In this document: in pieces, positions 1 through 64,000 of the stretch
Position numbering within the stretch: position 1 is the stretch's first letter
Layout: every line of letters starts with the position of its first letter
NCBI GenBank assembly: GCA_964588495.1
Contig: CAZPPS010000002.1
Location: 1,108 to 65,107 of the forward strand
Source of the DNA: an uncultured bacterium
GTDB taxonomy: Bacteria > Chlamydiota > Chlamydiia > Chlamydiales > JAAKFR01
Direction of reading: 5' to 3'
DNA length: 64,000 bases
Notes under the pieces: generated by a model
What the model saw: the letters and a program-made list of their open reading frames with translations, nothing else
The model's database searches: none
What the model was told of the DNA's origin: nothing
Translations under genes and position numbers: made by a program

Positions 1-151
1 CAAGCGAAATGCAAAGCAGAGACGCGCGAGATGGAAAGAAATTTTTTTCCCCTCTCTGCGTCTTTGAGTCTTTGCTCTCTTTGCGTTTTATTATACATTC
101 GGACACGGAAGCACGGGTTGGTCACGGTCACGGTCTCGGTCACGCACGGGG
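1..151. repeat. Right part of a nested palindromic intergenic element (heptamer/octamer-unit arms 1-95, then CACGGN-hexamer arm 100-151 ending CGGTCACGCACGG); truncated by the window edge
   Basis: Arm 100-151 (ggacacggaagcacgggttggtcacggtcacggtctcggtcacgcacgg) closely matches the right outer arms at 45070-45120 and 57279-57322. Segment 1-95 resembles the gcagaga/gcaaaga arms at 57037-57258. Confidence 0.7.
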
Positions 152-157
152 AGCAAA

Positions 158-2554
158 CTATTCTTCTTTAGAGTGCTCCGGGCTCCAGCGCCATTCGCGC
201 AGCTCGGGCATATCCTCGCCATGCTCGCGGATGTACCGTTTGTGGTCCATCAGCTTTTCGTGGATCGCCTGTTTGGCATAGGCCGCTCTGACCTGTAGCT
301 TGGGAAGGCGATCGATAACATCAGAAACCAGATGGAATCTGTCGAGATCGTTCATGACAACCATGTCAAACGGTGTGGTTGTGGTCCCTTCCTCTTTATA
401 GCCCCGTACATGCATATTGTTATGGTTGTTGCGCTTGTAGGTTAGGCGGTGAATCAGCCATGGGTAGCCATGGTAGGCAAAAATGATCGGCTTATCTTTC
501 GTGAAAAGCTCGTCAAATTCGACGTCAGTTAAGCCGTGAGGATGCTCTGATTTGGGCTGGAGTGTCATCAGGTCGACGACGTTGATCACCCTCACTTTGA
601 CCTCAGGGACCAGTTTTCTTAAAATTTCCACGGCAGCTAACGTTTCAAGGGTGGGAACATCTCCGCAGCAGGCCATGACAACATCGGGCTCAACCCCTTT
701 GTCATTGCTTGCCCAATCCCAGATTCCAATGCCCCGTGCGCAGTGTTTGATCGCCTGATCCATAGTCAGCCATTGAGGCTGCGGCTGCTTGCCTGCCACG
801 ATCACATTGACGCAATTGCGGCTTCTCAAACAATGATCGGCAACACTCAAAAGTGTGTTGGCATCGGGGGGGAAATAGACGCGGATGACGTCGGCCTTTT
901 TATTCACCACGTGATCGATAAAACCGGGATCCTGGTGGCTAAAGCCGTTATGGTCTTGTCTCCACACATGGGAAGATAAAACATAGTTTAAAGAAGCAAT
1001 AGGACGTCTCCAAGGGATGTGACGGCAAACTTTGAGCCATTTGGCATGTTGGTTGAACATGGAATCGATAATGTGGATAAAGGCCTCATACGAAGTAAAA
1101 ATTCCATGGCGCCCTGTGAGCAAATACCCTTCTAGCCACCCTTCACAGGTATGCTCGCTCAAAATTTCCATCACCCTTCCTTCGGGAGAAAGGTGGACAT
1201 CGTCTTTGGTGATCGGCTCCATCCAGACACGGTCGGACACTTCAAAAACGCTTCCTAAACGGTTAGAAGCCACTTCATCGGGGCCCATGACTCTGAAATT
1301 GGCGTTATCCATGTTCAATTTCATGATATCGCGCAAAAACATCCCTAAAGATTTGGTCGTTTCGGCCATATTTTTGCCAGGTTTTGAGACATCAATGGCA
1401 TAATCTTCAAAATTAGGCATTTTCAAGTCTTTCAGTAGCAGGCCGCCGTTGGCATGGGGATTGTCTCCCATTCTACGTGTCCCTTTGGGGGCAAGCTCTG
1501 CAAGTTCAGGGCGCAATTTCCCTTTTTCATCAAATAACTCTTCAGCTTTGTAGCTTTTGAGCCACTCCTCGAGCAATTTTATGTGATCACGCGTCATGTC
1601 GGAAAAAGGAACTTGGTGAGAGCGCCAGAAATCTTCTGTTTTTAAGCCATCCACCACTTTCGGACCTGTCCACCCTTTGGGGGATCTCAAGATCAAAATG
1701 GGCCAAATCGGCCGTTCTGTTTTTCCATTTTGGCGTGCCTCTTTTTGAATCGAAGCAATCTCCGCGATGATATCATCCAGTGTGGCTGCCATTAGCTGGT
1801 GCATACTCTCAGGATCAGAGCCTTCCACAAAATAGGGTTTGTAGCCATAGCCGATAAAGAGTTTTTCCAGCTCATTCTCGCTCATCCGCGCAAGAACTGT
1901 AGGATTGGCAATTTTGTAGCCATTGAGATGCAAAATCGGAAGGACAGCTCCATCGCGTGCCGGATTTAAGAACTTGTTGGAGTGCCAGGCAGCCGCAAGG
2001 GGGCCAGTTTCAGCTTCACCATCGCCCACAACGCAGGCAACGATCAATTTGGGATTATCAAAAGCCGCTCCATAAGCGTGAGAGACCGAATAGCCAAGTT
2101 CTCCCCCTTCATGAATCGAGCCTGGAGTTTCAGGGGCGACGTGGCTTGGGATGCCGCCTGGAAAGGAAAATTGCTTAAAGAGCTTTTGCATGCCCTCTTC
2201 ATCTTGCGTGATGTTGGGGTAATATTCGGTATAAGTCCCTTCGAGATAGGTGTTGGCAACAAGAGCGGGACCTCCATGACCAGGACCTGCAATAAAAATC
2301 ATGTCGAGATCATTTTTTTTGATGATCCGGTTGAGATGGACATACATAAAATTGAGGCCGGGAGTGGTCCCCCAGTGGCCTAAAAGCCGTGGTTTGATAT
2401 CAGATTTAGAGAGGGATTTTTTCAAAAGAGGGTTATTTAAAAGATAGATCTGACCCACAGACAGATAGTTGGCTGCGCGCCAGTAAGCATTCATCTTCTG
2501 CAATTCTTCTTTGGAAAGAGCTTCTTGTTTTTCTTTTGCGAGTGCAAGCGTCAT
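158..2554 (-). CDS. xfp: Xylulose-5-phosphate/fructose-6-phosphate phosphoketolase
   Basis: The ~800-aa ORF has an N-terminus ([29 protein letters not shown]) and EGGELGYS and GDGEAETG motifs characteristic of the XFP family. The ORF-track start is GTG 2566. I prefer ATG 2552-2554, which is preceded by GGAG. Confidence 0.9.
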
Positions 2555-2602
2555 AGTTTTCTCCACTTTTAATTGAGTGCATGCGCTTTGCCTAAGAAAG
2601 TG

Positions 2603-3298
2603 TCAACTCTTTTTTTCGAATCGTTGCCGGAGAATCATGGCTATGGCAATGAGAAGTCCAAGGGCAACTAATGATAGGATGATTTGGGTGTTAAAGACCT
2701 TCGCTGTCGTTAAAGGTTCGTCGTTCACGATCATTTCTCCAATGCCAGCTCCTGCTTGTGTAAAAACGTAGGCAATTGGGATGACCCCGACAAAGGTTGT
2801 CCATAAAAAAGTCCGAAAGGGGACCTGAAAAATGACAGCAGAGACATTGATAAGCCAAAAAGGGACAAGAGGTATGAGGCGCAAAAAAATAAGAAAGCCC
2901 CAGGCATTTTTTTTAAATCCTTCTTCCATCTTCGCTAAACGGGAGCCTGTGATCTTTTTTAGCCGCTCTTTAAAAGCAGTGCGGGCCACCAGAAAAATGC
3001 AGGCAGCGCCCAGCGTTGTTGACAGAACAACATAAAGGGTGCTTAAGGGGAGAGGGAATAAAAAGCCTCCAATCAGTGCGAAAATGGCGTTTCCGGGGAA
3101 TGAAACAGATCGGAAAATAGCATAAATCAAAATAAATGCGACCGATGCCTTGATAAAATGCATTTCGACCAGCTGTTTCATATGCTCTTTGGCTTCATAG
3201 AGTGTCTTCATAGAAAAATGGCGATGGAGGGCAAAGAAAATAAGAGCTACAAGCACAAGGAGGACAATTAAAGGTATAAATGGAATAAAGCGTTTCAT
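2603..3298 (-). CDS. TVP38/TMEM64 (SNARE-associated/DedA-like) family membrane protein
   Basis: 231 aa and multi-TM. The segment FLIFLRLIPLVPFWLINVSAVIFQVPFRTFLWTTFVGVIPIAYVF matches the family signature RLiPxxPfxxxNyxxG...F...GxxP. Confidence 0.7.
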   Translation of the reverse strand: MKRFIPFIPLIVLLVLVALIFFALHRHFSMKTLYEAKEHMKQLVEMHFIKASVAFILIYAIFRSVSFPGNAIFALIGGFLFPLPLSTLYVVLSTTLGAACIFLVARTAFKERLKKITGSRLAKMEEGFKKNAWGFLIFLRLIPLVPFWLINVSAVIFQVPFRTFLWTTFVGVIPIAYVFTQAGAGIGEMIVNDEPLTTAKVFNTQIILSLVALGLLIAIAMILRQRFEKKS

Positions 3299-3379
3299 TG
3301 TTCTTCACTGCATCTCAAAAATTTGGAAGGAAAGCAACTAAAATTTGCTAAAAAACTCAGGTCGGCCTACGGTGACGTT

Positions 3380-4492
3380 ATGGTCAAAATATTTTTATTT
3401 TTTGTTTTAGTATTGCTGGCGGGCTGCGAAAAGGAAACGATTGTGGTGGAATCAGTCCGTCCTGTAAGGGCCATACAGGTTAATTTAAGCGGAGCTGAAG
3501 GACAGCAGATTTCATTCCCTGGAACTGTCAGAGCAGCGCAGCGGGCAGATCTTTCATTCCGTGTTGATGGTGTGGTGATCCTTCGCGATATTACAGTGGG
3601 ACATATTGCCCAAAAAAATGAGCTTCTGATCCAGCTCGATCCGCGTGAATATGAAATTGCCCTTAAAAAGGCGAAGGGCAAGCGGGATAGCATCCAAGCG
3701 CAGCTAGATTTTGCCCGAAGAGATTCTGAGCGGATGCAAAATATCTACAAAAAAGATCCAGGAGCCATCAGCGAGAGTATGCTCGATCGAAAAAAAGAGC
3801 AGATCAATCAATTTCAAGGTGAGCTTGAGGTAGCTGATGGAGAAGTGCAAAAAGCAGATGATGATCTAGCTTATACACAATTAAAAGCCCCTTTTGACGG
3901 CGTAGTAGCGGCCATTTATGTCGAAAATCACGAACAGCTCAGAGCTAAGCAGCCCGCTCTCCGTTTTTTGGATATTGCTGAAAGGGAAATGGAAATCCAG
4001 GTTCCTGAAAAATACATCAATGCGTTCATCGATAAAAAGTTGGAGCTGGAATTTCAGGTCAAACTCGATGCTTTTGCAGGGAAAGTTTTTTCTGCCTCGA
4101 TTAAAGAGATTGGCACCGAAGCGTCCGCATCTACGTTAACGTATCCTGTCACGTTAAGTGTTCACAATATTCCTCTCGATTATACCCTTCTTCCTGGAAT
4201 GAGTGGCCAGGCATTTCTGAAACTGCCGAAAGCTACTGTTGAAAAAGTGATCCTGATTCCTAAGAGTGCCATTTTCACAGACAATTTGCATGCAGACGCT
4301 GTGTGGGTCATCAATACAAAAACTGAAAGGGTTCACCGCAAAGCCATCCGTGTCAAGAGCTCCTCTTCCGATTGTGTGGAGGTATTGGAAGGGCTTAATG
4401 ACCGGGATTGGATTGTCATTGCAGGGACCAGCTTCTTAAGCGAAGGGCAAAAAGTGATTATCGAGAAGGAAAACGCTCGATGCGGAAGCTGA
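3380..4492 (+). CDS. Efflux RND transporter periplasmic adaptor subunit (HlyD/MFP family lipoprotein)
   Basis: The signal/lipobox MVKIFLFFVLVLLAGC begins at ATG 3380; the ORF-track start at 3323 is TTG. The fold order is beta-barrel, coiled-coil hairpin, lipoyl-like. Its stop overlaps the start of the downstream RND pump. Confidence 0.85.
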   Translation: MVKIFLFFVLVLLAGCEKETIVVESVRPVRAIQVNLSGAEGQQISFPGTVRAAQRADLSFRVDGVVILRDITVGHIAQKNELLIQLDPREYEIALKKAKGKRDSIQAQLDFARRDSERMQNIYKKDPGAISESMLDRKKEQINQFQGELEVADGEVQKADDDLAYTQLKAPFDGVVAAIYVENHEQLRAKQPALRFLDIAEREMEIQVPEKYINAFIDKKLELEFQVKLDAFAGKVFSASIKEIGTEASASTLTYPVTLSVHNIPLDYTLLPGMSGQAFLKLPKATVEKVILIPKSAIFTDNLHADAVWVINTKTERVHRKAIRVKSSSSDCVEVLEGLNDRDWIVIAGTSFLSEGQKVIIEKENARCGS

Positions 4493-7400
4493 TTGAGTTT
4501 GGTCTTCAAAACAAAGCCTTAATGGCCCTCATCACGGCGATCATTCTCATTGGAGGAATCTTCAGCTTTTTTGCTCTAGGCCGTCTTGAGGATCCCCCTT
4601 TTAGTGTAAAATCTGCCCTTGTCATTACTCAATATCCCGGAGCTAATCCAGAAGAGGTGGAGCAGGAGGTGACAGACCGTCTAGAAACCGCTATCCAGCA
4701 GCTACCGCAGGTCAAACACATCTACTCCATGTCCCGAGAGGGACTTTCATACATTAAAGTCGATATTAAAGACCGCTATTGGGCAAAAGATCTTCCACAG
4801 GTTTGGGATGAGTTGCGCAGAAAGGTGAACGACACAGCCCCTTCACTTCCACCAGGAGTGGAAACGCCAAGGGTGGTCGATGATTTTGGTTTTGTGTTTG
4901 GTTTTTTGCTTGCCATCACAGGGGAGGGATTTAGCTACGCCGATCTTGAAGATATCGCAGAGAATATCCAAAAGCAGCTCTATTTGGTTCCCAATATCGC
5001 CCGAATTGATCTGTGGGGTGTGCAGCAAAGGGTGATCCATTTAGATGTTTCCAATCAGAAACTCTCTGAGCTGCGCATTTCACCGCAAACCATCTTCGAT
5101 CTTTTGAATAAACAAAATATGGTGGTGAACGCAGGTGCGCTCGACCAGGGACAAATCCGTTATCCGATGCACATCACAGGGGAATTTAATGCCCCTGAGG
5201 AGATTGCAGGGCTCATCATCACTCCACGCACAAATGATCTTTTCCAAAATGCCCTTTTAGAAGAGCAAACTAAAAAAGTGGGAAGTGAATCATTTTCTCA
5301 GGCCATTGCGAGCAACTCCAAGAACAAATTTACCCTTGGAGATATTGCTAAAACCACTGTGGGCTACCAAACGCCTCCTGTCAAAATTCTCAAATTCAAT
5401 GGTCAGGATGCTGTTGGAATACAAATTGCCGGAACAGAAGATAGCAATATTGTGGAAGTGGGAAGGAATCTCGATGCCAAGCTCCAAAATATCCAGGCAA
5501 GCCTTCCCGTAGGGGTTGAGATCCATAAGATCTCGTGGCAATCAGAGATTGTCGATGAATCGGTCTCTAGCTTTGTGATCAGCATGATCGAAGCGATCAT
5601 TATCGTTTTAGTCGTTCTTCTGATCCCAAGCGGACTCCGGATGGGGGGAATCATCGGTCTTGGACTGATTCTGACCATCCTTGCGACACTTCTCTATATG
5701 TATTTCATGAAAATCCCTTTAGAACGGATGTCTCTTGGAGCTTTGATCATCGCAATGGGAATGATGGTGGACAACTCCATTGTGATCTCAGATGGGATTG
5801 CTGTGAATTTACGTAAAGGGATGAAACCTTTTGAAGCGGCCATGCGAGCTGCAAAAGCCCCCGCTCTTCCCCTTCTTTTTGCCACAATCATTGCGATCAT
5901 GTCCTTTTTTCCTATTTATGCTTCAGAGGGCTCTACAGGGGAATATTGCAGAACTCTTTTCATCATCGTTGCAGTTTCTTTGTTAATCAGTTGGTTTGTG
6001 GCTCTTTTAATGACGCCGCAACATTGTCTCTGGCTTTTGCCAAAAGCCAAAGTCGAGTCAGAAAAAGATGAATTTCACACCCCATTTTTCAATAGTTTCA
6101 GAAAAGCCTTATATGGTGTTTTGGATCATAAAATTGCTGTGTTGATTTTACTTGTAGGGCTCCTTGCCCTTTCCTTTTTCGGCTTTAAATTTGTCACACA
6201 GCTTTTTTTTCCTTTTTCTACAAGACCGCAGCTGATGGTCGATTATTGGGCTCCTGCCTCGACGACAATTCAAGAAGTTGCTCTAAGAACCTCTGAGATG
6301 GAAAAAACATTCAGCAAAACCGATACTGTCACCTCAGTTTCCAGTTTCATTGGGGCTGGCCCTCCAAGATTTTACCTGCCCGTCGATCCTGAATTCATTT
6401 TCCCAAACTATGCTCAGCTGCTTGTTAATTTTAAAAAATACAAGGATATCGATCCCTTTATTGAGCAAAATAAGGAGTATCTTCAGAAGAATTTTCCGGA
6501 AGCTTTGATCCGGATTCGAAAATTTAATGTGGGCCCAGGAGATGCCTGGAAGTTTGAACTCCGCGTTTTAGCCCCTCCCAATGCAAATGGAGCTGTTTTG
6601 AGACAAACAGGAGAGGCGCTTTTGGGTAAAATCCGCAAATCTCCCCTTGGAACCGATTGGCGGCTCGATATTATGAACCCGATCAGAGAATTGAAGTTTG
6701 AGTATGATCAAAAAAGGGCACGCTCTGTTGGGATTTCAAGAAAAGATCTCGGAAATGGGCTCCAACGGAGCTACGATGGCTTAAATGTGGGTCTTTATCG
6801 GGAGAAAAACAAACTTTATCCGATCCAGCTGCGCAGCAGTGAAGAAGAGCGTAACAATCTCATTTCCCATTTAGATACTCTTCCCACAAGGGGAGAGGCA
6901 CAAGTGAGTTCAGTGCCTCTATCTCAAACGATCAATAGCTCTGAATTTGTTTGGCAAGAGCCCTATGTTCTCCGTTGGGATCGGCAAAGACAGGTAGCCA
7001 TCCAAGGCTCACCCATTTTGAGCTCCACCTTTCCCGATCTTAAAAAAAGTGTCATCGGAGAAGTCGAAAATTTCCCTCTGCCGAAAAACTATTCCCTTTT
7101 TTGGGATGGAGAAGAAGATAGCAGCTCAACTGCCATAAAACAGCTTCTGCCCGGAATTGTTCCCACAATTATTGTCATTTTGCTCTGTCTTGTGGCCACT
7201 TTTAAAGATTTTCGCCCCCTCATGGTGATTCTACTGACGATCCCTTTTGCGTTCATTGGGATTACGGCAAGTTTACTTATCTTCAACGTCCCTTTTGGCT
7301 TCATGGCCCTTTTAGGAGCCATGAGCTTGGCCGGAATGATGAATAAAAATATCGTGGTTTTGCTAGATGCGTGTAATGAAAATATTGCCAAAGGAATGGA

Positions 7401-7623
7401 CCCCTACCACGCCATTGTAGAGGCCTCTGTTCAGAGAGCGAGGCCTGTGATGTTGGCAGCAGGAACGACCATTCTTGGGGTGATTCCCCTTCTTAAAGAC
7501 GTATTTTGGACAGGTTTAGCAGTTGCGATTATGGGAGGCTTAGCCGTTGGCTCCCTTTTGACTCTAGCAGCTGTCCCGCTTTTTTACACAATCGTTTATC
7601 GCCTCAAGAGGCCTACACAATGA
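4480..7623 (+). CDS. Efflux RND transporter permease subunit (AcrB/AcrD/AcrF family)
   Basis: About 1047 aa from ATG 4480 (MRKLIEFGLQNKALMALI...), with 12-TM architecture and two large periplasmic loops. It sits between the adaptor and the outer-membrane factor. The upstream extension to 4408 overlaps the adaptor CDS and is rejected. Confidence 0.9.
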   Translation: MRKLIEFGLQNKALMALITAIILIGGIFSFFALGRLEDPPFSVKSALVITQYPGANPEEVEQEVTDRLETAIQQLPQVKHIYSMSREGLSYIKVDIKDRYWAKDLPQVWDELRRKVNDTAPSLPPGVETPRVVDDFGFVFGFLLAITGEGFSYADLEDIAENIQKQLYLVPNIARIDLWGVQQRVIHLDVSNQKLSELRISPQTIFDLLNKQNMVVNAGALDQGQIRYPMHITGEFNAPEEIAGLIITPRTNDLFQNALLEEQTKKVGSESFSQAIASNSKNKFTLGDIAKTTVGYQTPPVKILKFNGQDAVGIQIAGTEDSNIVEVGRNLDAKLQNIQASLPVGVEIHKISWQSEIVDESVSSFVISMIEAIIIVLVVLLIPSGLRMGGIIGLGLILTILATLLYMYFMKIPLERMSLGALIIAMGMMVDNSIVISDGIAVNLRKGMKPFEAAMRAAKAPALPLLFATIIAIMSFFPIYASEGSTGEYCRTLFIIVAVSLLISWFVALLMTPQHCLWLLPKAKVESEKDEFHTPFFNSFRKALYGVLDHKIAVLILLVGLLALSFFGFKFVTQLFFPFSTRPQLMVDYWAPASTTIQEVALRTSEMEKTFSKTDTVTSVSSFIGAGPPRFYLPVDPEFIFPNYAQLLVNFKKYKDIDPFIEQNKEYLQKNFPEALIRIRKFNVGPGDAWKFELRVLAPPNANGAVLRQTGEALLGKIRKSPLGTDWRLDIMNPIRELKFEYDQKRARSVGISRKDLGNGLQRSYDGLNVGLYREKNKLYPIQLRSSEEERNNLISHLDTLPTRGEAQVSSVPLSQTINSSEFVWQEPYVLRWDRQRQVAIQGSPILSSTFPDLKKSVIGEVENFPLPKNYSLFWDGEEDSSSTAIKQLLPGIVPTIIVILLCLVATFKDFRPLMVILLTIPFAFIGITASLLIFNVPFGFMALLGAMSLAGMMNKNIVVLLDACNENIAKGMDPYHAIVEASVQRARPVMLAAGTTILGVIPLLKDVFWTGLAVAIMGGLAVGSLLTLAAVPLFYTIVYRLKRPTQ

Positions 7624-9020
7624 AAATTGCCTATTTTTTAATCTTTCTCGCGATGGCAGGCTGTATCCGTGTAGGTCCTGACTATAGCCCCCCAGCAACT
7701 CAACAAGAAACTAATTGGACAGAACACTCAGAAGCGCTCATTCCAAATCCGCAGGTCCCAGCCTGCTGGTGGTACGCTTTTGGGGATGAAACTTTAAATG
7801 AGATCATTGCTTACGCACTCATTCAAAATTACACTGTAGAAGCTGCTGCCGATCGGATTATCGCAGCCCGCGCCAATTTAGGTTTTGCTATCGGGGAGTG
7901 GTTTCCACAAACATTTCAGCTCGAAGCGTCAGCAATCCGGTATCATTTAAGTAAAAATGCCCCCAATGCTTCCATGATTAATAGAGACTATTGGGATCTT
8001 ATTTTAGGCCTGCGCGTGAATTGGGAAATCGATTTTTGGGGACGCTACGCGCGGGGGATAGAGGCTGCCTATGGAGAATATGTAGCCTCCATAGATGAAC
8101 TTCAAGATATTCAGCGGCTTTTAATTGCCGACATTGTCACAAACTATGTGCAGCTCAAAACCATTATCAAACGGATAAAGACGCTAGAAATTAACATTGC
8201 GATCCAACACAGAAGCTTTGAAATTACCGAAGTGCGCTTTGAAAGCGGCTACGAATCGCAGCTCGATAATGTACAAGCCGGAGCCCTTTGGAAAGAGACA
8301 GAGGCCCGAAAAAATGTTCTAGAGATAGAAAAGAAACGGTTTTACACAACGATCGCTCTTCTTTTAGGGCTCACCCCAGAAGAATTGGCCTGTTATTTTG
8401 ATGTGGAACTCGGCCCCCTTCAGGTGCCTAGAGAGGCAGAAATCAGCTTTCCTGCCCAAATTTTGTGCCAAAGACCCGATTTACGGAGAAGTCGCGATCT
8501 GATCTTTGCCCAAAATGCCCGTGTTGGGATTGCTGTGAGTGATTTATATCCGCGGATCTCGTTCACAGGCTTTATCGGTTTTGAATCGACCGGCAAGGAT
8601 TTTTTAAGTAAAAGCAGCCTCACCTTTTTCTACGGCCCCTCGATTGTGTGGCCCTTTTTCAGCTTTGGCCGCATCCAAAATCGGATTAAGGAGCAATACG
8701 CCTTGCTTGCCAATCAAATCGCTCTCTACCGCAACCAGACCCTAACAGCCTTTAAAGAGGTGGAAGATGCTCTCACCTTCTTTGTCAAAGCGATGGAAGA
8801 GACCAAAAACCTAGAAGAAAGCTACGCCTTTGCCAAAAGATCGGTCGAAATCTCCACCCTTCAATACCAAGAAGGGATTGCCGACTACTCAAGGGTGCTC
8901 AACTCCCTCCAACTCCAAGTCAATGCCCAAGACCGCCTCGATCAGGCCTACGGCGATATCGGCCTTGCCTTCGCCTCCATCTACCGCGCCCTTGGCATCT
9001 TTTCCCCCTGCTGCCCCTAG
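7620..9020 (+). CDS. Efflux transporter outer-membrane factor lipoprotein, NodT family
   Basis: MKIAYFLIFLAMAGC lipobox followed by VGPDYSPP, the classic NodT N-terminus. ATG 7620 forms an ATGA overlap with the pump stop. The protein is TolC-like with two repeats. Confidence 0.88.
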   Translation: MKIAYFLIFLAMAGCIRVGPDYSPPATQQETNWTEHSEALIPNPQVPACWWYAFGDETLNEIIAYALIQNYTVEAAADRIIAARANLGFAIGEWFPQTFQLEASAIRYHLSKNAPNASMINRDYWDLILGLRVNWEIDFWGRYARGIEAAYGEYVASIDELQDIQRLLIADIVTNYVQLKTIIKRIKTLEINIAIQHRSFEITEVRFESGYESQLDNVQAGALWKETEARKNVLEIEKKRFYTTIALLLGLTPEELACYFDVELGPLQVPREAEISFPAQILCQRPDLRRSRDLIFAQNARVGIAVSDLYPRISFTGFIGFESTGKDFLSKSSLTFFYGPSIVWPFFSFGRIQNRIKEQYALLANQIALYRNQTLTAFKEVEDALTFFVKAMEETKNLEESYAFAKRSVEISTLQYQEGIADYSRVLNSLQLQVNAQDRLDQAYGDIGLAFASIYRALGIFSPCCP

Positions 9021-9025
9021 TCATT

Positions 9026-9060
9026 CATGCAATTTCAAGATAAAATCTTGAAATTGCATG
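9026..9060 (+). terminator. Perfect 16-bp stem / 3-nt loop hairpin after the efflux operon
   Basis: catgcaatttcaagat-aaa-atcttgaaattgcatg starts 6 nt after the stop. The downstream T-tract is weak (gtctttcgg). Confidence 0.55.
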
Positions 9061-9082
9061 GTCTTTCGGATAAAATTAAGAT

Positions 9083-10240
9083 ATGTACCTCCATCGTAAA
9101 CTAGAACAGCCTCTTAAAGAGGCATTGAATCAATTTCCTGTTGTCCTTGTGACGGGAGCTCGGCAAGCGGGCAAATCAACTTTACTGCAGCACTCTTTGA
9201 AAGGGTATCACTATGTCACCTTCGATGACATTTTAGTCCGGCAATTGGCAGCTTCAGATCCTGCGCTTTTCCTCAAAACATATAAGACCCCGTTGATCAT
9301 TGACGAGATTCAATATGTCCCCTCCATTCTCCCTTACATCAAGATGAGAGTTGATGCAGATCGCCACAACTACGGACAATACGTGCTGACAGGTTCCCAG
9401 GTTTTTCCTCTCATGAAAGGAGTTTCAGAGTCTTTGGCAGGAAGGATTGCGATCTTTCAGCTCTACCCGTTGGACTGGGAGGAAATTCGGGACAAGGATC
9501 TCTATGATGAAATAAAAGTTGCTGAGCAGATGTTAAAGGGATTTTATCCCGAATTCCAGGTTCAACCTCAGCTCAATCCCAAATTTTGGCATAGCGCGTA
9601 TCTCTCAACTTATCTTGAACGGGATCTTCGGGCGATGCGAAATATTCAGGATTTGGGACAATTTCAACGCTTTCTTGTGTTATTGGCTGCCCGCGCAGGT
9701 CAACTTCTTAATTTGAATGAGATAGGAAAGGAATGTGGGATTTCTCAAACCACGGCAAAAGACTGGTTGGTGCTTCTTCAGGCGACATCGATTGTCTATG
9801 TACTTGAACCTTATGCGAGAAACTTGACAAAGCGGGTTATTAAGACCGCCAAACTCTTTTTTGTCGATACAGGTCTTCTCTGCTATCTCTTACGTATCGA
9901 AAATGCTGAGCAGTTGATCTTTTCCCCCTTTTCAGGACATGTATTTGAGAATATGGTTGTTATGGAAAGGATCAAACGTTTTGCGGGAAAAGGGGAGAGG
10001 GCGCCCTGCTATTTTTACCGCACAAGTGCTGGTCTTGAAATTGATCTCTTGCTCGATTATGGAGACCATTTTGATGCTTTTGAGATCAAATTTTCAGCGA
10101 CGCCCAATCAAGAAATGACCCGCTCCCTGGCTCAGTTTAAAAATGAATTTCCCGTGAAAAAAGCAGCGCTTCTCAACCTCAGAAAAGAGATGCTACCATT
10201 TTCGAATGGAGTCGTAGCTGAACACTGGAGCTCATTTTAA
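9083..10240 (+). CDS. AAA+ family ATPase with C-terminal DUF4143-like domain
   Basis: Walker A VTGARQAGKST and Walker B LIIDEIQ. The overall layout and ~385 aa length are typical of the 'ATP-binding protein, AAA + DUF4143' family. Confidence 0.7.
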   Translation: MYLHRKLEQPLKEALNQFPVVLVTGARQAGKSTLLQHSLKGYHYVTFDDILVRQLAASDPALFLKTYKTPLIIDEIQYVPSILPYIKMRVDADRHNYGQYVLTGSQVFPLMKGVSESLAGRIAIFQLYPLDWEEIRDKDLYDEIKVAEQMLKGFYPEFQVQPQLNPKFWHSAYLSTYLERDLRAMRNIQDLGQFQRFLVLLAARAGQLLNLNEIGKECGISQTTAKDWLVLLQATSIVYVLEPYARNLTKRVIKTAKLFFVDTGLLCYLLRIENAEQLIFSPFSGHVFENMVVMERIKRFAGKGERAPCYFYRTSAGLEIDLLLDYGDHFDAFEIKFSATPNQEMTRSLAQFKNEFPVKKAALLNLRKEMLPFSNGVVAEHWSSF

Positions 10241-10269
10241 GCTTGGCCTGTAAATTGCTATAAACAGGG

Positions 10270-11157
10270 GTGGCAAGCGATAAAAGGTATTACGTCGTTA
10301 GAAGGACGGGAGAGAAAATAGAGGAGCCCATTTGGCGCAAAACGGCTCTCTTTTTTTTGTTTACTTCTAAAATGGGGAGGCCGTTTGGCTTTCTACTTGC
10401 GGAATTTCCCTTTTTTTCGCAGTTGATCGGCTGGTGGTACAGAAAGCCTTGGACCCGAAAAATGATTCCCGATTTTGTGAAGAGATTTGGCATCAATACC
10501 GCCGAATTTGAGCAACCGGTTGAGTCTTACCCCTCTTTCAATGCCTTTTTTGTTCGTGCTTTAAAAAAGGAGTGCAGACCTTTAGCAAATGGGGCCGTTA
10601 TGCCAGCAGATGGGCGGTATCTTTTTTATCAGGACATTTCTATCGCTGATAGTTTTGTAGTGAAAAACAAAAAGTTCTCGGTAGAAAAAATCATTGGAGA
10701 TGAACAGCTTGCAAAATCCTACTCACAGGGGAGTATGGTTCTTATCAATTTGTCTCCTTATGATTGTCACCGTTTCTATTTTCCATGCGACTGCATACCG
10801 GGCCCTTCCCGTCTGATCAACGGTTTTCTTTACCCCACGCATCCATTACTCCTTGTACGAAATATCGCAGCTCTTAGCGAAAACAAGCGGATGATCACCG
10901 AGCTTAAAACGGAAGTTTATGGAACCATTCTTTTTATTGAAATCGGCGCCATGGCTGTCGGTTCTATTCACCAAACCTACGAACCTGGTAGACCCTATAA
11001 AAAAGGGGACGAGAAAGGGTATTTCTCTTTTGGCGGCTCCTCGCTGATCCTTTTATTCGAAAGAGGTAAGATTGAGCTTGCGTCAGACATTCTAGCTCAC
11101 ACGTCAAAGGGTATGGAAACGCTTTGCCGTTTGGGGGAGTCCCTCTCAGAATTTTGA
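10270..11157 (+). CDS. psd: Phosphatidylserine decarboxylase proenzyme
   Basis: 295 aa with a GTG start. It has a PSD-like core (PADGR, SPYDCHRFYFP) and a self-cleavage-type motif FSFGGSS near the C-terminus. Confidence 0.8.
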   Translation: MASDKRYYVVRRTGEKIEEPIWRKTALFFLFTSKMGRPFGFLLAEFPFFSQLIGWWYRKPWTRKMIPDFVKRFGINTAEFEQPVESYPSFNAFFVRALKKECRPLANGAVMPADGRYLFYQDISIADSFVVKNKKFSVEKIIGDEQLAKSYSQGSMVLINLSPYDCHRFYFPCDCIPGPSRLINGFLYPTHPLLLVRNIAALSENKRMITELKTEVYGTILFIEIGAMAVGSIHQTYEPGRPYKKGDEKGYFSFGGSSLILLFERGKIELASDILAHTSKGMETLCRLGESLSEF

Positions 11158-11187
11158 CACGGGCACGGGCAAGGGCACGGGCAGGGG
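11158..11187. repeat. Solo arm of the CACGGG-hexamer repeat family
   Basis: cacgggcacgggcaagggcacgggcagggg lies directly after the psd stop. No convincing partner arm was found. Confidence 0.6.
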
Positions 11188-11246
11188 AATTTTCGGTGAG
11201 ATCTGTTGTTCTTGCAAAAAATGTGTAAAGATGAAAAAAAGGCTGC

Positions 11247-12281
11247 ATGTATTTGACAGACTTTGAGATTCAAAGCCCTCCGTTTGTCTATCCGCAGCAG
11301 GAAGGGTTGGAATTGATGAAGGAGCTCCATAATCTCATGGGGCAGGATGTTTCTGAAAGAATGGATCGGGTCTGTTGCAAGCCGGACAAAATTGGGAAGC
11401 GGCAGACGGTTATTACCAATGAATGGCTGAAGATTGGACGGGGATTTGGGGAGAGGGGGCGCTTTTATCAGACTTTTGTCGATGAAGTGTTCCAGAAGTT
11501 TTATCCGGAAGGTTTAAAAGCTCCAGAAGAGATTATCCATGTGACGTGTACAGGCTACCATTCGCCCAGTAGCGCGCAGAAAATTGTTTTGGAGCGGGGT
11601 TGGCAGGAGGAGACTTTTGTGACACATGCCTACCACATGGGATGTATGGCAGCCCTTCCTGCACTCCGAATCGCCCTTGGAAGTATCAGACGCGCCTTTA
11701 ACCGGGTCGATATTGTCCACACAGAGCTTTGCTCGCTCCATATGAATCCGGCCCTTCATGGTGATGATCAGCTTGTGGCGCAGAGCCTTTTTGCGGATGG
11801 TTTGATCAAATATTCGTGTGTGCATAAGCCCAATAAAGCTGCGCTAAAAGTTTTAACTGTTTACGAGGAGTTGATTCCCGATACCGCTGACAAAATGAAA
11901 TGGGAATGTGAAGATTGGGGTCTTAAAATGACTTTGGCCAAAGAAATCCCGATTTTAATTGGGAGATCCATTCATTCTTTTGTCCAAAAGTTGGAGCAAA
12001 AAAGCGGAGTTGATCTTGAGAAGGCTCACTATGCGATTCATCCAGGAGGGCCCAAGATTATTGAGATGATTGGAAAACAGCTCAATCTGTCCTGCTCACA
12101 ATTAAAAACTTCTGAGAAAATTCTTTACGAACATGGCAATATGTCCTCGGCAACATTGCCCCACATCTGGGATCAGATGCTCCGTGACCCTGAAATTAAA
12201 CCGAATAGTCATATCGTGGGGCTCGCTTTTGGCCCCGGTCTTTGTATGGCAGGCGCTGTCCTGCAAAAGGTGGAAGTATGA
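11247..12281 (+). CDS. Type III polyketide synthase (chalcone/stilbene synthase superfamily)
   Basis: The catalytic triad contexts are visible: HVTCTGYHSPS (Cys), YAIHPGGPKII (His) and HGNMSSATLPHIW (Asn). The C-terminal GLAFGPGL motif is also present. 344 aa. Confidence 0.88.
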   Translation: MYLTDFEIQSPPFVYPQQEGLELMKELHNLMGQDVSERMDRVCCKPDKIGKRQTVITNEWLKIGRGFGERGRFYQTFVDEVFQKFYPEGLKAPEEIIHVTCTGYHSPSSAQKIVLERGWQEETFVTHAYHMGCMAALPALRIALGSIRRAFNRVDIVHTELCSLHMNPALHGDDQLVAQSLFADGLIKYSCVHKPNKAALKVLTVYEELIPDTADKMKWECEDWGLKMTLAKEIPILIGRSIHSFVQKLEQKSGVDLEKAHYAIHPGGPKIIEMIGKQLNLSCSQLKTSEKILYEHGNMSSATLPHIWDQMLRDPEIKPNSHIVGLAFGPGLCMAGAVLQKVEV

Positions 12282-12724
12282 AATGGATCTATCTCACTTT
12301 AATCCCTTTTCTTGTACAAGCAGTTGTCATTGGATATGATGAGTTTCACTTTCATATCAAGAGGGGACTGCCCCGCTGGGAAAGAATTGGCCATCCTTTA
12401 GACACTTTCAGCGTTGTTTTGTCTTTGGCCTTTGTTCTGATTTTTCCTTACACCAAATCGTGGCTAATTCACTATATTATCCTTGCCACCGTTTCGTGTT
12501 TGCTCGTCACAAAAGATGAATTTGTCCACAAAGAGCACTGCGATGCCAAAGAGCAATGGCTCCATGCCCTTTTGTTTCTCAACCACCCTCTTGTCTTGAT
12601 CAGTTTGGGTCTTTTGTGGGCAGATGGGGGATTTAAATCCTTTTTGATTGTGCAGCTGGGCTTTGCAGCGTGCTTTTGTCTCTATCAACTCATTTACTGG
12701 AACCTCATATGGAAAGAAAAGTAA
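12278..12724 (+). CDS. Small 4-TM membrane protein with paired DEFHxH / DEFVHKEH motifs
   Basis: The MKWIYLTLIPFLV start at ATG 12278 forms an ATGA overlap with the PKS stop. Motifs are YDEFHFHIKRG, KDEFVHKEHC and WLHALLFLNHP. No family was recognised. Confidence 0.6.
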   Translation: MKWIYLTLIPFLVQAVVIGYDEFHFHIKRGLPRWERIGHPLDTFSVVLSLAFVLIFPYTKSWLIHYIILATVSCLLVTKDEFVHKEHCDAKEQWLHALLFLNHPLVLISLGLLWADGGFKSFLIVQLGFAACFCLYQLIYWNLIWKEK

Positions 12725-13473
12725 TCAACAACGCCTTCTACGATGATTTGGGAAGCAAATGGTACGAAGCTGACGATCATCCTATCGCATTATTACGTGC
12801 CGAGAATAGGGCCAGAGCCCCTTGGGTTGCAGACAAAATCAAACAACATTTCAAAGAAAAGAAATGCAACGTCCTTGACATGGGCTGTGGGGCTGGTTTT
12901 TTGAGTAATACTCTTGCTCAAAAGGGGTTTCAGGTCACAGGAATTGATCTTTCTGAGGGAAGTTTGTCGGTTGCTCGGGAAAATGACACAACAGGGACAG
13001 TTTGCTATCAACATGCCGATGCCAATGCGCTTCCTTTTAAAGCGGCCCAATTCGATATCGCCTGCGCGATGGATGTTCTAGAACATGTCGAATCGCCACT
13101 CCAGCTGATCACAGAAGCTGCGCGTGTCCTTAAAAGCGGCGGAATGTTTTTTTTCCACACGTTTAACCGCAACTGGTTCAGCTATCTTTTTGCCCTTAAA
13201 GGAATGGAATGGTTTGTCCCCAACATGCCGGCCAATATCCATCTCTACCGGCTCTTTATTAAGCCAAGGGAGCTTGCCGATCATTTGAAGAATTGCTCTT
13301 TCCAAATCTCAGAAATCCATGGCCTGATGCCCACCATCGACAAAGCTTTCTTCAAACTTTTGATGAAAAGAGAGATCCCTTCCGATTTTTCCTTTAAAAT
13401 TGTCCCCTCTTTGAAATGTGGCTACATGGGCTACGCAATAAAAAATTCGAAAATGATTTTTGGCGCAAGGTGA
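12709..13473 (+). CDS. Class I SAM-dependent methyltransferase (UbiG-like O-methyltransferase)
   Basis: Motif I VLDMGCGAGFLS, motif post-I GIDLSEG, and a DIACAMDVLEHV segment. ATG 12709 overlaps the preceding CDS by 16 nt. Confidence 0.85.
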   Translation: MERKVINNAFYDDLGSKWYEADDHPIALLRAENRARAPWVADKIKQHFKEKKCNVLDMGCGAGFLSNTLAQKGFQVTGIDLSEGSLSVARENDTTGTVCYQHADANALPFKAAQFDIACAMDVLEHVESPLQLITEAARVLKSGGMFFFHTFNRNWFSYLFALKGMEWFVPNMPANIHLYRLFIKPRELADHLKNCSFQISEIHGLMPTIDKAFFKLLMKREIPSDFSFKIVPSLKCGYMGYAIKNSKMIFGAR

Positions 13474-13539
13474 GTTCAAGCTTGGGTTTTTTGTAACCAT
13501 CTCCTAGAATAACCGCTGATTTTTAGGAGATTTCATCGC

Positions 13540-14022
13540 ATGGACAAACCACACCCCATCCCAGAAGGCTATCATACAGTGACCCCTTATCTGATCGTCA
13601 AAGGGGCCGATCAAGCCATTGAATTTTATAAAAAAGCTTTTGGGGCGATCCTTTTAGAGAGACATCCCGCTCCTGATGGCCGTGTGATGAATGCTGCCAT
13701 GAGAATTGGCAATTCCATTGTGATGCTCTCAGATGAATTTCCAGAAAGTAGCTGCGGCGTGGGTTCTCCAAGTACAGTAAAAGGGAGCACGGTGATGTTG
13801 CATCTCTATGTCGAAGATGTGGATGCTTTTTTTGCGCAGGCACAAGAAGCGGGGGGCAAAGTGAAAATGCCTCTTTTGGACGCTTTTTGGGGAGACCGTT
13901 ATGGCCAGCTTGAAGATCCTTTTGGCCATATCTGGTCGATGGCAACACGCATTGCCGATCAGACACCCGAAGAGGCCAAAGCCAAGGCGGACGAATTTTT
14001 GCAAAGTTTAAAGCCGGAATAG
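13540..14022 (+). CDS. VOC (glyoxalase/bleomycin-resistance, PhnB-like) family protein
   Basis: The N-terminus GYHTVTPYLIVKGADQAIEFYKKAFGA and the C-terminal FWGDRYGQLEDPFGHIWS are typical of PhnB-like VOC proteins. Confidence 0.8.
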   Translation: MDKPHPIPEGYHTVTPYLIVKGADQAIEFYKKAFGAILLERHPAPDGRVMNAAMRIGNSIVMLSDEFPESSCGVGSPSTVKGSTVMLHLYVEDVDAFFAQAQEAGGKVKMPLLDAFWGDRYGQLEDPFGHIWSMATRIADQTPEEAKAKADEFLQSLKPE

Positions 14023-14032
14023 TCAGGTTAAT

Positions 14033-14632
14033 ATGGCCAAACTCTATTTTCGTTACGGGACAGTTGGTAGTGCAAAGACCCTCAATTTGTTAGCTGTTGC
14101 CCACAATTACCGCCAGCAGAATAAAAAAGTCTTGCTGGTCAAGCCAGCTCTCGATGTCAGATTTGGGAAAAGTCATATCAAATCAAGGGCAGGACTGGAA
14201 CAAGTGGCCGACATTTTGGTGGAACAAGACACTAATCTTTTTGAGCATAACTTTTATGGAGTGGACTGTCTTTTAGTCGATGAAGCACAATTTCTCCCAG
14301 AAAGTGTGATCGATCAGCTCCGTGCCATCACTTATAGACTCAATATTCCAGTTATTTGTTACGGCCTACGCTCTGATTTTCGCACAAGGCTCTTTATAGC
14401 CTCCAAAAGATTGATGGAGCTTGCCGATTCTATCGAGGAGATTAAAGCCACCTGCTACTTCTGTAATAAAAAAAGTATCGTGAATCTCAAACATGTCAAC
14501 GGCAAAGCCAACATTTCTGGCCCCACGATCCAGCTGGGCGCTGAAGAGACCTATTTCCCCGCCTGCTACGGCTGCTACTCCCACCAGCTCCAAGATGCCG
14601 GCGAGCTATCGGTCTGCGCAACAGTACCTTAA
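14033..14632 (+). CDS. tdk: Thymidine kinase
   Basis: P-loop YGTVGSAKT, LVDEAQF, and a zinc ribbon CYFCNKK...CYGCY. Confidence 0.9.
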   Translation: MAKLYFRYGTVGSAKTLNLLAVAHNYRQQNKKVLLVKPALDVRFGKSHIKSRAGLEQVADILVEQDTNLFEHNFYGVDCLLVDEAQFLPESVIDQLRAITYRLNIPVICYGLRSDFRTRLFIASKRLMELADSIEEIKATCYFCNKKSIVNLKHVNGKANISGPTIQLGAEETYFPACYGCYSHQLQDAGELSVCATVP

Positions 14633-14633
14633 C

Positions 14634-14755
14634 CTTCCTGGAGTGCGGGGATTATTCGCCATCTGCCTAAATCTGAGCATCCTAAGTTTTTCAACACACC
14701 CCAGTTTTCTTGCCAATTGAAGGACCGCGAAGAATCGCCGCATTCCAGGAGAGCT
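14634..14755. repeat. Inverted repeat of the GGAGTGCGGCGA-type family (family C)
   Basis: cctggagtgcggggattattcgc (14639-14661) pairs with gcgaagaatcgccgcattccagg (14728-14750) at about 20/23 positions. The spacer is about 66 nt. The element lies directly after the tdk stop. Confidence 0.6.
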
Positions 14756-14898
14756 TTTCTTAATTATCCTTTATTAAGTCACTCATTTTAAAATACTTTT
14801 TTTCTGAATTGTATAATTTTGTTTTGAATCATATTAGAAAATATGGAGATAATAACTATATGAGAGTTTGAATACTAAGGATTTATAAAAATCGGGTC

Positions 14899-17067
14899 AT
14901 GCATAGGCGCTGGCACGGAGGAGGAGTTATGAAGGACAGAGGCGCAATCAATATTCTAGATGCCCTGGAGAATCTCAACACTCTAGTCGATGCCAAGTCG
15001 CTCGATGAGATTGAGGTGACAGATGATTCCCTATTGATCTCCCACAAAGAAGAGGGAAATGGGGTTTTCTGGATCAAGGCAGGTCCTGATGAACAAACCC
15101 TTGTTGCCATTCGAAATACCTTCCGCTCTGTCCATACTTATCTCCAAACGTTTTATTCCCGCATGAAAAGTGGGGGAGACACCAAGCGCCTTGTAGAAGG
15201 GATCAACACCATCATGGTCCTTGTCGGCGAATCTGTGAAAAATCTGGAGAAAATCGGACTCCTCTTTGCCGAGCGGGTCAGCGATATTGACGAGTACAAG
15301 GAGCTGCAACATTTCTATAAAAATCGGGTGATCAAAGAATCCTTCAAAGAATTTGCCATGAGGCCGATGCCCAAGGTCAAGCCAACCGTTGAAAAAGAGG
15401 AACAGCAGGAAGAAGAGGAGTTGAAAGCCCTTCTTGAAGAGGATGAAGTTGAAGAAGTTGCAGGCGTTCATATCTTAAATGATATTGAAGTGATCAAACG
15501 GGACCATCACTATGAGCTATTTTATTTAAAAAACGAGGCGGGAGCCCATTTTTATTCCTGGCAACTGGCCCGTACGATCAAGCTGGCGTGTGATTTTGGC
15601 GAATACTCCAAAGAGTACTTTGGCGAAGACCCCCTTCTACAGATAAAAAACTGGGAAGATAAGAGCTTGCACATACTTGCAAATACCATTTTAAAAAAAT
15701 GCCACGTTTTGACTGAATCTTTCTACAAAGAAGCGTTGAAATATAGAGAAATGGATGTGGTTGCAGGTGTGCATAATGCCTTGATGGCTTTGATGCTCTG
15801 CTCAAACCCGCGCAATATGATTCGTCAATTTTCTCTCAAAGGATGCCATCTTTATTTCCATGACTTTTTGATCTTTTTGAGAGAGACTCTAAATAATCGG
15901 GAATATCAAAAGTTTGTAGTCTATTCTTCACCTCAAAGCAAACCTTTTTTCCAAGTTCTGATCGATCTTGTCCATGCCCTTTGCTACAACTTGTTTACCT
16001 CTCATCTATTTGACGATGAGCTCAAAGGCTCCATCAAGCAGATGGTAGAACGCTCGGAACCTAAAGCGCCTAAACACTTCTCCGAAATGCTCTTGAAAGC
16101 CCACGAGGCTCTCATCGCCGCCTTAAAAATGCATCCCAATGGACCCGTTTTTAAAGCTGTCGATATCATTCGGGACGAAGAAGAGTACTTTTTTGACCCT
16201 TTAATTCAGGGAAATATTCCCTCGAAGGAATGGGTCATACAAAGGGGAGAACACGCGCAAACAAGTGCTTTGCGGATGCCCTGTCCTATTCAGCAGGAGA
16301 TGATCAACAAAGCCTATGTGACAGCGGAATTTAAGACATTTTTGAGCACAATGAATGCTAAAGAAAGTCTTCTTTTCATCAACTATCAAGATAGGACCTC
16401 CTGGAAAGAACATGCCAGATCTGTGGCTATGGAAGAGCTTGGTACGCAAGCTGAGTTTGCACATGCTTTTCAAATAGTGACGCTTGCCAAAGACACAGAT
16501 TTTTACAATCAGAGCGGATATTATGAAGATATTGAGGAAGCTGCCGATTTTCTAGAGCTTTTTGAAGAACATTTGGGCGATGAAGCGACAGGTTATTACT
16601 TCCCTCCTAAAATCAAAAAACTGCTATTCCCAAAATTTATCCAAGATCTTCTCCCTCAAATCCATGCCACTTTTTTTGCGCATAAAAAACGGCTCTCTTT
16701 TATGGACCGTTTGGACTTTATCCAACTGACCTATCACTTTATCGAACTCAAGCTCTTAGAGCTGATTAAACCTACCTATGTCAGCTTCGGCTCCAAAGAT
16801 GGTCTTGATATCAGCGGAGCTGCAAGTGTGGGAATGATCGCCCTCTTAAGCCTCGATAAAGGGAAGAAATTCAATGAGGAAGAGCAGGATAGGCTGAATA
16901 CGCTGCTCTTTGGGCCTACTCTGATCAACCGGGAAAGAAGCATTCACCCTGAGCGCTTTACAAGGCTGTTATCATTAGTCGCCCTTCTCGAACACCACAA
17001 AAACTACCTCAAAGCCTTTTCGCACCTTTTCGAGAAAGATACCCTGAAGTGGTCTGTTGACCTATAA
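14899..17067 (+). CDS. Hypothetical protein (large, acidic, helical)
   Basis: A 722-aa ORF with uniform coding character and no overlapping competitor of similar length. The start could be ATG 14929 (MKDRGAINIL). No family was recognised. Confidence 0.6.
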   Translation: MHRRWHGGGVMKDRGAINILDALENLNTLVDAKSLDEIEVTDDSLLISHKEEGNGVFWIKAGPDEQTLVAIRNTFRSVHTYLQTFYSRMKSGGDTKRLVEGINTIMVLVGESVKNLEKIGLLFAERVSDIDEYKELQHFYKNRVIKESFKEFAMRPMPKVKPTVEKEEQQEEEELKALLEEDEVEEVAGVHILNDIEVIKRDHHYELFYLKNEAGAHFYSWQLARTIKLACDFGEYSKEYFGEDPLLQIKNWEDKSLHILANTILKKCHVLTESFYKEALKYREMDVVAGVHNALMALMLCSNPRNMIRQFSLKGCHLYFHDFLIFLRETLNNREYQKFVVYSSPQSKPFFQVLIDLVHALCYNLFTSHLFDDELKGSIKQMVERSEPKAPKHFSEMLLKAHEALIAALKMHPNGPVFKAVDIIRDEEEYFFDPLIQGNIPSKEWVIQRGEHAQTSALRMPCPIQQEMINKAYVTAEFKTFLSTMNAKESLLFINYQDRTSWKEHARSVAMEELGTQAEFAHAFQIVTLAKDTDFYNQSGYYEDIEEAADFLELFEEHLGDEATGYYFPPKIKKLLFPKFIQDLLPQIHATFFAHKKRLSFMDRLDFIQLTYHFIELKLLELIKPTYVSFGSKDGLDISGAASVGMIALLSLDKGKKFNEEEQDRLNTLLFGPTLINRERSIHPERFTRLLSLVALLEHHKNYLKAFSHLFEKDTLKWSVDL

Positions 17068-17070
17068 AAG

Positions 17071-17112
17071 CCTTCCTGGAGTGCGGCGATTCTTCGCCGC
17101 CCTCCAGGAAGG
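17071..17112. terminator. Family C hairpin between convergent genes (bidirectional terminator candidate)
   Basis: ccttcctggag-tgcggcgattcttcgccgcc-ctccaggaagg has an 11-bp outer stem plus an inner ggcga/tcgcc stem. It lies between the stops at 17067 (+) and 17114 (-). Confidence 0.55.
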
Positions 17113-17113
17113 T

Positions 17114-18631
17114 CTAGAATCCGTAGATGTCTTTGTATTTAGTGTTTAAGTATTCTAGATAGGGTGTCTCTCTCAGTTTGTGGCCGCTGATTTGTTTGAC
17201 GAGCTCGGGGGCGGTGAAGGTGCGGCCGTGCTGGTGGATATTTTCTCTCAGCCATTCTCTTAGGAAGAGGAGATCTCCTTTGGCTACCTGGTTTTCCCAT
17301 TTGGGAAAATCTTTTTCGAAGGCTTCGAAGAAATGGGCGGCGTAGAGATTCCCGAGGGTGTAGGTGGGGAAATAGCCGAAGGCTCCCATCGACCAATGGA
17401 TATCTTGAAGACATCCTTCTGTGTCGTTTGAGGGGATAATGCCGAGATATTTTTCCATGAGGCTATTCCAGGCGTCCGGAAGATCTTTGATGGCCAGTTT
17501 TCCTTCAATCAACTGCTTTTCAAGCTCAAAGCGGATGATGACGTGGATCGAATAGGTCACCTCATCCGATTCGACCCGGATAAATGTGGGAGCTACTTTA
17601 TTAATGCCCCGGTAAAACTGCTCTAAATTCACCTTTTCGAGAGGTTTGAACTCCTTTTTGAGAAGGGGAAGGAAGTGTTTCCAAAAGGGTTTGCTCTGGC
17701 CGATCCGTGTTTCCCAAAGACGGGACTGACTTTCATGAATTCCAAGTGAAACCGCTTCACAAAGAGGGGAGCCGTAGTATTCGGGGTTCAATCCCATTTC
17801 ATAAAGGCTATGCCCTCCTTCGTGTAGTACAGCAGAGATGGAGTCGTATAAAGAGCTTTTGTGAATGCGCGTTGTGACTCTAGAATCATGAGGATGGAGC
17901 GCCATCGAAAAAGGGTGGCTGGAAAGATCGAGTCTTCCCTTATCCATCTCATAGCCCATCGCTTCAAGAAGAAGATTTCCAAACTTTAACTGTTTATCTG
18001 CCGAAAACTTGCCATGCAAAAAAGCATCGTTTACAGGTTTGGCCGCTTGAATTTTTCCCAAAAGTTCCAAAATCGATTTTTTCAGCTTTTTAAAAAGGGT
18101 CTCAATCTCAGCCGTTTTCGCTTCAGGTTCAAAACAATCTAAAAGAGCATCATAGGGATGATCTTTATAGCCCAGATACTCAGCTTTTTGTTTGGACATT
18201 TCGATGATTTTTTCAAGATAGGGGGCAAAATCTGAAAATTTGTTCCCTTTTTTGGCATTTTGCCAGGCTACAATTGATTCCGAAGAGAGTTTGGCAAAGG
18301 CTTTAACAAAGGTATTTGGAATAGCCGATGCCTTGATAAAGTCTCTACGCCATTCTCTCAGCGCTGCCTGTTCAGCAAAAGATAGATCGTGCGCTTTGAT
18401 CTTCCCACTTTCCAAATCGATGAGCTTGGAAAGGGCTTTTTCAAAGGCTTTGCTCGTTTTTTCTTCGTGAGCGAGCCCCGCTGTCAGCTCCAATTGCTCT
18501 GCCCTAACAAGATTCCCTTTTGAGGGCATATACGTTTCCTGATCCCATTCCAAAAGATGGGCGATACTCTCAAGTACGCGGGCTTTTTTAGAGAGGGAAT
18601 GCAGAGCTTGGTAATCTTTCTGGGAGCTCAT
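17114..18631 (-). CDS. Carboxypeptidase M32 (Taq-type thermostable carboxypeptidase family)
   Basis: HEGGHSLYE zinc motif, plus HESQSRLWE, DIHWS and GYFPTYTLGNLYAA signatures. Confidence 0.9.
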   Translation of the reverse strand: MSSQKDYQALHSLSKKARVLESIAHLLEWDQETYMPSKGNLVRAEQLELTAGLAHEEKTSKAFEKALSKLIDLESGKIKAHDLSFAEQAALREWRRDFIKASAIPNTFVKAFAKLSSESIVAWQNAKKGNKFSDFAPYLEKIIEMSKQKAEYLGYKDHPYDALLDCFEPEAKTAEIETLFKKLKKSILELLGKIQAAKPVNDAFLHGKFSADKQLKFGNLLLEAMGYEMDKGRLDLSSHPFSMALHPHDSRVTTRIHKSSLYDSISAVLHEGGHSLYEMGLNPEYYGSPLCEAVSLGIHESQSRLWETRIGQSKPFWKHFLPLLKKEFKPLEKVNLEQFYRGINKVAPTFIRVESDEVTYSIHVIIRFELEKQLIEGKLAIKDLPDAWNSLMEKYLGIIPSNDTEGCLQDIHWSMGAFGYFPTYTLGNLYAAHFFEAFEKDFPKWENQVAKGDLLFLREWLRENIHQHGRTFTAPELVKQISGHKLRETPYLEYLNTKYKDIYGF

Positions 18632-19745
18632 CCTGGTCCTTTCCGGTTGTCATGATTAATGGGGGATTTGTCCATATTCTTTTAACACGTGATGGTATGT
18701 TAACGAGCAATTCTCGCACATCAGTTTTTGCCCACGTAGCGAGAAGTTCAGCAGAAAGGCCGGGGCCAAAAATAATGACCTCATCGCCCACTTCCGCTTC
18801 GGGAATTTCTGTAAGGTCGATCATCATGAAATCCATGCAGATGGTTCCCACCATGGGAGCTTGTTTGTCCCGAATCAAAACGTACCCTTTGTTTGAAAGG
18901 GCTCGGGGAAGGCCATCGTAATAGCCCACAGGAATGACTCCAATACGGGCATTGTCCTTTTGATTCGTGTATGAGCAGTTATAGCCAACAGTTTCCCCTT
19001 TTTCGATCTGGCCGATAGAAGCTAGGCGTGTTGTGAAGCTCAAAGCAGGGGAAGATCCCTCAAGGCATTTTCCATAACCTGTAATCCCTAAGCCAATTCT
19101 GACAAGATTACAGAAAGGGAGCTCAAAGCGGACAGCAGCTGCCGAATTAGCTGCGTGGATCCACCGGGGCAGCTCAGGAAGAGAGCTCATAAAGCTTTTA
19201 AATTGTTCGATTTGCCTATGAGAGATCGCATCCAAATCGGTAGCTTCAGCTCCCACAAAATGGGTCATGATCCCTTCTAAACACAAGTGAGAGCTCTTTT
19301 TTATAGCATGATAGAGATTTTCAGCACTTGTTATGGAAGCCCCAAAACGGCTCATGCCGGTGTTGAGGTGGAGATGGACGTCGACAGTTTTCCCTTCTTT
19401 ATGAGCTGCTAGCTCAAGGGCTTCTATCTCATCTATTGAGCTGACGGCGCAGGTAAGGTCATAGCGCACAGCTAGTTCTGCATCATAAGGGGGAACCGAA
19501 ATGACAAATAAGGGGAGCTCGATTCCCGATTCTCTTAAGTAAAGCCCTTCAGAAACATGTGAGACGCCTAAATAGGGTATGTGGGTCCCTTGAGTTTTCT
19601 GTAGAAATTTGCTTAGCCAAATCGCATCTGTTCCATACGCATTTGCTTTGACCATTACCATCACATTGCCGAACATGCGGACGAGCTGCTTGAGATTCGT
19701 GTCGATGATCGAAAGGTCGATTGTAAGGAAGCTAGAGTTTGGCAT
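18588..19745 (-). CDS. alr: Alanine racemase
   Basis: The PLP-lysine context VMVKANAYGTD and the C-terminal beta-domain are present. The start is taken as ATG 19743-19745 (MPNSSFLTIDL), giving 385 aa. The longer ORF-track start overlaps lptG. Confidence 0.85.
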   Translation of the reverse strand: MPNSSFLTIDLSIIDTNLKQLVRMFGNVMVMVKANAYGTDAIWLSKFLQKTQGTHIPYLGVSHVSEGLYLRESGIELPLFVISVPPYDAELAVRYDLTCAVSSIDEIEALELAAHKEGKTVDVHLHLNTGMSRFGASITSAENLYHAIKKSSHLCLEGIMTHFVGAEATDLDAISHRQIEQFKSFMSSLPELPRWIHAANSAAAVRFELPFCNLVRIGLGITGYGKCLEGSSPALSFTTRLASIGQIEKGETVGYNCSYTNQKDNARIGVIPVGYYDGLPRALSNKGYVLIRDKQAPMVGTICMDFMMIDLTEIPEAEVGDEVIIFGPGLSAELLATWAKTDVRELLVNIPSRVKRIWTNPPLIMTTGKDQDELPERLPSSAFPL

Positions 19746-20817
19746 ATTTCCATCCGAAGGTGATAAAGAAAAGAGATTGAGGTACGAGTATGGCAACAAG
19801 AGGGGGGAGCAGCTGAGTTTTTCCCAAGATGATCGAGGCATTCAGGCACATAAAAAAAACGATAATCCCAGCTAAGCTCAAAGCATAAATTACAAAAACA
19901 GAGAGATTTCTGCAAACTTTTAGACAAAATGGGGCAATTGCGATAATGCCAAGCAAAGAAACTAAGGGAAGTGTGGATTTAAGATAAAAAAAGGTAGCAG
20001 CCTCTGCTTGTCTTACATTCATCTTTGTTAAATGAAAGAAATGGTGGTTGACCCTTAAATGGCGTGCCAATTCAGAAAGGGATTGCATGTGAGGAGGATG
20101 CATGGCATCGAATAAACTATCGGCATCAAAGTTCATATCAGGAAACACAAGCTCTGGTGAAGAGCCCATTTTTTTATACTCACCTTCTTCTGTACGGATA
20201 AGAGAATCGACATTTTTTCCCAAAGGAGTTTTTTCGTAAGGGAAAAGCCACTGGATGCGGGAAAGCTCATTTTCATTTTTCAGCCAGAAAACATCAAAAA
20301 AGGCCTGCTTTTCAGGTTCGAAACGTTGGTAGATCAAAAGGCTGTTATCTTTGAGAATGAGGGCATTGACCTTCTTTTCTTCATCCTTTTTAGCCCTTTT
20401 TTTAAAATAGTGCTCTTCAAAACGGGCAATTTGAGTGATGGATTGTGGTTGCAGATATTCAAAATTGATAAAAAGGGCAGCAGAAGCTAGAAGGGCTACA
20501 CACAAAAAAGGGTGCATGATTTTTTTAAGGGGAATTCCGCTGGCAGAAAGGGCGACAATTTCATTGCGTAAATTTGAGGTTGTGAGCACTTTAACGGCGC
20601 TTAGGACCATAGCGATCGGCACTAACATCTCTGCCCGTTTCGAGAATTGATGGAGATAATAGAAAAAGATATCGGTAGAGCTAATCGCAGGATTTTGAAA
20701 AGCTTTGGAGTGAATCGAGTAATCAAACAGGACATAGAGGAAATAAAAGATGCCGATAAAGAGGGAAAAGGTCTGCATCTGCTCTTTAAAGAAGTAGCGT
20801 TTCCAGATCAGCCTCAC
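19732..20817 (-). CDS. lptG: LPS export ABC transporter permease, YjgP/YjgQ family (second of pair)
   Basis: 361 aa with 6-TM YjgP/YjgQ topology and a central periplasmic domain. It overlaps a paralogous upstream gene by 4 nt. Confidence 0.7.
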   Translation of the reverse strand: MRLIWKRYFFKEQMQTFSLFIGIFYFLYVLFDYSIHSKAFQNPAISSTDIFFYYLHQFSKRAEMLVPIAMVLSAVKVLTTSNLRNEIVALSASGIPLKKIMHPFLCVALLASAALFINFEYLQPQSITQIARFEEHYFKKRAKKDEEKKVNALILKDNSLLIYQRFEPEKQAFFDVFWLKNENELSRIQWLFPYEKTPLGKNVDSLIRTEEGEYKKMGSSPELVFPDMNFDADSLFDAMHPPHMQSLSELARHLRVNHHFFHLTKMNVRQAEAATFFYLKSTLPLVSLLGIIAIAPFCLKVCRNLSVFVIYALSLAGIIVFFMCLNASIILGKTQLLPPLVAILVPQSLFFITFGWKYAKL

Positions 20818-21923
20818 TCGATTCCCTCATTGACACGTTTTAATGACCAAAAAGAGGCAAAGGTGATCGCAAGATGGGGCAAACAGAAACAAAGGCACGA
20901 GAGCCACAAGATCCTGTCGAAGGTTTTTCCCATAAAAAAAGCCATCAAAGCAGCGGCTGAAAGCATTAATACAAAAAGCCGTCTCTTTTTTTGGGATTTG
21001 CGGCCAATTTGTATTCCAAAACAGGCTCCCAGCAAAGCGAACGTAAAAGTTGAGGCTGCAAGCGAGAATCTGCGGACAAATTCTGAGCGGCATTTATTCA
21101 GAATTTGGAGAGTGCTTTCCCCTGTCTGCACCTGGGAGCTAAGCTCTTGAGTACGCAAGCGGAGCATTCTGAAATTGAGGTCTTTATTGGAAAGATTCCA
21201 CTTGGTTTTACTCAAAAGCTGAGCTAAATCACTGGCAGATGATGACATAGACTTTTGATTTTCAATGACTAAATGGTCTAATCCCTCTTTGTTTGGCAAG
21301 GAAGAGATGATGTTAATCCCTTGGGCTGTCAGTTTCTTTTCCTCCATCTCCACATGATCAACCAAACAGAGATTCAGTCTGTCCCCTTTGGGGGTTTTGA
21401 TGGCGACGACAAGATTTTGGGCAGACTCGCCACCGTGTTTGCTCTCCATTTGGACAAAAACGTCTTCCAGGGGCAAAGTCTTGGCATTTTGAAGTAAGAG
21501 GAGAGGGTTGACTGAGGTGAGCTCGAAGAGCATTTTGCGGCTCGCATGGTAAGTAGAGGTGGAAATCTCAGAGGCCGTATAAAAATTGACCAGGGCAAGG
21601 AAAAAACTGGTCAAAAGGATCGGGCTGATCAGCTTTTTGAGGGCAATGCCGGAGCTGCGGATGGCTGTGAGCTCGTGCGTTTGAGAAAGGTTCTGAAACA
21701 GGAGAAGCGAAGAGATAAGGCAGGAGATGGGAAGGGCAAAAGGGAGGATATAGGGGATTTGAAAGAGCGTGAAAAGGAGGATGTAGAGAGGTTTGGCCCC
21801 CATAGCTGCAAATTGGGCGATATCTTCGAGGCGGCTCATGAGAAGAATTGCGATGAAGGACGAGACCGAGAGGAGGAGAACTCGTAAATAGTTTTTAAGT
21901 AGATACCAATGGATGAGCGGCAT
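20814..21923 (-). CDS. lptF: LPS export ABC transporter permease, YjgP/YjgQ family (first of pair)
   Basis: The start is set to ATG 21921-21923 (MPLIHWYLLKNYLRVLLL). The ORF-track N-terminus (…GHRHGHGHGHG…) is a translation of the hexamer repeat element. Confidence 0.7.
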   Translation of the reverse strand: MPLIHWYLLKNYLRVLLLSVSSFIAILLMSRLEDIAQFAAMGAKPLYILLFTLFQIPYILPFALPISCLISSLLLFQNLSQTHELTAIRSSGIALKKLISPILLTSFFLALVNFYTASEISTSTYHASRKMLFELTSVNPLLLLQNAKTLPLEDVFVQMESKHGGESAQNLVVAIKTPKGDRLNLCLVDHVEMEEKKLTAQGINIISSLPNKEGLDHLVIENQKSMSSSASDLAQLLSKTKWNLSNKDLNFRMLRLRTQELSSQVQTGESTLQILNKCRSEFVRRFSLAASTFTFALLGACFGIQIGRKSQKKRRLFVLMLSAAALMAFFMGKTFDRILWLSCLCFCLPHLAITFASFWSLKRVNEGIE

Positions 21924-21988
21924 AGGAAAGCAGGATAAAGGATGAGGGTTTATTTGTTTAAGAAGATTATGTATTCTACTCACCCAAC

Positions 21989-22097
21989 CGTGCCCGTGCC
22001 CGTGCCCGTGCCTGTGCCCGCTCCTTTCCCGAAAGTTCAATCACGTAAAGCTTTCGGGAACGGGCGGGCACGGGCACGGGCACGGGCACGGGCACGA
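21989..22097. repeat. 109-bp hairpin of GTGCCC/CACGGG hexamer arrays
   Basis: The left arm is ccgtgcccgtgcccgtgcccgtgcctgtgcccgctcctttcccgaaag. The loop is ttcaatcacgtaaa. The right arm is gctttcgggaacgggcgggcacgggcacgggcacgggcacgggcacg. Confidence 0.85.
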
Positions 22098-22111
22098 AAA
22101 CAGGTTGTTTC

Positions 22112-23092
22112 GTGATCCAAGAAATTTTATCTCAATTCTTAGAACAGCATTGTCCTGGCAGTCTTCCATTACTCCTCGCTCTCTCGGGAGGGCCGGACTC
22201 AACCGCGCTCTTTCACGCTCTGCTCGAGCTCGAATATCCCTTTGAGGTAGCGCATGTTGATCATGGGTGGAGGGAAGAGAGCGTGGGGGAAGTAGCCCTT
22301 TTGCGACAGAAATGTGTTCTCTCAAAGGTTGTTTTTCATGAAAAAAAACTCGTTCCTCCAACCGACTCCAACAACTTAGAGGATAAAGCCCGCAAAGAGC
22401 GGCTCAGCTTTTTTAAACAGATGGTAGCGCAAAGAAACCTCGGTGGTGTGCTCTTAGCCCACCATGCCGATGATCATGCCGAGACTGTCTTAAAAAGGCT
22501 TTTTGAGGGGGCAAGCCTTCCTAAATTGAGGGGGCTCCAGCCTAAAAGCTCAAATGACGGCCTGATTCTCTATAGGCCTTTTTTGAAGCTGAAAAAGCAG
22601 GAAATCCTTCACTATTTGGAACTTAATAATATCAGCTTTTTTGTGGATCGGACCAATTCTGATCCTAAATATCTAAGGACAAGGCTTCGTGGTGAAATTA
22701 TTCCTGCAATGGCTTCCCATTTTGGCAAAGAGATTACGCATAATCTTTGTCGTCTTGGGGAATCTGCTGCTGAATTGGAAACTTTTTTAGAGGAATTGAG
22801 CGCTCCTTATCTACAAAAGATAGAAGAAACGGATGAGGGTAAGTGTCTCAATTTCAAGGAACCTCCAAGTTCACTTTTTTTGTGGAAGAACATCATCCGG
22901 GCTTTTTTTGAGCAGGAAAAACTAACGCTTACTAACTCTACCTTAGAGGTTATTTTGAGCCATCTTCAAAAAGGGAGTTGCCATAAAAGCCTGCACGTGG
23001 GAAAACAACGGATTTTGATTAACCGGCGCCATTTGGTGCTGATCCGGCAATCGAATAAAAAAGTTGATGCGGAAACGAAAGATCCGTTATGA
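22112..23092 (+). CDS. tilS: tRNA(Ile)-lysidine synthetase
   Basis: PP-loop LALSGGPDSTAL. 326 aa with a GTG start, located upstream of ftsH. Confidence 0.85.
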   Translation: MIQEILSQFLEQHCPGSLPLLLALSGGPDSTALFHALLELEYPFEVAHVDHGWREESVGEVALLRQKCVLSKVVFHEKKLVPPTDSNNLEDKARKERLSFFKQMVAQRNLGGVLLAHHADDHAETVLKRLFEGASLPKLRGLQPKSSNDGLILYRPFLKLKKQEILHYLELNNISFFVDRTNSDPKYLRTRLRGEIIPAMASHFGKEITHNLCRLGESAAELETFLEELSAPYLQKIEETDEGKCLNFKEPPSSLFLWKNIIRAFFEQEKLTLTNSTLEVILSHLQKGSCHKSLHVGKQRILINRRHLVLIRQSNKKVDAETKDPL

Positions 23093-23135
23093 TAAGACGT
23101 TGAAGTTAAAAGAATAACTCAGTTTAATATTATAT

Positions 23136-23166
23136 TTGTTACTAAAATAAGCATATATTTTATAAT
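23136..23166 (+). promoter_or_regulatory. Candidate sigma-70-type promoter for ftsH
   Basis: TTGTTA (23136-23141) and a perfect TATAAT (23161-23166) lie 37 nt upstream of the ATG. The spacer is 19 nt, which is long. Confidence 0.3.
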
Positions 23167-23202
23167 GCATATTTAGGCAGTCAAAAAAAAAGTTATTATA
23201 TT

Positions 23203-25956
23203 ATGGCGAATGATAAGAAACAAAATCCAGATCAGCAAAAGAAAGGTTTCCCCACCACGTTTTTCCTTTTTCTTTTAGCGGTTATATTAGTTGTCATTAC
23301 TATTCAGAACTTTATGACAACGAAAAATGCTAAAGTGTCCTTTAGCCACCAAGTGGAACATCTGGTTAATTTGAATTTACTTGTCCCAGAAGACAGCCGA
23401 AAGGTCTCTTTGAACGACAATCTTGTCACCTTTAGCGGAAAATTTCGGGAAAGCGAAACCGACGAAGGAAAAAAACGTTTCAGGTTTCTGGAACTTTTGG
23501 AGACGAACCACAATTTAAAAAACAGCATCGAAGAGAGCTCTGCCACGCTTAAGCGTCTGGATCAAGAGATTAGAGAGGCCGCAATCTGGTTTTTAGACAT
23601 TAGTGGCGAGCCTGTCCCTGCAGGGGGCTATCGCGTGGTTGATGAGTCTTATGATCAGCCCCAAAGGCAAAATGGGATCCTTATTAAGCAAAAATCTGCA
23701 AAAGATGTCCCAAGCCTGAAAGTCCTCAAAGGGCAACTGAACCATATTGTAGATACCCGTCAAACCAATTTGAGTGGCTTTGAGATCGAACTTGCGGCAT
23801 TGGTTGCTAACTTCAGATCTCCAATCCTGGGAATTGGTGCCGAATCGATCAAGCAGGAGCTGAAAACCCTTGAAAAAGAGGTTGAAAGAGCTGCGACAAC
23901 CGATATGACATGGCAGGCAAAGATTGCGATCTACACAGGCGTTTTGACTAAATTGCAAACAATTGTCAATCTTCTAGATCAGCCGGTCGATAATATCCGT
24001 CTCAGTGAGCTCCGCTCTGTGCGTCAGTATAAAGAAGAAATGGAGCGTTATAATACGCTCACTCAAGACCTGGATACAAACGAATCGCAGCTTGAAAAGG
24101 CACGCAATTCTGTTTCACAGGTCATCTGGTATTACAATAATAAAGAGCTATCTACAAGGGCTTTAGAGCGTCAGGATCCTGAAGTTTATGGCCATTGGTT
24201 TGCCAATGCCAAAGAGGAATGGGACAATTTCAAATATAATAAAGGCCTCTATTTTAAAGCCCCCGATCAACCCAGAAATGTGGCCCTTGAAAAAACATTT
24301 AAAAGTGAGAGCCATGCTCCTAATTATTTGAGCTATATCCTCACTATTTTGCCCATTGTTTTGATCGTCCTCCTCCTCTACTTTGTCTTCTCAAGACAAA
24401 TGAAAGGGATGGGTGGAAATGCGATGAGCTTTGGCAAATCACCTGCCAAAATGCTCACAAAAGGGCAAAACAAGGTCACCTTTAAAGATGTTGCCGGTAT
24501 TGACGAAGCGAAAGAAGAGCTCGTTGAAATCGTGGACTTTTTGAAAAACCCAGCCAGATTCACCACTTTAGGTGGTCGTATTCCTAAGGGTGTTCTTCTC
24601 ATTGGTCCTCCTGGCTGCGGTAAAACCATGATTGCCAAAGCCGTCGCAGGGGAAGCGGATCGTCCTTTCTTCTCCATTGCAGGCTCTGACTTTGTCGAGA
24701 TGTTTGTGGGTGTGGGCGCAAGTCGTATCCGCGATATGTTTGATCAGGCTAAGAAAAATGCTCCTTGTATCATCTTTATCGATGAGATCGATGCTGTGGG
24801 ACGTCATAGAGGTGCAGGCATTGGCGGTGGTCATGATGAGCGTGAGCAGACTTTGAACCAGCTTCTGGTTGAAATGGATGGCTTTGACACGAACGAAGGG
24901 GTCATTTTGATGGCGGCTACCAACCGTCCAGACGTATTGGATAAGGCCCTTTTGAGACCTGGCCGTTTTGATAGACGGGTTGTGATTGGTCTTCCCGACA
25001 TCAAAGGACGCTACGAAATTCTTAAAGTGCATGCCCGCAAAATCAAAATCGATCCGACAGTGGACTTACTGGCAGTTGCCAAGAGCACGCCGGGAGCCTC
25101 AGGTGCCGATCTTGAGAACTTGCTCAATGAATCTGCCCTTTTGGCTGCGCGTAAATCAAGAACGGCTGTGACAAACACAGAAGTTGCAGAAGCACGTGAT
25201 AAGGTCTTGTACGGAAAAGAGAGAAGAAGCCTCGAAATCGGGGAACAGGAGAAAAAGACGACAGCCTATCACGAAGCAGGTCATGCGATTGTGAGTCTGA
25301 TTGTCGATCACTCCGATCCTGTAGAAAAGGTGACAATTATTCCAAGGGGACTCTCTTTGGGAGCGACTCACTTTTTGCCTGAAAAAAACCGCTTAAGCTA
25401 TTGGAAAAAAGAAGTTGTGGATCAGCTGGCTGTCCTCATGGGTGGACGTGCCGCTGAGCAGATTTTTGTAGGGGATGTCTCTTCGGGTGCCCAGCAGGAT
25501 TTTGCACAAGCCACACGCCTTGCAAGAAGCATGGTCTGCGAATGGGGCATGAGCGATAATCTGGGCAATGTGGCCTATGACGACCGCTTTGACAATGGTG
25601 GCGGCTACACAGGAGTGTCCTACCACGAAAAGAGCTATTCTGAAGAAACGGCAAGAGCTATCGACGAAGAGGTCAGAAACCTTCTCGATACTGCCTATAA
25701 GCGTGCGGTCGATATCATCGAGCAAAAACGGGCTCAAATGGAGCTCATGGCACAAATGCTCATGGAATTTGAAACTCTTGATGCCCACGATGTGCGTGAC
25801 ATCATCAACAACTCGTGGGATCCCGAGAAGAAGCGCAAGCGCCTCAAAGATCAAGAACAGCTCTTCAAGCGCCAGCCTGAAACGCCTCCGCCACCTCCTC
25901 CAAACATCACCGACGAGGTCAAGAAAAAGGGTGACTTGGGCTTCAACCCCACCTAA
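23203..25956 (+). CDS. ftsH: ATP-dependent zinc metalloprotease FtsH with long N-terminal periplasmic extension
   Basis: Walker A GPPGCGKT, Walker [13 protein letters not shown], and the zinc motif HEAGHAI. The 917-aa length is as seen in chlamydial FtsH. Confidence 0.95.
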
Positions 25957-25960
25957 TTCT

Positions 25961-26331
25961 TTTGGAGTGCGGCGACTCGTCGCCGCTTTTCAACGAATTG
26001 AAGTCTAATAGCGGCGACTTGTCGCCGCCCCCTAAATCTAGTTCCTTGGCGGTGACAAGTCACCGCACTCCAAAAAAGCTAAGGATCCTTCGTTTTTCTA
26101 AACACAAAGACACTAAGACACAAAGAGAGGATTTTGTTTTCTCTCGGTCCCTTTGGAGTGCGGCGACTCGTCGCCGCTTTTCAACGAATTGAAGTCTAAT
26201 AGCCGGCGACTTGTCGCCGCCCCCTAACTAGTTCCGGGGGCGTTAGACCAAGTCACCGCTACTTTTGTGGAAACATTTGAAAAAGCGGTGACAAGTCACC
26301 GCACTCCAGAAAAGCTAAGAATTCTTCGTTT
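25961..26331. repeat. Tandemly duplicated composite palindromic element (family C units, with a family B arm between them)
   Basis: An ~85-bp direct repeat at 25961-26045 recurs at 26152-26235, near-identical. Each copy is followed by the complementary arm gcggtgacaagtcaccgcactcc (26049-26071 and 26285-26307). aaacacaaagacactaagacacaaagag lies at 26099-26126. Confidence 0.8.
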
Positions 26332-28010
26332 TCAATAGGTTAGGGGCTCAACTTGTGGCCATTGCTCTAGGAGGGAGAGAGCCTCTTGGAGGAGGGGGGC
26401 AGGAACTTTGGGATTGATGCAGAGGGCATTGAGGTTTTCTAGGGCTTCGGTAGATAGGTGGTCGGCAAAGCCTTCGTGGACCATTTTGGCAAGATAAAGA
26501 GTGGCCTGAAACTGATCTTCTGGGTCGGCAATTGGGCTACTACGTACTGCCTGGAGCATGCCGACGATTTCTGCGGCAGAATTTAAGCGGTTGTACAATT
26601 TTTTATATAAAACCAAAGCACGGTAGAGTTTCGCTTTAATAATCAGGTCTTTCGGGAAGATGCGGCAGCTGGGATGGCTGTCTAAGGTTTGATCCTCCTC
26701 CAGATCGATCACATCCCAAAGATGCAACAGAATGGTTTCTTCTCCGAGGAATTGGTGGTAGTAGGAAATGATGGCCAGGTAGAGTCTGGCAATGTGTTTT
26801 AAAACATTCGGACCGCCATTGAAACTAAAGTTCATCAATTGCAAGTGGATCTGATAAGGGTCGCCCTGGTTGTGATAGGCAACGAGTGTTGAAAAAGGGG
26901 AGCAAAGATATGGGCAGGCAACGGGGTCGAACATTGCGGAAAGTTAAGCCTTTCAGATAGGGTTTGGGCATCTATTTTTTCGAAGCCGCTTTTGAGATAG
27001 AGCATTATTTGATAAAAAGTGGCTTCGATTTGTTCCTGTTGATAGCGAGCATCCAAACGGACTTTTTCCAAAAGGGCAATCGCTAGGTCATCGCTAATCG
27101 CATCTGTGAGTCTAAACGCTCTACAGTAACCGATAAAAACGATCGCCTTTGCAAGCCTTTCAGGGGCGATGACTGGATCATCAAGGGCTTCAAGGAATAT
27201 CTGGAAGATCCTTTGGAATCTTTTTTCGGAGAGAGTATCTTTTAATGTGGCGAAGCGATCGATGAGGATTTCGACAATACGGGATTTGTGGTGTTTCTCG
27301 AATGCCTTGTCATTATAGGCGCCTTCAAAAAATGCCGTATTCAAGCTTTTTTCCTTTAATTCGAGATGAAAATAATGGGCTGCGACGAGTGCTCTCTTTC
27401 GACTTTCCTCTGAAATGCCTATAAGCTTAGCATACTGTGACGATTGCCAATCTTGATCAGTTCTATAATTTACAGCATGACGTGTACGGGTCATGATGGA
27501 ATAGACAAAATCGGTCACGTCTTTTTTGTAGTTAAAATAAGTTTTAAAGTTAATATGGCCAGTCGCTTGTGCTTGAACGACAAATTTCTCGCGGACGCTT
27601 AAATCCCCTTTGCGCAAAATCAGATCTAATTGCTGCTCATTTGAAAGCGTTATGCCTTCAAGCACTCTGATAATTTCTACCGCCCTTTTATTCGCTTTAT
27701 GGGCACAATAATGGAGGCAAAGAACCGATAGACAATTGACATCCCTGTCCGCTTCTCCCTTCAAAAGGGCTTCTTTATAAGAAAGAGCGTCGGTTTTCAG
27801 GATGCCCGCCTTTTCAAAAAGGACTCTATAGAAATCCCGATACCCTGTCAGGTGTTGGAAGGTTTTACAAGTGATCGCGAGCTTCTCACACTCATTGTAG
27901 CTCAAATAACGCATCACAAGTGGGGCAAGATCAGACATCCAAACGCAAGCGTTCACAAAAGTTGTCTCAGGGACTTGAACCGGAAAAGCAGAGAGGTGAT
28001 TGCAGATCAT
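26332..28010 (-). pseudogene. F-box-like paralogue family member, split into two overlapping ORFs (26835..28010 N-part, 26332..26934 C-part)
   Basis: The N-part carries the F-box-like segment (LVMRYLSYNECEKLAITCKTFQHL). The C-part carries family C-terminal motifs (ARLYLAIISYY, KAKLYRALVLY). The two frames differ and overlap by 100 nt. Confidence 0.55.
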
Positions 28011-29368
28011 AAAAGTTTTGCGACTGCAGCCTTAAGGAGTTCAGCCTCTCGTGGAGGTAATCTGTCTGCCAACTTTAAAAGAATGACATACTCAGAATCA
28101 AAAATGCTGATTTCTTCACATTGAAGGAGCAGCTGGGGAGTCACTGTTTGTCCAAGAGGCAAATGTTCCTTGATAACTAAATAATTTGTCGAGGCTGAAA
28201 GTTTTTCCTCTCGTGGTATAAATGCAAAGCTAATATGAATTTTTCCAAGCCACACAAGGATTTCATCTGATGTCATTTGCGTGGTATACACGCCGCTTAA
28301 ATGGTCCAAAATGATGTAAAGTTGAGCACGCAGAGCCTCAGCTGGAAAATTGTTTATGCTGTCGCAGACCTCTTTTAATAGCGCATATCTGTCAGAAGGG
28401 GTTGGTTTCTCAGATAAAGGCATGATTGCCAAGTAAAGCTTGGCTTTCATGACACTCTCACGGTCTGAAAGTGGATTTGTGACAACACCATTAAGTAATT
28501 CATATTTCGCGCTCGGAGAGAGGATGTCGATCGGATCTTCTTCATGCATTGACATCATTTGCATTTGGAAATAGGGGATGTTTTTTCGTTGGCAATCAGT
28601 ACTTCTCTTTAGAAGATCGGCATAACGCACAGAAAAGCGCAATTCTGCCGTCCGCCTTGGTAATGTCAAAGATGGGGACGTCCATTCTTGACAGGGCGCC
28701 ACAAGAGCTTCACGGTGCTTTTTATCGAGGAGTAAATTTTGAGACATGATGTTTTTGTCATGAATCGTCTGAAAAGCTTGCTTTGGATCGCGCAGGCCAT
28801 AGTAGGCAGCTTCCGCACAGGCTTTTTTGTAATTTTTATACTTTTCCTCGGCTTTATGCTGATCGATGTTTATAAAATCCGTAACTTCTTTCGATATCCG
28901 GTCGATAAAAGCTTGTGGGATTGCCTCAAATTTTTTAGGGAAATAGGAGTAACTGATGTAAATGTCCCCTTTGCGGAGCATCAGTTCTAATTGCTGCAGT
29001 TTCGAAAGCTCAAGTTTTTCAAGCTTTTGAATCAAAGCCACGATTTTTTGGATTGTGCTTGAAAACTGCAGAAAATCGCACAGGTGCTCACAAAGCGCTA
29101 GCAGAGCGACGGGATTACCCTCATCCCCTTTTTCCAACAAACAGTCTTTGTAAGAAATTCCCACAGGTTTTGCTAGCCCAAGCCGGAAAAAAAACTCTAG
29201 ATAATGGGCAGAGTTTTTAGAAGCCTCGCTAAAACTTTTACAAACTAAACCCATCTTTTCACATTCAAAGTGTGGAAGAAAGCGCATGATATTTAAAAGG
29301 ATATCGACGTTGTTTTGAAACACACATCCTGTGTGATTAGGGTATAATGTGGTATGATTGTGGATCAT
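28007..29368 (-). CDS. F-box-like domain protein, lineage-specific paralogue family
   Basis: The N-terminus ILLNIMRFLPHFECEKMGLVCKSFSEA fits the F-box pattern LPxE..x.I..L....l..l.lVCK.w. The family core motifs LELSKLQQLELMLRKGD and LLLDKKHREAL are present. There are ATGA overlaps at both ends. Confidence 0.75.
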   Translation of the reverse strand: MIHNHTTLYPNHTGCVFQNNVDILLNIMRFLPHFECEKMGLVCKSFSEASKNSAHYLEFFFRLGLAKPVGISYKDCLLEKGDEGNPVALLALCEHLCDFLQFSSTIQKIVALIQKLEKLELSKLQQLELMLRKGDIYISYSYFPKKFEAIPQAFIDRISKEVTDFINIDQHKAEEKYKNYKKACAEAAYYGLRDPKQAFQTIHDKNIMSQNLLLDKKHREALVAPCQEWTSPSLTLPRRTAELRFSVRYADLLKRSTDCQRKNIPYFQMQMMSMHEEDPIDILSPSAKYELLNGVVTNPLSDRESVMKAKLYLAIMPLSEKPTPSDRYALLKEVCDSINNFPAEALRAQLYIILDHLSGVYTTQMTSDEILVWLGKIHISFAFIPREEKLSASTNYLVIKEHLPLGQTVTPQLLLQCEEISIFDSEYVILLKLADRLPPREAELLKAAVAKLL

Positions 29369-38139: not shown

Positions 38140-39588
38140 ATGCTTAGAAAAAAATATTATATGCTGCCTGTTAAAGAACTTCGAGCGTCCACTCATCTTA
38201 AAACTCACGAGAGTATAACAAAGCCCAAGGAAACGATGGGCCGCAAGTATTTAGACATCACAGACGCGCCTTCCCTCATGCTGTTTCAGAATGATGCCTA
38301 CAAAGATGACCCCGAATTTGGCCAAATCAAGATGCAGATGAGAGTTTATGGAGTTTTCATCCGTTTTGTTGTCCCTTATATCTTCGATTGTGAAACTTCA
38401 AGAGGAAAGACTATCTTGCAATGTGGACAATCAAAGCTTGAAAACGGGGAGTGTGCTCACTTTGCTTTAACACCAAATATTCAAGATGATAAGCTGAAAA
38501 GGATCATAGAGGAATTTAATAATGATGCCGTGATTACCCCTAAGAAAGGGGCCTATCTCGATGCCCGTTGTAATTTGGACTCGCCAGAGAAAAAGGCTTT
38601 TCGGAAATTAGAATTTGGTCATGAACGGATCCAATTTGTACATAGCAGGGTTCAGCCTCAGGACTATTGTAGTTCTTTTAATCAGACAGACCTGCAAACA
38701 CAGTTTAGCGGCACTTTGGAAGGATCTCTTGGAGCTAATGATCTCGATGGTGCTCTTGAGAAAGTGTTGCGCCCTCTTGAAGATGAGTATTGCAAGAAAA
38801 TCTTTAATAAGGAACTCACTCCAGAAAAGGCCATCGAGGCTTTTTATGACGAGCTTTCAACAATTCTAACAACTGCTGTCAAAAATCTGACAGCTAGGCT
38901 TACGCAGCTTGAAAACTACTATGCTCTTGAAAAAGAGCTCTATGAGCTCGAAGAGGCCTATCTGAAAAATCCCGTCATCGATGTTTCCCAAATTGACAAA
39001 TACGCCGAAGGCGTTTCAAAACTTTTTGAACTCAAAAAATCCATCGAAACAAGGCTCTCTTATAGCACCAATTTTGTTAACGGTTTTCTCATGAAGGTAC
39101 CTTACCGGCGTGATTTTGCCTGGTTGAAAGGTTTTAGCAATGCTTATGAGACGCTCGATGATGATGCTCTGAAAGTTTATCAGTTCGAATTGCTCATGAA
39201 AAAAATACAACGGATTCCTGTTGAGGAAAATCCAAATGCTTTAAAACTGACCCGTGAGAGGCTTGAGGAGGCGAAAAACCAACAAATCGGCCTTGAAGAC
39301 CTGGGTCTGTGCCAAATCAAGAATCTGATGACCCATCTCTTTGGCGTCCGTGGTCCGGATGGAACGCGAAGAGCTCCTAATCAAACAGAGCTATTTGAGC
39401 AATTCGTGTCGATGACGCGAAAAAAGAAAAAGTCTTCCAAACCAAAACCCAAATCCAAACAATTGGATCAAGTTGAGAATTCCCTCAGAAGAAAAGCAGG
39501 GGAGCTGGGCAAAGAAAATATCCAATCCCTGCAGAACAGTCCAATCAAGAAGAAGATACGAATGGACAACTATCAACGAGCTGTTTAA
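38140..39588 (+). CDS. Hypothetical protein, coiled-coil rich with a basic C-terminal tail
   Basis: A long ORF. ATG 38140 or ATG 38161 is preferred over the TTG at 38113. The C-terminus reads TRKKKKSSKPKPKSKQ...SPIKKKIRMDN. No family was recognised. Confidence 0.55.
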   Translation: MLRKKYYMLPVKELRASTHLKTHESITKPKETMGRKYLDITDAPSLMLFQNDAYKDDPEFGQIKMQMRVYGVFIRFVVPYIFDCETSRGKTILQCGQSKLENGECAHFALTPNIQDDKLKRIIEEFNNDAVITPKKGAYLDARCNLDSPEKKAFRKLEFGHERIQFVHSRVQPQDYCSSFNQTDLQTQFSGTLEGSLGANDLDGALEKVLRPLEDEYCKKIFNKELTPEKAIEAFYDELSTILTTAVKNLTARLTQLENYYALEKELYELEEAYLKNPVIDVSQIDKYAEGVSKLFELKKSIETRLSYSTNFVNGFLMKVPYRRDFAWLKGFSNAYETLDDDALKVYQFELLMKKIQRIPVEENPNALKLTRERLEEAKNQQIGLEDLGLCQIKNLMTHLFGVRGPDGTRRAPNQTELFEQFVSMTRKKKKSSKPKPKSKQLDQVENSLRRKAGELGKENIQSLQNSPIKKKIRMDNYQRAV

Positions 39589-39838
39589 GCATGTCAAAAT
39601 CGGATTGACTTAAGTTTTTTTCTGCATAAGAGCAGGTTTCGACGGCAATTTTTCTAATCCAGTCAATATCAGGAATGGCATCGTGCAAGTAAAAGGCCTG
39701 AGTGATAGCCACAAACGGATCTTGAGGAATGTGTGCTTCCAGGATTTGTTTGATCTTTTCAGCTCTAGCTGTTCTATCTTCCGCTGGCATCTGTGGATGA
39801 TCTATAAGGAATTTCGTTACGATCGTAGCAACGCTCAT
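39545..39838 (-). CDS. Small hypothetical protein
   Basis: A 97-111 aa ORF with convergent overlap of 44 nt with the previous CDS. No recognisable motif, so the coding call is tentative. Confidence 0.3.
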   Translation of the reverse strand: MSVATIVTKFLIDHPQMPAEDRTARAEKIKQILEAHIPQDPFVAITQAFYLHDAIPDIDWIRKIAVETCSYAEKNLSQSDFDMLKQLVDSCPFVSSS

Positions 39839-39973
39839 GAACACACTTCTTGGAATAAAAGAGTGACTTATAGCAGGCAAGCGTATTTAAATTAAAGAGT
39901 TGCTTCACACTTGAAACATTTGGAGCCCTTAAGGTACAAGGGCGTTGTGATGTTCCGTTTCTTCTCCAGAGCT

Positions 39974-41320
39974 TTATTTAAAAATTTTTGAGACGATTTT
40001 ATTTTGAGCCTGGATTTGATAACGTTGGGCTATTTCCTTAAATTGAGGAGAAATGCAATCGAAAGGATGTGAGGTCTCAGAGGATGCGATCACGCTCTCA
40101 AATAAACTGGCAGCATCTGCCAAACCACTTTTTGATAACTGTGGGTTTTGAAACAATAACAAACCACTCTGTAGCTTAGCACAAAGTTGCACATGCTTAA
40201 ACTCGCATTCTTGGGCTAGCTTCTCTAATTCATGCAGTTTTTTAGCCGTGTTTTTTTCTAATAGAGTATTATATAAAACTGATAATTCCTCAGCGTGAAT
40301 AGATAAGTGGGAACTTACTTGAAACAAGCTTCTTAGCTTTTTCACATCTCTATTTTTTGTCGAATTATAATAGAGCATTCCTTTGTAGATAGAGCTATCA
40401 GCGCGGTAGACATCGCATACTCTTTTGTCTTTTTCAATAGAATCGAGGCCGGCAATAAGCGCCTCAAATTGTCCATTGAGAGGTAAAAAACCGGTGGCAT
40501 AACCAAAAGCCATGAAGTTGATGGCGCACGCTCGATCATCAGCGAGGGCTTGGTGACAATTAGCTACAGAGTTACATATTAAAAAAAATTGATAACAAGA
40601 AATGTTTGGCGGATTGTTTTCAATAATTGCTTGAGCCGCAATTATTCTTAAATGGGCTAGATGCCGCATATCCAAAAATTCATTATTTAATGCCGGCTCG
40701 ATGTCTTGAAAGTCGGGGAAACAGGTAAAAGCCGTGATGGAATAAAGAATTTTGTAATAGGTCGCTTCAGCCTTTTCTCGCTGACACTTGTCGTCAGCGA
40801 GATAATAAGGAGCTTCTAACTGCTGGCTATTGATTGAAATGGGAGATTTGTCATCCTCTCCCTCCCATGAAGCCTCATCTATGTCTTGGATATTTAATGT
40901 AGATTCAATAAAAAACTTGACGTCTGCGCCATATGCCAAACCCGCTTTTGCATGTGTATCTATCGTCTGGTTTGCAAAAAAGAAAATATCGGCTTTGCAC
41001 AAGGTAAGGTTCAACCATTGCTTAGGGTTTAAGTCCAAATTTTCTAAATGGGCGATTAACTTTATGGCTGCGTTAAATTGGGGGGGACATCTAAGCTCAG
41101 CGCATAAGTTGTAACAAGCCAAAAGCTGGAGATCCTGGAGTCTTTCTTGAAAGAATGTGCAGGTGAGGCCTAGGCTGTTCCTATCCTGAGCATCTGGCAA
41201 TTTTGCAAAAATATAAATGGCAATTTCGTTGACCTGCTGACACATTGTGTCTAAACGGATTTCTGGCTGATTGTAAATATTATTGGAATGATCAAGGTCA
41301 AGGATTCTTTTCACAAGCAA
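39974..41320 (-). CDS. Divergent member of the F-box-like paralogue family (lacks the C-terminal 42-aa modules)
   Basis: IAIYIFAKLPDAQDRNSLGLTCTFFQERL is the F-box-like segment. LIAHLENLDLNPKQWLNLTLCKADIFFF and FLDMRHLAHLRI are colinear with the family core. The start is TTG 41320, with an alternative ATG at 41245. Confidence 0.65.
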   Translation of the reverse strand: MLVKRILDLDHSNNIYNQPEIRLDTMCQQVNEIAIYIFAKLPDAQDRNSLGLTCTFFQERLQDLQLLACYNLCAELRCPPQFNAAIKLIAHLENLDLNPKQWLNLTLCKADIFFFANQTIDTHAKAGLAYGADVKFFIESTLNIQDIDEASWEGEDDKSPISINSQQLEAPYYLADDKCQREKAEATYYKILYSITAFTCFPDFQDIEPALNNEFLDMRHLAHLRIIAAQAIIENNPPNISCYQFFLICNSVANCHQALADDRACAINFMAFGYATGFLPLNGQFEALIAGLDSIEKDKRVCDVYRADSSIYKGMLYYNSTKNRDVKKLRSLFQVSSHLSIHAEELSVLYNTLLEKNTAKKLHELEKLAQECEFKHVQLCAKLQSGLLLFQNPQLSKSGLADAASLFESVIASSETSHPFDCISPQFKEIAQRYQIQAQNKIVSKIFK

Positions 41321-41359
41321 AAGAATATCAAAGTCTTATGTAAAAAATCAAGTTGATTG

Positions 41360-41391
41360 GAAAATACAGAAGCCCCAATGAGGGGCTTCTG
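41360..41391 (-). terminator. Rho-independent terminator after pnp
   Basis: On the minus strand: cagaagcccc-tcatt-ggggcttctg followed by tattttcc. It begins 10 nt after the pnp stop. Confidence 0.75.
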
Positions 41392-41400
41392 CGGAGGTGT

Positions 41401-43503
41401 TTAGGCAGCAGGAGCTGCAGCTATTGCTTTGCGGCTCAGCTTGAGCTGACCACGCTCGTTGATGTCGAGCACCTTGACGGAGATGACATCGCCTTGCTTG
41501 ACGTGATCGAAGATATTTTGGACACGCTCTGAAGAAAGCTCAGAGATGTGGCAGAGACCTTCTCTTCCAGGCAAAATTTCAACAAAAGCTCCGAAGGCGA
41601 CAACTGAGGTCACTTTTCCTGTGTAGATTTTGCCGATTTCAACTTCGCCCACAAGCCCTTCGATGATCTGCTTTGCATGATTCATCGATTCTTGTGAATT
41701 GGAAGCGATGCTGATCAGGCCTGAATCATTGATATCGATTTGAACGCCTGTCACTTCGATAATGTGTCTGATTTGCTTCCCACCAGGGCCAATCACCGTT
41801 GCAATCTTGCTTGGATTGATCTGGACGGTCTCAATGCGCGGTGCGTAGACAGACATTTCTGTGCGAGATTCTGGGAGCGCTTCGAGCATTTTCTTGAGGA
41901 TATGAGTTCTGCCCTCTTTAGCTTGTGCCAAAGCAGATTTCATAATCTCGAGAGTGATTCCCTCAACTTTAATATCCATTTGGAAAGCTGTGATTCCTTC
42001 AGCATCTCCTGTCACTTTAAAGTCCATATCACCAAGAGCATCTTCTAGGCCCAAAATATCAGAAAGAATCGCAATGCGCGCTTCTTCCAAAATCAGACCC
42101 ATAGCAATACCGGCAACAGGGCGCTTAATGGGCACCCCTGCGTCCATCATCGCCAAACAGCCGCCGCAAACAGAGGCCATTGATGAAGAACCGTTAGATT
42201 CAGTGATGTTAGATTCGAGGCGAATTGTGTAGGGGAATTCTGTGAGGGATGGAATCGCAGCTTTCAAAGCACGTTCTGCCAGTTTTCCGTGTCCCACTTC
42301 TCTTCTTCCAGGAGAGCCGATGCGTCCCACTTCACCTACAGAGAAAGGAGGGAAGAAATAGTGGAGATAAAAGCGGTTTAAGCCCTCTCCATTGAGATCT
42401 TCAAAGCGCTGTCCCATGCTCTCACCGCCGAGCGTACAAACAGCCATGGTTTGTGTCTCACCACGTGTAAAGAGGCAGTTTCCATGCGTGCGGGGCAGAA
42501 TGCCAAGTTCGCTGTCAATCGGACGGATATCTTTGACGCCCCGTCCATCGACACGAACACCTTCATCGAGAATGAGATGGCGCATGTACTTGGAAGAGAT
42601 TTTTTTGTAGGCTGCCTTGACGTCTACGCTTGTATACTTGCCAGGAGTACCCTCTGGGAGCAAATGTTTCAGAATTGTTTCTTCAATCGTATCGATAGAT
42701 TCTTCCCGATCTTGTTTCACAGGAATGCGGATCGCCTTTTTCAAAGAATCGGCGGTCATATTTTCGATTTCTTGAAGGAGGGCCTCAGGCAAAGCACGGA
42801 TCCCTTCACGGTTCTTAGGCTTGCCAATTTCATTTTGCCACTCTTGGATCGCTTGGCAGATTAAAGCAATTGACTTATGGCCTGCTTCAATGGCTGCAAT
42901 GACCTGTGCTTCTGTGAGGAAGTCGCAATACCCTTCAATCATCAAAATAGCATCTTCTGTCCCTGCCAAAAGGAGATCCAGGCGAGAGCGCTGCATTTCA
43001 TCCACTGTGGGGTTGATGATAAATTTATCACCAATCATGCCCACACGTACCCCAGCAACGGGTTTGACGAGAGGGATATCAGAAATAGCAAGGGCTGCTG
43101 AAGTTGCACAGATCGCTAGAGGATCGGGAAGATTGACACCATCATAGGACCAGACGTAGGCTAAGAGTTGTACTTCTTTGTAAAAACCATCTTCAAACAT
43201 CGGCCGCAACGGGCGATCGATCAGACGGGAAGTTAAGATTTCCCTTTCTGATGGGCGTCCTTCTCGTTTGATAAAGCCACCCAAAGTTTTCCCTGCGGAG
43301 AAGAATTTCTCCTGATAATCGACTCTTAAGGGAAGAAAATCTACCTCAGCGTCTGCTTCAGGGGCAGAGCAGGCAGTTGCGAAGACAATTGTTTCTCCGA
43401 GACGAACAAGGACTGCGCCGTTTGCTTGCTTAGCGACTTTTCCGGTTTCGAAAGAGAGTTGTTTATTTTCAGAAAACGTTACCGTTTTAAATTTGCGTTC
43501 CAT
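41401..43503 (-). CDS. pnp: Polyribonucleotide nucleotidyltransferase (PNPase)
   Basis: 700 aa with two RNase PH domains, a KH domain (IGPGGKQIRHI) and an S1 domain (GKIYTGKVTSVVAFGAFVEI). Confidence 0.95.
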   Translation of the reverse strand: MERKFKTVTFSENKQLSFETGKVAKQANGAVLVRLGETIVFATACSAPEADAEVDFLPLRVDYQEKFFSAGKTLGGFIKREGRPSEREILTSRLIDRPLRPMFEDGFYKEVQLLAYVWSYDGVNLPDPLAICATSAALAISDIPLVKPVAGVRVGMIGDKFIINPTVDEMQRSRLDLLLAGTEDAILMIEGYCDFLTEAQVIAAIEAGHKSIALICQAIQEWQNEIGKPKNREGIRALPEALLQEIENMTADSLKKAIRIPVKQDREESIDTIEETILKHLLPEGTPGKYTSVDVKAAYKKISSKYMRHLILDEGVRVDGRGVKDIRPIDSELGILPRTHGNCLFTRGETQTMAVCTLGGESMGQRFEDLNGEGLNRFYLHYFFPPFSVGEVGRIGSPGRREVGHGKLAERALKAAIPSLTEFPYTIRLESNITESNGSSSMASVCGGCLAMMDAGVPIKRPVAGIAMGLILEEARIAILSDILGLEDALGDMDFKVTGDAEGITAFQMDIKVEGITLEIMKSALAQAKEGRTHILKKMLEALPESRTEMSVYAPRIETVQINPSKIATVIGPGGKQIRHIIEVTGVQIDINDSGLISIASNSQESMNHAKQIIEGLVGEVEIGKIYTGKVTSVVAFGAFVEILPGREGLCHISELSSERVQNIFDHVKQGDVISVKVLDINERGQLKLSRKAIAAAPAA

Positions 43504-43597
43504 TTAACACCATGTTTTGAGCTGGGGGGAGAAAGACTTGGAATTGTGCCCCGAGCGAAAGTTTTTGTAGATTTCACAGATTATTCCGTGTGAGATT

Positions 43598-43683
43598 TAA
43601 ACCCGTTCCTGTGCCCGCCCCTTCCCAATGAATATATTCACTAAATTCATCGGGCACAGGCACGGGCACAGGCACGGGTTTGG
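43598..43683. repeat. GTGCCC/CACGGG-type hairpin in the rpsO-pnp intergenic leader
   Basis: The arm aaacccgttcctgtgcccgccccttccc pairs with cgggcacaggcacgggcacaggcacgggttt. There is an inner atgaat/attcat mini-palindrome. Confidence 0.8.
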
Positions 43684-43701
43684 TCATGAGATATGAAGAC
43701 T

Positions 43702-43971
43702 CTATTTTCTAAGATTCAGTCTCTTGATGAGGTTTTTGTAGCGTTCGGTATCTGTAGAATTCAGATATTCGAGCAGCTTACGTCTTTGCCCTACAAGTTT
43801 CAATAATGCAAGTCTTGAGTTGTGATCTTTTGGAGCTCTTTTTAAATGATCTGTAAGCTCTGCAATGCGCTCTGTCAAAATCGCAATCTGAACGTCGGCT
43901 GAACCAGTGTCTTTCTCGTGCAGTTGAAATTTTTTTGTAATTTCTTCCTTTGTGCCTTTATCTAGCGACAT
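43702..43971 (-). CDS. rpsO: 30S ribosomal protein S15
   Basis: 89 aa, with [19 protein letters not shown]...[23 protein letters not shown]. Confidence 0.95.
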
Positions 43972-44042
43972 TTAAAAGTATCTCCCTATTTATGTATTTC
44001 ACAAGCAACCATTATATCGCAGAATCGGTTAATGCACAAGAC

Positions 44043-44282
44043 TCATACTTTGGTATCGAGCAACACTTCGATATAATCGTGCTGTTTGTCATGTTCTCTT
44101 TTGTGCAAAATCACTTTAAAAGGAATTGTTATAACCCCTTCAGCTTTTGCAGTACACAAGTCGTAGTAAATGTTTTTTTTCAGCTCATCAGAAACAGGCT
44201 TCTTACGGTATTTTGAAAGGATTTTTTTAATTGTCTCTGCTTCCGCATCCGGATCGATCTTTTTGCCGTAAAAAGGTTTCAT
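44043..44282 (-). CDS. Small hypothetical protein
   Basis: A 79-aa lysine-rich ORF, divergent from tadA. No family was recognised. Confidence 0.4.
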   Translation of the reverse strand: MKPFYGKKIDPDAEAETIKKILSKYRKKPVSDELKKNIYYDLCTAKAEGVITIPFKVILHKREHDKQHDYIEVLLDTKV

Positions 44283-44330
44283 GATTTATAACTGTAATCC
44301 AAAACCACTCAACCATCAACTTAAAATTAT

Positions 44331-44801
44331 ATGGATATAGATATCGATGTTGCGTTCATGCGCGAAGCTTTGAAGGAAGCGAAAAAAGCTTATAAGGCAG
44401 GAGAAGTGCCCGTCGGTGCGGTTCTGGTTTTAAATGGCAAAGTCATTGCCCGCGGCCATAATCAGGTGGAGCTTCTCAAGGACGCCACAGCCCATGCGGA
44501 GATGCTTTGCATGGGAAGCGGCGCGGTCGCCCTTGAAAACTGGCGTCTTCTCGAAACAACGCTTTATTGCACAATAGAGCCTTGCTGCATGTGCGCAGGG
44601 GCCCTTTTCCTCTCAAGGGTGAAGCGCCTTGTCTGGGGGGCTCCTGATGTGCGCCATGGGGCAAACGGCAGCTTTGTCGACCTTTTTGCCCTCAAACACC
44701 CCACACACCAAATAGAAATTACTTCAAATATTTTATCAGAAGAGTGCAGCGCTCTCATGCAGGAATTTTTCCGTGAACGAAGAAATAAAAAAATTGATTG
44801 A
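44331..44801 (+). CDS. tadA: tRNA adenosine(34) deaminase
   Basis: CDA-fold zinc motifs HAEMLC and PCCMCAGA. 156 aa. Confidence 0.9.
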   Translation: MDIDIDVAFMREALKEAKKAYKAGEVPVGAVLVLNGKVIARGHNQVELLKDATAHAEMLCMGSGAVALENWRLLETTLYCTIEPCCMCAGALFLSRVKRLVWGAPDVRHGANGSFVDLFALKHPTHQIEITSNILSEECSALMQEFFRERRNKKID

Positions 44802-45000
44802 TGAAATTGCCGAGGGGCAACAAGAAAAACTTTTAAAATGCGGCAGGCATTTTGTCCCCAACCTCACCTCCGAGGATGTCCTTCAGCCCATCGACTACCC
44901 CGAGCTCGAGTCTAACCCTCATTTCCGCTATGAGGAGGGGGTCCTAGAGGGGATCCGCACCGTCGAAACTGCCCTCCTAAGACTTTTTAGAGAAATTTAA
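44773..45000 (+). CDS. Small hypothetical protein
   Basis: A 75-aa ORF with a GTG start that overlaps the tadA 3' end. The composition is protein-like but no family was recognised. Confidence 0.35.
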   Translation: MNEEIKKLIDEIAEGQQEKLLKCGRHFVPNLTSEDVLQPIDYPELESNPHFRYEEGVLEGIRTVETALLRLFREI

Positions 45001-45001
45001 T

Positions 45002-45120
45002 CCGTGCGTGACCGTGACCGTGTCCGTGCCCGTGACCGACCCGTGCTTCCGTGCCCGAATTTTGCGAAACACGGAAGCTCGGTTCGGTCACGGTCACGGA
45101 CACGGTCACGGTCACGCACG
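45002..45120. repeat. 119-bp hairpin of GTGACC/CACGGT hexamer arrays with conserved termini CCGTGCGTGACCG...CGGTCACGCACG
   Basis: The left arm is 45002-45053, the loop is cccgaattttgcgaaa, and the right arm is 45070-45120. I count about 47/51 complementary positions by eye. It lies between convergent stops. Confidence 0.85.
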
Positions 45121-45135
45121 AAGAAAAAGAAACTA

Positions 45136-45960
45136 TTACTTATTTCTACGCTCAGAGATTTTTTGCATGCGAGTCTTTTCTCGAGCGGTCAGTGAGTCGG
45201 CGCCTTTCTGAGAGATTTTGGCAAGCATCCGGTCCATGAAGGCTTCGTCGCTTTCCTGAAAGACTGAAATGTCGATGACTTTATCATCTGAGGAGGCCTT
45301 CTTGCTGGGTTTGCGGCGGAATTCGAGGTTGAGGGGGTAGGGGTTGGGAAGCTTCCAGAGGTATCTGCCGACAAGAAATCCGAAAAGGATGCCGCTAAGG
45401 TCTGCAAGGAAAGTAATTCCTGCGCCGTAGGAGAGGCTGATGAGGAGCGAGAAGACCAGATAGAGAGCGATGAGCCATTTGGTTTTGATACGGACAAAAA
45501 AGAGGAAGGTGAGCTCAAGATCGGGGTAGATCATGGCCCAAACCAGCATGAGGGCTAAGATTGGAGGGGCGCTCGTTGCCAAAAGGGTGCTGGAATTAAA
45601 GATCAGAAGGGCTAGGGAGGCGATAATCCCTGCAAAAAGACCTGCGCCTAGATAAAAGGTGAGGAACTGTTTTGAGCCAAAGCGGGCGTCTATCTCTGAA
45701 CCTGTAAACCAAAGTAGGACCATTTGGAGGAAAAGGGTGAAAAGAAGGGCAAACGAAATGCCGATCCCAGCTGAGTTCAGAAAAAAATAGGTTAGGGGTT
45801 GCCAAAGCCAGAGTTGTTTGAGGCCAAATAACGACAAACTAAGCCACGAACTGATCGGAGCAAAATAGTAAGTGGCTACGGGGACTAAAAGAGAAAGTGC
45901 CGCGGTGATCACAATCAGCCACTTGACACTTTTGGGCGTTTTATTAGAGAGTATATTCAT
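45136..45960 (-). CDS. Rhomboid family intramembrane protease-like protein
   Basis: Multi-TM. It has WQPLTYFFLN (rhomboid WRxxT..FlH-like), the TGSEIDARFGSKQF loop, and the GxSG-like ADLSGILFG. Confidence 0.65.
   Translation of the reverse strand: MNILSNKTPKSVKWLIVITAALSLLVPVATYYFAPISSWLSLSLFGLKQLWLWQPLTYFFLNSAGIGISFALLFTLFLQMVLLWFTGSEIDARFGSKQFLTFYLGAGLFAGIIASLALLIFNSSTLLATSAPPILALMLVWAMIYPDLELTFLFFVRIKTKWLIALYLVFSLLISLSYGAGITFLADLSGILFGFLVGRYLWKLPNPYPLNLEFRRKPSKKASSDDKVIDISVFQESDEAFMDRMLAKISQKGADSLTAREKTRMQKISERRNK

Positions 45961-64000: not shown

Follow-up and report, generated by a model that had tools for sequence, protein, structure and literature searches.

A type III polyketide synthase, membrane protein and methyltransferase cassette predicted to make a phenolic lipid in environmental chlamydiae

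The locus and its surroundings

Three overlapping open reading frames were read directly from the sequence at positions 11247-13473 on the forward strand of the window, the 64,000-nucleotide stretch of DNA from an uncultured sludge chlamydia analysed here. The first encodes a type III polyketide synthase of 344 aa (PKS; 11247..12281, +), the second an integral membrane protein of 148 aa counted from its ATG (MEM; 12278..12724, +), and the third a SAM-dependent O-methyltransferase of the UbiG/Coq3 family, 254 aa when likewise counted from an ATG (MT; 12709..13473, +). A longer MT reading from a GTG start at 12670 was possible and drew no support from relatives. The PKS/MEM junction (12267..12281, +) contains AAGGTGGAAG, a Shine-Dalgarno-like stretch within the 3' end of the PKS gene that is followed by an ATGA stop/start overlap at 12278-12281. 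At the MEM/MT junction (12709..12724, +), the two frames overlap by 16 nt and the MT ATG lies within the 3' end of MEM. Both overlaps had been claimed in the initial annotation and stood when the sequence was read. Across the family, the gap from PKS to MEM had a median of -1 nt (20 nt or less in 95%) and the gap from MEM to MT a median of -25 nt (20 nt or less in 99%). Promoter and terminator scans near the cassette returned fewer sites than the shuffled expectation, and a search for evidence of transcription of this sequence matched DNA metagenome runs only, from sludge and biofilm.

Upstream of the cassette was psd, as previously annotated, with a match to PF02666; the "repeat" described beside it was a short run of CACGGG/CAAGGG hexamers at about 11158-11186. 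When all flanking open reading frames of 80 chlamydial loci were clustered, the genes on either side of the cassette were not conserved, and synteny existed only at the level of clades, with genes for a Tpx-like peroxiredoxin, a TauE/TSUP-like permease and malic enzyme. Genes for FAAL, ACP or a flavin hydroxylase did not recur in these clustered flanks, a flavin hydroxylase was also absent from the genes listed in seven other contexts beyond the 80 loci, and neither an electron donor nor an ArsA-like starter supply was encoded in the cassette. A peroxiredoxin link beyond Chlamydiota was considered and rejected: the neighbour at locus L083 was a thioredoxin-like WCGPC protein that BLAST did not match to the Tpx-like peroxiredoxins, of which the window contained no member. 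Of the futalosine-pathway menaquinone genes that the initial annotation placed in the window, one (51461-52255, -) matched PF02621, the MqnA/MqnD family, at 188 bits, while the adjacent nucleosidase-like gene matched futalosine hydrolase below threshold only. No ubi gene was found among the open reading frames scanned, which made up about half of the large ones in the window.

Conservation of the cassette and its two enzymes

Relatives of MEM occurred in 359 chlamydial species genomes, and 80 chlamydial loci were compared. The co-conservation that the initial annotation looked for was found, as PKS, MEM and MT were contiguous in 79 of the 80 species genomes, in the same order, with similarly overlapping junctions and with MEM directly 3' of the PKS. 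Because this gene order and these junctions recurred in 79/80 other genomes, the cassette represents more than a chance arrangement. MT followed MEM in all 80 chlamydial loci and in other phyla, and the two were fused in frame in 2 of the 80 and in at least nine MEM clusters. A PKS-MEM pair without MT was present at two loci (L085/L086). Co-occurrence of MEM with a type III PKS in other phyla, proposed earlier as a check, was seen in Labilithrix and a Polyangiaceae MAG, where, as on other non-chlamydial contigs, the whole PKS-MEM-MT triad was found. Judged by sequence comparison, the environmental chlamydiae that carry the cassette number in the hundreds, and some myxobacteria have it too. Pairwise distances of PKS, MEM and MT were correlated (r 0.68-0.74, Mantel p 0.001), a mirror-tree result that would arise equally from plain vertical inheritance. 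The genomes of environmental chlamydiae, which live as obligate intracellular bacteria, are reduced, and strong constraint on the cassette in hundreds of such species implies a core physiological role and not optional secondary metabolism. Type III PKS clusters of chlamydiae have appeared in published antiSMASH surveys with no product assigned, and the searchable literature held only generic antiSMASH mentions when prior descriptions of the triad or its membrane partner were sought; within that literature, neither the triad and the logic of its product nor the MEM family appears to have been described.

Of the two Pfam domains expected of the PKS, PF02797 (Chal_sti_synt_C) was found above the gathering score (83.2 bits, cut-off 27), whereas the match to PF00195 (Chal_sti_synt_N) fell below it (22.6 bits, cut-off 27) and covered residues 96-185 only. 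The best PDB matches were 3VS9 and 3VS8 (E 5e-60), which are Azotobacter ArsC G284W and wild type, respectively (PMC6274091). Identity to Azotobacter ArsC was 39% over 289 aa; residues 69-342, the full core, aligned to ArsC, and the first ~70 residues did not. The catalytic triad of Cys133, His265 and Asn298 was located within the motifs GCMAA, HPGGPKI and GNMSS and was invariant in 76 of 76 cassette PKSs in the orthologue alignment, so the Cys/His/Asn context first described as intact was retained on proper alignment. Trp219 occupied the position of ArsB Trp281 and ArsC residue 284, aligned with Trp in 3VS9 and Gly in 3VS8, and was also invariant in 76/76 orthologues. An ArsB-type Trp at the 281/284 position leads to aldol cyclisation, and with it to a resorcinol and not a pyrone (PMC6274091, PMC9927152). 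With this invariant Trp in the PKS, an alkylresorcinol is predicted and not an alkylpyrone, which keeps the first half of the "alkylresorcinol/alkylpyrone" product in the initial annotation and drops the second. The sequence is thus predicted to specify an ArsB/ArsC-like synthase whose product would be a long-chain 5-alkylresorcinol.

The third gene, described at first as a UbiG-like O-methyltransferase, proved to encode a true member of the UbiG/Coq3 family, scoring 154.8 bits against the NCBIfam UbiG equivalog TIGR01983 (cut-off 102.95). It also matched Pfam Methyltransf_11/23 and carried SAM motif I (LDMGCGAG) at residues 56-63. Its best solved relative was E. coli UbiG 4KDC (E 2e-26, residues 10-207), and the alignment took in a segment that the shorter UbiG chains 4KDR and 5DPM lack, the membrane-binding region of UbiG itself.

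The membrane protein and the proposed pathway

The length of MEM (148 aa) and its three motifs, YDEFHFH (20-26), KDEFVHKEH (79-87) and HALLFLNHP (96-104), were as first described, but the four transmembrane helices assigned to it became five in the AlphaFold2 model (pLDDT 91.4, pTM 0.85) and the hydropathy profile. The family comprised 1086 homologues in 306 clusters at 50% identity. Among 150 representatives clustered at 50% identity, 14 polar or charged residues (Asp/Glu/His/Lys/Arg) were at least 98% conserved, and the near-invariant positions were D21, E22, H26, R29, E35, H39, D42, S73, K79, D80, E81, H84, E92, H96 and H103. The conserved residues fell where helices 1, 3 and 5 end and where helices 2 and 4 begin. 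The face that bears them was K/R-rich and included the C-terminus, to which the cytoplasmic MT is attached in the fusions; in the model, all are predicted to lie on the cytoplasmic face of the membrane. Glu/His pairs were present on each of helices 1-4 (E22/H26, E35/H39, E81/H84 and E92/H96), and these candidate ligands, together with H103, would cluster in three dimensions, judged from helix boundaries only. Mean pairwise distances of 0.44 for MEM, 0.50 for PKS and 0.44 for MT indicated that MEM was at least as constrained as both enzymes.

A hmmscan of MEM against NCBIfam gave no match, MEM and 19 relatives gave nothing significant against Pfam at E<=5, the MEM profile had zero matches to PDB sequences at E<=10, and a Foldseek search of the model against the PDB gave no match (best E 1.3). 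The same Pfam and Foldseek results led us to reject the ICMT/PEMT family for MEM. Membrane di-iron hydroxylases and desaturases are marked by His boxes of the form HX3-4H, HX2-3HH and HX2-3HH. MEM was rejected as a di-iron fatty-acid hydroxylase or desaturase, with five invariant His of which none stood in the box pattern and with no FA_hydroxylase or FA_desaturase Pfam match. The ferritin-like di-iron oxidases AOX and Coq7 have two Glu and two ExxH motifs on a four-helix bundle. In MEM, only one of the four Glu/His pairs, E81-x2-H84, had the ExxH spacing, and no match in sequence or fold was obtained. Internal duplication of helices 1-2 as helices 3-4 was unsupported, as hhalign paired only GHP with NHP (E 0.06). 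MEM thus appears to represent a membrane protein family hitherto undescribed, with a putative conserved metal site, and is a candidate metal-dependent tailoring enzyme.

The most likely product of the cassette is a methylated phenolic lipid with a long chain. The first step is well supported: the PKS would take a long-chain acyl starter and three malonyl units and, by aldol cyclisation, yield a 5-alkylresorcinol. This amphiphilic product may then partition into the cytoplasmic leaflet, where MEM could act on the phenolic head group at the cytoplasmic interface, most likely as a metal-dependent, O2-using hydroxylase or oxidase that would give an alkyl-benzenetriol (hydroxyquinol). UbiG-family relatives methylate catechol-type hydroxyls of lipid-tailed benzenoids at the membrane. 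MT, a member of that family, may O-methylate the new catechol-type hydroxyl, and the end product would be a methoxy-alkyl-hydroquinone or benzoquinone, a polyketide-quinone-like lipid. Characterised three-gene systems consist of a PKS, a methyltransferase and a flavin oxidoreductase (PMC10896814, PMC9927152). In srsABC, pkqABC and hidABC, this soluble flavin oxidoreductase occupies the slot held here by MEM, from which we infer that MEM may fill the same slot and oxidise the ring. Against an oxygenase stood the lack of likeness of MEM to known oxygenases in sequence or fold, the absence of the His boxes of di-iron hydroxylases, the single Glu/His pair with canonical ExxH spacing and the absence of an electron donor from the cassette. 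The presence of MT alone does not require an oxygenase, because plain resorcinol can be O-methylated with no prior hydroxylation, as by HidA in the hierridin pathway (PMC10896814). We give about an even chance to the reading in which the three genes form a self-contained operon with translational coupling, whose alkylresorcinol is oxidised on the ring by MEM and O-methylated to a methoxy-alkyl-hydroquinone or quinone-type lipid.

A bolder extension is offered tentatively, and we lean against it as it stands: MEM would constitute a new class of small integral-membrane metallo-oxygenases for lipid-tailed phenols at the cytoplasmic face, a non-orthologous replacement of the srs/pkq/hid flavin hydroxylases. 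With it, a non-isoprenoid "polyketide quinone" would be formed beside menaquinone in environmental Chlamydiota, in their hundreds, and in some Myxococcota, and might serve redox homeostasis during the extracellular stage, when cells do not replicate. The role of the lipid is a matter of speculation; it could be redox-active or act as an antioxidant in the membrane, or serve as an alternative carrier of electrons, with a possible link to the extracellular stage in which cells do not replicate. An envelope or "resistant stage" function is likewise speculative. As an oxygenase, MEM would represent a new class of enzymes, of possible use in tailoring phenolic lipids and relevant wherever quinone ring hydroxylases are still missing.

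MEM could instead be a non-catalytic membrane partner that docks the PKS and/or MT, or receives and presents the alkylresorcinol. The pathway would then simply end at the O-methylated alkylresorcinol, serving in structure or in the envelope like the phenolic lipids of Azotobacter cysts or the products of Bacillus BpsAB. The MEM-MT fusions suit tethering, MEM resembles no known enzyme, the cassette lacks an electron-donor gene, and methylated, unhydroxylated alkylresorcinols are known pathway products (PMC10896814). Nevertheless, 14 near-invariant Asp/Glu/His/Lys/Arg residues on one face are atypical of an anchor, and conservation of MEM equals that of the enzymes. MT retains the segment with which UbiG binds the membrane, and the PKS-MEM pair was kept in L085/L086 with no MT to tether; we consider a non-catalytic MEM rather unlikely. 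Interfacial clusters of His, Asp and Glu occur in membrane hydrolases as well, which would fit a metal-dependent hydrolase or acyltransferase acting before the PKS to supply starter from acyl-ACP or phospholipid, or else acting in product release or transfer. The invariant core of PKS-MEM, and not MEM-MT, also favours such an enzyme, as does the cassette's lack of FAAL/ACP or ArsA-like starter supply. However, the synthases of this clade use acyl-CoA or acyl-ACP directly as starters (PMC6274091), and the planctomycetal relatives needed no helper to yield C15/C17 resorcinols in a heterologous host (PMC10896814). MEM lies between PKS and MT in gene order and was fused to MT, never noted fused to the PKS, so a hydrolase or acyltransferase appears improbable; one possible PKS-MEM read-through (P0279, 431 aa) matched Chal_sti_synt_N only below threshold.

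Export or flipping of the phenolic lipid by MEM, towards the outer leaflet or the outer membrane, would accord with a small, multi-helix protein adjoining a lipid-synthesis gene, and its weakest Pfam match, not significant, was to a chlorhexidine efflux repeat (E 0.26). Yet the conserved polar residues were all on the one, cytoplasmic, face with none lining a transmembrane path, MEM showed no likeness to transporter folds, and fusion to a cytoplasmic methyltransferase would be unexpected of a transporter, which makes export very improbable. Least credible of all was that the UbiG-like gene belongs to ordinary ubiquinone biosynthesis and sits beside the PKS by coincidence. Its score above the UbiG equivalog cut-off and the name UbiG, given to the fused MEM-MT relatives at JGI and NCBI, would agree with such a gene. 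MT, however, overlaps MEM, follows it at every chlamydial locus and in other phyla, and is fused to it in several lineages, in a window with an MqnA/D-family menaquinone gene and no ubi gene among the open reading frames scanned, about half of the large ones. Proteins annotated as "UbiG" in these chlamydial genomes belong to the PKS cassette pathway.

Comparison with known systems

The initial annotation likened the cassette to srsABC, ars and bpsAB, and a type III PKS with a SAM methyltransferase in one operon was indeed shared with srsABC, as with pkqABC and hidABC. The cassette was no copy of srsABC, ars or bpsAB: it is without their flavin hydroxylase, type I FAS or ICMT-type methylase, and in their stead has a novel membrane protein. 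In Azotobacter vinelandii, ArsC is the closest solved relative of the cassette PKS, and ArsB/ArsC share with it the catalytic triad and the ArsB Trp281-type residue. The ars operon, which makes the alkylresorcinols and alkylpyrones of the cyst coat, has a resorcinol/pyrone PKS pair where the cassette has a single, shorter PKS (344 aa against 410 aa). ArsA/ArsD type I FAS partners are absent from the cassette, whereas MEM and the UbiG-like MT are absent from ars.

In Bacillus subtilis bpsAB, the gene immediately after the type III PKS encodes BpsB, a small, multi-pass membrane methyltransferase of the ICMT/PEMT family that modifies the product. The position of the membrane partner right after the PKS is the same as that of MEM. 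Unlike bpsAB, the cassette has its own soluble SAM methyltransferase, and MEM did not match the families or fold of BpsB. With the di-metal four-helix bundles of AOX/PTOX, Coq7 and hemerythrin-like proteins, MEM shares interfacial Glu/His pairs, 3-4 residues apart, on four consecutive helices; it differs in that its helices are transmembrane, that three of the four pairs are ExxxH, and that no sequence or fold match was found. The likeness is one of logic only and not of membership. Ubiquinone synthesis proceeds by Coq7 hydroxylation and then Coq3/UbiG methylation. MT resembles E. coli UbiG and eukaryotic Coq3 in scoring above the UbiG equivalog threshold, but its context is a PKS cassette and not the ubiquinone pathway, and its predicted substrate would carry a polyketide-derived alkyl tail in place of the polyprenyl tail.

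Planctomycetota belong, together with Chlamydiota, to the PVC superphylum. Their MT-oxidoreductase-T3PKS operon and hidABC of picocyanobacterial hierridins are, like the cassette, conserved alkylresorcinol operons, and the planctomycetal PKSs make C15/C17 alkylresorcinols (PMC10896814). In these operons the PKS is last, the opposite of the order in the cassette, an FAD-dependent oxidoreductase stands in place of MEM, and no membrane protein has been reported.

The pkqABC genes of Mycobacterium smegmatis and Streptomyces sp. MNU77 and srsABC of Streptomyces griseus combine, as the cassette does, a Trp281-type PKS with a methyltransferase and a third tailoring gene. That third gene encodes a soluble oxidoreductase or hydroxylase with no detectable homology to the five-helix MEM, the order is PKS-MT-oxidoreductase against PKS-MEM-MT, and the cassette differs further in that its MT is specifically of the UbiG family. 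Bacteria that use menaquinone make the pkq/srs product, a methoxy-benzoquinone with a lipid tail whose synthesis is induced under dormancy or hypoxia (PMC9927152). By predicting the scaffold, a long-chain alkylresorcinol and not a pyrone, and defining an unannotated PKS-linked membrane protein family, our analysis raises the directly testable possibility that chlamydiae, like actinobacteria under those conditions, produce a lipid of the polyketide quinone type.

Gene order and conservation of the cassette

The three genes of the cassette overlapped on the forward strand of the window and encode a type III polyketide synthase (PKS; 11247-12281, 344 aa), a membrane protein (MEM; 12278-12724, 148 aa) and a methyltransferase (MT; 12709-13473, 254 aa). 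Both junctions were read directly from the sequence: the ATGA at 12278-12281, preceded by AAGGTGGAAG, contains both the stop of PKS and the start of MEM, and MT starts, with an ATG, 16 nt before the end of MEM, which confirmed the coupling proposed in the initial annotation. The base composition of the cassette was unremarkable. Its upstream neighbor was the phosphatidylserine decarboxylase gene psd (PF02666), and downstream were a VOC/glyoxalase-family gene and a thymidine kinase gene. A short, imperfect hexamer run (CACGGG CACGGG CAAGGG CACGGG CAGGGG, about 11158-11186) lies directly 3' of the psd stop, inside the 90-nt gap 5' of PKS, and is probably what had been termed a "repeat arm". Between psd and an outer-membrane-factor-like ORF is an AAA_14/DUF4143 ATPase gene (9083-10240, +), and several large ORFs in the window had no Pfam match (35305-37946, 26835-28010, 54591-55439 and 60094-60912). 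The window also carries SctT and SctR/FliP-family type III secretion export-apparatus genes together with an ORF whose match to the chlamydial CT847 effector family stayed below threshold (49444-50031, 53472-54221 and 55777-56412, all -); the secretion genes would fit a chlamydial origin. The sequence occurred in activated-sludge and biofilm DNA metagenomes only, and in no RNA runs.

Scanning one genome for each GTDB species, we obtained 359 genomes with a MEM relative; gene context was counted at the best 80 loci (Chlamydiota MAGs, a few mislabelled). PKS was directly upstream of MEM at 79/80 loci, the exception being cut by its contig end, and MT was directly downstream at all 80, with median gaps of -1 nt (PKS to MEM) and -25 nt (MEM to MT). 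The three genes were thus co-conserved in other genomes. The window's flanking genes psd, VOC and tk were essentially never present at these loci. Pairwise distances of PKS, MEM and MT were correlated (r 0.68-0.74, Mantel p 0.001), and their comparison indicated a constraint on MEM as strong as that on PKS and MT. Other recurrent neighbors, identified by eye from ORF translations at about half of the loci or fewer (a Tpx-like peroxiredoxin, a TauE/TSUP-like permease and malic enzyme), are explained by clade synteny. Among the neighbors of the 80 loci, neither an acyl-activating enzyme nor a flavin hydroxylase recurred. The Tpx-like thiol peroxidase gene was on the same strand downstream of the cassette at 44/80 chlamydial loci, sometimes directly adjoining (e.g., L075, 7846-8358); the window lacks this gene, and non-chlamydial loci did not reproduce the association.

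Co-occurrence of MEM with type III PKS genes extended outside the Chlamydiota, as the triad was present in Labilithrix luteola, a Polyangiaceae MAG and other non-chlamydial contigs. In L. luteola, a cultured organism, a divergent UbiA-family prenyltransferase and a second methyltransferase sit next to the cassette (L081, CP012333, 5179-9941), and a 189-aa ORF of no assigned family overlaps the PKS start and is coupled to it; the arrangement recalls clusters for prenylated alkyl-methoxyhydroquinones (Actinoplanes agq). Besides the window, a type III PKS adjoined MEM in 88/88 contexts, with MEM directly downstream in 86; the two exceptions were L012 (cut by a contig end) and L080 (rearranged). 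At least nine representative clusters (P0142, P0155, P0180, P0188, P0208, P0229, P0247, P0248 and P0183) were fusions of an N-terminal MEM to a C-terminal MT, about 400-420 aa long, and fusions were also found at two of the 80 loci (L002, 5902-7344; L051, 1502-2884). All three fusions named by public sources are plain "UbiG", so the annotations overlook both the membrane domain at the N-terminus and the association with PKS. The most divergent MEM member (L085/L086, 6856-8531) retained the overlapping PKS-MEM pair with no adjacent MT, the next gene being a Mg-chelatase/YifB-like ATPase. One family member, P0279 (431 aa, from a 1959-nt JGI contig), falls into one 90%-identity cluster with a MEM of 186 aa, has a weak Chal_sti_synt_N match and may be a PKS-MEM read-through or frameshift artefact. 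Surveys with antiSMASH have reported that several environmental families of chlamydiae conserve type III PKS clusters, whose content and product they left unanalysed (PMC9666466; PMC13229535); beyond these mentions, we found no literature on the triad or on a UbiG-type or membrane partner.

Polyketide synthase and methyltransferase

The C-terminal type III PKS domain scored well above the Pfam threshold and the N-terminal domain just under it. The best solved-structure matches, by a wide margin, were 3VS9 (E 5e-60) and 3VS8 (E 3e-58), followed by Dictyostelium Steely1 (8e-31) and plant CHS-type enzymes (about 1e-22). The two structures are those of Azotobacter vinelandii ArsC (3VS8) and of its G284W mutant (3VS9; PMC6274091). 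Trp at the position of ArsB Trp281 leads to aldol cyclisation to alkylresorcinols, and Gly to pyrones (PMC6274091; PMC9927152). Over 289 residues, the window PKS and ArsC shared 39% identity, and Trp219 aligned opposite ArsC Gly284. Cys133, His265, Asn298 and Trp219 were invariant in 76/76 cassette PKSs, including the myxobacterial ones, and the catalytic Cys/His/Asn context first noted was therefore intact. Because of the ArsC match, Trp219 and these invariant residues, the predicted product is an alkylresorcinol; we infer chain length and starter from the family.

MT is a class I SAM methyltransferase scoring 154.8 bits against a curated NCBIfam UbiG equivalog cut-off of 102.95, in agreement with its initial description as UbiG-like. 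Its closest solved relative was E. coli UbiG 4KDC (E 2e-26, residues 10-207), while the shorter UbiG chains 4KDR and 5DPM aligned only as far as residue 159; MT therefore retains a segment that those constructs lack, presumably the membrane-binding region of UbiG. That MT is a genuine ubiquinone-pathway enzyme, initially judged unlikely, is very unlikely: the gene overlaps, the MEM-MT fusions and the conserved context oppose it, and an MqnA/MqnD-family gene in the window (PF02621, 188 bits) also counted against it. Of the futalosine-pathway menaquinone genes initially claimed, this one stood; it adjoins a nucleosidase-like gene (together 50836-52255, -) that matched futalosine hydrolase below threshold only and may be a divergent MqnB.

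The membrane protein family

Profile searches assigned MEM to no Pfam or NCBIfam family; the PDB offered no sequence relative at E<=10, and Foldseek gave no structural match (best E 1.3). The AlphaFold2 model was confident (pLDDT 91.4, pTM 0.85) and gave five helices (3-29, 33-55, 60-87, 90-116 and 120-144) instead of the four transmembrane segments originally assigned; an internal duplication was looked for and not supported. The family comprised 1086 proteins at E<=1e-3 in a 90%-identity database, or 306 clusters at 50% identity. In a set of 150 divergent representatives, conservation reached 98-100% at D21, E22, H26, R29, E35, H39, D42, S73, K79, D80, E81, H84, E92, H96 and H103. Judged by helix boundaries, all of these residues fall where helices 1, 3 and 5 end and where helices 2 and 4 begin, and thus on one membrane face. 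Because this face is K/R-rich and bears the C-terminus, it is most likely cytoplasmic. Each of helices 1-4 carries a Glu/His pair on the same helical face (E22-x3-H26, E35-x3-H39, E81-x2-H84 and E92-x3-H96), on which we base a candidate metal site; the helix boundaries suggest that it would lie in an interfacial four-helix bundle. MEM represents a membrane protein family that is undescribed and under strong constraint, and the novelty of the cassette rests here.

Proposed pathway and related operons

The hydroxyls that UbiG-family enzymes methylate are of the catechol type and sit on lipid-tailed rings. A resorcinol qualifies as a substrate only once its ring has been hydroxylated; with MEM in the slot of an oxidoreductase, this preference makes a three-step model the most economical. 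In the first, well-supported step, PKS would make an alkylresorcinol. MEM would then hydroxylate or oxidise the ring, a chemistry assigned by inference, and MT, whose family is established and whose substrate is presumed, would add a methoxy group, yielding a methoxy-alkyl-hydroquinone/quinone.

MEM could alternatively be a docking or substrate-presenting subunit, with which the MEM-MT fusions agree; its charged invariant cluster, the putative membrane segment of MT itself and the PKS-MEM variant lacking MT speak against this role. It could also be a starter-supplying hydrolase or acyltransferase, or an exporter.

The polyketide quinones of pkqABC stand in for menaquinone in hypoxic biofilms and spores (PMC9927152), and for the PKS of planctomycetal operons equivalent to hidABC, C15/C17 alkylresorcinols were the demonstrated products (PMC10896814). 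The characterised srsABC, pkqABC and hidABC operons and the planctomycetal equivalents all combine a PKS and a methyltransferase with a soluble flavin oxidoreductase. The cassette has the PKS and methyltransferase in common with them, whereas MEM takes the place of the oxidoreductase. Overall, the analysis supported and refined the initial interpretation of a phenolic-lipid pathway, with the cassette as a variant of the PKS/methyltransferase/oxidase operons.

Follow-up and report, generated by a model that had tools for sequence, protein, structure and literature searches.

How a conserved chlamydial gene block came to hold 15.4 kb of accessory DNA between ftsH and pnp is the question raised by the window analysed here, a 64-kb stretch of DNA from an uncultured member of the Chlamydiales. 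On the left, the block runs through lptG (19732-20817) and lptF (20814-22040), both on the minus strand, to tilS (22112-23092) and ftsH (23203-25956) on the plus strand, and it continues on the right with pnp (41401-43503, minus), rpsO (43702-43971, minus), tadA (44331-44801, plus) and a rhomboid gene (45136-45960, minus), all of them recognised by Pfam models. The two conserved anchors are ftsH, with matches to Peptidase_M41 (3.6e-70) and AAA (1.2e-46) and 61-78% identity over full-length matches in related loci, and pnp, which matches RNase_PH, PNPase, KH and S1 and shows 65-80% identity in 80 chlamydial loci. Both genes are convergent, so that their junction is a 3′-to-3′ meeting point. The initial annotation regarded the interval (25957-41400) as an island inserted between two genes that are presumably neighbours in C. 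trachomatis, where CT838-CT844 would follow the same block order. Coordinates and Pfam matches agree with the 15.4-kb separation within a conserved block, and the interval is coding-dense, with seven paralogous F-box-like loci, a membrane-anchored kinase-fold gene and two orphan ORFs.

The seven F-box-like loci form the bulk of the interval, and their assignment to one family is supported by pairwise BLASTP (E from 1e-108 to 1e-12), by a family profile and by N-terminal Pfam matches. They are arranged head-to-tail on the minus strand, with about 27-50% identity among them. Locus 1 (26332-28010) is split by one frameshift into an ORF with the N-terminal, F-box region (26835-28010) and another with the C-terminal repeat part (26332-26934), which overlap by ~100 nt in different frames. 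Locus 2 (28007-29368; 453 aa; Pfam F-box E=0.0018) is 46% identical in its N-terminal 210 aa to locus 3, and locus 3 itself (29365-31467; 700 aa; Pfam F-box-like 2.4e-4) has an internally duplicated C-terminal repeat module, which gives two alignment blocks to locus 5. Locus 4 (31542-33608; 688 aa) is followed by the modelled member, locus 5 (33686-35308; 540 aa), and by locus 6 (35305-36953), which is split at an A8 homopolymer into an N-terminal (36240-36953) and a C-terminal ORF (35305-36189); with one A added, the two parts read through in one frame and follow the family consensus again. The divergent locus 7 (39974-41320; 448 aa; Pfam F-box-like E=0.0029) is the first gene downstream of pnp, sharing its strand, and matches a family profile built without it at E=3e-18. 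Loci 2-6 share 33-50% identity over 200-520 aa, locus 1 falls to 23-29% and locus 7 is more distant, while the DNA repeats of the array are patchy (60-94%). All housekeeping genes checked in the window are intact, with full-length profile matches, and two array loci are frameshifted, in both cases possibly through assembly errors. Judged as a tandem array in the sense of Domman et al. (2014), the group contains same-strand paralogs with at least 30% identity over most of their length, as well as degraded or pseudogenised members in the form of the two single-frameshift loci (assembly error being possible), and copy number, counted at the pnp-ftsH junction only, is zero in 80 relatives and seven here.

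The assignment of these proteins to the F-box class was judged by an N-terminal motif of ~40-45 aa at or above the curated Pfam gathering score (PF00646 or PF12937). Each of the seven loci has a Pfam F-box or F-box-like match, located at one and the same place near the N-terminus, with E from 7.6e-5 to 4.4e-3, mostly just under the gathering score: that of PF00646 (20.5) is reached by two of the seven, loci 4 and 5 (22.3 and 22.7 bits), and that of PF12937 (24.3) by none of them. The profile matches start at profile positions 6-8, and the LP of the canonical LPxE, which lies at the start of helix 1 and contacts Skp1, is missing in every paralog, the aligned positions reading SS, TI, IG, NV, MS, CA and VN. 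In the AF2 model of locus 5 (pLDDT 84), ~25 disordered N-terminal residues precede an all-alpha, continuous solenoid of helical hairpins, which provides the C-terminal protein-interaction repeat domain of F-box proteins; its best Foldseek matches are of the TPR type (IFIT5, Rap, Ctr9, APC/C subunits) and weak (E 5e-3 or worse). The family has no PDB sequence match, and its solenoid repeats match no Pfam model. A word-indexed search of 5.8 billion clusters returned the window's own paralogs alone, and an exhaustive scan of 1.84 billion representatives, cut at E<=1e-3, gave 32 hits: 23 distant relatives and nine products of the window itself. Most of those relatives that were scanned for domains have F-box matches, above the gathering score in P0053 (33 bits) and P0057 (29 bits); distant relatives of the family are single genes elsewhere in the genome, and the two with an organism name are both chlamydial (Protochlamydia and Rhabdochlamydiaceae). 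Judging from these searches, the family appears to be previously unseen and nearly orphan.

The marginal F-box scores and the missing LP motif speak against a role in the host, and along with the weak, generic Foldseek matches of the full model and the lack of a PDB sequence match they would fit helical repeat proteins whose F-box likeness is incidental and whose function is bacterial, for example in the envelope or in regulation. Such a function seems unlikely when set against a motif whose N-terminal position is constant through the seven paralogs and most scanned distant relatives, against the scores of P0053 and P0057, well above threshold, and against an architecture of F-box plus repeat domain that eukaryotic substrate receptors share with known families of chlamydiae (PMC4209131). 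The array proteins would probably tamper with the protein-tagging system of the host. Each of them is predicted to begin with a disordered segment, followed by a three-helix, F-box-like motif and a long all-alpha TPR/Sel1-like solenoid. After secretion into the eukaryotic host, probably through a type III system, they would behave as surrogate substrate receptors or decoys for a Skp1-Cullin E3 ubiquitin ligase, and their divergent solenoids may let each paralog recognise different host proteins.

Between loci 6 and 7 lie the genes that do not belong to the family. The kinase-like ORF of the initial annotation (37002-37946, minus) encodes a membrane-anchored protein of 314 aa with a protein-kinase-like fold, on which the AF2 model (pLDDT 90.6), Foldseek and the invariant motifs agree. 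Among 38 hits including the query, and so 37 homologues with a best identity of 50%, the Gly-loop (G89xG91), K107, D246..N252 and D264 are invariant across 27, and both the catalytic motifs and the bilobal fold of the class are present; no Pfam or NCBIfam model matches. Rio2, the O-antigen kinase WbdD and AceK, found by Foldseek at probability 1.0, share with it the bilobal fold, the Gly-loop, the catalytic Lys, the D..N pair and the metal-binding Asp, but TM-scores are only ~0.35 and the protein described here has an N-terminal membrane anchor. Its homologues in other chlamydiae (35-50% identity) adjoin sugar-nucleotide or LPS-type genes (epimerase, glycosyltransferase, PIG-L), a neighbourhood that hints at a sugar or LPS as candidate substrate. 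The same homologues make it doubtful that the interval holds no housekeeping gene, as had been claimed. The divergent intergenic region that follows contains an inverted repeat (37962-38052) with 39-nt arms, 82% complementary, and a 13-nt spacer, and leads to an orphan ORF (38113-39588, plus; 491 aa) with a lysine-rich C-terminal tail and an alternative ATG start 16 codons in. It has no match in Pfam, NCBIfam or PDB sequences and no homologue among 84 loci (the 80 pnp loci and L081-L084). The second orphan, a small putative ORF of 111 aa (39545-39880, minus), is of uncertain reality.

The notion of an insertion was examined against a comparison set of 80 related chlamydial pnp loci. The order rhomboid-tadA-rpsO-pnp-[gap]-ftsH-tilS-lptF-lptG recurs among related loci, with a pnp-ftsH gap of 108 bp to >10 kb (median 3.2 kb) and with median gaps of 118-482 bp at rpsO-pnp, ftsH-tilS and tilS-lptF. 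The gap exceeds 1 kb in 26 of the 31 loci that have both genes, and 17 further loci have no ftsH within 8-10 kb of pnp. Direct adjacency of the two genes occurs in two lineages (L070, 108 bp; L064, 202 bp), in each of which the gap holds a single bidirectional terminator. Most gap ORFs are singletons (198/280), and depending on the lineage the contents include a UCH deubiquitinase, an unrelated F-box protein, three DUF720 and three ankyrin genes, a PTP, an autotransporter, transporters and, in one relative, a DDE transposase; several other lineages have small tandem paralog sets of their own kind at the junction. In environmental chlamydiae, pnp-ftsH is a standing variable junction. A single insertion is weakened as an explanation because the two genes are usually not adjacent and because contents differ in nearly every lineage; what holds from the initial proposal is the presence of lineage-specific accessory DNA of lowered GC within a conserved block. 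An ancestral large accessory region at pnp-ftsH, retained here and lost by the relatives, would account for a gap occupied in most of them and for the F-box-like gene that L003 carries in the position and orientation of locus 7. Such differential loss is very unlikely, since the L003 protein can be aligned over the F-box alone, the distant family relatives are single genes elsewhere and no island gene has a homologue at or near the junction in the 80 related loci, profiles included.

Composition offers a second view of the origin of the interval. In 1-kb windows, GC is 36-43% within it and 44-50% in the immediately adjacent flanks, with the exception of its first kb, which contains palindromes (48%). 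Coding GC is 40.8% versus 45.6% in the flanks and GC3 40.1% versus 47.0% (Mann-Whitney p=7e-4), and the RSCU correlation between interval and flanks is 0.79, versus 0.93 in a within-flank control. The AT-richness first noticed by eye is thus present in windowed GC, GC3 and codon usage, as a moderate, graded shift that overlaps some core genes (lptG, 40.4%). Domain and tRNA searches also agree with the annotated lack of mobility markers: there is no tRNA in the 64-kb window and no integrase, transposase or recombinase domain in any island ORF, nor are there direct (att-like) repeats common to both borders, and no Rfam family matches. Of the hallmarks of mobile islands, atypical composition (GC3) and absence from relatives (0/80 loci) are present, and a mobility gene and a tRNA/tmRNA site or att repeats are lacking. 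Low GC and absence from relatives would, moreover, be seen just as well in native effector arrays that evolve fast.

A classical genomic island, brought in by one horizontal transfer of the 15.4 kb on a phage, ICE or transposon and later deprived of its mobility genes, would explain the lower GC and GC3, the deviating RSCU, the sharp borders at gene ends and the DDE transposase in one relative's gap; it would also suit the left-border repeats described below, nearly identical and so recently duplicated, whose motif family occurs mostly in high-GC, non-chlamydial contigs. This origin is quite unlikely in view of the missing integrase, transposase, tRNA and flanking direct repeats, of the chlamydial identity of both organism-named family relatives, of the chlamydial homologues of the kinase-fold gene, of a GC shift that is modest and graded, and of seven paralogs whose identities of about 27-50% need long divergence within a genome. 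The likely explanation is instead a lineage-specific accessory cluster at a variable junction, in which the array has grown in place and was not delivered in a single piece by a mobile element. Tandem duplication would have been repeated in place and followed by divergence and occasional inactivation, that is, by birth-and-death, and the repeat modules within genes would have been duplicated too. In-place duplication is favoured by the head-to-tail paralogs, the patchy DNA repeats, the two frameshifted copies and the lack of mobility genes and att-like repeats. The paralogs are old (<=50% identity), so that no recent duplication is caught, and a foreign origin could instead account for the reduced GC and the deviating codon usage. 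The count of seven copies covers the 64-kb window only; further copies or a donor locus could lie outside.

Both borders of the interval are marked by hairpins. On the left are two tandem composite-palindrome units (25960-26332; folding z = -12.3), ~97% identical except for a 46-nt insert in the second, with three hairpins each and the apex GAC-NN-GTC; six copies of GCGGYGACNNGTCRCCGC occur at 25969-26302, where chance predicts 0. The first hairpin, in plus orientation, begins 4 nt past the ftsH stop and is followed by TTTT, and the last, in minus orientation and followed by TTTTT, comes after the stop codon that ends the array. The duplicated palindrome of the initial annotation is present and tandem, but it is not an island-specific border: the outer GGAGT-headed hairpins are terminator-type 3′-end structures of ftsH and of the array's last gene, not recombination sites. 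The same applies to the right border, where the annotated terminator hairpin of the convergent pnp (41367-41391, minus) lies directly 3′ of its stop, with a 10-bp stem (CAGAAGCCCC/GGGGCTTCTG), a 5-nt loop and then TATTTTC on the pnp strand.

As a separate observation, the left-border palindrome fits a 29-nt hairpin motif located after stop codons, which at least 120 metagenome contigs, most of them high in GC, also contain. In this family, TTTGGAGTGCGGYGAC-NN-GTCRCCGCTTT, the stem covaries strictly and the pyrimidine loop is strand-specific; the motif has no Rfam family and occurs mainly outside chlamydiae, with one copy in 84 loci (mostly chlamydial pnp neighbourhoods). Co-oriented gene ends lie a median of 19.5 nt upstream of the metagenome copies (62 co-oriented versus 26 opposite), and some contigs carry 2-5 dispersed copies. 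The motif resembles the REP/BIME elements of Enterobacteria and pseudomonads in its GC-rich imperfect palindromes of ~25-35 nt with an asymmetric 5′ head beside the stem, and in its extragenic position just past stop codons, between convergent genes and in clusters of alternating orientation. It differs from them in that the 64-kb window has no dispersed copies, all six being at one locus, instead of the many expected per genome, and in that REPs are normally species-specific, whereas this one consensus spans contigs of 35-70% GC. For the 90 ORFs adjoining motif copies, no transposase or RAYT is seen among the 25 families listed of the 123 matching. The family may represent undescribed, cross-phylum post-stop-codon elements, and may be mobile or recombinogenic and so help junction instability; a hairpin common to very different bacteria would be, if undescribed, the more interesting lead. 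In a broader proposal, pnp-ftsH may serve chlamydiae as a phylum-wide 'cradle', where genes for host interaction are placed and amplified again and again, the F-box, ankyrin, DUF720, deubiquitinase and phosphatase sets being perhaps independent in origin at one site, and the A8 tract of locus 6 could be a slipped-strand on/off switch. Taken jointly, the cradle, the undescribed hairpin family and the switch make a doubtful combination.

A last point concerns the known systems that the array resembles. Tandem F-box arrays with pseudogenes, under birth-and-death evolution, have been described in Parachlamydiaceae (Domman et al. 2014, PMC4209131). Those F-box/BTB/RING families, NEX1/NEX2 and PEX1/PEX2, also belong to environmental chlamydiae and share with the present array the N-terminal F-box-like domain joined to a C-terminal repeat domain, the same-strand tandem arrangement, paralogs with at least 30% identity, pseudogenised members and perhaps, judged at the pnp-ftsH junction, the lineage-specific copy number. 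On the other hand, the cluster and representative searches detect no sequence homology between them, the repeats are LRRs there and a TPR/Sel1-like alpha-solenoid without Pfam match here, the F-box here lacks the LP motif, and seven loci compare with tens to >100. Legionella pneumophila likewise combines F-boxes with protein-interaction repeats, in AnkB/LegAU13, LegU1 and LicA, which exploit the host SCF in amoebae and macrophages, the mode that would apply here; these effectors are, however, Dot/Icm (type IV) substrates with ankyrin or other C-terminal domains, encoded by single genes and not arrays. Skp1 binding by AnkB depends on its LP dipeptide, which has no counterpart in the array. The plasticity zone of Chlamydiaceae, near the replication terminus, is a further hypervariable segment of collinear genomes with lineage-specific host-interaction genes, but it has a different content (cytotoxin, MACPF, PLD and tryptophan genes) and another chromosomal location than the pnp-ftsH junction of environmental lineages. 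The locus widens the eukaryote-like effector set of environmental chlamydiae by one F-box family and leaves the current view of how F-box-type families evolve unchanged, while pnp-ftsH, as a conserved site with different host-interaction genes in each lineage, can serve in practice as a landmark when metagenome-assembled genomes of chlamydiae are searched for effectors. In any case, the array adds a further example to a pattern known from amoeba-associated chlamydiae and does not represent a novel type of mobile island.

A stretch of 15.4 kb (25957-41400) separates ftsH from pnp within a conserved chlamydial gene block, whose gene order, as proposed in the initial annotation, was confirmed by Pfam matches to lptG (19732-20817, minus strand), lptF (20814-22040, minus), tilS (22112-23092, plus) and ftsH (23203-25956, plus) on one side, and to pnp (41401-43503, minus), rpsO (43702-43971, minus), tadA (44331-44801, plus) and a rhomboid gene (45136-45960, minus) on the other. 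The interval is nearly all coding and contains the seven F-box-like loci already recognised by the initial annotation, a grouping upheld by all-against-all BLASTP, profile searches and multiple alignment. All seven map to the minus strand, and six of them follow one another directly head to tail: locus 1 (26332-28010, two ORFs), locus 2 (28007-29368), locus 3 (29365-31467), locus 4 (31542-33608), locus 5 (33686-35308) and locus 6 (35305-36953, two ORFs). The divergent locus 7 (39974-41320) adjoins pnp. The remaining genes are a kinase-fold ORF of 314 aa (37002-37946, minus), an orphan ORF of 491 aa (38113-39588, plus) and a doubtful ORF of 111 aa (39545-39880, minus). The reported lack of mobility genes also stands, with no tRNA or tmRNA in the sequence, no integrase or transposase domain in the island ORFs (Pfam, NCBIfam) and, moreover, no direct repeat common to both borders; an NCBIfam scan of the island proteins gave no match.

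PNPase was searched against a set with a single genome for each GTDB species, from which the source species is absent, and 80 loci were recovered at 65-80% identity (best PNPase match 80%), nearly all of them from chlamydial MAGs. The gene block rhomboid-tadA-rpsO-pnp-[gap]-ftsH-tilS-lptF-lptG recurs across these loci (tblastn), and the pnp-ftsH gap ranges from 108 bp (L070) and 202 bp (L064), through 0.65-0.8 kb in three loci (L004, L009 and L010), to 1.5-8.4 kb in many others. Its median, for loci with both genes, is 3.2 kb, as compared to 187 bp for rpsO-pnp, 482 bp for ftsH-tilS, 118 bp for tilS-lptF and 11 bp for lptF-lptG; the junctions tadA-rpsO (median 1.0 kb, up to 4.2 kb) and rhomboid-tadA also vary to some extent. 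In 17 loci ftsH is absent within 8-10 kb of pnp, and in one (L053) the genes ftsH-tilS-lptF are located upstream of rpsO. The pnp-ftsH junction is thus also a rearrangement breakpoint, with synteny broken exactly there in some lineages. In the two loci with the shortest gaps, pnp and ftsH share one bidirectional terminator with a 16-bp stem, and the sole intergenic feature is an A-tract, a 16-bp palindrome and a T-tract (L064:12179-12212, L070:3133-3167). This is the least complex form that the junction takes, and it is plausibly ancestral; in C. trachomatis (CT838-CT844), too, ftsH lies directly next to pnp.

Most of the ORFs found in these gaps are singletons (198 of 280). Among the gap genes there are a UCH-type deubiquitinase of 1108 aa (L002:12102-15425), three tandem DUF720 paralogs (L006:12142-13851), an autotransporter (L008), three ankyrin paralogs (L013:12419-16294), an ankyrin protein of 1466 aa (L067:14721-19118) and a eukaryote-type tyrosine phosphatase (L019:12725-13519), as well as an ABC transporter, Hsp20, LysE, Ser/Thr kinases and one DDE transposase. 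A class II aminoacyl-tRNA-synthetase-like gene with an editing domain is common to one sublineage. The gap of another locus carries an F-box-like protein (L003:12193-13413, E=2.4e-15) whose position and orientation are those of locus 7, although it aligns with locus 7 over the F-box only. At pnp-ftsH, other lineages were thus seen to have host-interaction genes of their own, either eukaryote-like or specific to chlamydiae. Homologues of the window's island genes were not found in any of the related loci (tblastn, profiles), in agreement with the accessory character that the initial annotation had attributed to the 15.4 kb.

At the protein level, Pfam F-box or F-box-like domains match all seven loci at the same N-terminal position (E 7.6e-5 to 4.4e-3), with two of them exceeding the gathering score of PF00646 and none reaching that of PF12937. 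These matches start from profile positions 6-8, and none of the seven aligned sequences has the LP of the canonical LPxE motif. Word-indexed searches of 5.8 billion clusters, either with one member of the family or with an 18-sequence alignment, found nothing beyond the paralogs of the window. When 1.84 billion representatives were scanned exhaustively with a profile, 32 matches were obtained at E<=1e-3, nine of which are the window's own products, the nearest outside relatives showing E values of about 1e-41 to 1e-12. These relatives have the same architecture, an N-terminal F-box followed by helical repeats of ~36 aa, and in two of them the F-box match exceeds its gathering score. The two relatives with a named organism are both chlamydial (Protochlamydia and Rhabdochlamydiaceae), and the only one that could be placed in its genome (P0051) is a single-copy gene amid housekeeping genes, away from pnp-ftsH; tblastn of all the distant relatives against the related and further loci (L001-L085) gave no match. 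A PDB sequence search with the family returned nothing meaningful. The AlphaFold2 model of a 540-aa member (pLDDT 84, pTM 0.84) shows ~25 disordered N-terminal residues and, for the remainder, an uninterrupted helical-hairpin solenoid, with weak Foldseek matches to TPR-, ARM- and HEAT-type structures only (E of 5e-3 or weaker). Relative to this protein, a 700-aa paralog (29365-31467) has ~190 aa of its C-terminal repeat module duplicated internally, as its residues 28-491 align with 30-484 and its residues 514-699 with 350-534. Paralogs share no more than 50% amino-acid identity, and their synonymous sites are saturated.

Two of the loci are split. In locus 6, the reading frame is broken at an A8 run (36240-36252, minus strand), and a single added A brings both parts into one frame that again agrees with the family consensus, so that ...SLKLLSDDPDTPMGIRIQSILRLG matches ...IDLLKTISRDPATCTNHRIEAILKLG of a paralog. 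The ORFs of locus 1 overlap by ~100 nt in different frames, which is consistent with a single indel. The A8 split could correspond to a pseudogene, to slipped-strand phase variation or to a homopolymer assembly error. Full-length profile matches were obtained for the housekeeping genes examined in the window (AcrB, positions 2-1020 of 1021, M32 peptidase, alanine racemase, ftsH, pnp and phosphoketolase), which indicates that frameshifts are not a general problem of the assembly. For the split loci, true pseudogenisation, or slippage at the A8 run, is more likely than an assembly error.

The AT-richness noted in the initial annotation was recovered in windowed GC and codon usage, as a real but moderate shift. 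Windows of 1 kb show 36-43% GC inside the interval and 44-50% in the immediately adjacent flanks, and the first kb of the interval, which bears the palindrome, reaches 48%. For the called ORFs of the island and of the rest of the window, respectively, GC is 40.8% and 45.6%, GC3 is 40.1% and 47.0% (per gene, Mann-Whitney p=7e-4) and GC2 is 31.0% and 36.6%. The RSCU correlation is 0.79 between island and flanks and 0.93 between both halves of the flanks. Some core genes, among them lptG (40.4% GC), are as low as the island. A lower GC fits a foreign origin and fast-evolving, weakly constrained effector genes equally well, and does not by itself discriminate between them.

The pnp-ftsH junction is a standing variable site throughout the phylum, and the version found in the window is most probably a home-grown tandem array, as indicated by same-strand contiguous paralogs of graded similarity, repeat modules duplicated inside genes, two split, probably inactivated copies, the absence of mobility machinery and att-like repeats, and the chlamydial nature of the organism-named relatives of the family. 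The inserted island of the initial annotation holds as lineage-specific accessory DNA, but probably not as the product of a single insertion. The F-box, BTB and RING families of Parachlamydiaceae, for which an interference with host ubiquitination has been proposed, follow the same birth-and-death pattern, with tandem arrays and pseudogenes (PMC4209131). By analogy, the F-box-like proteins would be secreted, would bind Skp1 and would either redirect or block host SCF ligases, an analogy weakened by the missing LP and the marginal profile scores. The island is, then, an array of tandem F-box-like effector candidates that is specific to its lineage, and tandem F-box arrays are already known in chlamydiae.

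The 314-aa kinase-fold protein belongs to a chlamydia-wide, membrane-anchored family without Pfam or NCBIfam model, with 38 proteins returned including the query (37 homologues, the best 50% identical) and invariant residues G89xG91, K107, D246..N252 and D264. Its model (pLDDT 90.6) combines an N-terminal transmembrane helix with a kinase-like fold, which Foldseek relates to Rio2, WbdD and AceK with probability 1.0 and TM of about 0.35; a PDB sequence search gave nothing meaningful. Elsewhere in chlamydiae, its homologues (such as L081:10001-10918 and L083:10001-10924) adjoin sugar-nucleotide epimerase, glycosyltransferase (-9), GT4 and PIG-L genes, and not pnp-ftsH. This neighbourhood suggests a sugar or LPS-core kinase, and the gene may therefore be a conserved envelope-related one residing in the cluster by happenstance. 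The ORFs of 491 and 111 aa have no detectable relatives in Pfam, NCBIfam or the related loci, and a PDB sequence search with the former (38113-39588) returned nothing meaningful. The last ~60 residues of the 491-aa protein contain lysine-rich stretches (RKKKKSSKPKPKSK ... PIKKKIRMD), a tail that in its sequence resembles eukaryotic nuclear localisation signals. In the divergent intergenic region between this ORF and the kinase-fold gene there is an inverted repeat (37962-38052; 39-nt arms, 82% complementary, 13-nt spacer), a putative shared regulatory element.

Both borders carry the structures described in the initial annotation. The right one is a hairpin with a 10-bp stem (41367-41391) that immediately follows the pnp stop and, on the pnp strand, precedes TATTTTC. 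The left one comprises two units (25957-26100 and 26148-26336), about 97% identical besides a 46-nt insert and thus recently duplicated, each with three GC-rich hairpins of apex GAC-NN-GTC; the region folds much more stably than shuffled versions of it (z = -12.3). The first hairpin begins 4 nt past the ftsH stop, with TTTT after it; the last one, on the opposite strand, lies beyond the stop codon of the last array gene and precedes TTTTT. The outer left hairpins are therefore 3′-end structures of two convergent genes, and not recombination sites of an island. Rfam searches, at gathering and permissive thresholds, gave only spurious miRNA-type hairpin matches and no family. A reading of the palindrome as an integron attC site was discarded, as 125 of the 146 copies among the matches listed have T where GTTRRRY requires its G.

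The left-border hairpins (25960-26332) share the motif TTTGGAGTGCGGYGAC-NN-GTCRCCGCTTT, which is the most unusual thing at the locus. The pattern GGAGTGCGGYGACNNGTCRCCGC occurs in at least 120 contigs of the metagenome collection, with at least 149 copies (L086-L205), in only three contigs of the viral collection (L206-L208) and without any full match in plasmids; a further chlamydial copy lies in a related pnp locus (L067:7553-7570). The metagenome carriers among the matches listed have 35-70% GC (median 56%), indicating that most of them are non-chlamydial. Within the same listed matches, 121-141 of 146 copies keep the TTT...TTT flanks, and strict covariation is seen at the variable stem pair (85 C-G, 60 T-A, 4 T-G and 0 C-A). 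Among these matches, too, pyrimidines prevail in the loop on one strand specifically (TT 59, TC 26 and CT 24, against AA 1), and the copies frequently form inverted pairs 40-160 nt apart, as in the window. Together, these features argue against a chance motif. A co-oriented gene usually ends 4-20 nt upstream of the motif (62 co-oriented and 26 opposite cases among the matches listed). The adjoining genes are of ordinary and varied kinds, none of the families listed for these neighbourhoods being a transposase, and the sequence words of the motif are absent from the searchable literature. Altogether, the motif behaves like a REP/BIME-type or terminator-type element, as compared to which its sequence conservation across taxa is unusual.
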